DNA of 64,000 nucleotides from Spirochaetia bacterium (GTDB lineage: Bacteria; Spirochaetota; Spirochaetia; SZUA-6; Bin103): NCBI GenBank assembly GCA_965208575.1, contig CBDBOV010000006.1, positions 288,001-352,000 on the forward strand, in the 5' to 3' direction. The translations under genes were made by a program, and so were the position numbers. Of this stretch, positions 1 through 64,000 are shown in pieces (the first letter of the stretch is position 1; every line of letters begins with the position of its first letter). Below the pieces are notes generated by a model that was not told the origin of the DNA, searched no databases, and saw nothing but the letters and a program-made list of their open reading frames with translations.

Positions 1-504
1 ACCGTCGTCGTTCTCGCGGTGGCGCTCGTCGTGACCGCGTCCATCCTCGTCCACGTCATGTTCGCGAGCGAAGTCACCGACCTCACGGTCGAGCTGCTCG
101 CCGCCATCATTGCGGTCGTGCTCGTGGTCGCCTCGGTCGGCGTGACCATTCACTTCCAGGTGCGCTCCGAGACCGAGCGCGAATACCGCGTCGAGCTGTT
201 TCGCCAAAAGCTCGAGTTGTACAAGGACACGATCGCCTGCATCACCCGGGCCGACGACGACGGTGTCATTCACGACCACGAGATCGAGGAGATGCGCAAC
301 TACGCACGCATCACCGCGCTGGTCGGCAATGCCGACCTCGTGCGCGCGCTCGCCGACTTCGTCGCCGGCGTGGAGCGCAGCCGCAGCATCGCGCGAGAGA
401 AGGAGCAGGGCTCGTTCCGCGCCGTCCTGCAGGAAATGAGGGACGACCTCGGCGTGGTGGAAGGCGACGTCAAAGAGTACGTCAAGCGCCTCATGCGGAG
501 TTGA
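1..504 (+). CDS. hypothetical membrane protein (5' end probably outside window)
   Basis: Frame is open from base 1; two hydrophobic N-terminal segments followed by a helical soluble domain; typical high-GC codon usage. Confidence 0.6.
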   Translation, partial: TVVVLAVALVVTASILVHVMFASEVTDLTVELLAAIIAVVLVVASVGVTIHFQVRSETEREYRVELFRQKLELYKDTIACITRADDDGVIHDHEIEEMRNYARITALVGNADLVRALADFVAGVERSRSIAREKEQGSFRAVLQEMRDDLGVVEGDVKEYVKRLMRS

Positions 505-580
505 GCGCCGAACGTCGCGAAGTGGGGACTCCGCCGCAGGCCGCCGGCGCCTACCCGCGCCAACCGGCGCCCGTTGCAAC

Positions 581-609
581 TTGCACATCGGCAACTTCTT
601 TACGATACT
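581..609 (+). promoter_or_regulatory. putative sigma70 promoter
   Basis: TTGCAC (581-586), 17 bp spacer, GATACT (604-609), in an AT-richer patch just before the ATG at 616. Confidence 0.35.
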
Positions 610-615
610 GAAAGT

Positions 616-843
616 ATGGATTCTTCAGCCAGGCCGGACCTGCCTGCCGGAGCCGCACGCATCTCCGCCGCTGACGCGTGGCGCGCGCGGCTTCGCGTCG
701 ACAGTGGCAGGGACGAGCAGCTTGAGCTCGACTTCGGCCAACCCGCGGTCCCGGTACGGGAGGACTGGGACCTGGTGCGTGACGTGGAGCCGGCGCTCCC
801 CGGCCCGGCCCGGCCGCACCCAGCGAAGCTCTCCTGGGACTGA
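616..843 (+). CDS. small hypothetical protein (75 aa)
   Basis: ATG at 616 directly after the predicted promoter; fills the gap before the SHMT-like gene; no recognisable family. Confidence 0.4.
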   Translation: MDSSARPDLPAGAARISAADAWRARLRVDSGRDEQLELDFGQPAVPVREDWDLVRDVEPALPGPARPHPAKLSWD

Positions 844-929
844 GTCGCCTGCGGAGCGCCCCGCCGGCGCCGGCGCCGGCTGCCGACAAGACGAAGCCTC
901 ATACTGCGCTGGACCACGAGAGCCGGCAC

Positions 930-2183
930 ATGAACCAGGGCCTCGATCAGCGCGACCCGTTGATCGCCGATGCGCTGGCCGGCGAACGGCGGCGCCAGCG
1001 GGAGCAGATCGAGCTGATCGCCGCCGAGAACATCGTCAGCCGTGCCGTGCTCGACGCACTCGGTCACGAGGTGACCAACAAGGCGCTGGAGGGCTACCCC
1101 GGCGCGCGCTATCACGCCGGCGGGCGCTACGTCGACGTGATGGAGCAGGCGGCGATCGACCGCGCGTGCGAGCTGTTCGGCTGTGCATACGCAAACGTGC
1201 AGCCGCACTCCGGCAGCCAGGCCAATCTTGCCGTGTTCTTTGCGCTGGTCCGTCCCGGCGACCGCGTGCTCAGTCTCGACCTCGCGGCCGGCGGCCACCT
1301 GAGCCACGGGCTGCGCTCCAACCTGTCGGGCCGCTGGTTCGAGGCCCACCACTATGGAGTCTCACGCGAAACCGGCATGATCGACTACGACGAGGTGGAA
1401 GCGAAGGCCCTGGCGGTACGGCCGCGGGTTCTGATCGCCGGCGGATCCTCCTACCCGCGAGAACTGGAATTCGAGCGGCTGGCCCATACGGCACGGAAGG
1501 CTGGCGCCCACTTCGTGGTGGACATGGCGCACTTCGCCGGCCTCGTGGCGGGCGGCGCACACCCGTCGCCGATACCGCATGCCGACATCGTCACCACGAC
1601 CACGACCAAGACCCTCCGGGGACCGCGCGGCGGCGTGATCCTGGCGCGCGAGGAGAGCTGGAAGGGGAAGCTGCAGTCCGCCCTCTTTCCGGGCGTCCAG
1701 GGCAGCCTGCACCCGCAAGTGGTAGCCGCGAAGGCGGTCTGCCTGGGCGAGGCGCTGCAGCCGGAATTCGGGCGCTACGCCCACCAGGTCAAGCGCAACG
1801 CCGCGAAGCTGGCCGCGGTTCTGGCTGCCGGCGGCGTGTCCATCGTGACCGGCGGAACCGATACCCACCTGGTGCTGCTCGACCTGTCCGCAACGGGCGT
1901 GACCGGCCAGACCGCGGAGCGCGCCCTCGAACAGGCCGGCATCACTTCCAACAAGAACCCGATCCCATTCGACGTCCGCAGCCCGGCCAAGTGGAGCGGG
2001 CTGCGGCTGGGCGTCGCCTCCACGACGACCCGCGGCTTCCGGGAGCCCGAGATGCTACGCGTCGGAGAAGTGATTCTGTCTCTGCTGAGACCGCACGGCG
2101 CCGGCACCATCGATGAAGCACGACGGGCGGTGGCCGATCTCTGCCGCGCGTTCCCCATCTACTCCGCCGGCAGCCTCGCGTAG
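930..2183 (+). CDS. serine hydroxymethyltransferase-family enzyme, alpha-methylserine hydroxymethyltransferase (MSHMT)-like
   Basis: SHMT motifs ELIAAEN, NVQPHSGSQAN, GGHLSHG, DMAHFAGLV, KTLRGPRGG; variant residues NKALEGYPG..RYHAG, TTTTTKT and GVQGSLH typical of the MSHMT branch. Confidence 0.85.
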   Translation: MNQGLDQRDPLIADALAGERRRQREQIELIAAENIVSRAVLDALGHEVTNKALEGYPGARYHAGGRYVDVMEQAAIDRACELFGCAYANVQPHSGSQANLAVFFALVRPGDRVLSLDLAAGGHLSHGLRSNLSGRWFEAHHYGVSRETGMIDYDEVEAKALAVRPRVLIAGGSSYPRELEFERLAHTARKAGAHFVVDMAHFAGLVAGGAHPSPIPHADIVTTTTTKTLRGPRGGVILAREESWKGKLQSALFPGVQGSLHPQVVAAKAVCLGEALQPEFGRYAHQVKRNAAKLAAVLAAGGVSIVTGGTDTHLVLLDLSATGVTGQTAERALEQAGITSNKNPIPFDVRSPAKWSGLRLGVASTTTRGFREPEMLRVGEVILSLLRPHGAGTIDEARRAVADLCRAFPIYSAGSLA

Positions 2184-2236
2184 ATCGCCCGCCGGCAGCG
2201 AGACCGCCGAGACCGCCCGGCAAGAATGACAGCCGC

Positions 2237-2335
2237 CGTGCCAGTGTCTTGGATGGTCAACACGTCGTGACCCAACCGGCGAAGTTCCTCAACGACCGGG
2301 AGCGGGAAGTTCTCGTTCCCGTAGAGTCGCGCCAA
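2237..2335 (-). pseudogene. truncated PIN-like (DUF5615-type) toxin, N-terminus only
   Basis: TTG start immediately after the DUF433 stop; reads MARLYGNENFPLPVVEELRRLGHDVLTIQDTG, then similarity is lost at the direct repeat. Confidence 0.7.
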
Positions 2336-2665
2336 TCAGGCGTTCTCGTTCTCACGGATGTTGGCATTGATCTCCTGTTGGTGGGAACGGACATATGCCC
2401 ACGCGTTGGTCAGATCTTCCGCCCGGAGCGTCGGGTAGGCGCCTAGCAACTCAGCCTCGCTCGTGCCAAGCCGTCGGGCATGCTCCAGCATCCAGACCGG
2501 TATTCTGGTTCTGACGATGCAAGGGTCTCCTCCGCAGACCCTTGGGCTGCTCTCGATTCCGGGAAGAGCGTCTCCCACGTCGCGCGCAACCCACTGCAAG
2601 ACCTGTGCCTTCTCCGCTCTCGTCATGGTTGTCAGAAGCTTCTCGACCTGTCCGAGCGCACCCAT
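2336..2665 (-). CDS. DUF433-domain antitoxin-like protein
   Basis: GIESSPRVCGGDPCIVRTRIPVW...LLGAYPTL motif; GGAGG RBS upstream. Confidence 0.85.
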   Translation of the reverse strand: MGALGQVEKLLTTMTRAEKAQVLQWVARDVGDALPGIESSPRVCGGDPCIVRTRIPVWMLEHARRLGTSEAELLGAYPTLRAEDLTNAWAYVRSHQQEINANIRENENA

Positions 2666-2882
2666 CGCCTACCTCCCGAGAGAGCCGGCCCCGCCTTGAA
2701 TCCTGCACTCTCGCCCGCCAAACTTGCCCCCCCTGTGAGCCGATGTCAACGCGGGAGTGGTTGCGGGGTTGTGGTCAGAACAAGAGCGAGCAACTGCCAC
2801 TATACGCTGTCCCAGTCTCTTGGAGCGACGAGACCGCCCGGCAAGGATGACAGCCGCGCCGCTCTCTGCGACGATGACGGCA

Positions 2883-3485
2883 GTGCGCACGTTCAATACC
2901 GAGGGGCCCGTTGTCGCCGCGGACCACTACCACATTCCGCCGCTGGAGCGGATCGATCTCGGCGTGGTGCTCGGTCTGGTCCGGGACAAGAATTACTTCG
3001 TCCTGCCCGCGCCGCGGCAGACCGGCAAGACCTCGGCGCTGCTTGCGCTCCGTGACCTGCTGAATGGAGGACAGGCGGGCGACTACCGCATCCACTCGAC
3101 CGCCGAGATCCAGGAGTTCTTCCGAGAACACTCCGAGCACTGGACGCAGCGCTTCGAGAAGTACCACGAGGCCGGCCCGCAGTTGCTGCTGCAAGCGCAC
3201 CTGCGGCGCATCGTCAACGGCGGCGGGCGCACCGACCTGCTGATCGTGTGGCCGCAGGGCGGACGTGAGCGGCGCTTCGTGGTGGAGTGCAAGGTGCTAC
3301 GCAAGGACCTGGAGCGGACCATCGCCGAGGGCGTGGAACAGACGCGCGGCTACATGGATCGCTGCAGGGCGGAAGCCGGCCACCTGATCGTGTTCGACCG
3401 CGCACCCGACCGCCCCTGGGCAGACAAGATCTTCCGCCGCCCGCTGTCTGACGACGGCACACCGGTCACGGTCTGGGGGATGTAG
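2883..3485 (+). pseudogene. internally deleted AAA-like ATPase / PD-(D/E)XK nuclease-domain protein
   Basis: N-terminal RTFNTEGPV and Walker A APRQTGKT, then a jump to C-terminal YHEAGPQLLLQ..RTDLLI..VVECK..TVWGM; Walker B and the middle of the protein are missing. Confidence 0.7.
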
Positions 3486-3589
3486 CACCGAGCAAGTGCC
3501 GCCCGGCCGGTCAAGTGCGAGTCAGTCGCTTCTCGCGGTGGGAAGTACGCCCTCACCCCTGGCCACCCATGGGCCGTACACGGTGGTCG

Positions 3590-4198
3590 TTACAGTGCTG
3601 CCCATCGTTTCAGCTTGGCGCGGAAGTCGTCGATCAACGCCTTCAGTGAGGCATCGTTCCTCCCGGCGCGGTATAGATCCATCGCCTCCACCAAATCCGG
3701 GGCGAATTCCACTCCGCCCAAGGTGGTCGGGTGTCCACCTTGGGTAATCGCAGTCGCCAGAGCCTGCTTGTAATGCCCGCGGGCGCATTTCCCGGCGCCA
3801 ACGTCCGGGCGGCTGCCGACGACTCTTTCGAAAGACTGGGGGTCTGCAAGGTACCAGCGCTCGACGTGCGGATCGGGGCATGCGACAACGAGCCGATCCT
3901 GCAACGTCGGCTCGGCCGCGTTCTGCAGTTGTTGCCGTGCCGCAGCGAACGTCGAGCAGTTGCCGTCGATAGCGACGACGACCAGACCGGCGGTGACACT
4001 GCTCAGCGGACTGCGTGAGACGACGCGCTGGTAGAGCTTGAATTCGGCAACGGCGCGGGCGTGGCCTCCAGTGGCGGACCGCACGCGGACCCACATGGCG
4101 ATGTCCTCGTCTTGTGCGATCCGCGTCAACAGCGGCTTCAGAAATTCCTCGTGTGCGCGGTCTTCAACGAAGAGGTCCACCGCCAATGGATCACTCAT
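3590..4198 (-). CDS. DUF4276/RloB-like TOPRIM-fold protein
   Basis: LFVED N-terminal acidic motif, VAIDGN, ERWYLAD; overlaps the end of the upstream ATPase gene. Confidence 0.65.
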   Translation of the reverse strand: MSDPLAVDLFVEDRAHEEFLKPLLTRIAQDEDIAMWVRVRSATGGHARAVAEFKLYQRVVSRSPLSSVTAGLVVVAIDGNCSTFAAARQQLQNAAEPTLQDRLVVACPDPHVERWYLADPQSFERVVGSRPDVGAGKCARGHYKQALATAITQGGHPTTLGGVEFAPDLVEAMDLYRAGRNDASLKALIDDFRAKLKRWAAL

Positions 4199-5438
4199 CA
4201 ATGAGCCCACGGAGCAGCAGACTCTCGATCATGCCATCTTCGGACCTGCTTGCGAGCGCGTCGGTAATCTCGGCGTCCTTGTAGAGTGGGCCGGTTGCCT
4301 CGAATGGCTCGACCACCGTTCCCTGCGGCCCGAGGCGGACGTTGAACAGACCGATATTTCTCGGCTCGGGGGCCTCCCGCTGCAGCTTCAGCATCGCGTC
4401 GGCCAACAGCGGAGAGTGTGTCGTGACGACAATCTGCCTGCGCTGTTGTGCGACCAGCGAGAACAGGAGCTGGGCGATCAACTCCAGACGCCGCGGGTGT
4501 ACGCCATTCTCAGGTTCCTCGAAAGCGAGCAGAGAGCCGCCCCACGGGTTCACGGCGATGGTGCAGAGCGCCAGCACGCGTAGCGTTCCCTCGGACAGGA
4601 CCCGCGAGGAGTAGTTGATGCCCGCCTGGCGGATCGTCAGGTTCAACGTACCCCGCCGTTCATCGAGTTCGACACCCAGCGTTTCGATGCTTGGCACGAT
4701 CGAGCGCACCGTGCGGCGGATCGCGTCGAAGTGCTTTGGGCTCTCAGCCCGGAGTTTGTAGAGCAGTGCGGCGATATATTCCCCGTGGAACCCGATGTCG
4801 AACACGTCCGCCGGAGACTCCTCCTCCCGCATCTCCCTCCGTGGTTCGAAGTAGTAGGTGCGCCAGTTCAGCAGCTCCGCGCGAACATACTCCAGCCACG
4901 GATAGCCGGCACCGCTCAGACTCCGATCGGACAACACCGAGTGATTCAATCCAACCTGCTCCTCTCGTGGATGGGACGGCTTTCCCTTTCGCCGAATGCG
5001 GAAGTTGGAACCAACCCGCTCGATCGCGGCGGCACCCTTCGGTTGTCCGGAAGCGCCAAGCTGGGCCAGGTACTCATCGGCAACGGTGAGTTGGCCTGAC
5101 CTGAAATCGAACTTCGGTTCGATCCGATAGCGGTATCTTCCCTTCTCGACTGACAAATCTGCTTCCAATGTGAAGCTGGCGGACCCTCGCCGTACCATCT
5201 CGGGCAACCCACCCGAAGCAAAGGAGAACGCCTCGAATGCGTACCCCCGCACCGGAAGGGGACCGCCAAGGGCGTCAAACAGCGTACGCGCGGTACCCAT
5301 CCATGAGAGCGCCTGGATGGCATCCAGCAAGTTGCTCTTGCCCGCGGCATTGGGACCGAACAAGACAGCGAGCCGAGGCAACTCGACGGTTACCTCACGG
5401 AGAGACTTGAAATTACGAACGGTCAATGTGCTGAGCAT
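4191..5438 (-). CDS. ABC/AAA_21-type ATPase (SMC/OLD-like)
   Basis: RNFKSL, Walker A GPNAAGKS, signature LSEGT, Walker B AFEEPENGVHP, VTTHSP. Confidence 0.9.
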   Translation of the reverse strand: MLSTLTVRNFKSLREVTVELPRLAVLFGPNAAGKSNLLDAIQALSWMGTARTLFDALGGPLPVRGYAFEAFSFASGGLPEMVRRGSASFTLEADLSVEKGRYRYRIEPKFDFRSGQLTVADEYLAQLGASGQPKGAAAIERVGSNFRIRRKGKPSHPREEQVGLNHSVLSDRSLSGAGYPWLEYVRAELLNWRTYYFEPRREMREEESPADVFDIGFHGEYIAALLYKLRAESPKHFDAIRRTVRSIVPSIETLGVELDERRGTLNLTIRQAGINYSSRVLSEGTLRVLALCTIAVNPWGGSLLAFEEPENGVHPRRLELIAQLLFSLVAQQRRQIVVTTHSPLLADAMLKLQREAPEPRNIGLFNVRLGPQGTVVEPFEATGPLYKDAEITDALASRSEDGMIESLLLRGLIDE

Positions 5439-5658
5439 TACGTGATCCTGAGTCGGCGCGACCCTCCCCTTCGCGCCACCATGGTAGCCTGCGCGTGCCG
5501 GCAGAGGACAGACCGCGCACCACGCGCAGCCGCTGCGGGGCGTGCCCGTGTCGAAGGGTGTGCTGCGCCGTCACCGTACCGAGACCCAGCCCGACCGGTC
5601 AGAGGGAGCCGGCACCCTCCTCTCCCGTCGGTCCCCGCCACGTGCGCCCGCAACGTGC

Positions 5659-7497
5659 CTACAAGGGTATGGCCCGCTGCTGGAAGGCGACCAGGTCCGC
5701 GTACACACCCCCCGCGGCAAGCAGGGAGTCGTGGGGGCCGGCCTCCACGGTGCGCCCCTTCTCCAGGACGACGATGCGGTCGGCGCTGCGGATGGTGGAC
5801 AGCCGGTGCGCGATGACGAGCGAGGTACGGCCGGCGCGGACGCGGGCCATCGCCTCCCGGAGAAGACGCTCGTTCTCGGCATCCAGGTTGGAGACGGCCT
5901 CGTCCATCACCAGGATGGGGGCATCCTTGAGGATCGCCCGCGCGATTGCGATGCGCTGCCGCTGGCCCCCGGACATCCGGACCCCGCGCTCGCCGGCGCT
6001 GGTCTCATACCCCTGCGGCATCCGCATGATGAAGTCATGCGCCAGCGCGGCCCTCGCGGCCTCTTCCACCTCCGCGTCCAGGGCATCCGGGCGCGCCAGG
6101 CGGATGTTCTCGCGGATGGTCATGTTGAACAGGTAGACGTCCTGCGGCACCCAGGCGATCAGCTCGCGCAGGGCGCGCTGTGGGAACGTCCGGACATCAT
6201 GCCCGCCGATGGTGACGGCGCCCTCCGTGACATCCCAGAACCGCATGAGCAGATGGATGCAGGTGGACTTGCCCGCGCCGGAGTGCCCCACGAGGGCCAC
6301 GTTCTCGCCCGGCCCCACGGAGAAGCTCGCCGCTTCCAGAGCCGCGGGCAGATCCGCGGCGTAGTGGAAGCTCACAGCCCTGAACTCGATGCGGGGCTGC
6401 ACCGGGCCCGGGGGCGGCGCCGCCGCCGTGTCCGGCACGGGAGCGGGCGCGTTCAGCACGGCGAACACCCGGTCAGCCGCCGCGAAGACCACGCCGAGGC
6501 TCTCCGCGATGCCGGTTATGCTGGTCACCGGCCCGAAGATGAAGATGGCGAGGATGATGGCGACCGGATAGAGCGCCGGCGGCAGGGAGCCGGAGGACAC
6601 CAGGAAGGCTGCGCCGACGACGATGCTCACCATCCCGAACGTGATGAGCACGGACGTGACCGCCTGCTCTCCACCGGCTCTGCGCCCATGGGCAACCTGT
6701 GCGCCCACCAGGCTCCGGCTGCTCCGGAGCAGCCGTTCCAGGAAGCGCTGTCCCTGCCCGAAGGCCACGACTTCGCGCAGTCCCTGAACGCCGTCCACCA
6801 CCTCGGCGTTCAGCGAACCCAGGGTCTCGCGCAGTCTCCGGCCCTGGGCTGCCGCCCGCTTGCGCAACCAGAAGGGAACGCTCGCCACCGCCAGGGCCGC
6901 GGGGAGCAGCGCCAGGGGAAGCAGCCAGTGCATCGCCGCGAGGGCTGCGAGCGCCCCCAGCGGCACCATGACCGCCACGATGAACGTCCCCACCGTGTGC
7001 GCGTAGAACCACTCGATGGTGTCCACGTCGGCCATCGCCGCGGCGGAGAGGTCGCCGGAGCGCCGGTCGAGAAGATAGCCCGGCGCCAGCCGGTCCAGCG
7101 CCTGGTACAGCCAGGTGCGGAGCTCCGCCAGGATGCGGTAGGCGAGGTCGTGCGCCAGCCACATCTCCACCCAGGCCGCCACCGCCCTGCCGGCCACGAC
7201 GCCGCCGAGCACGAAGGCGCTGACGTAGAGCGCTTCAGCCGCCGCCCCCGCGGCTACGCTTCCCACCATGAACGCACCGATCCCGGCGGCGGCGATCATG
7301 AAGCCGTGGTTCAGGATGCCCGTGAGCACGGTGATTCCCATGAGCCAGTAGTACGGGCGCAGGATGCGGAGGAGCTGCCAGAACCCGGATCCCCATCTGC
7401 CGCCGCGTGGAGCGAACGCCCATTCGCTGGTGCGATTGCTCGCTAGCGCCCCAAGAACCGTCGCCTGCCGGCGTCGCTTTCGGCCCATCCCGTCCAT
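5659..7497 (-). CDS. ABC transporter fused permease/ATP-binding subunit (CydC/IrtB-like); start uncertain
   Basis: Six-TM domain plus GHSGAGKS, MSGGQRQR, ILVMDEA, IAHRLST. Confidence 0.88.
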   Translation of the reverse strand: MDGMGRKRRRQATVLGALASNRTSEWAFAPRGGRWGSGFWQLLRILRPYYWLMGITVLTGILNHGFMIAAAGIGAFMVGSVAAGAAAEALYVSAFVLGGVVAGRAVAAWVEMWLAHDLAYRILAELRTWLYQALDRLAPGYLLDRRSGDLSAAAMADVDTIEWFYAHTVGTFIVAVMVPLGALAALAAMHWLLPLALLPAALAVASVPFWLRKRAAAQGRRLRETLGSLNAEVVDGVQGLREVVAFGQGQRFLERLLRSSRSLVGAQVAHGRRAGGEQAVTSVLITFGMVSIVVGAAFLVSSGSLPPALYPVAIILAIFIFGPVTSITGIAESLGVVFAAADRVFAVLNAPAPVPDTAAAPPPGPVQPRIEFRAVSFHYAADLPAALEAASFSVGPGENVALVGHSGAGKSTCIHLLMRFWDVTEGAVTIGGHDVRTFPQRALRELIAWVPQDVYLFNMTIRENIRLARPDALDAEVEEAARAALAHDFIMRMPQGYETSAGERGVRMSGGQRQRIAIARAILKDAPILVMDEAVSNLDAENERLLREAMARVRAGRTSLVIAHRLSTIRSADRIVVLEKGRTVEAGPHDSLLAAGGVYADLVAFQQRAIPL

Positions 7498-7535
7498 CGC
7501 CCTAGGAGCCTGTCGCACGCCGACAGACTCCTAGG
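7440..7535 (-). repeat. dispersed ~95-bp repeat, copy 1, with CTAG-flanked 15-bp inverted repeat (MITE/REP-like)
   Basis: CCTAGGAGCCTGTCG-cacgc-CGACAGACTCCTAGG hairpin plus ~60 bp homologous to 25523-25614. Confidence 0.7.
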
Positions 7536-9276
7536 GTGCCCACATGGCCTCCTGCTGCGCCAGGACGAGGCCGGCATAGGCGCCGCGCCGCTCCATCAGC
7601 TCCCGGTGGCGGCCGGCCTCGACCACCCGCCCCTCGTCCAGTACGACGATGCGGTCGGCGTGGAGGACGGAGGAGAAGCGGTGGGCGATGGTGATGGTCG
7701 TCCGTCCCCGGGCCAGCCGCTGCAGCGCGTCACGGATCGCGCTCTCGTTCACGCCGTCCAGGCTGGAGGTCGCCTCGTCCAGGATGAGGACTGGGGCATC
7801 CTTCAGCAACGCCCGCGCGATGGCGATGCGCTGGCGCTCACCCCCGGAGAGCTTCGCTCCCCGTTCTCCGACCACGGTCCGATAGCCCTGGGGGAGGGCG
7901 GCGATGAACCCGTGCGCGTTGGCCGCCCGCGCCGCCGCTTCGAGCTCGCCCGGGGAGGCTCCCGGCTTCCCGAGCCGGAGGTTGTCCTCGGCCGTTCCAT
8001 GAAAGAGGTAGGTGTCCTGGGACACCACGGCGATCAGACCGCGCAGCGTCTCCAGAGGGTAGTCGCGGATGTCCACGCCGCCGATCTCCACGCGCCCCTG
8101 CCGGGGGTCGAAGAACCGCAGCAGCAGCGCGGCCACGGTGCTCTTCCCCGCCCCCGACTGACCGACCAGGCCAATGCTCTGGCCTGCGTCCACGGCGAAC
8201 GACAGGCCGTCGAGCGCCGGCGCGTTGTCCGGGTGGTAGGCAAAGGTGACGTTCACGAAGGCGAGGGACTTCGGCGTGCTCGCGCGCTCGGGGTGCGGCG
8301 GCGCGGCCTCGCGGTCAGCCACCTCGGGCTTTGCCTCCAGGAGTGCGAAGATGCCGGTGGAGGCGGATACGCCCAGGTAGCCCTTGTGCCAGTAGGAGTC
8401 CAGCTCCACCAACGGACGGAAGCACTCCCCCGTGAGGAACAGCACCACGAGGAGTCCCGCCAGGTCGAGCGCTCCGTCCGCCACCTGGAACGCGCCCACG
8501 GCGACGGCCATCGCCACGCCCGCGCTCATCGCCAGCCCCACGACGCCGTTGCGGATCATGGAGACGGCGAGCTGCGCCATGGTCGCCCGGTAGAGCGCGA
8601 ACGCGGCGTTCCGGAGGACCCGCCCCCGGCGCCCGCTGGCGCCCAGCGCCTTCAGCGTTACCATTCCCTGCATGCTGTCCACGAACTGGGCGTTGAGGTC
8701 CGTGTACGCCCGCCAGTGCCGCTGGCCGTACTCGCCCAGCAGGCCGTCCCACAGGCGCGGCACCAGGGGAACGGCCAGCACGCACGCCAGCACGATCACT
8801 CCCACCAGGGGGCTGAGGACGCAGATGTACGCCACCACGGCCAGGGGCACGGCCACCGCGACGATGGACTGCGGCAGGTAGTAGCCCAGGTAGGCCTCCA
8901 GGGCCTCCACGCCGTCCACGAGGGTGGATTGCACCGTTCCCGTCCGCGTCCGTTCCAGGTACCCGGGGCCGAGGGCAAGCAGCACGCGGTAGAGCCGCTG
9001 GCGCAGCGCCACCTTCACCTCCGCGGCGGTGCGCATGAAACTCATCTCACGCCACCGGAGCAGCAGCGCGCGAAGCGCCGCCAGCAGCGCGACGACGCCC
9101 ATGAGGGCGAGCGCCTCCGTCCACGGTTCGCCGGCCAGGACGCGGCTGACCACGAGGGCCACGGCCACGCCCTGCGCGACGAACGTCCCGGAGACCGCCA
9201 AACCCAGCGCCACGGTGAGGGCGATGCGAGCACGCACGCCCTCCGTCAGCGCCAGCATCTTCGGATGGACCATCAT
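7531..9276 (-). CDS. ABC transporter fused permease/ATP-binding subunit (CydD/IrtA-like)
   Basis: TM domain with YLGYYLPQ; GQSGAGKS, LSGGERQR, LILDEAT; partner of the adjacent half-transporter. Confidence 0.88.
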   Translation of the reverse strand: MMVHPKMLALTEGVRARIALTVALGLAVSGTFVAQGVAVALVVSRVLAGEPWTEALALMGVVALLAALRALLLRWREMSFMRTAAEVKVALRQRLYRVLLALGPGYLERTRTGTVQSTLVDGVEALEAYLGYYLPQSIVAVAVPLAVVAYICVLSPLVGVIVLACVLAVPLVPRLWDGLLGEYGQRHWRAYTDLNAQFVDSMQGMVTLKALGASGRRGRVLRNAAFALYRATMAQLAVSMIRNGVVGLAMSAGVAMAVAVGAFQVADGALDLAGLLVVLFLTGECFRPLVELDSYWHKGYLGVSASTGIFALLEAKPEVADREAAPPHPERASTPKSLAFVNVTFAYHPDNAPALDGLSFAVDAGQSIGLVGQSGAGKSTVAALLLRFFDPRQGRVEIGGVDIRDYPLETLRGLIAVVSQDTYLFHGTAEDNLRLGKPGASPGELEAAARAANAHGFIAALPQGYRTVVGERGAKLSGGERQRIAIARALLKDAPVLILDEATSSLDGVNESAIRDALQRLARGRTTITIAHRFSSVLHADRIVVLDEGRVVEAGRHRELMERRGAYAGLVLAQQEAMWAP

Positions 9277-9354
9277 CCCCGGCGCCGCCCCCCTCCCGTG
9301 GCTCTCCTGCACGGTGTTGCCCTGAACGTTGACAGCATGGGCGTGAGTCCCGTG

Positions 9355-9388
9355 AACATAATGCGAATGCGAAAGCAATATCAATAAA
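9355..9388 (-). promoter_or_regulatory. putative sigma70 promoter overlapping a Fur-family-like AT-rich operator
   Basis: Minus strand TTGATA, 18 bp, TATGTT; sequence AATGCGAATGCGAAAGCAATATCAAT loosely resembles hexamer-repeat Fur boxes. Confidence 0.35.
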
Positions 9389-9549
9389 TGCTGTCGCCTC
9401 CTGCGCGCGCGCCGGCCTTCTGCTCACCGCCCAAACCTCTCGTTCGCCGCGACTGTCGGGCGACCGGATAGAGCATCTACCCAACCCGCGCTCCAGCGAC
9501 CGCCAATCCCGCTCCGGTTCGTTTCAACTGCCTGTAGGTCCGGAACTTG

Positions 9550-9990
9550 CTATTCCGTGTCGATACCAAGCCAGCACAGGAGTTGGATGTCATGTGCTGA
9601 AATGGGTGGCAGGGGCTCTGGGGGTTCGACCGGCTCCAGACCGGTGCCTGCGATTTGCTCGATGAGGAACTTCGAGAGCTTTACGCCCGGGAGATTTTCG
9701 TCCTCGAACCAATGCCGAAGCATGATCTCTTCACGCCGCGGCCAGGGTGACTCGAGAACGTCCAGCGCCCGGTTCACCTCGTCCTCGGGAACGTCCACGG
9801 CTGGGTGGGCACGGATAAACTCCGCGACCCGCAGGTTGAGTGGGCGTACCTTCGGCTGCGCTATCCTCACCTGATCCGGCGCAGCCGTAGATTCACCCAA
9901 CCCTTCGGCGGCGGCCCGTAGCGCCTCACCCAAGGCATCCGCCAGCGTATTGCCGTCCCGGTTGTCGACAAAGACCGGATAAGCGTTCAC
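9550..9990 (-). pseudogene. collapsed remnant of a large (SNF2/PLD-type) helicase gene
   Basis: GTGA overlap with the PIN gene; N-terminus PVFVDNRDGNTLADAL..QVRIA fused in frame to a C-terminus ending IQLLCWLGID; no helicase motifs remain. Confidence 0.5.
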
Positions 9991-10481
9991 CGCCTGTCCC
10001 CGAGCACGAACCGCGCCCGCTCCCGGCTCAGCATTTGAAACGGAGTCCGACACTGGACGTTGAGACCGGCGCAGACATCCGGCAGCTTGATTCTCCTCTT
10101 CGATGAAGAGCGGACTTCGTGCGTAACGACGGCGTACTTGCCGGCAAGCGCCTGGGCTGCAAGGTAGTAGTCGGCGACTTGCAGGAACTCGTCCACCGCT
10201 GACGGTTCGTACCGGCTGCCGACTACCCAGTCGCTGACGGCAGCAAGCGACTCCAGCATCTCAGCGGTGGGCTTGAGAAAGAAGCCATCGCCACGGTTCC
10301 CGGCCCATTCCGCGAGTTGGTCGTTGCCGGCCTTGAGTTCGTCGCCGACCCGCTCGATGCTGAACACGCGTTCTTGTGAATTCGCGCGAAGGAGCCAGTC
10401 CCAGAATGCCGGACAGAAGTCGAACGCGTAGTGCAAGTTCTTCGCGCTGATGAACACGTTCGCGTCGAGCAGGTACCGCAT
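9987..10481 (-). CDS. DUF4411-family PIN-domain protein
   Basis: YLLDANVFI, Y.FDFCPAFWDWL, ADYYL, VVTHE, IKLPDVC. Confidence 0.88.
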   Translation of the reverse strand: MRYLLDANVFISAKNLHYAFDFCPAFWDWLLRANSQERVFSIERVGDELKAGNDQLAEWAGNRGDGFFLKPTAEMLESLAAVSDWVVGSRYEPSAVDEFLQVADYYLAAQALAGKYAVVTHEVRSSSKRRIKLPDVCAGLNVQCRTPFQMLSRERARFVLGDRR

Positions 10482-11627
10482 CTACGCCTCGATCCCGAGA
10501 TTGGCGGCAAAGTCGTGTAACGCGGCGGTGGTCTTGATTCCGAGCAGCCGGTACGAGACCGTGAAGGAGGTACGGCCACCCAGGGTGCTGGTCACGAGCG
10601 CGTGCCCGAAGCGCCTCCCTACGCGCGTTCTCAGCGTCGGGAAGAAACTCCCGCCACCGGTTCCGGCCAGTGCTTGCAAGCGTCCCAGCTCGGCTTGGTA
10701 GGCGGAACGGAAAGGGCCATCACCGAGCGCTCCCATGTCGTGTATCCTTCGCAGAATCACCAGCGTGCTCACCTTGAACCGGCGCGCCAGACGAGCCAGC
10801 GCCACGGCCAAGTCCTCGGAAGCGCGGTACTCGTTCCGCAATAGCGACAGTGGAACCAGGAACTCGGCTGCCACCTGGTTGCACCATGCTTCGACGCTGT
10901 GCGTCGGGACCGTGTTCGGCGCCGAGTCCGAGAGCGCCGACTCTCCCAGCCACAAGTGCGCTAATTCGTGTGCCAGGGTGAACATCTGGGCAGCCTTCGT
11001 GTCGGCTCCGTTGATGAATACGAGTGGAGCCAGGTCGTCCACCAGTGCGAATCCACGAAATTCGTCGGGGTCGAGACTGCGATGGGTGTTGTTGCCGACG
11101 ACGCCGTTCACCATCACGAGCACACCGAGCGAATCCGCCGCGTCGATCAAGCGGCGCAACGCCTCGGTCCACGTAGGAACCGCCGCTTGCGCCGCAGGGT
11201 CAAGCGCAAGCACGTCGCGTATACGGGACGCTGTTCGTTCGACACCGCTTGCCATGGTTTCCGAACCGATGAACGTCAGCGAGGCTTCTCCCTCGGTACG
11301 GGCAAACTCGCGATACCACTCCTGGCGCTGCTGGCACAGGTAGATCGTGCTCAGCAGGTTGGTACTCGGCTCTCTGACCGGGAGGCTGCCGACCGTCCGC
11401 AGGTCGGGAATCGGCAGCGCCTCGCGGGGCGGCCGCGTGAGAAAGAAATAGCCGACGGGGGCGTGAGTTACATTGGCGAGCTTCTCCACCTGCTTCAGCG
11501 TCGGCACAGCAACGCCGCTCTCCCACTCGCGGTACTTCGGAAACCGCCGCGCCAGTGCGTCCGCGTCCATGCCCGCACGCTGGCGCGCCCAGCGCAACAG
11601 TTCAGGTTTGACTCGTGCACGTATCAT
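10482..11627 (-). CDS. XRE-HTH + ImmA/IrrE family zinc metallopeptidase
   Basis: N-terminal HTH (LLRWARQRAG..WESG..PTLKQ); HExxH in FTLAHELAHLW; EAWCNQVAAEFL. Confidence 0.9.
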   Translation of the reverse strand: MIRARVKPELLRWARQRAGMDADALARRFPKYREWESGVAVPTLKQVEKLANVTHAPVGYFFLTRPPREALPIPDLRTVGSLPVREPSTNLLSTIYLCQQRQEWYREFARTEGEASLTFIGSETMASGVERTASRIRDVLALDPAAQAAVPTWTEALRRLIDAADSLGVLVMVNGVVGNNTHRSLDPDEFRGFALVDDLAPLVFINGADTKAAQMFTLAHELAHLWLGESALSDSAPNTVPTHSVEAWCNQVAAEFLVPLSLLRNEYRASEDLAVALARLARRFKVSTLVILRRIHDMGALGDGPFRSAYQAELGRLQALAGTGGGSFFPTLRTRVGRRFGHALVTSTLGGRTSFTVSYRLLGIKTTAALHDFAANLGIEA

Positions 11628-13482
11628 CGTGGCCTCCAGTTGCGAAAGTGCGGTAACCCGCCAGCCAACCGCTCCTCGTAGTCCCAGCCTTCATGAAAGG
11701 TCTGGAAGATGTGGACGAGTTGCCGCCACAACCGGTTGTCACGGCTGGGACGGGGCACCGGAAACGGATTGATGACGAAGAAATTGACGTGCGTCTCCAC
11801 ATAGCGTCTCGCGTACCAGTCGAGCGGGATCGACGACAGAATCCCGAGCAGGTACGCATGATCCTGTTCGTCACCCCGCGGCCAGAGGAAATGGGGCCGG
11901 TATTGGCGATAAAGATCTCAGCAGGAACGAGCGCGACGCGGACGGTGCGGGAATCTGTTGCTCTGGACACGTCCCGGAAGGCCTCGTCGAACACCCATCC
12001 GCCGCGGTTCAGGGACATGTCGACATCGACCTGAGCAGACTCGTCGAACATGGGCCGAAACTCCCGGGAGCCCTTCGCGGCCAGGGCGCTACGAGGCAGC
12101 GCCGCTTCGAAATCCTCGTTCGGTACCACGATGCCTGCAAGCTCAGCGCCGACGGCAGAGACCCGCGGGTCGCTGGTGAACAAACCGCCGTCGTACGCCG
12201 GCACCGACCACTCGCGGTTGCCGCCTGCCACCGCCTCCCATAGCAGGGCCGTCTCCCGCCAGTGGGAGTTCCCGCCGGCGATCGGCACGGCTCGCGCCAC
12301 GCAGGCGGCCAGTTCCTGCGCTTTCTGTTTCAGCGAGCGCCGCCGGTACGACTCGTTGAATCGGTAGGGCAGCAGATCCCGGTCTTCAGCGTAGGCGATG
12401 AACAACAGCCGGAACAGGACCGTGAGCGCCATCTCATACGTGTGATCGAGCTGTGCCGGCGACGGGCTCTTCAGGTTGCGTGCCGCCGCGATGCCACGTG
12501 CCAACGCCGGCACTACCCTGTCGTAGATGCGCTCGCGCAGGCGTTCGGCAAGGCTGCCGGCGAAACGGTGCGACTCTGTCAGGATCTGACGCAGGCTGCC
12601 GTCCGGTGCAAGCGCCTCGGCGGAGTAGAGCAGCCAGAGGTAGGGAAGGTGCTGGTCGGACAGGAGCGAGGGCTGGCACTCGATGAAGGACTCGGTCCGC
12701 CCCCGCCGTCCCACCCCGGCATCGACATCCGTCGAGTACAGCCGAAGCCGGTTCGCCTGCACCAGAACGACCCAGGACAGGTTCTCGGAGTCGGCCTTGG
12801 CAAGGGCATAGCTCACCGGCGACAGGCTGTTGAACCGTTCGGTGCCCGCCTCCGGCGACTCGGTCTCGCGCAGCATCACTGCCAGCGCGACCCGCCGGTC
12901 GCCACCTCGCAACAGGCTGGTGAGGTTGTCGAGACGCTCCACCTGGAACCCAAGCGCCGTGAGCAGCCCCTCCTCGCGCGTGCCTACCGCCCTGGCCGCC
13001 TTGCGCCCCGCATCACTCCAGTCGCGCCGGCCCGGCGCGCCATGCTCCAACTCGTGCATGGCCAGCAAGCCCTCGTTGTTGAGCCCCGGCAGCGCCGTCT
13101 CCAACGACGGCAGCACCTGCGCCAGGAATCGTAGCGCCGAGTGCCGGTCGGGCTGTGCCAACACCTCGCGGCACAACCGCTCCACCTGACCCACATCCGC
13201 TCGCGGATACACCGGCGGCTCTTCACCGGACGCCCCGCACAACGCAGCACCCTCTCGGTGCAGCACCACCAGCAGCACCGGAGCCGCCCGCCCTCCACGC
13301 CGATATTCCCACGTCTCCAAGAGCGCTGTCCGAGCCGGCGCGGCATCGCACTGGGCCACCGCCACCTCAATGCCGTGCGCCCCCTTCCCCAGGTACAGCC
13401 CCGCCGGCTCTAACCCGCTACCCCTGCCCAGAGCCCAAGGCCGCGCCATTAGGTCGACAAGGAAATCCCTATCGCCCATCAT
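11624..13482 (-). pseudogene. type IIG (Eco57I-like) restriction-modification enzyme with internal deletions and frameshift
   Basis: LFRLLFIAYAEDRDLLP and YDGGLF motifs; methyltransferase core missing; C-terminal AFRDVSRATDSRT then a frameshift near 11890 to YLLGILSSIPLDWYAR..FHEGWDYEERL, ending in an ATGA overlap with the ImmA gene. Confidence 0.75.
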
Positions 13483-13814
13483 GCTTCAGGCGTCCTGGGC
13501 GAATACCGAGATAGATTCCATCCAACACCTTCTCCGGCAACATCCTCCACGGCCCTTGCCGGATGGGCCCATTCTACTCCACACGGACACGATGGTGTCT
13601 TGTAGCCCGAGAAGTTCCGACAGCGACGCGACGCGCACCACCATGACCAGCCCATCGCTGGTTGTCGATCCCTCGTGGAAGCACCGATAGGCTCGGTGAC
13701 TGCACCATGAACACCTTGGTATCTTCCAATTACCGCGATCTCGTTGGAAGCCCCATTGTATGTAGCTGCACCACGGGATGAGTAACTGGGACAGGACTTA
13801 CCCTCGACGGAGAC

Positions 13815-14782
13815 ATGGATTTGATTACTGACGACAATGCAAAGTGTCAAATATGGACATCCAAACGCGCTGTTTACTTGCCCAGCAACGCTTCAGATGT
13901 CATTCGCATCGAATCCTCACGAGCCGGCGGTACATACAGGTTCACTGACTCGGCTTGGATGCAACTCGGGAATCTCAGTGAAGTCGAAAGCGCCCGGCTC
14001 ACAACCTTGTTGGTGGATCGGAGAATCCAGGGAGAAAACGAACCCTAGTCACACCTTCTTTGATTGACAAGGCCCTCAGGATGGAGTCGCTTGACGTGGC
14101 GGAGCGCGCGGACAGACTTCTCAGGTTCGTCGCGCACCGCTCGAAACACCCGGGGGACACAGTATTTCTCAGAATCCAGAATCAGGACTCGGACACACTC
14201 AATCTTGCCATGGCATGGACGGAGTCGACAACTCTAGATGAAGTACGATACTTCCGAGACTATCTGGTGCGCAACGGCTGGTTACTTAAGTCAGTAGGTC
14301 CTCACTACTCTGTCTCGATAGAGGGCTATGGACGGATTGCCGACCTCAAGGGGCACCCTGACTCTACGCAAGCGTTTGTTGCAATGTGGTTCGATGGTGA
14401 AATGGCTACGGTCTACGAAAACGGAATTGCACCAGCAATCGAGCAGGCTGGATTCAAGCCCATGCGCATAGACAAGAAAGGAGACGTCGTCAAGATTGAT
14501 GATGAAATAATCGCAGAAATCAGGAAGTCTCGTTTCTTGGTAGCCGACTTCACCCATGGCGACGAAGGGGCACGGGGAGGCGTCTACTTTGAGGCTGGGT
14601 TTGCATTTGGTCTCGGTCTACCAGTGATCCACACTTGCCGGTCCGACATGGTGGACAAGATCCACTTTGACACTCGGCAGTATTTTCACACTGTGTGGGA
14701 ACGTCCTGACGACCTACGAGTAAGCCTCACCAATAGAATCGTCGCGCTCCTCGGGACGGGTCCGAACCGGCCTCCCTCTTGA
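13815..14782 (+). pseudogene. frameshifted nucleoside-2-deoxyribosyltransferase/TIR-like domain protein (ORFs 13815-14048 and 14060-14782)
   Basis: AFVAMWF, IDDEIIAEIRKSRFLVADFT, RGGVYFEAGFA; one extra base at ~14045 would join the ORFs (ENEPLVTPSLIDKA); lower GC than flanks. Confidence 0.7.
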
Positions 14783-14869
14783 TTACGCGACGAACCTCAC
14801 CTTCGAGCACATCTCCACGGTGGCGTCCTCAGAGTGCTTGAAGTGACGGCTATGTGGTAGGTTGCGGGC

Positions 14870-15625
14870 ATGGGACTGAAAGACAAGGTGTGCATCGTTA
14901 CCGGCGGGGGCAGTGGGATTGGCCGGGCTGCGGCGCTGCTGATGGCGGCGCAGGGGGCGCGGGTGGCGGTGGTGGGCCGCACCGAGAGCAAGCTCACGGC
15001 GGTGCGTGGCGAGATCGAACGCCAGGGCGGCAGCGCGCTGGCTCTGAGCCTGGACGTGGCCGACCACGCGGCGGTGCAGCGCATGGCCGCCGAGGTGCTG
15101 GCCACATGGGCGCGTATCGACGTGCTGGTGAACAACGCCGGTCATTCGTCGACCCACCGCATGCTGCTCACCACCACGCCCGAGGATATCCGCGGCACCA
15201 TCGACTCCAACCTGGCCGGCACGATCTACTGCTCGCAGGCGGTGGTGCCTGCCATGCAGGCCGCCGGTAGGGGCACCATCATCAATGTTGCCTCGTTGGC
15301 CGGCGTCGGCGGCAGCCTGCTCGGCGGCCCGTCCTACTCCGCGGCCAAGGCGGGGGTGATCAACTTCACCCAGTATCTGAATACCGAGTTCAGGAACAGC
15401 GGACTGCGCGCCAGCGTCATCATCCCCGGCGAGGTCGACACCCCGATCGTCGAGCAGCGCCCGGTACACCCCAGCCCCGAGGCGCGCGCCACCATGGCCA
15501 CCTCCGAGGACGTGGCGCGGGCGATCCTCCTGGTCGCCGATCTGCCGCAGCGCACCCTGATCCCGGAGCTGACCATCCGCCCCACCTACCTGCGCGACAC
15601 CTCGGCCGAGGTCGGCGTCAAGTAA
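14870..15625 (+). CDS. SDR family NAD(P)-dependent oxidoreductase
   Basis: TGGGSGIG, NNAG, YSAAK. Confidence 0.92.
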   Translation: MGLKDKVCIVTGGGSGIGRAAALLMAAQGARVAVVGRTESKLTAVRGEIERQGGSALALSLDVADHAAVQRMAAEVLATWARIDVLVNNAGHSSTHRMLLTTTPEDIRGTIDSNLAGTIYCSQAVVPAMQAAGRGTIINVASLAGVGGSLLGGPSYSAAKAGVINFTQYLNTEFRNSGLRASVIIPGEVDTPIVEQRPVHPSPEARATMATSEDVARAILLVADLPQRTLIPELTIRPTYLRDTSAEVGVK

Positions 15626-15628
15626 GGG

Positions 15629-16720
15629 TCACGGGAGGAGGAAGGGCTGTAGCGCGGCGCGGTCCAGTTCCACGCAGTGGCCGGGGCGGTCGGGGGGCAG
15701 CGCGGCGCCGCACTCCAGGCGCGGGGGCTTGCGCACGAAGCGCTCGGTGGCGAAGCCGTGCACTTCCAGGAAGGAGGCGTTGGGCACCGCGGCCAGCAGA
15801 TGAACGTGCAGTTCGTGGACGCCGTGGGAAGTCACCGGCAGGCGGTGCGCGGCGGCGAGCTCGGCCACCTTCATCCAGGCGCTGATGCCGCCGATGTTGG
15901 ACACGTCCGGCTCCGGGAACGCCACGCCGCCAGCGCCGATCAGGTGGGCGAATTCACTCACCGTGCGCAGGTTTTCGCCGGCGGCCAGCGGTAGCCCGCC
16001 ACCCTCGGCCACCCGGCGGTGGCCGTCGTAGTCGTCAGGCTCGATCGGCTCCTCCAGCCAGTACACCCCGAAGCGCGCCAACTCGCGCGCCGCGGAGACC
16101 GCCTCGTCGACGGTCCAGCGCATGTTGGCATCGACCATCAGCGCCGTTTCCGCTCCCACGAGGTCGCGCACCGCCGCCACGCGCTCCAGGTCCTCGCCGA
16201 GGACGTCGCGCCCCACCTTCATCTTGACGGCGCGGAAGCCGCGGCCAAGCGCGCCGCGGGTCTGCTCCAGCAGTTCATCGAGCGGCAACAGCAGGTCGAT
16301 GCCGCCCACGTATGCCGGCACCGGCTTCGCCGCCTGCCCGCCCAGTGTCCGCCACAGCGGTTCCTGCCGCACCCTGCCGCGCAAATCCCACAGCGCGATG
16401 TCTACCGCGGAAATGGCGAACGCCGCGATCCCGCCACGGCCCACGTAGTGGGTCCACTGCCACATACGGCGCCACAGCGCCTCGATGTCGCCGGCGTCAG
16501 CGCCGATCAGCAGCGGTGCAAGGTCGCGCTCGATCAGCGCCAGGATCGCGCCCCCGCCGGCGTGCACGGTGTAGGTGTAGCCCAGCCCGGTATGCCCGCC
16601 GGTGGCCGCCACCTCCACTGTCACCAGGTCGTAGTGATCGTGGCGGCCGTGCGTGGCGTCGGTGAGCGGCGCGGCCAGCGGAATCCGGTAGCAGGCGGCG
16701 CTGATATCGGTAATCTTCAC
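15629..16720 (-). CDS. mandelate racemase-subgroup enolase, 3,6-anhydrogalactonate cycloisomerase-like
   Basis: LTDATHGRHDH, GYTYT, HYVGRGG, AYVGGIDL, KMK, DAN, WLEEP, GENL, SHGVHELH, FLEVH. Confidence 0.8.
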   Translation of the reverse strand: MKITDISAACYRIPLAAPLTDATHGRHDHYDLVTVEVAATGGHTGLGYTYTVHAGGGAILALIERDLAPLLIGADAGDIEALWRRMWQWTHYVGRGGIAAFAISAVDIALWDLRGRVRQEPLWRTLGGQAAKPVPAYVGGIDLLLPLDELLEQTRGALGRGFRAVKMKVGRDVLGEDLERVAAVRDLVGAETALMVDANMRWTVDEAVSAARELARFGVYWLEEPIEPDDYDGHRRVAEGGGLPLAAGENLRTVSEFAHLIGAGGVAFPEPDVSNIGGISAWMKVAELAAAHRLPVTSHGVHELHVHLLAAVPNASFLEVHGFATERFVRKPPRLECGAALPPDRPGHCVELDRAALQPFLLP

Positions 16721-16727
16721 CCTTGCC

Positions 16728-17348
16728 TCAGACAATGTTGGCTTGCAGCGCGGCCAACGCCCCCGGCTCGTCGTGAGCCGCCACCGCCTCGTAGATCAGC
16801 CGGTGCTCGGCGAAGCTGTCCATCAGGTCGCTGAACCGGTCGTAGCGCATCAACATGCGGATGATCACCCGCCGCCACAGCGCCAGCAGATCGGGGTCGC
16901 CGTGGCTGGCCATGATCGCCTCGTGAAAGCGGACGTCGCCAGCCACCAGGTCGCGCGCGTTGCCCGCCTCACAGGCGCTGCGGATCTGCTCCAGCACCTC
17001 GCCGAGCCGCCCCTCCAGTAGGCCAAGCCGCTCGCCGTCGGCAAAGGTATTGCTCAAGGCGAACCCCTCGATGCGGCGCCGGATGTCGGTGATCAGCGCA
17101 CGGATCGCCTCATTGGGGCGCGCCGCCACCGTGGCGCCGGCGTTGGGGCGGGTGTTGACCAGCCCGTCCTGGCCGAGCTTGAGCAGCGCGTCGCGCACCG
17201 GGCCGCGGCTCACCCCGAAGCGTGCGGACAACTCCTGCTCGCGCAGTGGGATGCCTTCGTCCAGCTCCCCGGTCATGATCTCCAGGCGGAGCTGCTCCAC
17301 GATCTGCTCGGAGATGGAACGGTACACCGGTGCCGTCAGGGGGCTCAT
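16728..17348 (-). CDS. GntR (FCD) family transcriptional regulator
   Basis: wHTH LREQELSARFGVSRGPVRDAL; FCD motifs DVRFHEAI and EHRLIYEA; ATGA overlap with the upstream glycosidase. Confidence 0.92.
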   Translation of the reverse strand: MSPLTAPVYRSISEQIVEQLRLEIMTGELDEGIPLREQELSARFGVSRGPVRDALLKLGQDGLVNTRPNAGATVAARPNEAIRALITDIRRRIEGFALSNTFADGERLGLLEGRLGEVLEQIRSACEAGNARDLVAGDVRFHEAIMASHGDPDLLALWRRVIIRMLMRYDRFSDLMDSFAEHRLIYEAVAAHDEPGALAALQANIV

Positions 17349-18571
17349 CCCACGGTACGGTTGACGGTGGCCGGCGCCGACCGGGCCAGGGCGAACGCCT
17401 CCTCGCGCTGGCTGTCGCGCAACGCGAACGAGCTCTGCATGAAGGTATGCTCGTCGCAGCGCAGGTTGTTGACCGTGAAGCCGCGCCGGTTCAGGTCGCG
17501 ATGCAGATCGCAGTCGAAGCGCACCAGGAACGAGTGCCGCCGCGGGTAGAGCTGCTCGGCGTCCGGGATGTCGGTCAGGTGCGACAGTCCCCAGGAGATG
17601 CCGCGGCCGTCGCCGTCGTCCGCGAACGCGTCGGGACAGAACGGGCCGCCCGCGATGGGCGGCATCTGCACGTGCGCCTTCACCTCGAAGTTGAGCCCGT
17701 CCGGCGCGTACTGGACGGTGTCCTTCTCCGGGCCGTCCATCGCCACCAGCCCCGCCACGCCGCCGCGGTAAGGCCAGTACATGGTCTCGTGGCCGGAGTT
17801 GACCACCGGGTTCAGGGGCGACTTCACGAACGGACCCTCCGGCCGGTCGGCGATCGCCACCCCGCCGGCGCGCAGGATGGTCCTGCCCGGTTCCTGGTCC
17901 AGCGGCGCGCCCTTGTAGTACAGCCAGTACTTGCCACGGTACACGATCACGAACGGGTCGTGGATGGAGCGGCTGTCCCATTCGTCCGGCGCGCCAAGCT
18001 CCACCACCGGCCGGTCCACGCGCTGCCATGGACCGTCGGGCGAATCGGCCCACGCCATGCTCACGTCGCAGTAGTCGCCGCGTGCGCGCCGGAACGGGCC
18101 GGTGAACGTCTGGAAGTAGAGGTAGTACCTGCCGTTCGCGGCCACGATGTCGCAGGTGGTCGCCGAGCGGTCGCCGTACTCGCCCGGAGCCGTGCGCGCC
18201 ACCGCGACGCCGCGCTCCTGCCAGTCGAAGCCGTCCGTGCTGGTGGCGTACCACAGGTCGGCCAAGTCCCAGTCCACTGCCGGCAGGTGGTCGGGCCCGT
18301 TTTCGATGCCCAGCGGCTCCGACTCGGTCTCGCGCCGCGTGTACCACACGTAGAACAGGTCGCCCACCTTGATCACCGACGAGGGGTCGCGGCGCGACAC
18401 CTTGGCGTCGCGGCCGATCCCGGTGATGCGCGCGTAGCGGAAGCTGGTGAAGAACTCGTTGCCGGGATCCTGCAGCGGGCTCCACTGGTCGTACAGCCGG
18501 TGCATCGCCGCGGACAGCGGCCGGTCGGTCGGTTTTTCGTGCGGGGGAATCGCAGGGAACGCTGCCACCAC
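17345..18571 (-). CDS. GH117-like five-bladed beta-propeller glycoside hydrolase
   Basis: SAAMHR (SxAxxR), SRRDPS, DWDLADLWYATS, IHDP, YYKG, NSGHE, QYAPDGLNF. Confidence 0.82.
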   Translation of the reverse strand: MVAAFPAIPPHEKPTDRPLSAAMHRLYDQWSPLQDPGNEFFTSFRYARITGIGRDAKVSRRDPSSVIKVGDLFYVWYTRRETESEPLGIENGPDHLPAVDWDLADLWYATSTDGFDWQERGVAVARTAPGEYGDRSATTCDIVAANGRYYLYFQTFTGPFRRARGDYCDVSMAWADSPDGPWQRVDRPVVELGAPDEWDSRSIHDPFVIVYRGKYWLYYKGAPLDQEPGRTILRAGGVAIADRPEGPFVKSPLNPVVNSGHETMYWPYRGGVAGLVAMDGPEKDTVQYAPDGLNFEVKAHVQMPPIAGGPFCPDAFADDGDGRGISWGLSHLTDIPDAEQLYPRRHSFLVRFDCDLHRDLNRRGFTVNNLRCDEHTFMQSSFALRDSQREEAFALARSAPATVNRTVG

Positions 18572-18595
18572 GCCCTCCTTGAGTGGACTGCGGCA

Positions 18596-18678
18596 AGTGT
18601 ACGGACTCCGTCACGTTCGTCAAGGTGTCAACTGTCAACAATCAACGCGTTGACCCCTGGACGTTCGGACCCTATCCT
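18596..18678. promoter_or_regulatory. divergent sigma70 promoters with a GntR-type operator (TGTCAACAATC at 18633-18643)
   Basis: Plus strand TTGACC, 17 bp, TATCCT (18650-18678); minus strand TTGACG, 16 bp, TACACT; the operator is the reverse complement of the motif at 21619-21656. Confidence 0.6.
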
Positions 18679-18697
18679 GCCCGGCGAGGAGTTGCAC

Positions 18698-18850
18698 GTG
18701 GGTACAGTGATCATCACGGGTGCATCGCGCGGTATCGGACCGGGACTCACGGTGGAGGAGTCGACCGCCAAGATCGTCAAACCGGTCGCCGAGCACGGCC
18801 CGGACGAGCCTTCCGCCATCAGCCACACCGGCGCCCGCCGCGACTGGTAG
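18698..18850 (+). pseudogene. collapsed SDR minigene (50 aa)
   Basis: GAGGAG RBS and GTG start; TVIITGASRGIG fused directly to LTVEEST..G..RDW, a C-terminus typical of CsgA-type SDRs. Confidence 0.65.
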
Positions 18851-18869
18851 CGCCACGCTACGTAATTCC

Positions 18870-21629
18870 ATGCGCCTCGTCGACGACCGCCCGCCGCTGC
18901 CGGAGGAACCGCCGCGCCGCAAGCCCGCTGGACAGCGGTTGAGCGCCGCCACCCACCGGCTCTACGACCAGTGGGGCCGGTACGGAGATTCCGCGAGCGA
19001 ATTCTATACCACGTTCCGCTATTCGCTGCTGCCCGGCCTCGGTCCGGAGCCGGGCGTAACGCGCCGCGACCCGACCGCGGTGGTGCACGCCGGCGGGTAC
19101 TTCCACGCGTGGTACACGCGGCGTGCCGGCGGCGACCGGGACGCCGGCAACCAGGTGCGCAAGGGGCGCACGCAGCGCTGGGACGTTGCCGCCTACGACT
19201 GGGATCTGGCGGAAATCTGGCACGCCACCTCGCCGGACGGGATCACCTGGTGCGAGCAGGGCCGGGCGGTGGCGCGCGGACCGCGCGACGCGTTCGACGG
19301 GCGCAGCGTGTTCACGCCCGGCATCCTGGTGTGGCGCGGCCGCTACTTCCTGTACTACCAGGCGGTGGGACATCCCTACGGCACGCGTACCCGCAACGTG
19401 GTCGGCATGGCGTGGGCGGACGCGCCGGAAGGTCCCTGGCACCGCCACGGCGAGCCCGTGCTGACGCCCGGCACGCCCGGCGAGTGGCGCGGCGATGACG
19501 ACGGCAACGCGGTGACCCGCTACGGCGCCTGGGACAGCCACAAGGTGCATGACCCGCAACCGCTCGTGCGCGGCGGCAAGGTATGGCTCTACTACAAGGG
19601 CCAGCCGATGGGCTGGGGCACCGGCGGCGACGGCGGCATCGGCTGGGGCGTGGCGACCGCCGACCGTCCCGAGGGGCCGTTCGTGAAGTCGCCGCTCAAC
19701 CCGGTAACCAACAGCGGCCACGAGACGCTGCTGTTCCCCTACCGCGAGGGCGTTGCCGCGATCTGCAACCACGACGGGCCGGAGAAGGACACCGTGCAGT
19801 ACGCGCCCGACGGCCTCGACTTCGAGGTGAAGGCGCACGTGGTGCTGCCGCCGCCCGCCGGCGCGCCGTACGCGCCCGATCTGTTCGCGGACAACCGCGA
19901 CGGGCGCGGCATCACCTGGGGCCTCGCGCACCTGGCGCGGGAGGAGTTGAAGCGCGGCAACTCCTACCTGGTGCGCTTCGACTGCAACCTGTCGCGTGAC
20001 GTGGAGCGCCCCGGCTTCCGCCGCTCCAACCACCGCTTCCCGGAGTCGGTCTACTTCTCGCCCGACCTGCTGTTCTCCGGCGCGACTGCGCCCGAAGCGC
20101 GCCGAGCGCATACGGCGCGGCCCGGCCACCGGGGATCGGATGCCGGGGCCGGCGCCAAACCCGGCCGTTGCGAGCCCGACCGCGCCGGAACCGGCCTGAA
20201 CCCGCCCACCGCCCCGGTCACCGCGGGTGCGCACCGCTCCGGATCGTCCGCAGTGCCGGCTGCGGCAGCGGCCGCAGTACCGGCTGCGGCAGCGTCCGCA
20301 GTGCCGGCTGCGGCAGCGGCCGCGGGCGTTGCCGCCGGCACCGCCGAGGTTGCCGGCGGCACGGACCGCTCGCCGCCGGGCACACCACGGCCCGCGGTGG
20401 GGCATGACCCGCGCCCGGACCCACTGCCGCCCGCGGCTGCCGATGATCCGGACGCGGCCACGCGGGGCGTCCCGGTGAGCGCCGCGACCCGCCGGGTGCG
20501 CGAGGTGTACGGCGCCGCCAAGGACCAGGGCAGCGAGTTCTTCTCCGCCTTCAAGTACGCGCCGGTAACCGGCGTCGGCAAACAGCACGGCGTGAGCCGG
20601 CGCGATCCGAGCAAGGTGATCCGGGTCGGCGGCACCTACTACGTGTGGTACACCCGCCGCCAGTCGGCGCCGCCGGCGGGCTTCGCCGGCGCCACCGATA
20701 CGGTACCGGTGTGGGACTGGGACTTGGGCGAGCTGTGGTACGCCACCAGCGCCGACGGTCACGCCTGGGAGGAGCGCGGCCGGGCGGTGGCGCGCGGCCC
20801 GCGCGGCGCGTTCGACGACCGCTCGGTGCTCACCCCGGACATCCCGGTCTGGGAGGGCCGCTACTACCTCTACTTCCAGGTGCTGCAGGGCCCCTACCGC
20901 GAGCGCTCCATCTACCAGGTCGGGATGGCGCACGCCGACTCTCCCGACGGGCCGTGGCAGCGCTGGCCGGAGCCGGTGCTGCGCCCCGGCGAGCCGGCGC
21001 CCGTGCTGGCCGCCGGCAGCGATGACCCCGACGCCGTAAACCGGTTCGGCGCCTGGGACAGCCACAAGCTGCACGATCCCTACCTGCTGGTGCGCGGCGG
21101 GCGCATCTGGCTCTACTACAAGGGCGTTCCGTTCGGCCGCCACTACCGCCACGACCTCGGCTGCCAGTGGGGTGTGGCGATCGCCGACCGCCCCGAGGGG
21201 CCGTTCGAGCGCAGCCCGCTCAATCCGGTGACCAACAGCGGTCACGAGACGTTCCTCTACCCCTACCGCGAGGGAGTGGTCGCCATCACCAGCCTGGAGG
21301 GCCCCGAAAAGAACACGGTGCAGTACGCCCCGGACGGGCTCAACTTCGAGGTGGTCGGCAAGGTGTCGGCGCCGCCGGTTGCGGCCGGTCCCCACGTACC
21401 CGATGCCTTCACCGACACCCGCGACGGCGAAGGCATCACCTGGGGGCTGGCACACCTCCACCACGGCCCTCACGGCACGCTGCCCAACAGCTACCTGGTT
21501 CGCTTCGAGTGCAACCTGAGCCGCCGCGTGCGCCGCCCCGGCTTCTTCCGGGCGTGGAATTTCCGCTTTCCCGCCGTTGCCTACCTGCCGGAGACGGCGG
21601 ACGATCCCCTGTTCACAACCGATTGTTGA
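18870..21629 (+). CDS. tandem double GH117-like glycoside hydrolase with Ala/Pro linker
   Basis: Two complete motif sets (SAATHR/SAATRR, RRDP, WDL, HDP, SGHE) joined by a low-complexity linker of ~120 aa. Confidence 0.82.
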   Translation: MRLVDDRPPLPEEPPRRKPAGQRLSAATHRLYDQWGRYGDSASEFYTTFRYSLLPGLGPEPGVTRRDPTAVVHAGGYFHAWYTRRAGGDRDAGNQVRKGRTQRWDVAAYDWDLAEIWHATSPDGITWCEQGRAVARGPRDAFDGRSVFTPGILVWRGRYFLYYQAVGHPYGTRTRNVVGMAWADAPEGPWHRHGEPVLTPGTPGEWRGDDDGNAVTRYGAWDSHKVHDPQPLVRGGKVWLYYKGQPMGWGTGGDGGIGWGVATADRPEGPFVKSPLNPVTNSGHETLLFPYREGVAAICNHDGPEKDTVQYAPDGLDFEVKAHVVLPPPAGAPYAPDLFADNRDGRGITWGLAHLAREELKRGNSYLVRFDCNLSRDVERPGFRRSNHRFPESVYFSPDLLFSGATAPEARRAHTARPGHRGSDAGAGAKPGRCEPDRAGTGLNPPTAPVTAGAHRSGSSAVPAAAAAAVPAAAASAVPAAAAAAGVAAGTAEVAGGTDRSPPGTPRPAVGHDPRPDPLPPAAADDPDAATRGVPVSAATRRVREVYGAAKDQGSEFFSAFKYAPVTGVGKQHGVSRRDPSKVIRVGGTYYVWYTRRQSAPPAGFAGATDTVPVWDWDLGELWYATSADGHAWEERGRAVARGPRGAFDDRSVLTPDIPVWEGRYYLYFQVLQGPYRERSIYQVGMAHADSPDGPWQRWPEPVLRPGEPAPVLAAGSDDPDAVNRFGAWDSHKLHDPYLLVRGGRIWLYYKGVPFGRHYRHDLGCQWGVAIADRPEGPFERSPLNPVTNSGHETFLYPYREGVVAITSLEGPEKNTVQYAPDGLNFEVVGKVSAPPVAAGPHVPDAFTDTRDGEGITWGLAHLHHGPHGTLPNSYLVRFECNLSRRVRRPGFFRAWNFRFPAVAYLPETADDPLFTTDC
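20248..20319 (+). repeat. 3 x 24-bp tandem repeat CCGCAGT(G/A)CCGGCTGCGGCAGCG(G/T) encoding AVPAAAA(A/S)
   Basis: Seen directly, in the inter-domain linker. Confidence 0.9.
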
Positions 21630-21678
21630 CAATGTCTACAGCCGATTGTTGACAATCCAGCGCGGGCCCGGCTATAGT
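21619..21678 (+). promoter_or_regulatory. two operators CCGATTGTTGACAAT (21619-21633, 21642-21656) overlapping a sigma70 promoter
   Basis: Perfect 15-bp direct repeat with a near-palindromic core ATTGT-TG-ACAAT; TTGACA (21649-21654), 18 bp, TATAGT (21673-21678). Confidence 0.75.
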
Positions 21679-21704
21679 CGTCTCGTCCTTGAGGCTCATT
21701 CGCG

Positions 21705-22703
21705 TTGAGTGCCTACATCATCCGCCGGCTCTGGTCCATGATCCCGACGCTGCTCATTACCACGGTCGTGGTGTTTCTCCTGATCCGCCTGATGCCGGGA
21801 GACGTGATCGACACCATCATCGAGGATCTGCAGAACCGAGGCACCAGCGAGGCCGCCATCGCCGCCACCCGGGCATTCATCGCGGAGGAACTGGGTCTCG
21901 ATGTTCCCGGCCCGATCCAGTACGGCCGCTGGCTCGGCATCCTGCCGCAACCCGACGGCAGGATCAGCGGCATCCTGCAGGGCGACTTCGGCCTCTCGCT
22001 GTGGTCCAAGAAGCCGGTTCTGTCGCGCATTGCGCCGCGCTGGCCGGTCACCCTGGAACTGGGCCTGATGGCGCTGGTGGTCAGCCAGCTCATTTCGCTG
22101 CCGATCGGTGTCTACTCGGCCTTGCGCCAGGACACCATCGGCGACTACCTCGCGCGCAGCTTCGCGTTCGCCCTGATCGCGGTGCCCAACTTCTGGATCG
22201 CCACCCTGGTGGTGGTACTGCCGTCGATCTGGTGGGGCTACACGCCGCCGATCATGCTGATCCGCTTCAGTGAAGATCCGCTCGGCAACCTGCAGATGTT
22301 CATCCTGCCCGCCATCGTCCTGGGCATGGGCATGTCCGGCATGACGATGCGCATGACACGCACCATGATGCTGGAGGTGCTGCGCCAGGACTACATCAGG
22401 ACGGCGTGGTCCAAGGGCCTGCGCGAGCGGCTCATCGTGGTGCGCCACGCGCTCAAGAACGCGTTCATTCCGGTCATAACCCAGATTGGCCTGTTGTTGC
22501 CGCTGCTGATCGGCGGCACGGTGATCATCGAGAACATATTCGGTCTGCCTGGCATGGGACAGCTCACTCTCGACGCCATCGCCAAGCGCGACTACGCGAC
22601 CGTGAGCGGGCTGATGCTGCTGGTAGCGGCCGGCATCATGGCGATCAACCTCGGCGTAGACCTGGTGTACGCCTGGCTGGACCCGAGGATCCACTACCGA
22701 TGA
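21705..22703 (+). CDS. peptide/nickel-family ABC permease (DppB/OppB-like)
   Basis: YIIRRL..LMPGD, EVLRQDYIRTAWSKGL, LDPRIHY. Confidence 0.92.
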   Translation: MSAYIIRRLWSMIPTLLITTVVVFLLIRLMPGDVIDTIIEDLQNRGTSEAAIAATRAFIAEELGLDVPGPIQYGRWLGILPQPDGRISGILQGDFGLSLWSKKPVLSRIAPRWPVTLELGLMALVVSQLISLPIGVYSALRQDTIGDYLARSFAFALIAVPNFWIATLVVVLPSIWWGYTPPIMLIRFSEDPLGNLQMFILPAIVLGMGMSGMTMRMTRTMMLEVLRQDYIRTAWSKGLRERLIVVRHALKNAFIPVITQIGLLLPLLIGGTVIIENIFGLPGMGQLTLDAIAKRDYATVSGLMLLVAAGIMAINLGVDLVYAWLDPRIHYR

Positions 22704-23701
22704 GCGGCACGCGCGATCGGCTCAACGTCGCCAACCTGGAGGTGCCGCGGACGCGGTCGCTGTGGGTCGACGCTGCGCGGCGCCTGTTCACCGAGAAGCC
22801 GCTGGGTGCGGTGGGCGCCGTGGTGACGGTCGCACTCCTGTTCACCGGGCTGTTCGCCGACCTGATCGCCCCCTACGGCTACAACGAAGTGTTCCCGCAG
22901 CTCGCCAAGTCGCCGCCGTCGGCGCGGTTCTGGCTCGGCACCGACCATATCGGCCGCGACATGCTCAGCCGGGTGATCTACGGCGCCCGCATCTCCATGA
23001 TCGTCGGACTGGCCGCTTCGGTAGTGTCGTCGATCGTGGAACTGGTGCTGGGGATGTCGAGCGGTTACCTCGGGCGCAAGTTCGACATGATCCTGCAGCG
23101 CTTCGTGGACGCCGTCATGGGCTTTCCCGGCATCGTCCTGCTGGTGGTGGTGATGTCCCTGGTCGGCCCCGGCATGGCCACGATCATCATCGTGCTGGGG
23201 CTGCGCTGGGGCATCAACGGATCGCGCATCATCCGCGGCGCCGTGCTGTCGATCAAAAGCAACGCCTACGTCGACGCTGCCATCGCCACTGGATGCCGCA
23301 CCACGCAGGTGCTGGTGCGCCACATACTGCCGCACATCGTGGCTCCCTTGATCATCAACTTCAGCACGCGGGTGCCGGGCATCATCCTTACCGAGGCGAG
23401 CCTGAGCTTCCTCGGCTACGGCGTGCCGCCGCCGGCACCGAGCTGGGGCGGCATGCTGAGCGGTCCGGGCCGGGAACACATGCTCACCGCTCCATGGATC
23501 GCGATCTGGCCGGGCGTCGCGCTGAGCGTCGTCGTGTACGGCGTGAACATGCTCGGCGATGCCGTGCGCGACATCCTCGACCCGCGCCTGCGCGGCGGCA
23601 GCGGCCGGTACGGCGTGCGCGCGCGACGGACGCGGCACCTCACGAACAAGACTGATGGAACGCGAGCGCGTACTGTCGCGGCATCGGCGGCGGGCGACTG
23701 A
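22700..23701 (+). CDS. peptide/nickel-family ABC permease (DppC/OppC-like)
   Basis: LGTDHIGRDMLSRVIYGARIS, EASLSFLG, GDAVRDILDPR. Confidence 0.92.
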   Translation: MSGTRDRLNVANLEVPRTRSLWVDAARRLFTEKPLGAVGAVVTVALLFTGLFADLIAPYGYNEVFPQLAKSPPSARFWLGTDHIGRDMLSRVIYGARISMIVGLAASVVSSIVELVLGMSSGYLGRKFDMILQRFVDAVMGFPGIVLLVVVMSLVGPGMATIIIVLGLRWGINGSRIIRGAVLSIKSNAYVDAAIATGCRTTQVLVRHILPHIVAPLIINFSTRVPGIILTEASLSFLGYGVPPPAPSWGGMLSGPGREHMLTAPWIAIWPGVALSVVVYGVNMLGDAVRDILDPRLRGGSGRYGVRARRTRHLTNKTDGTRARTVAASAAGD

Positions 23702-23786
23702 CATGAGAATGATGCGAGAGGTCCACGAGGGGTGGACCACCCGAACAACCCAATCGCGAGCGAGAGGCTCGACGAAGGAGGACAAC

Positions 23787-25526
23787 ATGCAGAGTTTCGT
23801 ACCGGCGGCTGCCAGGAAGTGGCTGCTGTACGTCATCGTGGCGCTGGCGAGCGTGCCGGCGTTCGCCACCGGCGAGGAAGAAGCTGCCTCGGCAGCGGGC
23901 GACGGACCGCAGCACGGCGGCACCCTGACCGCCTTCCGGTCCGACCTGGAGCCGGTGCAGGCGGACCAGACGTCGACCGTAGGCAGGGCGCCGGCACTGG
24001 TCTACAGCGGTCCGATCATGGACTACCTGTTGATGACCGACTACCAGACCTGCGGGCCGCGCGGGTCGGGCGTCTTTCCGAGCACCTATCCGGGCATCTA
24101 CCTGACGCCCGAGCAGTGCTGGACCGGTGCGCTGGCGGAGAGTTGGGAGGTGCACGAGGACAAGATCGTGTTCCACCTGCGCCAGGGCGTGATGTGGCAG
24201 GGCAACGACAACATCGGCTTCGAACCGCGCGAACTGGTCGCCGAGGACGTGGCGTTCGCACTCGCGCGCGCCTGGAACTCGCGCCCCACGGCCTGGACCT
24301 GGGACGGCGGCGCCATCGACAACATCGTCGCCCAGGACAAGTACACCGTGGTGGTCGAACTCAGCCGCTTCGACCTGGAGTGGGTGGTGTGGACCGCCGC
24401 CAACCCCAACGCCATCTACGCCCCGGAGGTGGTAGAGGCCGGCGCCGGCGAGTGGGAGAACCAGGCGGGCACCGGCCCGTTCCGGTTCGCGGAGTACGTG
24501 GAAGGGTCGTTCATGCGCTACCAGCCGCACGACAACTACTGGGCCAGTCCGACGGTCATCGACGGCGTGGAGTACGACACGCCGTTCGTCGACGAGCTGA
24601 TCTACGTGATCATCAAGGATCATTCCACCCGCGTCGCCGCGCTGCGTACCGCCAAGCTGGATGTCTACTACTGGATGCCGGTGCGGGAAGAGGAGTCGCT
24701 CGCGCAAACCGCGCCCGACCTGGAGAAGTTCCGCTACCTCAGCTCCGGCACCCACGCGCTCGGCTTGCGCAGCGACGTCGAGCCGCTCAGCAACCAGCGC
24801 CTGCGGCACGCGCTGTCGATGGCACTGGATTCCAGGCAGATCGCCGACACCGTGCTGCTGGAAGCGCAGACCGAGGGCATCTTCCCCATGATCGAAGGCT
24901 ATCCGGGCCACATTCCGCCCGACCAGCTCGATCCGGAGATCCGCGCCGTCTACGAGTACCACCCCGATCGCGCCAAGGAGATTCTGGCCGAAGAGGGCTA
25001 CCCGGACGGGTTCAAGCTGAACACCATCGTGCGCGCCGCTGACTCCACCAGCGTCGCCATACTGGAACTGGCCAAGAGCTACTGGGAGGCGATCGGGGTC
25101 GACCTGGAGATCAACGCGCTGGAGCAGCTCGCCTACCAGACCGAGCGCCGCGAGAGGAACTACCACGTGATCCGCTCCCACCTGCAGAACCAGCGCGAGG
25201 TCGGCGCGTTCAACAAGCACTCGATCAACTTCGCGGGGGGCTGGAACGACGCCATCTGGACCGACCCGACCTACTACGACCCGCTGTTCGTGGAAACCAG
25301 CGCCACCCTGGACCTGGAGGAGCGTAACAAGATGTGGGCGCAACTGGCGCAGATCGTGGTCGAGGCAACCGCCTACGTGCCGATCGGCATTCAATACGAG
25401 CTCACCTACTGGTGGCCGTGGGTCAAGAACTACTTCGGCGAGTCGTCGACGACGTTCCGGTCAAGCAGTATGGTAGAGGCCGGCATCTGGATCGACCAGA
25501 ACCTCAAGCAGGAGATGGGCTACTAG
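23787..25526 (+). CDS. family 5 ABC substrate-binding protein
   Basis: AAGGAGG RBS; signal peptide (AFA-TGEEE); GALAESWEV, GTGPFRF, GYPDGF. Confidence 0.9.
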   Translation: MQSFVPAAARKWLLYVIVALASVPAFATGEEEAASAAGDGPQHGGTLTAFRSDLEPVQADQTSTVGRAPALVYSGPIMDYLLMTDYQTCGPRGSGVFPSTYPGIYLTPEQCWTGALAESWEVHEDKIVFHLRQGVMWQGNDNIGFEPRELVAEDVAFALARAWNSRPTAWTWDGGAIDNIVAQDKYTVVVELSRFDLEWVVWTAANPNAIYAPEVVEAGAGEWENQAGTGPFRFAEYVEGSFMRYQPHDNYWASPTVIDGVEYDTPFVDELIYVIIKDHSTRVAALRTAKLDVYYWMPVREEESLAQTAPDLEKFRYLSSGTHALGLRSDVEPLSNQRLRHALSMALDSRQIADTVLLEAQTEGIFPMIEGYPGHIPPDQLDPEIRAVYEYHPDRAKEILAEEGYPDGFKLNTIVRAADSTSVAILELAKSYWEAIGVDLEINALEQLAYQTERRERNYHVIRSHLQNQREVGAFNKHSINFAGGWNDAIWTDPTYYDPLFVETSATLDLEERNKMWAQLAQIVVEATAYVPIGIQYELTYWWPWVKNYFGESSTTFRSSSMVEAGIWIDQNLKQEMGY

Positions 25527-25614
25527 GAGGCTGTGCGGATTACGACAGGCTCCTGGTGATCGGACGGGATGGGCCAAAAGCGGCGCCACGGGCGGCGGTT
25601 TTGGGGCGCTAGCG
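25523..25614 (+). repeat. dispersed ~95-bp repeat, copy 2
   Basis: CTAGGAGGCTGT..CGACAGGCTCCT..GGACGGGATGGGCC.AAAGCG.CGCC..TTGGGGCGCTAGCGA, homologous to the reverse complement of 7440-7535. Confidence 0.7.
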
Positions 25615-25725
25615 ACACTGCGTAACGGGCCGATCCGGATAATTCAGCATCAATCGCGGCGGTGGCGGAGGCGAGCTTCCGGCCGCCGCCGCATGGAGTG
25701 AAGCGCGATGCAACGAGGCTGGGCC

Positions 25726-26340
25726 ATGATCGTTCGACTGCGGCTGTTCGCGGGCGCGATGTCGGCGGTTATGTGCCTGGCGGCGTGCGGCGACCGGGAG
25801 TCAGACGGCGGCGCTGGCGCCTCCGGCGAGCCCGCGCCCGCTGCTGGCACCACCGAAGCGGCCCCGTCCACGGCGGCCGACGCCGCCGCCGGGTCGCCCG
25901 ACCATCCGCGGCTGGCGGTCGGGGAACCCTACTCCACCGATGCCTTCATGGTCACCGTGCTCGGTTCCACCATGATCACCAGCTACGACTACTTCGACAA
26001 GGGCACCGAGGCGACCGCCACCAAGGAGGCGGACCCCGAGGACGCGTTCCTGATCGTCGACATCGAATTCGAGTCGCTCGGCGCCTGGTCGCTGGGAACC
26101 AACGGCAACCAGCTTGCCCTGCGCGGCCAGTTCACGGTAACCGACGGTGCCGACAACCAGTACTCCTACGCCCCCTACTTCGGCGAGAAGGCGCTCGTCC
26201 TGGCGCCCCACCTGGACAAGGGTGAGACGGTGCGCGGCGAGATCATGTACGTGGTCCCGCAGGACGCCGGGGGACTGACCATCCGGTACATGGGCCGCGT
26301 GTTTCCGCGCCCCACCCTCGCCGAGTGGACGCTGGAGTAA
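25726..26340 (+). CDS. DUF4352-like lipoprotein
   Basis: Lipobox LAAC, Ala/Pro tether, Ig-like domain with GETVRGEIMYVVP. Confidence 0.7.
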   Translation: MIVRLRLFAGAMSAVMCLAACGDRESDGGAGASGEPAPAAGTTEAAPSTAADAAAGSPDHPRLAVGEPYSTDAFMVTVLGSTMITSYDYFDKGTEATATKEADPEDAFLIVDIEFESLGAWSLGTNGNQLALRGQFTVTDGADNQYSYAPYFGEKALVLAPHLDKGETVRGEIMYVVPQDAGGLTIRYMGRVFPRPTLAEWTLE

Positions 26341-26365
26341 TCACATCCCCACGGAGAAACAACCG

Positions 26366-27526
26366 ATGGACTACTTTCCCGCCCGCATACCGGCGACCAA
26401 GCCCCCCGGAGTCGAACTCAGTGCCGCCATGCACCGTCAGTACGACCTGTGGGACAGCACCGCCGAGTACGACAACGAGTTCTACTCCCGGTTCAGGTAC
26501 AGCGAACTGGCCGGCTTCCCCGACGACGGTTTCGTGTCGCGCCGCGACCCCTCCAAGGTGATCAAGGTCGGCGACCGGTACTACGTGTATTACACCTGCC
26601 GCCGCACCGGCAACGACATCGTCGCCGCGGGCGAGGACGACGACACCCATGCGTCCACCGACTGGGACCTGGCCGACATCTACGTGGCGACATCGCACGA
26701 CGGGTTCGCCTGGGAGGAGAAGGGGCCGGCGCTGCGGCGCTCCAAGCCGGGACGCTTCGGCTGCCGGTCGCTGTCGACGCCCGACGTCCTGCCGTGGAAC
26801 GGCCGCTACTACCTGTTCGTTCAGGTGTACAGCGACCTGATCCGCAACGACTCCTGCCCGGTCAGCGTCGGGGTGGCAGACCACCCGGAAGGGCCGTTCG
26901 AGCTGCTCGACCGGGAGCTGATACCGCTCGGGCCGCCCGACAGTTGGGACGGCAACTCGATCCACGACCCCTATCCGCTGATCTACCGCAACCGGATCCA
27001 CCTCTACTACAAGGGCCACCCGGTCCGGTTCAAGTCGCCGGACACCATGTACCTGGCGCAGGGGGTGGCGACCGCCGACACGCCGGAGGGGCCGTTCACC
27101 AAGTACGAGGGCAACCCGGTGCTCAACTCCGGTCACGAGACCATGCTGTGGCCCTACCGGGAGGGGATCGCGTCGCTGCAGATCCGCAACGGCAACGAGG
27201 GCAACACCGTGCAGTACGCGCCCGACGGCCTCAACTTCCAGCTCAAGGCGATCGTCGACGTTCCTCCGCACGCCGGCGGCCCCTACATCCCCGACCTGCT
27301 CGCCGACAGCGGCGACGGACGCGGCATCCTGTGGGGCCTGTGCTTCGTGCGGTCGAGCTACGAGGAGCGCTACCGCTCGCGGCTGCTGCGCTTCGACTGC
27401 AGCCTGAGCCGCGACCTGGAACGCCCCGGCTTCAAGGGCGCCCGCCAGTACACAGAGGAGCAGTATCTCGCCTTTCCCCTATCCCCCGAGGAGCGCTCCT
27501 TCCTGACCGAAGCCGGCGGCGCCTGA
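26366..27526 (+). CDS. GH117-like glycoside hydrolase
   Basis: SAAMHR, SRRDPS, DWDLADIYVATS, IHDP, NSGHE, QYAPDGLNF. Confidence 0.82.
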   Translation: MDYFPARIPATKPPGVELSAAMHRQYDLWDSTAEYDNEFYSRFRYSELAGFPDDGFVSRRDPSKVIKVGDRYYVYYTCRRTGNDIVAAGEDDDTHASTDWDLADIYVATSHDGFAWEEKGPALRRSKPGRFGCRSLSTPDVLPWNGRYYLFVQVYSDLIRNDSCPVSVGVADHPEGPFELLDRELIPLGPPDSWDGNSIHDPYPLIYRNRIHLYYKGHPVRFKSPDTMYLAQGVATADTPEGPFTKYEGNPVLNSGHETMLWPYREGIASLQIRNGNEGNTVQYAPDGLNFQLKAIVDVPPHAGGPYIPDLLADSGDGRGILWGLCFVRSSYEERYRSRLLRFDCSLSRDLERPGFKGARQYTEEQYLAFPLSPEERSFLTEAGGA

Positions 27527-27600
27527 TCCCGGATGGTAGCCCCGACGGGGCGCAAAGCCGTATCATTTGCCCTTCTCGCACCGGGAGAAGGATCCGAACT

Positions 27601-28848
27601 ATGCAGATCAGGAAGTCCGACAAGCTCGAACACGTATGCTACGACATTCGCGGACCCGTTCTGGCCGCCGCGCGGCGCCTGGAAGATGAAGGGTTCCGGG
27701 TCGCGAAGCTGAACATCGGCGATCCGGCCAAGTGGGGCTTCGAAGCGCCCGAGGAGATCCTGCGCGACGTGGTAATGAACATCGCCGAAGGGCAGGGCTA
27801 CGGCGACTCGCAGGGGCTGTTCTGCGCGCGCAAGGCGATCATGCAGCACTACCAGTCCCTCGGCGTGCCGCGCGTGCAGATCGAAGACGTCTACCTCGGC
27901 AACGGCGTCAGCGAACTGATCACCATGTCCCTGCAGGGGCTGCTCAACGACGGCGACGAGGTGCTGATTCCGGCACCCGACTATCCGCTGTGGACGGCGG
28001 CGGCGAATCTGGCCGGCGGCCGCCCGGTGCACTACCTGTGCGACGAGGAAGCCGACTGGACTCCCGACATCGAAGACATCGCCGCCAAGATCACCTCCCG
28101 CACCAGGGCGATCGTGGTGATCAATCCCAACAACCCAACCGGCGCGGTGTACCCGCGCGACTGCCTGGAGCGGATCGTGGCGCTCGCCCGCGAGCACGAA
28201 CTGGTCCTCTTCGCCGACGAGATCTACGACAAGATCGTCTACGACGGAGTACGGCACACGCCGCTGGCCACGCTCGCCGACGACATTCTCATCGGCACCT
28301 TCAACGGGCTCTCCAAGACCTACCGCATTCCCGGCTTCCGCTCCGGCTGGCTGCTGCTCAGCGGCGCCAGGCACCAGGCGCGCGACTACATCGAGGGCCT
28401 CGGCATCCTGTCGGCGATGCGGCTGTGCGCCAACATGCCGGCGCAACTCGCCATCCAGACTTCGCTCGGCGGCTTTCAGAGCATCAACCAGCTTACCGCC
28501 CCCGGCGGACGCCTGGCGGTGCAGCGCGACACGCTGTACGAGGCGATCAACGCCATTCCCGGCATCTCCTGCACCAGGCCGCAGGGTGCGTTCTACCTGT
28601 TTCCGAAGATCGATACCCGCCGCTTCGGGGTGGTGGACGACGAACGCATGGTCCTGGACCTGCTGGAGCAGGAGAAGGTGCTGATCGTGCAGGGTACCGC
28701 GTTCAACTGGGTCCGGCCCGACCACTTCCGCATGGTGTTTCTGCCGCACGCCGACCAGCTCGCCGACGTGACGGCCAGAATCGGCCATTTCTTCGGCCAC
28801 TACGTGCAGGAGGGCGGCGTGCCGGCATTGGCCGGCCGCAGCGCCTGA
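27601..28848 (+). CDS. alaA: PLP-dependent alanine aminotransferase (AlaA/YfbQ type)
   Basis: KSDKLEHVCYDIRGPV, LNIGDP, GNGVSELI, INPNNPTG, GLSKTYR. Confidence 0.88.
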   Translation: MQIRKSDKLEHVCYDIRGPVLAAARRLEDEGFRVAKLNIGDPAKWGFEAPEEILRDVVMNIAEGQGYGDSQGLFCARKAIMQHYQSLGVPRVQIEDVYLGNGVSELITMSLQGLLNDGDEVLIPAPDYPLWTAAANLAGGRPVHYLCDEEADWTPDIEDIAAKITSRTRAIVVINPNNPTGAVYPRDCLERIVALAREHELVLFADEIYDKIVYDGVRHTPLATLADDILIGTFNGLSKTYRIPGFRSGWLLLSGARHQARDYIEGLGILSAMRLCANMPAQLAIQTSLGGFQSINQLTAPGGRLAVQRDTLYEAINAIPGISCTRPQGAFYLFPKIDTRRFGVVDDERMVLDLLEQEKVLIVQGTAFNWVRPDHFRMVFLPHADQLADVTARIGHFFGHYVQEGGVPALAGRSA

Positions 28849-28880
28849 CCCGCGCCGCCCCATCCGCGCGGCCCTGCGCC

Positions 28881-30350
28881 ATGGCGCCCGCCATCGCCTT
28901 CACCAACCTCGGCTGCCGGCTCAACATCGCCGAGAGCGACGCGCTCGCGGCGCGCTTCGTCGCGGCCGGGTACCGCGTGGTCGAGGACGCCGGCGCCGCC
29001 GACGTGGTGGTGGTCAACACCTGCACCGTTACCGGCCAGGCCGACCGCAAGTCGCGCAATGCCATGTACCGAGCCGTACGCTCAGGCGTACGCTCAGGCG
29101 TACGCTCAGGCGTGCGCCCAGGCGTGCGCGCGGCCGGGCGCACGGGCGCGCCCACGGGAACGCAGCCGCACGCCGCCGCCGCCGGATCGCCCGTCGCCGC
29201 CGACCGGCACGACACGCGGCCCCTGGTGGTTGCGACCGGATGCTACGTGACCGCGCAGGGCGGCGTGGCATGCGACCTGCCCGGCGTCGACTACGCCGTG
29301 GACAACGACCGCAAGAGCGGGATCTTCGACCTGGTGGCCGCGCACCTGGCGGGCGAGGTAGTCGACCCGGCGGCGCTGCCGGCGGACCCGTTCGGCTACC
29401 GGCCCGGCGCGCAGCCGCTGCACACCCGCGCCACCATCAAGATCCAGGACGGCTGCGACAACTTCTGCACCTTCTGCATCATCCCCGCGGTGCGCGGGCG
29501 CGCGCGCAGCCGGCCCGCTCCCGACATTCTCGACGAGGCGCGCCGGCTGCTCGACGAGGGCCACCGCGAGTTGGTGCTCACCGGCGTCAACATCGGCCGC
29601 TACCGGTGGGACGGGTGGAGTTTCAGCCGCCTGCTCGAGCAGATGCTCGACCTCCCCGGCGACTACCGGGTGCGCGTGTCCTCGCTGGAACCCGACCCGC
29701 TCGACGACCGCTTCGTCGACCTGGCCGGCCATGAGCGCCTGTGCCCGCACCTGCACCTGTGCCTGCAGAGCGGCTCCGACCGCATCCTGCTGCGCATGCG
29801 CCGCGAGTACGACGTGGACGCCTACCTCGCCCTGGTCGACCGCATCCGTGCCGCCTGGCGTCGGCGCGGCGTACCGGCCCACTTCACCACCGACGTCATG
29901 GTCGGCTTCCCCGGCGAAACCGATGACGACTTCGCCGGCACCCTGGAGGTGTGCGACGCCGTCGCCTTCGGTCACATTCACACCTTCCGCTACTCGCCGC
30001 GCGCGGGCACCCGCGCCGCGCGCCTGCCCGGCGCGGTGCCGGAACCGGTCAAGGCCGAACGCAGCGCCGCGGTCCGCGCGCTGGCCGCCGCCGGACGGCG
30101 CCGGCTGGCGCAGCGCCTCGCCGGCCACCGCCAGCGCCTCCTCGTCGAACAGGTAGACGGCGCCCTCGCCACCGGCTACGGCGAGTCCTACCTGCGCATC
30201 GAGGCAGCGATATCGACCGGCCCGCGGCCCGAGCCAGGCGAGTGGTACCCGGTCACCGTCAGCGGACCCCTTCCCGATGGCCGCCTCGCCGCCCTTCCCG
30301 GCGACGTGCCTGCACTGCCCTCTGTGGGAGCCTCACCAGCTACCGCGTAG
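28881..30350 (+). CDS. mtaB: tRNA t6A37 methylthiotransferase (radical SAM)
   Basis: LGCRLN, VNTCTVT..ADRKSR, KIQDGCDNFCTFC, HTFRYSPR.GT. Confidence 0.85.
   Translation: MAPAIAFTNLGCRLNIAESDALAARFVAAGYRVVEDAGAADVVVVNTCTVTGQADRKSRNAMYRAVRSGVRSGVRSGVRPGVRAAGRTGAPTGTQPHAAAAGSPVAADRHDTRPLVVATGCYVTAQGGVACDLPGVDYAVDNDRKSGIFDLVAAHLAGEVVDPAALPADPFGYRPGAQPLHTRATIKIQDGCDNFCTFCIIPAVRGRARSRPAPDILDEARRLLDEGHRELVLTGVNIGRYRWDGWSFSRLLEQMLDLPGDYRVRVSSLEPDPLDDRFVDLAGHERLCPHLHLCLQSGSDRILLRMRREYDVDAYLALVDRIRAAWRRRGVPAHFTTDVMVGFPGETDDDFAGTLEVCDAVAFGHIHTFRYSPRAGTRAARLPGAVPEPVKAERSAAVRALAAAGRRRLAQRLAGHRQRLLVEQVDGALATGYGESYLRIEAAISTGPRPEPGEWYPVTVSGPLPDGRLAALPGDVPALPSVGASPATA
29075..29128 (+). repeat. 12-bp VNTR CGTACGCTCAGG x3 plus degenerate copies, in frame within mtaB
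   Basis: Seen directly; encodes VRSG VRSG VRSG VRPG. Confidence 0.9.
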
Positions 30351-30383
30351 GCCGCGCCGCGGATTCCGGCGCTCGCCGCCAGG

Positions 30384-30434
30384 CACCACACCGGACGCGT
30401 CACCACACTGGATACGGCACCACTGCGGATACGG
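30384..30434 (+). repeat. 3 x 17-bp imperfect intergenic tandem repeat (CACCACACTGGATACGG-like)
   Basis: Units at 30384, 30401 and 30418. Confidence 0.75.
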
Positions 30435-30523
30435 CGCGGCACAGAGATCGTCGTCACCGGTGCCGGGGAACCCTCACCGTCGACTGCGCCGCCGTGCGCC
30501 CGCTTGGCCGCCCGCCGCCGACG

Positions 30524-30552
30524 TTGCGGACAGTCGAGGCGGGTGCTACACT
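30524..30552 (+). promoter_or_regulatory. putative extended -10 sigma70 promoter
   Basis: TTGCGG, 17 bp, TACACT with TG at the extended -10 position. Confidence 0.4.
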
Positions 30553-30659
30553 CTCCCTGTCCAAAGGCAGCCAAGCCCGCGAACCTGAGCGCCGCACGCA
30601 TAATGCCGCGAGGTGCGTGGCCGGCTGTCGATTCAGCCCAGTCCGAAAAGGAGATCATC

Positions 30660-32633
30660 ATGCTCTTGATCCGTGCGTTGCTGTCCATGGGTGTGCTGTT
30701 GCTGGCGCCCGCACTGACCGTCATGGCCGCCGGCGCGGCCGACGACGATGCCGGTGCGGCCGAGCCGGCCGCCGACATGTCCATGGGGGCGTACAACGAG
30801 GCGCCGATGCTGGCCGCCATGGTGGCGGACGGCGAATTGCCGCCGGTCGACGAACGCCTGCCGCTGGAACCGCCGGTGGTGTACTTCGCCGCCGGCGACG
30901 AGATCGGCACCTACGGCGGCACGCTTACCGTGTTCCACACCAGCATCAACCCGTGGGCCGACCTCGGCTACGAGACCGAGATCGGCGGCTACGTGATCCG
31001 CGCCAATCCCGACACCAACGAGCTGGAGCCGCTGCTGGTCAAGAGCGCGGAGATGTCCGACGACGCCATGAGTCTTACCCTCTACCTGCGCGAGGGCACG
31101 CGCTGGTCGGACGGCCACCCGATGACCGCGGACGACTACGTGTTCATGTACGAGGACGCGCACTGGAACGACAAGGTCACCACCTGGAACTGGATCCCGC
31201 AGATCAAGCGGGCGATCAAGGTGGACGATCTCACCGTACGGTTCGAGACCGACGAGCCGTACCATGCGCTGCTCGCCAAGCACGCGAGCCCGCCGGGCGG
31301 CGGCTGGCAGGCGTTCCACCCGTTCCACTACCTCAAGAAGTGGCACATCAATCACAACCCGGACGCCGGCGCGCTGGCCAAGGAAGAGGGCTTCGACACC
31401 TGGGACGAGGCATTCAACCACCACTTCTTCTGGGCCCCGCAGCAGGACCTGGAGCAGCCCACCCACCACCCCTGGATCCTCGTCGAACGCACCAACACCG
31501 GCAAGCGCTACGAACGCAACCCCTACTACTGGAAGGTGGATCCGGACGGCAACCAGCTTCCCTACGTGGACCGCATCCAGGCGCAGATCGTCGACAGCGA
31601 GACCTACCACCTCAAGATCATCGCCGGCGAGGCAGACTTCGCCGTGCTCGGCACCCGCTTCGACAACTTCACCCTGTACAAGGAGAACGAGGTCTCCGGC
31701 GAGTACCGGGTGGTGCAGATTGCGGCCCCGGTGGTGGGACACAGCGTGCTGATTCCCAACCAGTTCCACGAGGACGAGTTCACCCGCGGCATGTACCGCG
31801 ACGTGCGTTTCCGGCGCGCCCTGTCGCTGGCCATCAACCGCGACGAGATCAACGAACTGGTGTTCTTCGGCGTCGGCGTGCCGCGCTCGGCCACCATCGT
31901 ATCCACCAGCCCGTGGGTCAAGCCGGAGTGGGAGCAGGCCTGGGCCCAGCACGACCCCGATCAGGCGTCCGCCCTGCTCGACGAGCTCGGCCTGACCGAG
32001 CGCGACGCCGACGGGTTCCGCACCAGGCCCGACGGCGAGGCGTTCCTGCAGATCCTCGAGCACAACAACGAGGCCAACGTGCCGGTTCTGGAGCTGTACA
32101 AGGAGCACTTCGAGGAGGTCGGCCTGAAGACCGAGGTGCGGTTCCGTGGCGACCTGTGGGATCGCCACAATGCCGGCACCGACAACATCCATACCGGCAC
32201 CATCAGTTCGGCCGAGTTCCGGGAATACACCGACGCGGCCAAGGCCACCGAGTACGACTCCCGCTTCTACGCCGTCAAGTGGGGCATCTGGATTCGCGCC
32301 ATGCGCGACCTGGAGAGCGGTGCCAAGACCCTGGACGACTTCGCTGACGGCAAGGTGCCTGGCGAGGAACCGCCCGACCTGGTCAAGGAGCTGGACGAGG
32401 CGGTGCTCGCCTGGGGCAGCAGCGACTACGGGTCGCCGGAGTACGTCGAAGCGTTCCAGAGGGTGTTCGACCTGCACGCCGAGCAGCTGTTCCTGATCGG
32501 TTCGGTAGGCATCACGCCCAACCTCGGCATCTACAAGAACCGAGTCGCCAACTACCCGACCTTCTACAAGCCGGAGGCGGTGTGGCCGGGCGACCTGCTT
32601 ACCTCCGCCGACAAGCTGTTCATCCGTCAGTAG
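30660..32633 (+). CDS. family 5 ABC substrate-binding protein
   Basis: AAGGAG RBS, signal peptide, YNEAPML..GELPPVDERLP, RNPYYWKVD..GNQLPY. Confidence 0.92.
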   Translation: MLLIRALLSMGVLLLAPALTVMAAGAADDDAGAAEPAADMSMGAYNEAPMLAAMVADGELPPVDERLPLEPPVVYFAAGDEIGTYGGTLTVFHTSINPWADLGYETEIGGYVIRANPDTNELEPLLVKSAEMSDDAMSLTLYLREGTRWSDGHPMTADDYVFMYEDAHWNDKVTTWNWIPQIKRAIKVDDLTVRFETDEPYHALLAKHASPPGGGWQAFHPFHYLKKWHINHNPDAGALAKEEGFDTWDEAFNHHFFWAPQQDLEQPTHHPWILVERTNTGKRYERNPYYWKVDPDGNQLPYVDRIQAQIVDSETYHLKIIAGEADFAVLGTRFDNFTLYKENEVSGEYRVVQIAAPVVGHSVLIPNQFHEDEFTRGMYRDVRFRRALSLAINRDEINELVFFGVGVPRSATIVSTSPWVKPEWEQAWAQHDPDQASALLDELGLTERDADGFRTRPDGEAFLQILEHNNEANVPVLELYKEHFEEVGLKTEVRFRGDLWDRHNAGTDNIHTGTISSAEFREYTDAAKATEYDSRFYAVKWGIWIRAMRDLESGAKTLDDFADGKVPGEEPPDLVKELDEAVLAWGSSDYGSPEYVEAFQRVFDLHAEQLFLIGSVGITPNLGIYKNRVANYPTFYKPEAVWPGDLLTSADKLFIRQ

Positions 32634-32684
32634 GCAGGAGCCCCGCGTCGCCCGGCGCCGGCACGTAACGCAGCCCACGGCGCC

Positions 32685-33683
32685 ATGCTGAGCTACATCG
32701 CCAGGAGGATCCTGTACATGGTGATCCTCCTGGCGGCGCTCTCCTTCTTCAGCTTCGTGCTGATCGAATTGCCGCCCGGCAACTTCGTCGACAACCTGAT
32801 TCAGCAACTGCGCAACCTCGGCGTGCAGGTCGACCTGGAGGAGATCAGGAGCCTGGAGGAACGCTACGGGCTCAACCTGCCGTTTCTCGGCCGGTACGGC
32901 CTGTGGATGAGCAACCTGCTGCGCGGTGACATGGGCGACTCGCTGGCCTACAACCAGCCGGTAACGCAACTGATCGGCCAGCGGCTGTTGCTCACGGTGC
33001 TGATCACGATGCTCACGCTGGTGCTCACCTACGCGATCGCGATCCCGATCGGCATCTACTCCGCCACCCATCAATACTCGTTTACCGACTATGCCTTCAC
33101 CGTGTTCGGCTTCATCGGCCTGGCGACGCCCAACTTCCTGCTCGCACTGATCCTGATGTTCGTGTTCTTCAAGTACTTCGGCTGGAGCGTCGGCGGCCTG
33201 TTCTCGCCGGAGTTCGAGTTCCAGCCGTGGAACATCGCCAAGGTTGTCGACTTCCTCAAGCACCTGCCGATTCCGCTGGTGGTGATCGGTACCGCCGGCA
33301 CCGCCGGCCTGATCCGGGTGATGCGCGCGGCGCTGCTCGACGAACTGCGCAAGCAGTACGTGCTGACCGGCCGCGCCAAGGGGCTGGAAGAAGGTCGGCT
33401 GCTGTTCAAGTACCCGTTGCGCATCGCCATCAACCCGATGGTCAGCACCATCGGCGGGGTGCTGCCCACCCTCGTGTCGGGCGAAGCGCTGACCGCCATC
33501 GTCGTGGGGCTGCCCACGGTCGGGCCGCTGCTGCTGGAGGCGTTGCAAGCGGAGGACATGTACCTGGCCGGCAGCCTGATAATGGTGGTCAGCGCGCTCG
33601 GCGTGATCGGGGTCCTGATCTCCGACCTGCTGCTGGTGGTGGTCGACCCGCGCATCCGGTTCGAGCGCGAGGCGGTGGCATGA
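32685..33683 (+). CDS. peptide/nickel-family ABC permease
   Basis: YIARRIL, ELPPG, LDELRKQYV..RAKGL, DPRIRF. Confidence 0.92.
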   Translation: MLSYIARRILYMVILLAALSFFSFVLIELPPGNFVDNLIQQLRNLGVQVDLEEIRSLEERYGLNLPFLGRYGLWMSNLLRGDMGDSLAYNQPVTQLIGQRLLLTVLITMLTLVLTYAIAIPIGIYSATHQYSFTDYAFTVFGFIGLATPNFLLALILMFVFFKYFGWSVGGLFSPEFEFQPWNIAKVVDFLKHLPIPLVVIGTAGTAGLIRVMRAALLDELRKQYVLTGRAKGLEEGRLLFKYPLRIAINPMVSTIGGVLPTLVSGEALTAIVVGLPTVGPLLLEALQAEDMYLAGSLIMVVSALGVIGVLISDLLLVVVDPRIRFEREAVA

Positions 33684-34828
33684 GTTCCCAGTCCACGCGT
33701 TTCCGTGCCGCGCGGCAACGCGACCGACGCGCGCGCGACCAGGAGCGCTACTGGGCCGCCTCGAGCTGGACGTTGATGCGGCGCAGGTTCTTCCGCCACA
33801 AGCTCGCGATGATCGGCGGCAGCGTGCTGCTGTTGTTCTACGTGGTCGGCTCGCTGTTCGCCGGCTTCTTCGCCACCCACGACACGCTGACCCGGTTCCC
33901 GGACTTCGCACTGGCCTCCCCGCAACGCATCCGGCTGTTGCACGACGGCCGGCTGCAGCGCCCGTTCGTCTACGGGCTGGAGACCTCGCGCGACCCGGAG
34001 ACCTACCGCAAGACCTACGTGGAGGATGGCCGCACCACCTATCCGATCCGCTTCCTGGTGCGCGGCGACCCGTACCGGCTGCTCGGGCTGTTTCGGGCCG
34101 ACCTGCGTTTCGTCGGCGTGGAGGCCCCCGGCACGCTGTTCCTGTTCGGCACCGACCGGCTCGGCCGCGACATGTTCTCGCGCACCTTGGCCGGGGCGCG
34201 CGTGTCACTGACCATCGGCCTGCTGGGGGTGGCGATCAGCTTCGTGATCGGCTGCCTGCTCGGCGGCCTGTCCGGCTACTTCGGCGGCCCGCTCGACACG
34301 CTGATCCAGCGGTTGATCGAGTTTCTCAGCGCGCTGCCCACGCTGCCGGTGTGGATGGCGCTGGCCACGGCGGTGCCCGCCGAGTGGGACCCGATCGCCA
34401 CCTACTTCATGATCACCATCATCCTGTCGATCGTCGGCTGGACCGGCCTGGCGCGCGTGGTGCGCGGCAAGCTGCTGCAACTGCGCGTGGAAGACTACGT
34501 GCTGGCCGCCAGGATCGCCGGCGCCACCGAGATGAACACCATCGTGCGCCACCTGCTGCCCGGTTTCATGAGCTTCCTGATCGTGCACCTCACCCTGGCC
34601 ATACCGGGCATGATCCTCGGCGAGACCGCGCTCAGCTTCCTCGGCATCGGCCTGCGCGCTCCGGTGGTGAGCTGGGGCGTGCTGCTGCAGCAGGCGCAGA
34701 ACATCCGCAGCGTGTCGCTGACCCCGTGGCTGCTGATCCCGGCGCTGTTCGTGATCGTGACCGTGCTGTGCTTCAACTTCGTCGGCGACGGCCTGCGCGA
34801 CGCCGGCGACCCCACCGCCGACCGCTGA
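33680..34828 (+). CDS. peptide/nickel-family ABC permease
   Basis: FGTDRLGRDMFSR, ETALSFLG, GDGLRDA.DP. Confidence 0.92.
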   Translation: MSSQSTRFRAARQRDRRARDQERYWAASSWTLMRRRFFRHKLAMIGGSVLLLFYVVGSLFAGFFATHDTLTRFPDFALASPQRIRLLHDGRLQRPFVYGLETSRDPETYRKTYVEDGRTTYPIRFLVRGDPYRLLGLFRADLRFVGVEAPGTLFLFGTDRLGRDMFSRTLAGARVSLTIGLLGVAISFVIGCLLGGLSGYFGGPLDTLIQRLIEFLSALPTLPVWMALATAVPAEWDPIATYFMITIILSIVGWTGLARVVRGKLLQLRVEDYVLAARIAGATEMNTIVRHLLPGFMSFLIVHLTLAIPGMILGETALSFLGIGLRAPVVSWGVLLQQAQNIRSVSLTPWLLIPALFVIVTVLCFNFVGDGLRDAGDPTADR

Positions 34829-34839
34829 CCCGCCGCCTA

Positions 34840-35985
34840 TTATCGGCGGCGGAGGTTGTCGCGGTTCAGGTAGTCGGGCAGCCCGTCGCCGTCACTGTCG
34901 CCGGTGGTGGCGTCGCGGTTCAGGTAGTCGGGCAAGCCGTCGCCGTCGCCGTCGGTGTCGATGCGCCGGTAGTTGCGCTCGCCCTCGGCTCGCGGCTGAT
35001 CGGCTCGGGTGTCCGAGCCGGCGGGCTCGCCGAGCAGGCCGTGAAAGCGGCGCAGGACCATGCCGCGCACGATCTCGCCGTGGTCGGTGATCATCTCGGC
35101 GAGCGAGAACTTCGGCTTCACCGAGGTGATGCGGGCGACGCCGGCGGTGGTCTCCAGGCGGCCCAGGTCCTCGCCGGTGTCGGGATCCACAACCGCCGCG
35201 CCGAGCGCGAACACCTCGAACAGGTCGTCCTCGCGCACCGTGTTGCCGCCGCGGTTCACCACGAAGCTGCCCCAGCCGGTCACCTGCGCCACCTTCGCCG
35301 GGAAGATGCTGTCCGCCACCTCGTCCGCGACGTGCAGCGCGAGCCGGTCGAGCAGCATCTCGGCCGCCTGCTCGGTGCGCAGATCCTCGTCCACGGCGTA
35401 CTGCAGCTCCAGTGACGACGCCCACCCGATCTCGCGCGTCGCCACGGTGAGCAGCGAGTAGCGCAGCCGCGCCGTGGCCGTGACCTCGACTCTGGTCTCG
35501 CCGGTCAGGACGATCGTCTTGCGCTCCTCGGTCACCTCGATGCGGTCCACCGTGCCGTACAGCAGGTAGTCGGCGCCGAGCACCTTGCCGAGGCGCGCCG
35601 CCTCGTTCGGATCGACATCGTCCGAAGCGAGCAGGTTCTTCTCCTGCTCGTAGATCTCTCCGGCGCGCCGATCGAGCACCGCGAAGCGCCGCCCGTGGAT
35701 CAGCAGCTCCTCGATGCGGGCGCGAAACCGCTCCTGCAGGTTGCGGATCAGGTCGTAGTCCACGTCCACGCCGCGCTTCACCACGCGCCCGCCGCTTCTC
35801 TGCTCCCTGCCGCCGCCGGTACCGTACAGGTGCACCTCGTCGAGCGCGAAGTCGAGCACCGCCAGCCGGGTCCGCTCGCCCGCCGCGCCCGTGTCCTGGG
35901 CATGCACGAGACCCGCCACCACGGACCAACACAACGCAACCGCGGCGATGCGCAGCGCGCGGCTCACTTTTTGCGTCCGCATCAC
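34840..35985 (-). CDS. CsgG/HfaB-like exported protein with C-terminal DxDGDG repeats
   Basis: Signal peptide; RLAVLDF, RFAVLDR, LGKVLGADYLLYG; C-terminal beta domain (VDPDTGEDLG); two DGDGLPDYLNRD repeats. Confidence 0.75.
   Translation of the reverse strand: MMRTQKVSRALRIAAVALCWSVVAGLVHAQDTGAAGERTRLAVLDFALDEVHLYGTGGGREQRSGGRVVKRGVDVDYDLIRNLQERFRARIEELLIHGRRFAVLDRRAGEIYEQEKNLLASDDVDPNEAARLGKVLGADYLLYGTVDRIEVTEERKTIVLTGETRVEVTATARLRYSLLTVATREIGWASSLELQYAVDEDLRTEQAAEMLLDRLALHVADEVADSIFPAKVAQVTGWGSFVVNRGGNTVREDDLFEVFALGAAVVDPDTGEDLGRLETTAGVARITSVKPKFSLAEMITDHGEIVRGMVLRRFHGLLGEPAGSDTRADQPRAEGERNYRRIDTDGDGDGLPDYLNRDATTGDSDGDGLPDYLNRDNLRRR
34858..34947 (-). repeat. 36-bp direct repeat with 54-bp period encoding DGDGLPDYLNRD
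   Basis: Copies at 34858-34893 and 34912-34947. Confidence 0.85.
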
Positions 35986-35986
35986 G

Positions 35987-36610
35987 TCACTCCCACGAGA
36001 ACCGCTGGTTGTCGCCGATCTTGGCGATCACCTCTTCGAACTCCCAGTAGGCGAGTCCGGTGTCGATGTTGGTGATGGTGAGTTGGAAGTAGTAGTCCAC
36101 CTGCTGCTTGTCGCCCACCCGGTTGGTGCGCCCGATGATCTTGCCGGACAGGCTCAACTCGGGCGCCACCATGGTACCGTCCTTGGCCACCGTCTCCTGG
36201 TCGAACAACTTGGAGTCCTGCAACTCGCGCGTCTTGGCGGCGAGCGGATCCTCCGGCCCTTCGAGCCCCACCGCGGTGGTCACGATCACCCGGCCGCTGT
36301 CGAGCAGGTCGACGCGGATCTTCTTGACGAGCTGATCGGTGTCGATGTTGAGCGCGGTGTCGTTGACCATGCGGCTGATCGCCATCACCCACGGTGCAGT
36401 GCTGCCCGGCTTGCGCGACAGCGGGCTCGACAGGAACGAGTCCACCGCCTGCTCGGCGGTATACTCGAAGTCGCGGTAGTCGAGGCCGAGCACGGTTTCA
36501 CCGCGCGGGTCGGGGCGGTCGGTGCCCGGTCCGGTCAGGTATTGCGGGCCGGTGGCGCAGCCGGCCAATACGGCGGCGGCGACGGCGAGCGCGAACAGAT
36601 GGATCTTCAT
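35987..36610 (-). CDS. LpoB-like lipoprotein (penicillin-binding protein activator family)
   Basis: Lipobox LAGC; GLDYRDF, IDTDQLVKKIR, LSGKI, YYFQLTITNIDTGLAYW. Confidence 0.8.
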   Translation of the reverse strand: MKIHLFALAVAAAVLAGCATGPQYLTGPGTDRPDPRGETVLGLDYRDFEYTAEQAVDSFLSSPLSRKPGSTAPWVMAISRMVNDTALNIDTDQLVKKIRVDLLDSGRVIVTTAVGLEGPEDPLAAKTRELQDSKLFDQETVAKDGTMVAPELSLSGKIIGRTNRVGDKQQVDYYFQLTITNIDTGLAYWEFEEVIAKIGDNQRFSWE

Positions 36611-36615
36611 GACAT

Positions 36616-38049
36616 TCAACCTCCCGGCAGGGCAAAGGTGTTCAGAGCCGGCGGCGCCCCCGGACGCGTGGTCGTTACCGTTACGATGACGAATCGCCCC
36701 GGCGGCAGGCTCACCTCGCCGATGGCGGACGCATTCGCCGCTCCTACCCGTAATATACCATCGGCAGGCTGCGGCAGACTCGCAATTCCGACGGTGTGCG
36801 GCAGCGCGCGCCACATGCGCGTATCGGCCTGCGTGACGATGGTGGCCGCCGCCGGCACCACGACCTGCGCCAGCGCACCGAAGATGCCGCCGCTGTCGGA
36901 GCCCTTCTGCAGCTCCGCCTGTACCAGCACCCGGATCACGGCCGCCACCACCGCCTTGAACACCACCCCGTCATAGCCGGCGCGGAACTCGGTCGCCACG
37001 TAGCGGTCCAGGTGCAGCAGCGGCTCGGTTTCGGTGGTGCGCCCGTTGGCACGGATGGTCAGGCTGCCATACGCGGGCGTACCCGCATACAGGGTGGGCA
37101 GCGCCGTCCCCACGGCGATCAGGCCGTGCTCGGTGGGCACGAAAATATCGAACCGGAACTCCTCCAGGCGCGGCCCAAGACCATCCTCGTGGATCACCCA
37201 CACCCGGTCGCTCTCCGCCCGGCCGCCCTGCGCGATGCGCTCCGCCGCCGCGAAGTCGGCGAGCGCGTGGCGGTTGCGGCGCCCGTCCACCGCCACCGCG
37301 TCGCGCAGCAGGTTGGAGGCGCGGTTGGCCTCGCCGGTGGCGAGCCGAAACACTCCGTGCAGCCAGTCCGTGAACGGGTTGCGCAGGCCCCGGTACTCGC
37401 CGAGCGACTCCACCGCGGCCAGCCGCCTGGCGACCGGACCGTCGGGATCCATCACCTCGGCGTAGGCCTCGTCCACCTCCTCCTCGTGCTGCCGGCGCCC
37501 GTCGTCGTCCTCGTCGGCGGTCAGTGCGCTCACCTTGACCCCGAGCTGATCGACCGCGTTGTCCTGGCGTTGCGCGGCACGATTGAACTCCACCCGCGCC
37601 CGGTCCGCGTCGCCGTCCGCAAGCGCGCCGAGCGCCTTGTAAGTGTTGACCAGCACCCCCTCGTAGATGGTGCCGTGGTAGGACAGCGCCAGGTCGCTGG
37701 CGATGAGGCTCAGCCCGACGCCGAGCACGTCCTCCACGGAGGCTACCTCGTCCGCCTTCCACAGCAACTGTCCCTCGGCGCGGTCGAACGCCACCTGCGC
37801 GTCGGCGTGGCGCTGCTCGTTGCGCAACGCACTCCCTGCGTGCAGCGAGATGAGCAGGTTGTCCGCCTGGTATTCGAGCCCGGTCGGGCCACCGAGCAGA
37901 ATGCTCGCTTGTGCGAACTCGCCGGCGCCGTAGTGCTCCATGAATTCGGCCGTCTGGACTACGTCGGAGACGCCGACGCACCCGCTCAGCATCGCCAGCG
38001 CCGCCAGCACCGCCAAGCCGGCGGCCGCGACCGTTCGTTGCGCTCTCAT
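36616..38049 (-). CDS. COG3014-family lipoprotein
   Basis: Lipobox LSGC; Y.G..YE..LVNTYKAL, ARVEFNRA..RQ, ADTRMWRALP. Confidence 0.75.
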   Translation of the reverse strand: MRAQRTVAAAGLAVLAALAMLSGCVGVSDVVQTAEFMEHYGAGEFAQASILLGGPTGLEYQADNLLISLHAGSALRNEQRHADAQVAFDRAEGQLLWKADEVASVEDVLGVGLSLIASDLALSYHGTIYEGVLVNTYKALGALADGDADRARVEFNRAAQRQDNAVDQLGVKVSALTADEDDDGRRQHEEEVDEAYAEVMDPDGPVARRLAAVESLGEYRGLRNPFTDWLHGVFRLATGEANRASNLLRDAVAVDGRRNRHALADFAAAERIAQGGRAESDRVWVIHEDGLGPRLEEFRFDIFVPTEHGLIAVGTALPTLYAGTPAYGSLTIRANGRTTETEPLLHLDRYVATEFRAGYDGVVFKAVVAAVIRVLVQAELQKGSDSGGIFGALAQVVVPAAATIVTQADTRMWRALPHTVGIASLPQPADGILRVGAANASAIGEVSLPPGRFVIVTVTTTRPGAPPALNTFALPGG

Positions 38050-38257
38050 GTTCTTCGATTCGGTTCCTCGGTGTGCCCATTAATGTATGCGATTCGAGGC
38101 CTGTCAGCCACGCTCATCGAGCGCCGCCGCCAGGTTCGCCACTCCCCGTGCGAACACCGCGGGCGCCACGATCAGCAACGGCGCCACGCTCGGCCAGGCG
38201 GCGTCGAACAGGTAGCCGGGATGCACCAGCGGCGAACGGTGCCGCGGCCATGCCGTC

Positions 38258-39664
38258 CTACGCGCCCGCGGCGCGCTCCGCCATCGGGTAGAACAGCAGG
38301 CCGGACAGCGGCTTCGGGGAGAAGAAGGTGGACTTGCGCGGCAACCGCTCGCCGCCGTCGGCGACCGCCAGCACGTCATCGAGCGGCGTCGGGTTCGTCA
38401 ACAGCGCCACGTCGGCGCGGCCGCCGTCCACCGCCGCCAGCGCATCCGCGGCGCTGTTGGTATAGCTCACCCGCTCGCTGCCGTCGAGTTCCGCCTCGGT
38501 AACCGCGAAGATGCGCCGCAGCACCAGTTCATTGAGCACGTTCACGCCCAGCCTCCGCCAGCGCGGTGAGGCCGCGGCGCCGCCCGAGCCTGCCGCCGCC
38601 CCGTCCCGCAGGGTGGCCGCCAGGAACGCGCCGCTGCCGCGCAGGTATACCCCCAGCCTGCGCTCGCCCGGGCGCGCCGCCGCCAGGTCGTGCAACCAGC
38701 TCCCCTCTGCCGCCCGCCGCCCCGCCTCCGCGTGACGGTACCGGCGCACCGTGAAGTGCTCCTCCAGGCTCCGCTCCAACGCCTGCGGGCCGGCGATGGC
38801 GGCGCCGTGCAGCAGGCGGTGGATCGGCAGTATGGTCAGCTCCTGGTGCTCGCTGTTGACCAGGAACATCAGGATGAACTCCCACGGCGCACCTGGTCCG
38901 GCGTCCGGGTGGCGGCGGCGCATCTCGTCGCGGTAGCGCAGCATGGTCTGGTAGCGGTGGTGGCCGTCAGCGATATAGATCGGCCCCCGGCCGAGCGTGT
39001 CCGACGTCGCGGTCATCGCCGACGGGTCGCTGAGCCGCCACAGGCGGTGCCGGACATTCGCCGAGTGGTCCTGAGAGTCGTCGCCCTGCGGATGCTCATC
39101 CCGCGGCCGTTCGGCGTGGTCGATCATCGGGGGCGCCGCCTTGGCCTGCTCCAGCAGCCGCTCCACTGCCCCGATCCGCTCGCGGTAGACCGACCAGATG
39201 TACTCCATCTGCACGTTGCAGGCGCGCGTCAGCCTCAACCGGTCCTCGACCACACCGCCTATCACCTGCTCGTGCGGCAGGATCGCGCCGGCGGCATAGT
39301 CGTGCAGCCGCACGCGGCCGATCACCCCGGTAACGCGACGGACGCCCGCCTCCGGCACCGCGAAGCTTTGCTCGTACACCCAGAACGCCGGCTGTACGGC
39401 GGCGCGCAGCACGCCGCGCGCCAGCCAGCGGTCGAGCGTCGCGGCCGCACGCGTGTAGCGGTTGTCGGCGTCCGTATCGCCGGCATGCTGCCTGCCGAGC
39501 GTCAGCCGCACCACGTTGTAAGGGTGACGGTCGTGGTACGCATCCTGCATCGCCGGCGTGATCACGTCGTACGGTTGCGCCAGGCAATCTCCGATCTGCT
39601 CGACCCGGCTCACGTCGTAGTGCAGCGCGCGCAGCGGCAGCACCTCGTTGACGGTGGTGGCCAT
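38258..39664 (-). CDS. DUF1015 family protein
   Basis: PYDVI, ILPHE, IYIADGHHRY, ILPIHRL, LPRKSTFF.PK. Confidence 0.88.
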   Translation of the reverse strand: MATTVNEVLPLRALHYDVSRVEQIGDCLAQPYDVITPAMQDAYHDRHPYNVVRLTLGRQHAGDTDADNRYTRAAATLDRWLARGVLRAAVQPAFWVYEQSFAVPEAGVRRVTGVIGRVRLHDYAAGAILPHEQVIGGVVEDRLRLTRACNVQMEYIWSVYRERIGAVERLLEQAKAAPPMIDHAERPRDEHPQGDDSQDHSANVRHRLWRLSDPSAMTATSDTLGRGPIYIADGHHRYQTMLRYRDEMRRRHPDAGPGAPWEFILMFLVNSEHQELTILPIHRLLHGAAIAGPQALERSLEEHFTVRRYRHAEAGRRAAEGSWLHDLAAARPGERRLGVYLRGSGAFLAATLRDGAAAGSGGAAASPRWRRLGVNVLNELVLRRIFAVTEAELDGSERVSYTNSAADALAAVDGGRADVALLTNPTPLDDVLAVADGGERLPRKSTFFSPKPLSGLLFYPMAERAAGA

Positions 39665-39780
39665 GCCGCATCGTGCCGTGGACCGCGCCGCACCGGCAAG
39701 CCGCCTGCACTGCTCGATACCGCCCGATACCGGCGGCTGCCCATCACGCCCACAATGCGCTACCCTGGCGGCCACGTCGC

Positions 39781-40518
39781 ATGGACCGCCATACGGAACC
39801 ACTGCTCGCGGCGGCGCGCGAGTTGCACCGCGACCTGGCCGTGCTGCGGTTCGCCGCGCCGGTACACACCGTGTACGAGCCGCTCGACTACGCCTGGTGC
39901 GGATTCCGCGCCTACGTCGAGACCCATGCGCCGCGCCGCGCCCGCGTCCTGTTCCTGGGCATGAACCCGGGCCCGTTCGGCATGGCCCAGACCGGGGTGC
40001 CGTTCGGCGAGGTGCGGGCGGCGCGCGACTGGCTCGGCATCGACTGCGCGGTGCGCGCTCCGGCCGGCGAACACCCCAAGCGCCCCATCGAGGGCTTCGC
40101 GTGCCCGCGCAGCGAAATCAGCGGCGCCCGCCTGTGGGGACTGTTCCGGGACCGCTTCGGCACGCCGGCGGCGTTCTTCCACGACCATTTCGTGGTCAAC
40201 TACTGTCCGCTGATGTTCGTCGAAGCATCCGGCCGCAACCGCACGCCGGACAAGCTGCCGGCTGCCGAACGCACGCCCGTCCTGACGCTCTGCGACCGCC
40301 ACCTGCTGGCCGTGGTCGAGCACCTGTGCCCGCGCTGGCTGATCGGGGTCGGCGCATTCGCGATGCGCGCCGCACAGCGCGCGGTGCGTCCGCTGCCGCA
40401 CCATGAGCGCCCCCGCACCGCTCAGATTCTGCACCCCTCGCCGGCCAACCCGGCGGCCAACCGCGGCTGGGCGCAGGCGGCTGCCGCCGCACTGCTGGAC
40501 GCTGGCGTCTGGGATTGA
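39781..40518 (+). CDS. SMUG1-type (family 3) uracil-DNA glycosylase
   Basis: LFLGMNPGPFGMAQTGVPFG, SEISG.RLW, NYCPL, ILHPSP. Confidence 0.88.
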   Translation: MDRHTEPLLAAARELHRDLAVLRFAAPVHTVYEPLDYAWCGFRAYVETHAPRRARVLFLGMNPGPFGMAQTGVPFGEVRAARDWLGIDCAVRAPAGEHPKRPIEGFACPRSEISGARLWGLFRDRFGTPAAFFHDHFVVNYCPLMFVEASGRNRTPDKLPAAERTPVLTLCDRHLLAVVEHLCPRWLIGVGAFAMRAAQRAVRPLPHHERPRTAQILHPSPANPAANRGWAQAAAAALLDAGVWD

Positions 40519-40704
40519 CCATATTGCCGTATTCCACTAAGGTACGCGCTCGGCGGCGCAGCTTGTTCGGCTCGCGCGTTTGCCGTGCAATACGCGCAGC
40601 GCTTGCCGGAAGCCACGTAAAGCGTCGTTCCCGTCGCTCGCGGTCTTAGTATATTTGCTTACCCGTTTGGAGGTTTTCCGTACCGCCCGGCCGGAGCGCT
40701 GAAA

Positions 40705-45366
<4,662 letters not shown>

Positions 45367-45388
45367 CCGCTCTCAGCACGGACAGATC

Positions 45389-46849
45389 ATGGGTAAGCCA
45401 ACCGGATTCAAGGAAATCGAACGCAGCCTGCCGCCCGACCGGGATCCGGCCGCGCGCGTCCGTGACTGGGGCGACTTCCACGGCCACGCCGGCGACGAAC
45501 ACCTGCGGGCGCAGGCCTCGCGGTGCATGGATTGCGGCACCCCGTTCTGCCACACCGGCGACGGCCGCGCCGACACCCGCCAGACGGTCGGCTGCCCGCT
45601 CAACAACCTGATCCCGGAGTGGAACGACCTGGTGTACCGCGGTCTGTGGCGCGACGCGCTCGACCGGCTGCACAAGACCAACAACTTCCCCGAGTTCACC
45701 GGCAAGGTATGTCCGGCGCCGTGCGAGTCGGCGTGCGTCCTGGCCATCATCGAGCCGGCCGTGACCATCAAGAACACCGAGTGGGCGATCATCGAGCGCG
45801 GCTTCGACTCCGGCTGGGTGGAGGCGGCGCCGCCGGCCGTGCGCACCGGCAAACGGGTGGCGGTGGTCGGCTCCGGCCCCGCGGGGCTGGCGTGCGCCGA
45901 TCAGCTCAACGGCGCCGGCCACCTGGTCACCGTGTACGAACGCGCCGACCGCATCGGCGGACTGCTGATGTACGGCATCCCCAACATGAAGCTGGAAAAG
46001 CCCCTGGTGGACCGGCGCGTCGACCTGATGCGGCGCGCCGGCGTCGAGTTTCATACCGGTGTCGAGGTCGGTCGCGATCTGCCCGGGCCCGACCTGCGCG
46101 AGCAGTTCGACGCGGTCGTGCTGTGCTGCGGTGCCACCAAGCCGCGCGACCTGCCGATACCGGGGCGCGAGCTGGACGGCATCCACCAGGCGATGGAGTA
46201 TCTCACCGCCAACACGCGCTGGCTGCTCGACGGCGCCTCCGGGCGGGCGCCGATCGACGCCGCCGGCAAGGATGTCCTGGTGATCGGCGGCGGCGACACC
46301 GGTACCGACTGCGTCGGCACCGCCATGCGCCAGGGCTGCCGCTCCCTGACCCAGATCGAAATCGTCCCCGAGTTCCCGGCCAGTCTGCCGTGGCCCGAGT
46401 TCGGGCGCACCTCGCTGCCCGACTACGGCCAGGAAGAAGTAGCCGCCGTGCATGGCAGCGACCCGCGCGGATACAGCGTGACCGCGGAGCGCTTTTCCTC
46501 CGATGCCGGCAACCGCGTGACGCACACCCGCCTGGTCGACGTCGACTGGAGCCGCGGACGCCCGCAGCCGGTGAGCGGCAGCGGACGCGACGTTGCCACG
46601 CAACTCGTGCTTCTGTCGATGGGTTTCCTGGGCCCGGAGGACCGCCTGATCGACCAGCTCCGCGTGGAGCGCGACGAGCGCAGCAACGCCAAGGCCGAAT
46701 ATGGCAAGTTCACCACCAGCCTGCCCGGCGTGTTCGCCGCCGGCGACGTCCGGCGCGGCGCCAGCCTGGTGGTGTGGGCGATCATGGAGGGGCGCGGCGC
46801 GGCACGCGAGTGCGACCGCTACCTGATGGGCTCTACCCTGCTGCCGTAG
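45389..46849 (+). CDS. gltD: glutamate synthase small subunit
   Basis: [46 protein letters not shown]. Confidence 0.96.
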
Positions 46850-46858
46850 CGCGCCCGC

Positions 46859-48688
46859 TCAGCCGCCGCCGGCGCCGTTGATGCGGCGCAGCGGCAGGCG
46901 CAGCGAGAAGGTGGTCCCGGAACCGTCGCTGTTGTTGGCCGCGGCGATGGTGCCGCCGTTCCCTACCAGCACGGCACGCGCAATCGCCAGCCCGAGACCG
47001 CTGCCCTTGGAAACCGCGCCATCGCCCATCGGCTTGCCACGGTAGAAACGATCAAAGATGTGCGGCAGGTCCTCGGCAGCGATACCCGGTCCGCGATCGC
47101 GGATGTGGATAATCGCCCAGCCGTGATCGTCTGCCCCGCTGATCACTATCTCGCCCCCTGCACCGCCGTAGAACAGGGCATTCTGCATCACGTTGTCCAC
47201 CGCGATCTCCATGCCGGCCAGGTGCAGCTCCAGGTCCGCGTCGGCGGCGTTCATCTCGACCGACACCGCCACCCCGGCGCGCGCCGCCTGGCTCGCGAAG
47301 CGCCGCTCGGCGCCGCGCACCAGGTCGCCGAGCGTAATCCTCATGGCGTGGTTGCTGAACGCGCCCGCCTCCAGCCGCGACAGGTTGAGCAGATTCTCCA
47401 CGATCCACTCCATGCGCTCGATCTGGTGGCGGCTGTCGCGCAGAAACTCGAGGCGCATCTCGACGTCGACGCCGCGCCCGCTGCGGCCGCGTCCCGTCCG
47501 GTGTCCGTCCACAACGCCGCCGGCCAGCGCCTGCGCCGCCGCCGGGCTGTGCTCGACGCTCCGCCGGCCACCGGCAGCCGACGCGGGCTCACCGCCGCCG
47601 GCGCCGGCCGCGGCGGCTGCCTGTCCGTTGGCTTCCGCCTCCTGCCGCGCACCGCGCAGCAGCAGCTCGTTGAAGGTCTTCAGCGCCGTCACCGGCGTGC
47701 GCAGTTCGTGTGACGCGTCGGCCACGAACCGGCGCAACACGTCGCGCTCCTGGCGCAGGTCGCCCACCGTCGATTCCAGCTTGCCCGCCATGGCATTGAA
47801 CTGGCGGCCCAGCTCGCCGATCTCGCCGCTCCCGGTGGTGGGCGCGCGCGCCGCCAGGTCGCCCCTCCCCATGCGCATCGCGGACGCGGTGAGACCCTCG
47901 ATCGGGGCGGTCAAGCGGCGCCCGAACACCAGCCCGAGCAGGGCGGCGAGCACGGTGGCGGCCAGGGCGGCGATGATGAACGGCCCGATAATCGTTTCCA
48001 GCGCCTCGTTGTGGGCGTCCGGGCTGCGGGCAATCTCCACGTAGCCAATCGGACTGCCGGGATCGCCGATCGGCTCGAGGTGGGTGATGCGCATCGGGTC
48101 GTCGGGCGCGGCGCTGCCGGCCGTGGCAACCGGATGCGCCACCGGCCCGTCGTACTCCCGGAACTCGATCAGGCTGCCCCACAACCCGCTGCGCCGCCGC
48201 ACCACCATGATCTGGGTTTCGGCGAGTCCCTGCAGCGCCGGCAGCGAGCGCAGTTGGCTGGCGCGCCGTGCCGGGTCGGCCGACACCCGGATCCAGAACA
48301 TCTGGCGCACCATCGAGTTGCCGGAGGGGAACGTCGCCACGACGCGCACCCACTCGTGATCGGATCCGTCCTGCGGCCCGGAGTCGGCGAGCACGCGGTG
48401 CGCGCGGTCCAGGATCCGGATCCGCGAGTCGCTCATGAACGCCGATGTCTGCGCCAGCTCCAGCAGGGACAGCGGGCGTACCACCGGCACCATCAGGGAA
48501 TGCGCCTGCCTGGCCACGGTGGAGGCGTTGGATTGCAAGTAGGCGGTCTCGCGCCGTTCCACGAAGTGGGTCAGCAGGGCGCCCGAGAACCCGCCTACGA
48601 TGCCGATCGCCACCATGGCGATGAGGATGAAGCTCAGCACCAGGCGCGCGCGAATCGACAGGAATGGCAAGCCGCCGGCGGCAGCCAT
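46859..48688 (-). CDS. HAMP-domain sensor histidine kinase
   Basis: Two TM segments, HAMP, ASHELRTP, N box QNA, DRGPGI, FDRFYR, GSGLGL. Confidence 0.93.
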   Translation of the reverse strand: MAAAGGLPFLSIRARLVLSFILIAMVAIGIVGGFSGALLTHFVERRETAYLQSNASTVARQAHSLMVPVVRPLSLLELAQTSAFMSDSRIRILDRAHRVLADSGPQDGSDHEWVRVVATFPSGNSMVRQMFWIRVSADPARRASQLRSLPALQGLAETQIMVVRRRSGLWGSLIEFREYDGPVAHPVATAGSAAPDDPMRITHLEPIGDPGSPIGYVEIARSPDAHNEALETIIGPFIIAALAATVLAALLGLVFGRRLTAPIEGLTASAMRMGRGDLAARAPTTGSGEIGELGRQFNAMAGKLESTVGDLRQERDVLRRFVADASHELRTPVTALKTFNELLLRGARQEAEANGQAAAAAGAGGGEPASAAGGRRSVEHSPAAAQALAGGVVDGHRTGRGRSGRGVDVEMRLEFLRDSRHQIERMEWIVENLLNLSRLEAGAFSNHAMRITLGDLVRGAERRFASQAARAGVAVSVEMNAADADLELHLAGMEIAVDNVMQNALFYGGAGGEIVISGADDHGWAIIHIRDRGPGIAAEDLPHIFDRFYRGKPMGDGAVSKGSGLGLAIARAVLVGNGGTIAAANNSDGSGTTFSLRLPLRRINGAGGG

Positions 48689-48782
48689 CAGGTTCCCTTC
48701 ACCATAGGCTGCAAAACAAGATACCGGGCCGGACGCGGCGCCGGCCAGAGTGCGCCGTCACGAATCGGTCGCGCGCCGGCCG

Positions 48783-49493
48783 TTACTGCGGCGGCCGGCT
48801 GGAGAACTTGTAGCCGTGCCCGCGCACGGTTACGAGCCGCCGCGGGTGGGTCGGGTCGCGCTCCAGCTTCTCGCGCAGGTGGCGCATGTGGACGTCGACG
48901 GTACGATCGTAGCCCACCTCGGCGTGGTAGCCCCACACCGCTTCCAGGATCTGGTCGCGGGTCACCGGGCGATCGGGGTGGGAAATCAGGTAGCGCAACA
49001 GCCGAAACTCGGTCGGTGTCAGGTAGACGATCTCGCCGGCGCGGAACACCTGCAGCAGCTCCAGGTCGATGGTGATGTCGTCGTACACGATCTTCTCGTT
49101 GCTGCTGCGCTGCGCCAGCTCGCCGTAGGCGCGGCGCAGCAAGGCGCGGATGCGCGACAGGAGTTCGCGCAACTGGTACGGCTTCACCACGTAGTCGTCC
49201 GCGCCCAACTCGAAGCCGAGCACCTTGTCCACCTCTTCGTCGCGCGCCGTCAGCATCAGAATCGGTTGCCGGAATCCCTCCTGGCGAAGCTTGCGGCACA
49301 GGTCGAACCCGCTGGTATCGGGCAGCCGGATGTCGAGAATGATCAGATGCGGAGCCTGCCTGGCGACCAGTTGGTATCCGGCGGCGCCGTCCTCTCCCCA
49401 CAGCACGCCGTAACCTTCCTGCTCCAGGGCGAAGCTGAGCCCCTTGGCAACCGCGGAGTCATCTTCGATCAGGACGATTCGTTCCTCGCTCAT
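48783..49493 (-). CDS. OmpR-family response regulator
   Basis: IEDD, ILDIRLP, LMLTA, ADDYVVKP, LTPTEF, TVRGHGY. Confidence 0.95.
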   Translation of the reverse strand: MSEERIVLIEDDSAVAKGLSFALEQEGYGVLWGEDGAAGYQLVARQAPHLIILDIRLPDTSGFDLCRKLRQEGFRQPILMLTARDEEVDKVLGFELGADDYVVKPYQLRELLSRIRALLRRAYGELAQRSSNEKIVYDDITIDLELLQVFRAGEIVYLTPTEFRLLRYLISHPDRPVTRDQILEAVWGYHAEVGYDRTVDVHMRHLREKLERDPTHPRRLVTVRGHGYKFSSRPPQ

Positions 49494-50857
49494 ACCGGTC
49501 CCCCGCGCAAGCCCAGCGCCGCCGCGTTGCCGACACGCAGCGCCGCGGCCAGGTGGCGCGGCACCACGGCACGTACCCGGTAGCCTTCCGCACCCGCCTC
49601 CTGGCGCTCGATGTGCCCGGCCGCCCGCACCACGCCGAGCAGCGCCGACTTGCTGTACGGCACGTCGAACGCGACCCGTACGTGGCCCTCCGCCAGGCGC
49701 CGCCGCAGCGTCGCGCACAACTGCTCGACCCCCTCCCCGGTCACCGCGCTCACCGCAACCGCTCCCTCCAGGCCAAGCCGCAACGGCGAACCCGGTTCGA
49801 CCAGGTCGATCTTGTTCAGGATCGGCATCCTGGGGATGTCACCGGCGCCGATCTGCGCCAGCACGTCCGTCACCGCCTCCTGCTGCTGCAGGTGGCTCGG
49901 ATCGCTCGCATCCGCCACCATCAGCAACAGGTCGGCCTCGGTCACCTCCTCCAGCGTGGCGCGGAACGCGGCCACCAACTGGTGCGGCAGCTTCTGGATG
50001 AAACCGACCGTGTCGGTCAGCAGCGCCTGCCGCCCGGAGCCCAGGTCGATGCGCCGCGTGGTGGGGTCAAGGGTGGCGAACAGCCGGTCCGCGGCGTACA
50101 CGTCGGCCCCGGTGAGCCGGTTCATCAGGCTGCTCTTGCCCGCGTTCGTGTAGCCGACCAGCGCCACCATGGTGCCGGCGGCGCGGTGGCGCTGCACCCG
50201 GCCGTGGCGCCGCTGCCGCGACAGCTGATCGATGCGCGCGCGCAGTGCGCCGAGCCGGCGGCGGATCTGGCGCCGGTCCACCTCGATCTGCGTCTCGCCC
50301 GGGCCGCGCAGGCCGACGCCGCCGCCCGCCCGCCCGCCCGCCTGCCTGGCCAGGTGCGTCCACAACCGGGTCAGGCGCGGCAACCGGTACTCCAACTGCG
50401 CCAGCTCGACCTGCAGCTTGCCTTCACGGCTGCGGGCGTGGCGGGCGAACACGTCCAGGATCAGCGCCGTGCGGTCGATCGCCAACAGGTCGTCGCCGAG
50501 GATCCGCTCCACGTTGCGGAGCTGTGACGGCGACAGTTCGTCATCGAACAGCACCACGTCGGCGCCGGCCGCGCGCGCCGCGCCCGCGACGGCCGCGATC
50601 TTTCCGGCGCCGATGTAGGTGCGCGGATCGGGCTGCCGGCGGCGCTGCCAGGCGCGCCCGGCCACGTGCAATCCGGCACTGTCCGCCAGCCGCGCCAGTT
50701 CGTCGAGACACTGCTGCACGTCCCACTCCGGCGCCCGCGCCACCAGGCTGGCCGGGGCGGTGCCGCCGCTGCGCTCGTCCGCCGGGGCGCCGCCCGCGCT
50801 CACCTGCAGGCCGACCAGGTACGCGCGCTGGCGCCGTACTCCGCGCGCCCCGCTCAT
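49490..50857 (-). CDS. hflX: ribosome-splitting GTPase HflX
   Basis: EGKLQVELAQ, RGPGETQIE, GYTNAGKS, LFATLDPT, DTVGF, NKID. Confidence 0.95.
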   Translation of the reverse strand: MSGARGVRRQRAYLVGLQVSAGGAPADERSGGTAPASLVARAPEWDVQQCLDELARLADSAGLHVAGRAWQRRRQPDPRTYIGAGKIAAVAGAARAAGADVVLFDDELSPSQLRNVERILGDDLLAIDRTALILDVFARHARSREGKLQVELAQLEYRLPRLTRLWTHLARQAGGRAGGGVGLRGPGETQIEVDRRQIRRRLGALRARIDQLSRQRRHGRVQRHRAAGTMVALVGYTNAGKSSLMNRLTGADVYAADRLFATLDPTTRRIDLGSGRQALLTDTVGFIQKLPHQLVAAFRATLEEVTEADLLLMVADASDPSHLQQQEAVTDVLAQIGAGDIPRMPILNKIDLVEPGSPLRLGLEGAVAVSAVTGEGVEQLCATLRRRLAEGHVRVAFDVPYSKSALLGVVRAAGHIERQEAGAEGYRVRAVVPRHLAAALRVGNAAALGLRGGPV

Positions 50858-52353
50858 GCGCCGGCGCCCTCCGGGCGCAGCCACGCGCTGCCGCATACCT
50901 GCACGCGGCGCCCCACCAGGCGCGCCAGCGCCGCACCGGTGCGCGCCGCGTCCGCATCGACCCGGCGCCGCTGTGCCGCGCTCCGGCGCCGGCATGCGGC
51001 CAGGTCGAGATTACCGGCGGTACCGGTGGCAGTGCGCCTCGCCAACGCCATCTCCGCCTCGACACTCAGATCATCTCGTTCAGCCGCACCGCCCTTCATA
51101 CCGGTGGCGGTGCGCCTCGCCAACGCGGCCTGGGCGTCGCCGGGCAGATCGCCACCGTCACCCGCGGCCGCACCGGCGGCGGCCCGGTAGGCGTCGCGAA
51201 ACGCCATGCCGCCGCGCACCAGCGCGAATGCGTGGTCGGTCGCGAACAACTCCGGCGTCAGCGCGCGTGCCAGGGCGTCCTCGTCCACCTGCAGCCGGTC
51301 CACGGTCAGGCGCATCACGCTGAGCTGGCCAGCCACCATCTCCAGCGCGTGCAGGTAGGGGCGCTTGGTTTCCTGCAGGTCGCGGTGGTAGCCGCTCGGC
51401 AGGTTGCGGACGATGCCCTTCACGGCGCCGGCGAACCCCGCCACGGTAGCCGACCGCGCCCGCACCAGCTCCAGGCCGTCCGGGTTGTGCTTGTGCGGCA
51501 TGATGCTGCTGCCGGTACACAGCTCCACCGGCAACGTCACGTAGCCCAGCTCCGGCAGGGAGAACAGGATCAGGTCCTGGGCCAGGCGGCTCAGTGTCAT
51601 CGCCACCTGGTCGAGGGCGTCCAGAGTGGCCGACTCCAGCTTGCCGCGGCTGTTGGCCGCCGCCAGCACGTTGTGCACCGGGCCGTCGCAGCCAAGCAGG
51701 TCCGCCACCTGATCGCGGTCGAGCGGCAGCGGCGCGCCGTAGCCGGCCGCCGACCCGAGCGGCGACCGGTTGGTCAGCCGGTAGCAGATCTCCAACAGGG
51801 CCAGGTCGTCGAGCAGCTCCTCGGCGAACGCCGCCGCCCACAACCCCAGGGTCGACGGCATCGCAACCTGCGTGTGGGTGCGCCCCGGCATACTGCGCCG
51901 CTCATGATCGGCGGCGAACGCCAGCAGCGAATCGGCCAGGTCGAGCACCAGGCCCTGCAGCGCCGCCAGCGCGTCGCGCCCGTACAGGCGCAGGGCGGCC
52001 ATCACCTGGTCGTTGCGCGACCGGCCGGTGTGGATGCGCGCGCCGGCCGCGGTGTGCCGGGTCAGGAAGCGCTCCAGGGCGGTGTGGCCATCCTCGTCGG
52101 CGCGCTCAATGACGAACGCGCCCTGCTCCGCCTGTTCCAGCGCCGCCAGCAGGCCGCCGCGCAACTCCTCCAGGTCACCGGGCCCGATCACGTCGATGGC
52201 CGCCAGCATGGTCGCGTGCGCCAGCGAGGCGACGCAATCCGCCGCCACCAGGGCGCCGTCGAGCAGGTAGTCGTCGCCGACCGTGAACCGCTCGATCAGC
52301 GCATCCAGCGGTTCGCTCTTGTCCCAGAGCTTGCCGCCGGACGAGCTAGTCAT
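50854..52353 (-). CDS. argH: argininosuccinate lyase
   Basis: KLW, IHTGRSRNDQV, MPGRTHTQ, GSSIMPHKHNP, LPSGYHRDLQ, FRDAY. Confidence 0.92.
   Translation of the reverse strand: MTSSSGGKLWDKSEPLDALIERFTVGDDYLLDGALVAADCVASLAHATMLAAIDVIGPGDLEELRGGLLAALEQAEQGAFVIERADEDGHTALERFLTRHTAAGARIHTGRSRNDQVMAALRLYGRDALAALQGLVLDLADSLLAFAADHERRSMPGRTHTQVAMPSTLGLWAAAFAEELLDDLALLEICYRLTNRSPLGSAAGYGAPLPLDRDQVADLLGCDGPVHNVLAAANSRGKLESATLDALDQVAMTLSRLAQDLILFSLPELGYVTLPVELCTGSSIMPHKHNPDGLELVRARSATVAGFAGAVKGIVRNLPSGYHRDLQETKRPYLHALEMVAGQLSVMRLTVDRLQVDEDALARALTPELFATDHAFALVRGGMAFRDAYRAAAGAAAGDGGDLPGDAQAALARRTATGMKGGAAERDDLSVEAEMALARRTATGTAGNLDLAACRRRSAAQRRRVDADAARTGAALARLVGRRVQVCGSAWLRPEGAGA
51021..51126. repeat. 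28-bp direct repeat 78 bp apart within argH (ALARRTATG x2)
   Basis: 51021-51048 and 51099-51126, 1 mismatch. Confidence 0.85.
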
Positions 52354-52358
52354 GCACG

Positions 52359-53936
52359 CTAGCCATGCACCGCGGCCAGCGCTCCCGCGGCCACCAGGTT
52401 GAGCATTTTCTCGGTGGCCTGCGCCGCGGCCAGCACCTGGTCGCTGTGCACGCCCTTGGTGTTGAACACCTCGCCCGGGCGGTCGGGATAGTTCCAGGTG
52501 ATGGAACACTGAACCAGCGCATCCGACTTGCCGCCGGGCGGAATGGACACGTTGTAGTCGGCCAGCCGCGGCAGCCTCAGGTTCAGCTTGCGCGCGATGC
52601 TGCGCACGGCGTTCATGAACGCGTCGTAGCCGCCGTCGCCCTGGTCGCTCGCCTCGTATTCGTCGAACTCGCCCGTGCCGTTGCGGCGCGCCAGCTTGAT
52701 GGTGGCGACCGGCTTGAGGCCGATGCTCGACACGACGATGCAACGGCGCAGGATGAACTCGCGGTCGTGCGGCGTCTCCAGCACGTCGGAGATGATGAAC
52801 GGCAGGTCGTCCTGGGTGATGGTCTGCTTGCGGTCCGCCAACTCCTTGATGCGCTCCAGCACCAGCCGCGATTGCTCGTCGTCGAGCACGATGCCGAGGT
52901 CCGCCAGGTTGAACTCCAGGCTGCGCTTGCCGCTCAGCTTGCCGAGCGCGTAGCGGCGCCGGCGGGCGAACCGCTCCGGCGACAACCGGCTGGCGTACAG
53001 ATCCCCCTTGTGGTCGCCGTCGGCGTGGATGCCCGCGGTCTGCGTGAACACGTTGGGGCCGACGATCGGCTTGTTGAAGGACACCCGCCGCCCGGAGAAC
53101 ACCTCCACCCGCTCGCTGGCGGTGATCAGCTTGGTCTCGTCGATGTGCGTGCGGCGCCCGAGAAAATCGTGGATGCCGACCACCACCTCGTCGAGCGGCG
53201 TGTTGCCGGCGCGCTCGCCCATGCCGTTGATGGTGCAATGCACGCAGGAAGCGCCGGCCTCCACGGCGGCCAGGGTATTCGCGGTCGCCACGCCGTAGTC
53301 GTCGTGGCCGTGAAAGTCGAAGCGCAGCCCGGGGTAGCGGCTCACCAGGCTGCCGACGAAGCCCCTGACCTGCGGGGGCGACAGCAGGCCCAGCGTGTCG
53401 GGCAGCATGATGCGCCACAGCCCCATGCCGGCGAGTTCGTCGAGCATCGCCAGCACGTAGTCGGGCGAGTCGAGCATGCCCCCCGACCAGTCCTCCAGGT
53501 AGATGTTGCAGCGCACGCCGTGGTCGCCGGCATACTCCACCGTGGCGCCGATGTCGGCGAAGTGTTCGGATGGCTGCTTGCCGAGCTGGGTGGTGACGTG
53601 GCGCAACGAGCCCTTGGCCAGCAGGTTCATCACCGTACAGCCCAGATCCCGTATCCAGTCCACCGAGCGGTGCACGTCGGTGAAGCCAAGTACTTCGATG
53701 GAGTCGGTTCGGCCCTGCTCCTGCGCCCAGGCGATCACCTCGCGCACCGCGCCGCGTTCGCCTTCGCTGACCAGTGCACTGGTCAACTCGACGTGGTCCA
53801 CGCGCACGTCCTCGAGCAGCACCTTGGCGATGGCCAGCTTCTCGCCGGGCGTGTAGCTCACGTCCTGCATCTGCTCGCCGTCGCGCAGGGTGGTGTCCAG
53901 AACCTCGATGGCGGGCAGCAGACCGGCCTCGACCAT
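52359..53936 (-). CDS. cimA: citramalate synthase / LeuA-family DRE-TIM enzyme (Leptospira/Bacteroides CimA type)
   Basis: DTTLRDGEQ, NLLAKGS, NIYLEDWS, HGHDD, QTAGIHADGD, YALGKLSG, GDGGYDAFMNA, IPPGGKSDALV. Confidence 0.75.
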   Translation of the reverse strand: MVEAGLLPAIEVLDTTLRDGEQMQDVSYTPGEKLAIAKVLLEDVRVDHVELTSALVSEGERGAVREVIAWAQEQGRTDSIEVLGFTDVHRSVDWIRDLGCTVMNLLAKGSLRHVTTQLGKQPSEHFADIGATVEYAGDHGVRCNIYLEDWSGGMLDSPDYVLAMLDELAGMGLWRIMLPDTLGLLSPPQVRGFVGSLVSRYPGLRFDFHGHDDYGVATANTLAAVEAGASCVHCTINGMGERAGNTPLDEVVVGIHDFLGRRTHIDETKLITASERVEVFSGRRVSFNKPIVGPNVFTQTAGIHADGDHKGDLYASRLSPERFARRRRYALGKLSGKRSLEFNLADLGIVLDDEQSRLVLERIKELADRKQTITQDDLPFIISDVLETPHDREFILRRCIVVSSIGLKPVATIKLARRNGTGEFDEYEASDQGDGGYDAFMNAVRSIARKLNLRLPRLADYNVSIPPGGKSDALVQCSITWNYPDRPGEVFNTKGVHSDQVLAAAQATEKMLNLVAAGALAAVHG

Positions 53937-53991
53937 GGCATCGGATCTCAACGGGCGGCCTCCGTGGCAACCGCCACAGCCCCATCAACCC

Positions 53992-54027
53992 AAACAAAAT
54001 GGGCCGTGGGCGTGCAACCCACGGCCC
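53992..54027 (-). terminator. intrinsic terminator in the cimA 5' leader (attenuator-like)
   Basis: Perfect 10-bp stem GGGCCGTGGG/CCCACGGCCC (54001-54027), 7-nt loop, followed on the minus strand by ATTTTGTTT. Confidence 0.7.
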
Positions 54028-54137
54028 GCTGCCGGCGCAAAGCGCCGTGGCACGGAGGCCGCGGGCAGCGGAGCCCCGGAATGCAACGAATGGCGGCTGT
54101 GATCGGTCTGGTCCGTGCCATGTCGGTCGTTTGCGAA

Positions 54138-54166
54138 ACGATACCCTCGCCCAAGCGGTCGGTCAA
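54138..54166 (-). promoter_or_regulatory. putative sigma70 promoter of the cimA operon
   Basis: TTGACC, 17 bp, TATCGT on the minus strand. Confidence 0.5.
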
Positions 54167-54181
54167 CCGGCCGGTCGCCGC

Positions 54182-55619
54182 GGGTGCGAACGCCGAAAGC
54201 GGTAGCAAATCATTGACTCTGAGGCGGAAAAAAGGTCTACCTACCCCACGACACCACACCATGGGGAGGTAGACCATGAATACGGAAGGACTTATAACGG
54301 CCGCCGAGGGCCTTGTCAAGGAGTTGCAAGGGCGCATCAACGGCGGCCGGATGGATCTCCAGGAGGCGGAAGCCAAGATCCTTGAGATGGTGAACTGGAT
54401 CGGCGACGAGATGGTGCAGGAAGTGGTAGCCGGACTCGCGGAGCCGACATCCGCCAACCAGATCACGGTTGGCGGTGAGGTGGCAGTGTTCGAGCGGGTG
54501 CGTAACCTGCGGTTCATCAACCGCTTCGGCGAAGAAGTGGTGCACCCGCGGCGCTGCTACCGGTACCGGCACCGGAGCGGAGGCGTGGCGCCGCTGGATG
54601 TGAAGCTGGGGATCGACGGGTGCTTCGGATTCTCACCGCTGATGACGTACCTGATCTGCATGCTGGGCGCGGATGAGTCGTATGCCGGTGCAGCGGCAAA
54701 ACTGGAGGCGATGCTCGGGTTCAAGGTGAGCTCGACGGCGGTGCAGCGCACTACCGAGAAGACGGGAGAGCGGATACCCGATACCCCCGACGATCTAATT
54801 GATGAGCAGCGTCAGCGGCAGCCATGTTCCCTGATGGTGGTCGAGGTAGACGGAACGACGAGCCCGCAGATCACGGAGCAGGAAGGGATTACTGGTCTTG
54901 CCAGCCTCCGGGCGCCGACCTGTTACAAGGAGTGCAACCTGATAGTCATCGAGAAGCACGATGATGGCAAGGTGATCGACCGCTGGACCGGAGGACGCTA
55001 TGGACCACGCGGTGAGTTTGCCGGCTACGCCGAGCAGGCTGGACTGCGAATGGGCTTCCTGGACGCTCCACGAACGCTGTTCCTCGGTGATGGTGCACAC
55101 CACAACTGGGAACTGCAGCAGACCCACTTCCCCGGCGCGATACCGATCCTGGACTACTACCACGCGGCTGAGCACCTCGCCGATTACTGCAAGCTGCTGT
55201 CTGCTACGCTACGCGATGCCGTCGAGCGCAGCTTGTCCACGATGATGTGGGAAGGCGAGGTGCTGCAGATGATCCACGAGATGAAGCGTTCACTGTCGAA
55301 GGTCACCGATACTGACGAAGCGTGGAAGCAGATCAACTACTTCACGAACAACCAGGACCGTATGGACTATGCCCGTTACCGCGATCTCGGGTGGCCGATC
55401 GGCAGTGGCTTGGTCGAAGGGCAGTGCAAATTGGTTGTCGGTCGACGCTTCAAGGGCAACGGGATGAGATGGCGACCGCACGACAACCGCTGCGTGCTAC
55501 GCACCCGTCTGGCTCTGCTCAACGGCGACCTCAAGCGCTATTTCAGTCCTCCTGACGACTGCGAGATCAAAGCGGCCTGATCGTGTCAACCCCTGTTACC
55601 GCTTTTGGCATTGGCACCC
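54182..55619 (+). mobile_element. complete insertion sequence, ISKra4/ISLre2-type (Mutator-like), 1438 bp
   Basis: 26-bp terminal inverted repeats (GGGTGCGAACGCCGAAAGCGGTAGCA vs reverse complement GGGTGCCAATGCCAAAAGCGGTAACA, 22/26); 8-bp target duplication GTCGCCGC at 54174-54181 and 55620-55627. Confidence 0.93.
54276..55580 (+). CDS. ISKra4-type DDE transposase
   Basis: EVDGT, LGDGA, ILDYYHAAEHL, IGSGLVEGQCK..RFKGNGMRW. Confidence 0.9.
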   Translation: MNTEGLITAAEGLVKELQGRINGGRMDLQEAEAKILEMVNWIGDEMVQEVVAGLAEPTSANQITVGGEVAVFERVRNLRFINRFGEEVVHPRRCYRYRHRSGGVAPLDVKLGIDGCFGFSPLMTYLICMLGADESYAGAAAKLEAMLGFKVSSTAVQRTTEKTGERIPDTPDDLIDEQRQRQPCSLMVVEVDGTTSPQITEQEGITGLASLRAPTCYKECNLIVIEKHDDGKVIDRWTGGRYGPRGEFAGYAEQAGLRMGFLDAPRTLFLGDGAHHNWELQQTHFPGAIPILDYYHAAEHLADYCKLLSATLRDAVERSLSTMMWEGEVLQMIHEMKRSLSKVTDTDEAWKQINYFTNNQDRMDYARYRDLGWPIGSGLVEGQCKLVVGRRFKGNGMRWRPHDNRCVLRTRLALLNGDLKRYFSPPDDCEIKAA

Positions 55620-55740
55620 GTCGCCGCGCACGCGGTTGACGTTCCGGAGGGCCGCTCGCTACGTTAGCTGCGTCGCTGACCGCGGTTGCGGCAGCGAACG
55701 AACAGTCCGAACTCACCACGCCGCGCTGGCGGCGTGTCAC

Positions 55741-55773
55741 CGTTGCCTGGATCGCGCGTCGACCGGGACGACG
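55741..55773 (+). ncRNA. pan-motif-like cis-regulatory hairpin upstream of panB
   Basis: CGTTG-CCTGG-A-TC/loop/GA-CCGGG-A-CGACG: a stem with two bulged adenosines on opposite sides, in a ~180-nt leader downstream of TTGACG-18-TACGTT. Confidence 0.5.
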
Positions 55774-55847
55774 TTGTCATTCTGAACGCCTTCCCGGCGC
55801 ACCGTCTGCAACGGAGCGAGAGTACGACTGGTGGCAGAGGAACCGCC

Positions 55848-56756
55848 GTGGAACGCGACAAGGTCACCGTCCGTCACATCACCAAGCGCACCGGCAGCGC
55901 GCCGCGCCTGGCGATGATTACCGCCTACGACTTCTACAGCGCCCGCTTCGCCGACCGTGCCGGGGTGGACCTGATCCTGGTCGGAGACAGCCTCGGTTCG
56001 TTCATGCTCGGTTATCCCGGCACGGTGCCGGTCACCATGGAAGAGATGATCCACCACTGCCGTGCCGTGACCCGCGCCGTTCCCGCCGCCTTCGTGGTGG
56101 GCGATCTCCCGTTCGGCTCCTACCAGACTTGCACGCGCGATGCGGTGGCCAACGCCGTGCGCCTGGTCAAGGAGGGCGGCTGCGAGGCGGTCAAGCTGGA
56201 GGGCGGCGTGGAGCGCACCGAGGCGATCGCCGCCATCGTCGCCGCCGGTATCCCGGTGATGGGCCACGTCGGGCTCGGGCCGCAGTCGGAACACCGGCAC
56301 GGCGGCTACCGGGTGCAGGGCCGCACGGCGGAAGTCGCCGGGCGGGTGCTGCGCGACGGCATCGCGGTTGCCGAGGCGGGCTGCTTCGCCATCGTGATCG
56401 AGGCGGTGCCGCGCAGGGTGGCGGAAGCGGTGACCAGCCGTGTGCCGGTAGCCACCATCGGCATCGGCGCCGGCCCCGCGTGCGACGGCCAGGTGCTGAT
56501 CTACCATGAGGTGATCGGCATGCACACCGGTCAGGCGCCGCGCTACGTCAAGCAGTACGCGGCGGTCGGCGAGCAGATCAGCGCCGCCGTGACCCGCTAT
56601 TGCAGCGAGGTGCGCGGCGGGAAGTTCCCGGACCGCGAGCACAGCTACCTCATGGAGCAGTCGGAGCTGAACCGTTTTCGCGAGCGCTCCGCCGAGCCGG
56701 GGTCACCGCCGGGTGAGCCGCTTCCGGCCCCGCGCTCCACCGGAGCGGAGCGCTAG
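55848..56756 (+). CDS. panB: 3-methyl-2-oxobutanoate hydroxymethyltransferase
   Basis: MITAYD, LVGDSLG, DLPFGSY, VKLEGG, IGIGAG..DGQVL. Confidence 0.95.
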   Translation: MERDKVTVRHITKRTGSAPRLAMITAYDFYSARFADRAGVDLILVGDSLGSFMLGYPGTVPVTMEEMIHHCRAVTRAVPAAFVVGDLPFGSYQTCTRDAVANAVRLVKEGGCEAVKLEGGVERTEAIAAIVAAGIPVMGHVGLGPQSEHRHGGYRVQGRTAEVAGRVLRDGIAVAEAGCFAIVIEAVPRRVAEAVTSRVPVATIGIGAGPACDGQVLIYHEVIGMHTGQAPRYVKQYAAVGEQISAAVTRYCSEVRGGKFPDREHSYLMEQSELNRFRERSAEPGSPPGEPLPAPRSTGAER

Positions 56757-57713
56757 ATGCGCGTCGTATCCCGCGCCGACGACGTGCGCGCGGCACGGCG
56801 CGCCGTCACCGGTGTCGCCGGCCTGGTGCCCACGATGGGTGCCCTGCACGCCGGCCACATCGCGCTGGTGCGCGCCAGCCGCGCCGAGTGCGACCACACG
56901 GCGGTCAGCATATTCGTGAACCCGGCGCAGTTCGACGACCGCGACGACCTGGACGCGTACCCGCGCGACCTCGATCGCGACCTCGAACTGCTCGCACGGG
57001 AAGGCGTCGACCTGGTGTGGACTCCGCCGCCGCAAGAGGTGTATCCCGCCGGCTTTCAGACCTACGTGCACGTGCGCGACCTGTCACGGCCACTGGAGGG
57101 GGCCGCGCGCCACGATCACTTCACCGGCGTCGCCACGGTGGTCACCAAGCTGCTGCTGTTGTTCGCACCACGGCGCGCCTACTTCGGCCGCAAGGACGCG
57201 CAGCAGCTTGCCGTGGTGCGCCGACTGGCCGACGATCTCGGGCTGCCGGTCACCATCGTCGGCTGCCCCACCGTGCGCACCACGGACGGCCTCGCCCTGA
57301 GTTCCCGCAACGAACTGCTGAGCGACCGCGGCCGCCGGCGCGCCACGGCGTTGTACCGCGGCCTGTTGGCCGCCGGCGGTGCCTGGCTGGGCGGCGAACG
57401 GCGCCGCGAGTCGCTGCTCGGCCGGGCGCGCGAAGCGATCGTCGCCGCCGGCGTGGACCTGGAATACCTGAGCCTCGCCGATGCCGACAGCCTGCAGGAG
57501 CTGCCGGACGACGTCCACGCACCGCGCGCCTTGCTGTCGCTGGCCGCCCGCGTGGAAGGTGTGCGGCTCATCGACAATGTCATGTTGCCGGACGACGTGG
57601 CGCCGCACCCGGCACAGGGCGGCGCCGAATGCCCCGGTCACCTTCGTACCGGCGCCGTTCGCCCTTCCGGCGCCGATTGGGAACCTGCCGCATGCTGCTC
57701 GGTATCGACGTAG
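56757..57713 (+). CDS. panC: pantoate-beta-alanine ligase
   Basis: VPTMGALHAGH, SIFVNPAQF, FGRKDAQQ, ALSSRN, RLIDN. Confidence 0.95.
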   Translation: MRVVSRADDVRAARRAVTGVAGLVPTMGALHAGHIALVRASRAECDHTAVSIFVNPAQFDDRDDLDAYPRDLDRDLELLAREGVDLVWTPPPQEVYPAGFQTYVHVRDLSRPLEGAARHDHFTGVATVVTKLLLLFAPRRAYFGRKDAQQLAVVRRLADDLGLPVTIVGCPTVRTTDGLALSSRNELLSDRGRRRATALYRGLLAAGGAWLGGERRRESLLGRAREAIVAAGVDLEYLSLADADSLQELPDDVHAPRALLSLAARVEGVRLIDNVMLPDDVAPHPAQGGAECPGHLRTGAVRPSGADWEPAACCSVST

Positions 57714-58525
57714 GCAACAGCAACATCGTCCTCGGCGTGTTCGACGGCGCCGAGTTGCGCGCGAGCTGGCGTATCCAGACGCGCATCCTGGCCACCTGCG
57801 AGGAGTACGAGGTGCTGGTCGGCGGGTTGCTCGCAGCCGCCCACCTCGACCCGTCGACGATCGACGGGGTGGCCCTGGCCAGCGTGGTCCCCCCGCTCAC
57901 CGCCGCGTTCGCCGACCTGGCGCAGCGGATGTTCCACCGGCCGCCGCTGGTGGTGGACGCCGGCGTCAAGACCGGGGTGAAGGTGCGCTACGACAGCCCG
58001 CGCGACGTCGGCGCCGACCGCGTGGTCAACGCGGCGGCCGTGTGCAGCCACTACGGCACGCCGGCGTGCATCATCGACTTCGGCACCGGCACCACCTTCG
58101 ACGCCATCAACGCGGCCGGCGAGTACCTGGGCGGGGCGATCGCGCCCGGACTGGAGATCTCCCTGCAGGCGCTGGCCGGGCGCACCGCGCGGTTGCCGAA
58201 CGTGGAACTGAGGCCGCCGCCGGCGTCGATCGGGCGCAACACCGTGCATGCCATGCAGTCCGGACTGGTGTTCGGCTACGTCGCCCTGGTGGAAGGGATG
58301 GTGGAGCGGTTCCGCTCCGAGCTGGGGCCGGGCATGCGCGTCATCGGCACCGGTGGACTGGCCGACGTGATCGCCGGCGAGACCACGGTAATCGAACGGA
58401 TCGATCCCTGGCTTACGCTGAAGGGGCTGCGCATCGTGTACGACCTCAACCGCGACCAGCCCCCGGACGCACCATCGCCAGGCTGGCGCGGAAACTCGGC
58501 ACCAGGAACGGGAGCCATGGCATGA
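57692..58525 (+). CDS. coaX: type III pantothenate kinase
   Basis: LGIDVGNSN, ASVVP, VGADR, IDFGTGTT, GGAIAPG, LTLKGL. Confidence 0.95.
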   Translation: MLLGIDVGNSNIVLGVFDGAELRASWRIQTRILATCEEYEVLVGGLLAAAHLDPSTIDGVALASVVPPLTAAFADLAQRMFHRPPLVVDAGVKTGVKVRYDSPRDVGADRVVNAAAVCSHYGTPACIIDFGTGTTFDAINAAGEYLGGAIAPGLEISLQALAGRTARLPNVELRPPPASIGRNTVHAMQSGLVFGYVALVEGMVERFRSELGPGMRVIGTGGLADVIAGETTVIERIDPWLTLKGLRIVYDLNRDQPPDAPSPGWRGNSAPGTGAMA

Positions 58526-59766
58526 ACGACTCATCGCACACCCGCGGCGGCGTGCTGGCCGGCGCCCGCGTCGTGGTCGGCGTTACCGGCAGCATCGCCG
58601 CCTACAAGGCGGCCGCACTGGTCAGCGCGCTGGTGCAGCACCGCGCTCGGGTCGACGTGATCCTCTCCGAAGCCGGCGCGCGCTTCGTGACCGCCGCCAC
58701 CTTCGCCGCGCTGACGCCCGGCGAGGTGCACACCGGCATGTTCGCGCCGCGCGGCATACCGCACGTCGCGCTGGCGAACAACGCCGACCTCCTGGTGGTG
58801 GCCCCTGCCACCGCCAGGACCCTCGCCCGACTTGCGCACGGTACCGCCGACGACCTGCTCGCGCTCACCGCACTCGGCACCCGCGCACCGCTCCTGGTGG
58901 CGCCGGCGATGGAAGCGGAAATGTGGACCCACCCCGCGACCCGGCGCAACGTCGCACAGTTGCAGGCCGACGGCGTGGCGGTGGCCGGCCCGGTCAGCGG
59001 CCGCCATGCGTCCGGGGAGGGCGGCGCCGGCCGCATGCTGGAGCCGGATGCCCTGATCGGGCACATTCGCCGGCTCCTCGGCGCCGGCGGCGACCTGGCC
59101 GGCAAGCGCTGCCTGGTGACCGCCGGCGGCACCCGCGAGCCGCTCGATCCGGTGCGCGTCCTGGGCAACCGCTCGAGTGGCAAGATGGGCGCCGCCCTGG
59201 CGCGTGCGGCACGCGACCGCGGCGCCGCGGTAACCCTGGTCACCACCGCCGCGCCGCCGGTCGACGACGCCGGCTTCGACATCCGGCGCGTGGCGACCGC
59301 GGCCGAGATGCACGCCACCGTGATGGCCGACCTGCCCGGCCACGACCTGCTGCTGATGGCCGCCGCGGTCGCCGACTACCGTCCGGCGGCGCCGGCGCAG
59401 CGAAAGATCAAGAAGAGCGCCGGCGGCAGGCGTCTGACGCTCGACCTGGAGCGCACCGACGACATCATTGCCGCCGCTTCCGCACGGCGACGCTCCGCGG
59501 GCGCCGCCGCGCCGGTGATCGTCGCCTTCGCCGCGGAAACCGAACGGTTGGAGGAGCGCTCCCGCGACAAGCTGTCCGCCAAAGCCGTGGACATGGTGGT
59601 CGGCAACCTGGTCACCGGCGACGCCGGCAGCAGCGTGTTCGGGTCGGACCACAACGAGGTGCTGCTGGTGACGCCGGAGCAGCCCACCGTGGAACTGCCG
59701 CCCATGGCCAAGGAGCAGGTTGCCCACCACATCCTCGACGCTGCGCGGAAGCTGCTCGCAGGGTAG
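58522..59766 (+). CDS. coaBC: bifunctional PPC decarboxylase / PPC synthetase
   Basis: GVTGSIAAYKA, APATA, APAM, TAGGTREPLDPVR..NRSSGKMG, AAVADY, FAAET. Confidence 0.95.
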   Translation: MNDSSHTRGGVLAGARVVVGVTGSIAAYKAAALVSALVQHRARVDVILSEAGARFVTAATFAALTPGEVHTGMFAPRGIPHVALANNADLLVVAPATARTLARLAHGTADDLLALTALGTRAPLLVAPAMEAEMWTHPATRRNVAQLQADGVAVAGPVSGRHASGEGGAGRMLEPDALIGHIRRLLGAGGDLAGKRCLVTAGGTREPLDPVRVLGNRSSGKMGAALARAARDRGAAVTLVTTAAPPVDDAGFDIRRVATAAEMHATVMADLPGHDLLLMAAAVADYRPAAPAQRKIKKSAGGRRLTLDLERTDDIIAAASARRRSAGAAAPVIVAFAAETERLEERSRDKLSAKAVDMVVGNLVTGDAGSSVFGSDHNEVLLVTPEQPTVELPPMAKEQVAHHILDAARKLLAG

Positions 59767-59816
59767 CCCGGACGCCCTTGGCAGCCGGTGGCGAAACACC
59801 GGCTGCATTGCGGCGA

Positions 59817-60029
59817 TCAGGCTTTCGGGCGCTCCTCGGCGTCGTCCGCGGGATGCGCTTCCTCGTCCTTGCGCTCTTCCTCCGCCTGGCGGGCGCCGTC
59901 GCGCTGGCCCTTCTCGAATTCCTTCTTGGCGCGTCCCACCGAACGCGCGAAGCGCGGGATCGCGGAGGCGCCGAACAACACCAGCACCACCCCGCCGATA
60001 ATGATCCACTCTGCGCCGCCTGGTATCAT
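59817..60029 (-). CDS. tatA: twin-arginine translocase subunit TatA/E
   Basis: EWIII..VLFG..IP..RSVG.A.KEF.KG. Confidence 0.88.
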   Translation of the reverse strand: MIPGGAEWIIIGGVVLVLFGASAIPRFARSVGRAKKEFEKGQRDGARQAEEERKDEEAHPADDAEERPKA

Positions 60030-60337
60030 TGCTGTTCGCCTCCCTTCCTTTCGGTTTCGCCGCCGCGCGGCGCACCGGTAACTTCCGGTTGCTGTCCCGG
60101 ACGTGCGCCGTTGTCGGCAATGGAATTCTCGCTGCCGTCCGGCATGCCGTCGACGGCGTGCTCGTCGTCCAGCTCGAACGGCTCCTGGAGCCGGCGCATG
60201 ATGTAGCGCGACGACCCCGATACCCTGCCATACCACTGCCCCAGCTTGCCCATCACCTTCGGCAGCTCCTCGGGCCGGACGAACACCAGGAGCGCGATGC
60301 ACAGCAGGGCGATCTCCCAGATGCCGAGGCCAAACAC
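60026..60337 (-). CDS. tatB: twin-arginine translocase subunit TatB
   Basis: MFGLGIWEI....ALLVFVRPEELP. Confidence 0.82.
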   Translation of the reverse strand: MFGLGIWEIALLCIALLVFVRPEELPKVMGKLGQWYGRVSGSSRYIMRRLQEPFELDDEHAVDGMPDGSENSIADNGARPGQQPEVTGAPRGGETERKGGEQQ

Positions 60338-61092
60338 TACTCTGCCCCGAAGCCGAACAGCTTGGCCACCAGGATCGACAGGAAGAACATCGCCACCATC
60401 GGCACCGCCAGGCTCACCTGCGACACCACGTCCGGAGGCGTGACCACGGCCGACAAGGCGAAGATCAATACCACCGCGTAGCGGCTCGCGCGCAGCAGGG
60501 CGCGCCGCGTCACCGCTCCGGTCATCATCAGCACCACCAGCAGGATCGGCACCTGGAACACCAGCAGGAACACCAGCAGGAACTGGAACACGAAGAACAC
60601 GTTGCGCCCGAAGTTCAGCAGCAGCCCCACGCCGGGCGGTGTGAAGCCGGAACTGACCAGGAAGCGCACCGACAGCGGAATCACGCTGTAGTAGCTGTAG
60701 AAGAACCCGATCAGCAGGAGCGCGAACGATGCCACCAGCGCCGCGGAGATCGCGCGCCGTTCGCGCAGCGTCAGGCCGGGAAAGATGAAGCGCACCACGT
60801 TGTACAAGTGCACCGGCAGCGAGAGCACCACGCCGGCGATCAGCGCCACCTTCACGCGCACCAGGAACCCTTCGAAAATGGTGTTGATGAACAGGTACGC
60901 CGCGCCGTCACCCTCCGTCGCGGTCAGGTCGGGCACTGCATCCAGCGGCCGCAGGAGAATGGCCAGCACCGGCTCGTAGAAGGCGTAACAGACGATCGCC
61001 GCCGCCAGCGCGGCCAGCAGCGAGATGAGCAACCGCCGCCGCAACTCGGCGGCATGCTGCAGGAAGGGCATGGTGCCCGGCGACCGCGTCAT
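60337..61092 (-). CDS. tatC: twin-arginine translocase subunit TatC
   Basis: H..ELRRRL, FIFPGLT.RE, FQVP, SAVVTPPDVVSQ. Confidence 0.92.
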   Translation of the reverse strand: MTRSPGTMPFLQHAAELRRRLLISLLAALAAAIVCYAFYEPVLAILLRPLDAVPDLTATEGDGAAYLFINTIFEGFLVRVKVALIAGVVLSLPVHLYNVVRFIFPGLTLRERRAISAALVASFALLLIGFFYSYYSVIPLSVRFLVSSGFTPPGVGLLLNFGRNVFFVFQFLLVFLLVFQVPILLVVLMMTGAVTRRALLRASRYAVVLIFALSAVVTPPDVVSQVSLAVPMVAMFFLSILVAKLFGFGAE

Positions 61093-61366
61093 CGCCGGTG
61101 CCGGGTTCCGGACATCCCCGTGCCGGGCAAACGGGCGCCCACGGACCGGGAGCCGGCGGCCGGGAGCCGCGCACGGAACCAACCGCGGCGGCAAGCGTTC
61201 GGCGATGCAGGCCGGCGGCTGTCGCGCCGGCAACCGTGGCCGGAGGTCGGCGCGCGGCGCATGCGTACAAAGTTGCGGGACACCACCCTGGGTCTCAAGG
61301 TACCGCAATGTGGGCGTGCCGGCGAGCAGGGCGGCGGGCTGCGCCCGGCGAGCGCGCCGTGGCCGA

Positions 61367-63502
61367 TCACCGTTCCGCGGCCGCCGCGGCCGCGCCGGTG
61401 GCACCGCCGGACGCATGCTCGGCAGCGTGAGCGGTACCATTGGCCGTGCCGGCGGCAGCGCTGCCGGCACCCGGCGAGGGCGGTTCCGGCAGCGGCGTGC
61501 CGCGCCGCTGCTGGTAGCGGTAGCAGGCGGCCAGCGCGGCCACCGCGCCCACCTGGAGCGCGCCGTAGGCGAGCAAACCGAGCAGCACGCCGTCGATGAA
61601 GCCGTACGAGTGCAACCCGACGCCAAGCAGGTTGATGCCGAACCACGCCATCATCACCACGATGATCAGGAGCGCACTCCCCGCCGCCATGCCGAACGGG
61701 CCAATCATCTTGCCCATCCGGGCGTGGAACAGGATCGCGCACCACAGCACGATCAACAGGGCGCCGTTCTCCTTCGGATCCCAGCCCCAGAACCTGCCCC
61801 ACGACTGGTCCGCCCAGATGCCACCGAGCATGGTGCCCACGAACGAGAAGGTCAGGCCCAGCGCCAGCGTCCCGAACATGGTGCGATAGGTGTGCGCGAG
61901 CCGCTTGCCGTCGCGGCCGCCGCGCTCACCACGGCGGCCCTGCAGGATCGCCTGCACCATGTACACGTGGCCGATCAGCCCGGCCACGCAGCACGCCATG
62001 TAGCCGGTGGTGATCACCGTGACGTGGGTGGACAGCCAGAAGTTGGTGTCCAGCACCGCCTGCAGCACCGGCATGGTGTCCTCGGCCGCGAACTTGCCCG
62101 ACAGCAGGAAGAACACGAAGCCGCCGGCCAGCCCGCTGAACACGCCGAGGTAGCGCTTGCGCAGGTATTCCATCACCAGGCCGCACACCACCGCGCCCCA
62201 GCCCACGAACACGAACGTCTCGAACAGGTTGGTGACCGGCGGCCGGTCGGTGATCAGGATGCGCAGCACCAGCCCGAAGGTGTGCGGGAGCAGGCCGACC
62301 AGCAGCAGGACGACGCTCGCCCGGTACAGCCACTTCCGAAAGCCCAGGAACGACAGCCCGAGCAGCAGCAGCCCGGCCCCGTACGCCACCCGCGCCGCCA
62401 GGTAGGGGTTGCTGCGGTTGTACAGGATCTCCAGCTCCGGGTTCTTGATATCCAGTTCGGCCGCCGTACGGCGCTGCACCGAGTCGTTGAACTGGCGCGC
62501 CGCCAGGCCGAAGCGCAGGTCGCGCCCTTCGATGTAGGCGACCTGCAGGTCGCGCAGCGCCAGCAACTCGGTTTCCAGCGCGCGCCGCCGCTCCGTGCCC
62601 AGGCCCGCCGTCCACTGCCCGTCGAGCGCCTGCCACGGCGTGAGCCACCGCACGCCGCGGCCGACGCCGCCCACCGGCACGACCGCCAGCGGCAGGCCGA
62701 CGAAGTTGCCCTGCCACGCCGCCAGGCTCTGGCCGAGCCGCAGCAGCAGCCCGTCGCCGCGGCTGAACGCACCGCCGGCCGCGTGCGCCAGCCCGGCGGC
62801 CGTGGCCGCCTCGCGCAATTCGGCGCGGCGCAGGGCAATGTCCAGGTAACTGTAGGTGCCGGTGCCGGGCAGCCCAAGCAGTTCCGCGACCCCCGCATCG
62901 TCGACCTGAAAATCGCGGTGCGGATAGGTGAACGCGAACGACGAGAGCAGGTTCGCGTACAGGCCGACGTTGTTCCACAGCCTGAGGATCTCGCGCTCCA
63001 CGATGGTGCGGTTGTCCTCGCTGATGGCGCCGGCGTCTTCGGCCAACCGCTCCAGCTCGTCCAGCCCCGGGAGCAGAAACGACAGGCTGTAGCGGTCGCG
63101 ACCGCGCGACGGCAGCCCCATCGCGTCGATCACCTCCGGGTTGTCCACCACGAATATGTCGTCGTCGTGCGTCTCGTTGGGAGTGAACAGCACGCGCGCC
63201 AGCCACTCGATCGCCGGGCGCCGGTCGTAGCTGCGCCGGCCGGACAGCCGCAACAGCGTGAAGCGCGCATAGCTGTCGAGCGGCATCGTCCGCCCCCCCT
63301 CCACCACGACGATGCGCTGCAGCGGACCGAGGTCGGCGACGCGCAGCTCGCCGGGCGCGAACGCTCCGGGCGCGGCGCCGCCCTGTTCCTGAGCGCCGGC
63401 CACCGCCGCCGCCAGCAGCAGGAACGCGCTCACCGTCGCCGTGCAGCACGGCGGGCATACGGCACGCTGCCGCCGGCGGGTGGCGGACGGACCCTCAGAC
63501 AC
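61367..63502 (-). CDS. ccsA: cytochrome c biogenesis system II protein CcsA/ResC with a large periplasmic domain
   Basis: RPPVTNLFET, VLDTNFWLSTHV, WWD motif GGIWADQSWGRFWGWDPKEN, GVGLHSYG; GAGGAGG RBS before the GTG. Confidence 0.88.
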   Translation of the reverse strand: MSEGPSATRRRQRAVCPPCCTATVSAFLLLAAAVAGAQEQGGAAPGAFAPGELRVADLGPLQRIVVVEGGRTMPLDSYARFTLLRLSGRRSYDRRPAIEWLARVLFTPNETHDDDIFVVDNPEVIDAMGLPSRGRDRYSLSFLLPGLDELERLAEDAGAISEDNRTIVEREILRLWNNVGLYANLLSSFAFTYPHRDFQVDDAGVAELLGLPGTGTYSYLDIALRRAELREAATAAGLAHAAGGAFSRGDGLLLRLGQSLAAWQGNFVGLPLAVVPVGGVGRGVRWLTPWQALDGQWTAGLGTERRRALETELLALRDLQVAYIEGRDLRFGLAARQFNDSVQRRTAAELDIKNPELEILYNRSNPYLAARVAYGAGLLLLGLSFLGFRKWLYRASVVLLLVGLLPHTFGLVLRILITDRPPVTNLFETFVFVGWGAVVCGLVMEYLRKRYLGVFSGLAGGFVFFLLSGKFAAEDTMPVLQAVLDTNFWLSTHVTVITTGYMACCVAGLIGHVYMVQAILQGRRGERGGRDGKRLAHTYRTMFGTLALGLTFSFVGTMLGGIWADQSWGRFWGWDPKENGALLIVLWCAILFHARMGKMIGPFGMAAGSALLIIVVMMAWFGINLLGVGLHSYGFIDGVLLGLLAYGALQVGAVAALAACYRYQQRRGTPLPEPPSPGAGSAAAGTANGTAHAAEHASGGATGAAAAAAER

Positions 63503-64000
63503 CGTTTCCTCCTCCCCGCGGTCCGGTGCGCACGCGCCGGCGCAACGCCAGGGTCTGGATGAAGTGAACGACAAGCCCGAGTCCTACCACCAGGGTGCCG
63601 ACGTACGGCACCACGCGGCTGCGGTTGTGCACCACCGCCAGCGTCGACGTCTCGCGACCGGTGGCGTCGATCGCGTACGACGCCTGGTAGAAGGTATACC
63701 CGGCATGGCGCAACGGATGATTCATGGCGATGCGCGCGCTGCGGGTGAACTGCGCAGTGCTCACGGTAACGTCGCTCTCGAAGCTGCGCGGCGTGTCCGA
63801 GTTGGGATGGAATTCGGCGCGGAAGTCGTCGAGCCTGACGATCAGCGGCATCACGTAGTGCTTGCGCCGCAGCGACAGAGCCAACCGGCCGCCCGCCACC
63901 GGCAGCGACGCCGGCGCCACGTCGGCGCCGTACAGCAGCACGTCGGCGCTGCCGCCGCGGTGCTCCGCGGTCAGCAGCACGCCGGGAAAGTTCTCCTGCG
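63495..64000 (-). CDS. cytochrome c biogenesis ResB/CcsB-like protein (3' part; runs off window)
   Basis: LDDF..P.S..PRSFESDV..IAMNHPLRHAGYTFYQASY. Confidence 0.8.
   Translation of the reverse strand, partial: QENFPGVLLTAEHRGGSADVLLYGADVAPASLPVAGGRLALSLRRKHYVMPLIVRLDDFRAEFHPNSDTPRSFESDVTVSTAQFTRSARIAMNHPLRHAGYTFYQASYAIDATGRETSTLAVVHNRSRVVPYVGTLVVGLGLVVHFIQTLALRRRVRTGPRGGGNGV

Follow-up and report, generated by a model that had tools for sequence, protein, structure and literature searches.

Which sugar does a sponge-associated bacterium release with four GH117 domains, encoded by three genes within positions 15629-27526 of the 64,000-nucleotide stretch analysed here (the window), and how would it use that sugar? 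The first-pass annotation read the locus as a utilisation system for 3,6-anhydrogalactose (AHG). This reading is largely supported, since the best relatives of the enolase are of the 3,6-anhydro-L-galactonate cycloisomerase (ACI) type, its orthogroup in almost every case adjoins GH117 genes, and the core and variants of the locus recur elsewhere; the membership of an SDR gene, the novelty seen in an Asp residue and the uniqueness of the system did not hold. The locus (Table 1) is thus fairly likely to be a GntR-controlled, cytoplasmic GH117 set for scavenging anhydrogalactose, which we infer to be the substrate. All ten genes are under purifying selection (dN/dS 0.10-0.41 against loci L001 and L002).

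Table 1. Features of the GH117 locus, with positions in the window.
Feature	Positions	Strand	Basis
SDR (251 aa)	14870-15625	+	Pfam adh_short 9.6e-52
Enolase-superfamily protein, candidate ACI	15629-16735	-	Pfam MR_MLE_N + MR_MLE_C
GntR/FCD regulator (206 aa)	16728-17348	-	Pfam GntR 1.2e-15, FCD 6.7e-11
GH117_1 (dom1), single-domain (408 aa)	17345-18571	-	4u6d 5.1e-109, 4u6b 3.3e-99
Divergent control region	18596-18678	unstranded	operator O1 + two sigma-70-like promoters, consensus matches only
Tandem GH117 (dom2 + dom3), 919 aa	18870-21629	+	
dom2, N-terminal GH117 domain	18870-20078	+	4ak5 2e-84, 4u6b 2.5e-84
Ala/Pro-rich linker of tandem protein, residues 404-532	20079-20465	+	pLDDT <50
dom3, C-terminal GH117 domain	20466-21629	+	4u6d 2.6e-88
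Operators O2 + O3 with promoter	21622-21678	+	sequence matches
DppB-like Opp/Dpp-type permease	21705-22703	+	BPD_transp_1 7.6e-35, BPD_transp_1_N
DppC-like Opp/Dpp-type permease	22700-23701	+	reading frame, identity to L001/L002/L004 genes
Family-5 SBP, Sec-type N-terminal signal	23787-25526	+	SBP_bac_5 1.2e-59
DUF4352 lipoprotein, lipobox LAAC	25708-26340	+	DUF4352 4.2e-07
GH117_4 (dom4), single-domain (386 aa)	26366-27526	+	4u6d 1.8e-100

The four domains are GH117 and not GH43, the distinction that the first-pass annotation had proposed to check. Their strong matches are to GH117 structures alone (4u6d, 4u6b, 5ta7, 4ak5, 3p2n and 3r4y; E 1e-48 to 1e-109), whereas GH43 structures reach E values of at least 4e-6; Pfam returns a weak GH43 match on these genes and nothing else. 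The SxAxxR, RRDP, HDP and SGHE motifs are found in all four, and the equivalents of the catalytic Asp90, Asp245, His302 and Glu303 are intact in each (numbering from PMC11574756). The fold, these motifs (SxAxxR in an N-terminal helix) and YYK are common to the clade-A alpha-1,3-(3,6-anhydro)-L-galactosidases BpGH117 (4ak5), ZgAhgA (3p2n), SdNABH (3r4y) and BuGH117B (5ta7). A C-terminal RFDC.LS tail nevertheless places the four domains outside classical clade A, as do the best matches for three of them; clade A has Glu167 and Asp320 and no RFDC tail, in alignments that end before the tail. The top sequence and fold matches of dom1, dom3 and dom4 are Zg3615 (4u6d) and Zg3597 (4u6b) of Zobellia galactanivorans, which share the tail (RFDC.LS.D) and, with these three domains, an Asp at the Glu167 position. 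In contrast to the Zobellia paralogues, two of the window domains form a single chain, a clade-A-like insert (GEW.GDDD. in dom2) is found in both of these, and positions 167 (Gly) and 320 (Glu, Asn) vary; dom2 and dom3 score equally high to clade A and to the paralogues. The paralogues are deposited as a periplasmic protein or lipoprotein, whereas the translations of the window domains begin without a hydrophobic leader, which bears out the reported lack of signal peptides; such a leader is present on homologues in L003, L008 and L009.

The residue following TP/TC is D, G, D and D in the four domains, as described earlier, where E had been given as usual. Asp is, however, the rule in GH117 outside clade A, with Zg3615, a protein crystallised in the presence of beta-3,6-anhydro-L-galactose, among the examples, and therefore is no sign of a new substrate. 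Judged by alignment, only the Gly of dom2, at the Glu167 equivalent, is unusual here; mutating this position inactivates a clade-A GH117 enzyme, according to PMC11574756, which counts against the anhydrogalactose reading, as do the changes at the Asp320 dyad position in dom3 and dom4.

The tandem protein joins two domains that fall in different clades of the tree. The dom2 clade has 17 rows (support 99) and the dom3 clade 14 (support 98), with 12 rows of each coming from ACI-bearing loci. A relative's contig has 77 letters in place of the stretch 20075-20465, which covers the linker, and the Chloroflexota fusion (828 aa) is almost without a linker. In GH117 dimers the +1 subsite needs the C-terminus of the partner, as PMC5849685 describes, so a fused pair makes mechanistic sense; the chain probably folds intramolecularly as the family's obligate dimer. 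The fusion is widespread and not unique to this locus.

Among solved structures the enolase comes closest to 2ovl (E 1.9e-110) and then to 5xd7, the 3,6-anhydro-L-galactonate cycloisomerase of Vibrio (4.9e-100), with the next match at 1e-58, in agreement with the likeness first proposed for it, and the motifs DATHGRHDH, HYVGRGG, GGIDL and LEVH are all present. The structure 2ovl appears to be SCO3480, to which the residue numbering fits at an offset of +2, and every MR-type active-site residue listed for SCO3480 aligns with the enolase. The protein is thus named here a candidate ACI. Its orthogroup holds 19 rows (support 98) in a tree without the two biochemically verified ACIs, and GH117 lies in the same locus for 17 of them, a count drawn from loci mostly found via GH117 and from related genomes that are not independent samples. 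Six of 41 relatives have an ACI orthologue (>=55% identity), and all six also have GH117; the 32 genomes that lack GH117 matches at E<=1e-30 have none, under the same limits on sampling. On the other side, ACI-like enolases of 45-53% identity occur in five GH117-free Chloroflexota genomes, one of which falls inside the orthogroup. The dN/dS of the enolase is 0.25-0.39.

Regulation ties these genes together. GH117_1 is the first gene of a minus-strand operon in which an ATGA overlap joins its stop to the GntR start, and the end of GntR shares 8 nt with the listed beginning of the enolase; the proposed co-transcription of GntR and enolase thus extends to translational coupling. The palindromic operator ATTGT-N2-ACAAT is common to the promoter regions of the cluster. 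The shared operator noted at first is confirmed as ATTGTTGACAAT, exact at 21622-21633 (O2) and 21645-21656 (O3) and with one mismatch at 18631-18642 (O1, ATTGTTGACAGT on the minus strand). Five strand-matches were observed against 0.55 expected, and none of 100 shuffles reached five; in the 6.5 Mb genome, O2 and O3 are the only exact copies, and the cluster holds three of the eight sites with at most one mismatch. Only three sigma-70-like sites were found in 14700-27800, and all lie at operator regions: two consensus matches flank O1 (minus strand 18623-18596, plus strand 18650-18678), and the third, a promoter close to consensus at 21649-21678 (TTGACA, 18 nt spacer, TATAGT; 11 of 12 positions), has its -35 hexamer inside O3.

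The importer is of the Opp/Dpp type, as claimed: DppB and a family-5 binding protein were identified by Pfam and DppC by identity, and together with signal-peptide-free GH117 proteins they fit import followed by cytoplasmic splitting. Family-5 binding proteins carry sugars in other bacteria. DppB matches NCBIfam Opp2B at 3.5e-84, under that model's cut-off, and DppC shares 84-87% identity with its L001/L002 counterpart and 34% with OppC of L004 (OppC_N + BPD_transp_1). The best PDB match of the SBP (2.7e-28) gives no hint of a ligand, and the DUF4352 lipoprotein is conserved in L001 and L002 (78-81%). Here an SBP_bac_5 protein and two peptide/opine/nickel-type permeases stand in a sugar-degrading operon, and this transporter type also accompanies GH117/ACI sets in L004, L015 and L034; it is widespread and not unique. 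The SBP has no orthology to its counterparts in the other lineages, the Chloroflexota cluster included, and the cluster in the window contains no ATPase genes, the nearest OppD/F pair lying about 20 kb away.

The oxidation step is where the locus departs from known pathways. Vibrio sp. EJY3 and Streptomyces coelicolor (SCO3471-3487) break down L-AHG with an AHG dehydrogenase and an AHGA cycloisomerase. The window shares a cycloisomerase-type enolase adjoining cytoplasmic GH117 and an ABC importer, but has no agarase or aldehyde-dehydrogenase-type AHG dehydrogenase, as first stated; it has not one but four GH117 domains, and a GntR/FCD regulator and an Opp/Dpp-type importer, where the S. coelicolor cluster has a LacI-type regulator and a sugar-type ABC system. 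The absence extends to the whole genome for an AHG dehydrogenase orthologue (best 34% identity; 33-35% in three cluster-bearing relatives) and for the Zn-ADH and SDR partners of other lineages (32% and 39%). Clade-A enzymes work in PULs or with GH16, GH50, GH86 and GH2 (PMC5849685), and no such partners were found here. The search of the genome turned up no GH16, GH2_C or GH35 and a single GH42, so only disaccharide-type substrates could be finished. The adjacent SDR, convergent with the enolase and first counted as a member, probably lies outside the system: in G009 and G010 its orthologues (78%) and the cluster are some 2 Mb apart, another occurs in the cluster-less G007 (89%), no match adjoins the cluster in L001 or L002, and no operator was found upstream. 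Against this, it adjoins the cluster in G006, and in G003 only 4.4 kb separate it from the orthologue of the cycloisomerase.

The system is no one-off, as its tandem GH117, its Opp-type importer and its GntR operator are each met again in other phyla. Chloroflexota loci L004-L007 share a core of tandem GH117, GH117_1 (60% identical), ACI and GntR (full-length identity 45%, against 63% for the G017 regulator), with the identical operator 12-mer at three intergenic positions. In other lineages the same GH117 and ACI types stand beside AHG-dehydrogenase-like Aldedh (L015 against 6j75, 2.6e-158), Zn-ADH and SDR genes. The locus therefore shares its design with distant bacteria, with one pathway step still missing.

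Taken together, the account we favour, with somewhat better than even confidence, is a GntR(FCD)-repressed regulon that imports short oligosaccharides with alpha-L-(3,6-anhydro)galactose at their end and splits them in the cytoplasm. Agar or porphyran fragments of red-algal galactans would be captured by the SBP, perhaps aided by the lipoprotein, and passed to the permease pair, with ATPases presumably supplied from elsewhere in the genome. The four GH117 domains, of differing specificity, would cut off the terminal L-sugar; the anhydrogalactose would then be oxidised, and the cycloisomerase would open 3,6-anhydro-L-galactonate to 2-keto-3-deoxy-L-galactonate. GntR would bind over three promoters and probably be released by an acid-sugar intermediate.

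A less probable but serious alternative is that the same architecture serves another L-sugar glycan, for instance oligosaccharides with alpha-L-fucosyl, alpha-L-galactosyl or galactofuranosyl residues that derive from sulfated algal, invertebrate or sponge-host glycans. The enolase would then dehydrate the corresponding acid sugar, of the L-fuconate, L-galactonate or D-arabinonate type, and open no anhydrogalactonate. GH117 is polyspecific: bioRxiv 10.64898/2026.05.19.726164 describes anhydrogalactosidase and alpha-L-galactosidase activity, weak alpha-L-fucosidases and a single beta-D-galactofuranosidase. The position outside clade A, the 62 sulfatase matches in a genome without AHG dehydrogenase or GH16, the closest Bacteroidota relatives of GH117_1, which have GH29 fucosidases and sulfatases around them (L003, L008), and several metagenome loci pairing GH117 with GH29 and sulfatase all fit this alternative, as does the size of the ACI-like family (5943 clusters at E<=1e-60, generic names only). 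However, the enolase scores 338-373 bits to ACI-type entries against 111 for L-fuconate dehydratase and 190-200 for talarate/galactarate dehydratase, its orthogroup members stand beside AHG-dehydrogenase-like genes in L015, L019, L020, L065 and L066, and the nearest structure, Zg3615, contains anhydrogalactose.

It is improbable that the locus came in by horizontal transfer as an incomplete module and harvests no more than the D-galactose part of what is imported, with anhydrogalactose left to promiscuous enzymes, excretion or cross-feeding, or with the pathway heading for loss: the missing oxidation step and downstream Zn-ADH and SDR, the patchy spread (full set in 4 of 11 genomes of the genus), a bordering defence-gene island, the cycloisomerase orthologue that G003 retains without the GH117 set and the Gly of dom2 would suit it, but the genes are all intact under purifying selection, operators and promoters are retained, gene order is the same at ~94-95% identity in contigs from other runs, and the cycloisomerase is coupled to the regulator and GH117_1.

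The two single-domain proteins have dN/dS values of 0.15-0.25 (GH117_1) and 0.18-0.25 (GH117_4). GH117_4 sits on a long branch with only L001 and L002 as companions, and its relatives comprise about 15 protein clusters at 58-93% identity before a drop to <=56%. Asp320, the dyad position in clade A, is Asn in GH117_4 and Glu in dom3, the latter also in the L001 and L004 orthologues.

The GH117 family and the anhydrogalactose pathway are textbook matter for agar-degrading Bacteroidota, Gammaproteobacteria and Streptomyces, and to our knowledge no activity has yet been assigned to the majority of GH117 clades. In this spirochaetal genome, four GH117 domains are encoded in a compact cluster together with an enolase-superfamily protein, a regulator and a peptide-type importer. 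We lean towards cytoplasmic GH117 scavenging of (anhydro)galactose-capped oligosaccharides, with importer, cycloisomerase and repressor, as the most economical reading of this cluster. Under such a scheme, the binding-protein-dependent importer would take up small oligosaccharides, and four cytoplasmic, exo-acting GH117 domains would cut terminal alpha-L-(anhydro)galactose off differently decorated partners. The tandem protein would form the dimer that GH117 requires within one chain, the cycloisomerase would handle the oxidised sugar, and three promoters would be governed by an acid-sugar-sensing repressor.

Genes of the putative scavenging cluster and the adjoining SDR gene (window coordinates)
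Feature	Coordinates	Strand	Remarks
SDR	14870-15625	+	adjoins cluster
Enolase-superfamily gene	15629-16735	-	
GntR/FCD regulator	16728-17348	-	
GH117_1	17345-18571	-	
Divergent control region			298 bp, between GH117_1 and tandem GH117
Tandem GH117	18870-21629	+	919 residues
DppB-like permease	21705-22703		
DppC-like permease	22700-23701		
Family-5 solute-binding protein (SBP)	23787-25526		Sec-type signal
DUF4352 lipoprotein	25708-26340		lipobox LAAC
GH117_4	26366-27526		

The map is based on codon-position G+C (the window has about 68% G+C), Pfam, NCBIfam and translations. The GH117_1 stop and the regulator start share the tetranucleotide ATGA, and the end of the regulator gene extends 8 nt past the listed start of the enolase gene; because they overlap, the minus-strand genes are taken as one unit. 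To the right of the cluster lie an aminotransferase and an MtaB-type methylthiotransferase, followed by housekeeping genes. The left flank (window 9987-14782) is lower in G+C and carries defence-type genes, among them a 626-aa segment that matches the N-terminal region of a Type IIG restriction-methyltransferase profile (1.6e-91), as well as an RmrA/CapP-like protein and part of a TIR-like effector. AbiEii and DUF1156 genes lie on the same side of the cluster in locus L001, from the same genus; the cluster thus borders a variable island.

All four domains (dom1 from GH117_1, dom2 and dom3 from the two halves of the tandem protein, dom4 from GH117_4) belong to GH117, as the first-pass annotation had proposed. 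Strong matches were obtained to GH117 structures only (E 1e-48 to 1e-109), against 4e-6 or worse for GH43 structures, and a Foldseek search with a predicted model placed GH117 entries first (1.4e-35 for 4u6d, the Zobellia paralogue Zg3615, versus about 1e-9 for GH43); the entry title in that search identifies 4u6b as Zg3597. Pfam, which has no GH117 model, returned only a marginal GH43 match for these domains, and with NCBIfam neither they nor the enolase received a name at family level. For residue mapping, the four domains and 12 relatives were aligned and placed on the Phocaeicola plebeius enzyme through the dom2 alignment (PDB chain index equals published number plus 2). Asp90 (RRDP), Asp245 (HDP), His302 and Glu303 (SGHE), as well as Lys260 (YYK), are invariant in 16 of 16 aligned domains, and the motifs SxAxxR, RRDP, HDP and SGHE, first noted from the sequence alone, recur in all four window domains. 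Likewise, none of the four has a signal peptide; homologues in three compared loci (L003, L008, L009) have one.

According to PMC11574756, Asp90 is the general base and His302 the general acid, with Asp320 and His302 forming an acid dyad, and a clade-A enzyme (the classical alpha-1,3-(3,6-anhydro)-L-galactosidases) is inactivated by mutating any of Glu303, Asp90, Asp245, Glu167 and His302. The equivalent of Asp320 is Asp in dom1 and dom2, Glu in dom3, where it is conserved across the orthogroup, and Asn in dom4, as in two L003 enzymes. Glu167 is found in none of the four, its equivalents in dom1 to dom4 being D, G, D and D. Outside clade A, Asp occupies this position in Zg3615, Zg3597 and all remaining aligned domains, so that Glu167 marks clade A, not the family. 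The earlier reading of the residue after TP/TC was thus accurate as to the letters, but only the Gly of dom2 is unusual, Asp being usual outside clade A; this Gly recurs only in the L001 orthologue and is absent from the Chloroflexota one. The SxAxxR stretches read LSAAMHR, LSAATHR, VSAATRR and LSAAMHR. An insert of about 17 residues (GEW.GDDD...) in dom2 and dom3 is shared with clade A, and the tail RFDC.LS.D..RPGF, shared with Zg3615 and Zg3597, closes all four domains.

The tandem protein consists of dom2 (about residues 1-403), an Ala/Pro linker (404-532) and dom3 (533-919). An AlphaFold2 model of the whole protein from a 12-row alignment (mean pLDDT 66, pTM 0.66, linker disordered) is too weak for propeller packing; its predicted helices at residues 26-35 and 538-547 match the N-terminal helix-turn-helix (SxAxxR) that serves the domain-swapped dimer. 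According to PMC5849685, the +1 subsite of a GH117 subunit is completed by the C-terminus of its dimer partner. Tandem GH117 proteins are common (193 clusters of at least 505 residues, from Chloroflexota, Planctomycetota and Victivallales), with a sulfatase fused on in addition in some of these clusters. In a FastTree phylogeny of 134 GH117 domains, the dom2 clade (17 rows, support 99) and the dom3 clade (14 rows, support 98) each draw 12 rows from loci bearing a 3,6-anhydro-L-galactonate cycloisomerase (ACI), the other rows coming from short or truncated loci. Dom1 lies near single GH117s from the same loci, and dom4, on a long branch, groups with L001 and L002 only. Apart from these, a second tandem family has no cycloisomerase link (proteins P0114 and P0116-P0118; loci L052-L054, L062, L038 and others), and proteins of 1407-1421 aa, one named Pirellulaceae, join GH117 domains and a sulfatase.

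Conservation at short range singles out two variable stretches in this region. The stretch from GH117_1 to dppB is covered, in the same order and at about 94-95% identity, by contigs of two runs labelled 'sponge metagenome' (one study) and of two runs on coded organisms, with shorter sequence standing for the linker and part of the leader. In other runs' contigs, 11 letters replace window 18682-18867, the leader from the plus-strand promoter to the tandem gene, and 77 letters replace 20075-20465 in the linker. Because these are replaced while identity in the coding sequence on either side remains about 94-95%, both stretches are hypervariable.

The enolase-superfamily protein is a candidate cycloisomerase. 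Its best PDB matches are 2ovl (1.9e-110) and the Vibrio ACI 5xd7 (4.9e-100), followed by an entry at 1e-58, with L-fuconate dehydratases at about 1e-31; the likeness to the Vibrio enzyme, previously proposed from motifs, is therefore confirmed. At every position of the MR-type active site (KxK, the three metal ligands Asp, Glu and Glu, the Asp/His dyad and a Glu) it has the same residue as 2ovl, these residues being generic to the subgroup. PMC9706016 presents SCO3480 as an experimentally verified ACI and lists its active-site residues; 2ovl numbering fits this list with an offset of +2, and 2ovl may well be SCO3480 itself.

Since 5943 clusters with generic names only match this enolase at E<=1e-60, identity alone proves little, and co-occurrence was examined. 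An ACI orthologue (at least 55% identity) is present in 6 of 41 related genomes, all six with GH117, and in none of the 32 related genomes that lack GH117 matches at E<=1e-30; three of the 41 have GH117 without an ACI orthologue. In an even sample of Chloroflexota, 6 of 301 genomes have an enolase relative at E<=1e-90, and five of these six lack GH117 at E<=1e-20, the sixth being the source of locus L004. A quick IQ-TREE analysis of 39 enolases, run without the two verified ACIs, places the window enolase in an orthogroup of 19 rows (support 98), 17 of which have GH117 in the same locus, most of these loci having been found via GH117. Four of the five enolases from GH117-less Chloroflexota form a separate sister clade (support 100). 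These five ACI-like enolases, at 45-53% identity, lie at L084-L088, in genomes G135, G127, G252, G284 and G048.

At longer range, the arrangement is preserved in part or in full. L001 and L002, both labelled 'MAG: Spirochaetia bacterium' and of the same genus, preserve the complete gene order between GH117_4 and the enolase, both included, with proteins 73-91% identical, and dN/dS is 0.10-0.41 for 10 of 10 genes against these two loci. Chloroflexota MAG loci L004-L007 encode a tandem GH117 of 828 aa with almost no linker, its two halves sharing 63-65% identity with dom2 and dom3, along with orthologues of GH117_1 (60%), the regulator (45%) and the enolase (60%), Opp-type permeases, two family-5 SBPs, and additional GMC oxidoreductase, Zn-ADH and SDR genes. 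A scan of metagenome contigs yielded 67 loci, 10 of which (8 of the 29 loci of at least 10 kb) contain an ACI-like gene at 42% identity or more, and 6 the trio of ACI, Zn-ADH and SDR; an Aldedh gene was present in 6 of 76 loci examined. For example, L015 carries a sulfatase, tandem GH117, Opp ATPase, Aldedh, ACI, GH117, SDR, Zn-ADH and OppC; L034 (33% G+C) has GH117, tandem GH117, two Opp ATPases, GH117, SBP5, OppC and ACI; and L065 combines GH117s, GH29, a sulfatase, Aldedh, ACI, Zn-ADH, SDR and a RhaT-like permease. A minimal set in the sister genus (L083, G017:C1:115001-135000) comprises one GH117, ACI (55%), GntR (63%) and two sugar-type (BPD_transp_1) permeases, and adjoins a DDE transposase; the GH117 stretch of L083 (9845-10927) contains one stop codon, internal or terminal.

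Gene neighbourhoods of this kind also bear on the main alternative, in which GH117 domains and enolase would together be devoted to a different L-sugar. This reading has points in its favour, as some relatives sit among GH29/sulfatase genes, the genome has 62 sulfatase matches, and polyspecificity of GH117 is documented in a preprint (bioRxiv 10.64898/2026.05.19.726164); in view of the enolase matches to ACIs, we consider it unlikely. The same genome contains at least 14 enolase-superfamily paralogues.

Anhydrogalactose scavenging, our preferred reading, includes regulation by an acid sugar. The regulator matches Pfam GntR and FCD, with an N-terminal winged helix and a C-terminal FCD domain of the FadR/FCD subfamily. 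The candidate operator ATTGT-N2-ACAAT gives 5 strand-matches in the window versus 0.55 expected by chance; genome-wide it has two exact copies, which precede dppB, while a copy with one mismatch lies between the divergent promoters. The only three sigma-70-like consensus matches in 14700-27800 are all at operator places; one of them matches at 11 of 12 positions, and its -35 hexamer falls within the second dppB operator. The 12-mer ATTGTTGACAAT, exact or with one mismatch, recurs in three intergenic regions of Chloroflexota L004-L007, alongside the orthologous regulator. Elsewhere in the genome there are five one-mismatch operator-like sites, and the one region inspected held nothing relevant. 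By analogy with usual FCD-type behaviour, the GntR protein would repress and an acid sugar would release it.

The importer is supported by Pfam for the SBP and DppB, and by homology only for DppC. No ABC ATPase gene was found in 14870-27526; the genome has 28 oligo_HPY (OppD/F) matches versus at least 57 family-5 SBP hits, so ATPase sharing is likely. A second Opp set at window 30504-34828 (SBP, OppB, OppC) also has no ATPases, which suggests that many Opp-type importers share them. The PDB relatives of the cluster's SBP are too distant to give a clue to its ligand.

How would anhydrogalactose be oxidised before the cycloisomerase acts? The first-pass annotation saw no anhydrogalactose dehydrogenase (AHGD) of the aldehyde-dehydrogenase type, the enzyme of the canonical Vibrio EJY3-type pathway, in the window, and the genome search found none either. 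Three full-length Aldedh genes are present, similar to betaine-aldehyde, succinate-semialdehyde/lactaldehyde and methylmalonate-semialdehyde dehydrogenases; their PDB matches are not AHGD-like and their contexts unrelated, and they were rejected. The L015 Aldedh matches 6j75, which we take to be an anhydrogalactose dehydrogenase, at 2.6e-158; the best identity to this gene in the genome is 34%, and three cluster-bearing relatives also lack an orthologue (best 33-35%). Chloroflexota versions of the cluster have a GMC gene and no Aldedh, whereas other lineages have an AHGD-like Aldedh instead, and the GMC enzyme may be a non-orthologous replacement for anhydrogalactose oxidation. The GMC (FAD) oxidoreductase at L004:8262-9857 and its counterparts in L016, L017 and L021 are 70-77% identical among loci. 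The GMC, Zn-ADH and SDR of the Chloroflexota cluster were rejected as oxidisers here, having no orthologue in the genome, as was an aldo-keto reductase beside the L001 cluster, whose position is not kept.

The adjoining SDR had been counted as part of the system, a view that we have dropped. It adjoins the cluster both in this genome and in the near-identical G006, and in the related genome G003 it lies 4.4 kb from a solitary ACI orthologue; in G009 and G010, however, some 2 Mb separate its orthologues from the cluster, the cluster-less G007 also has one, and no operator was found upstream. The SDR is probably unrelated to the cluster and is kept as a candidate for the absent step. As for other enzymes, GH16, GH2_C and GH35 had no match in the genome (95% complete) and GH42 had one; this search covered families with a Pfam model, which GH50, GH86 and GH118 lack. 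That the pathway is incomplete or decaying, as the oxidation step missing here might suggest, is improbable, given the dN/dS values of its genes.

Every component family of the cluster is already known. Nothing in the GH117 literature searched describes a conserved regulon that combines several cytoplasmic GH117s and a cycloisomerase with an Opp-type importer, whether in lineages labelled Spirochaetia or in Chloroflexota, nor the tandem GH117 architecture or the operator. On a bolder reading, which we hold less likely than not, the tandem protein would be a one-chain obligate heterodimer with two non-equivalent active sites, one of them (Glu167-to-Gly) perhaps a binding or specificity subunit in this lineage. 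Together with single GH117s, cycloisomerase, FCD regulator and Opp importer, it might mark a widespread, hitherto undescribed agarase-free route by which sponge-associated and pelagic bacteria of several phyla use decorated anhydrogalactose oligosaccharides from dissolved organic matter, the sugar being oxidised non-canonically (by GMC in Chloroflexota, by another enzyme here). That two domains are fused in nature speaks for GH117 enzymes that work as heterodimers, and with its four regulated paralogous domains, each from an orthogroup conserved across phyla, the cluster offers a ready panel for GH117 specificity determinants. The defined operator-regulator pair can report the inducer, and the absent oxidation marks a clear gap where a non-orthologous enzyme should exist. 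The cluster also suggests that agarase-less bacteria, including sponge associates, help turn over red-algal galactan fragments.

Finally, full-length serpin genes, uncommon in bacteria, occur in this genome (L010:5404-6783, on G000:C6; Pfam Serpin, 6.8e-108) and in the related genus (L083:7178-8371; 2.5e-105).
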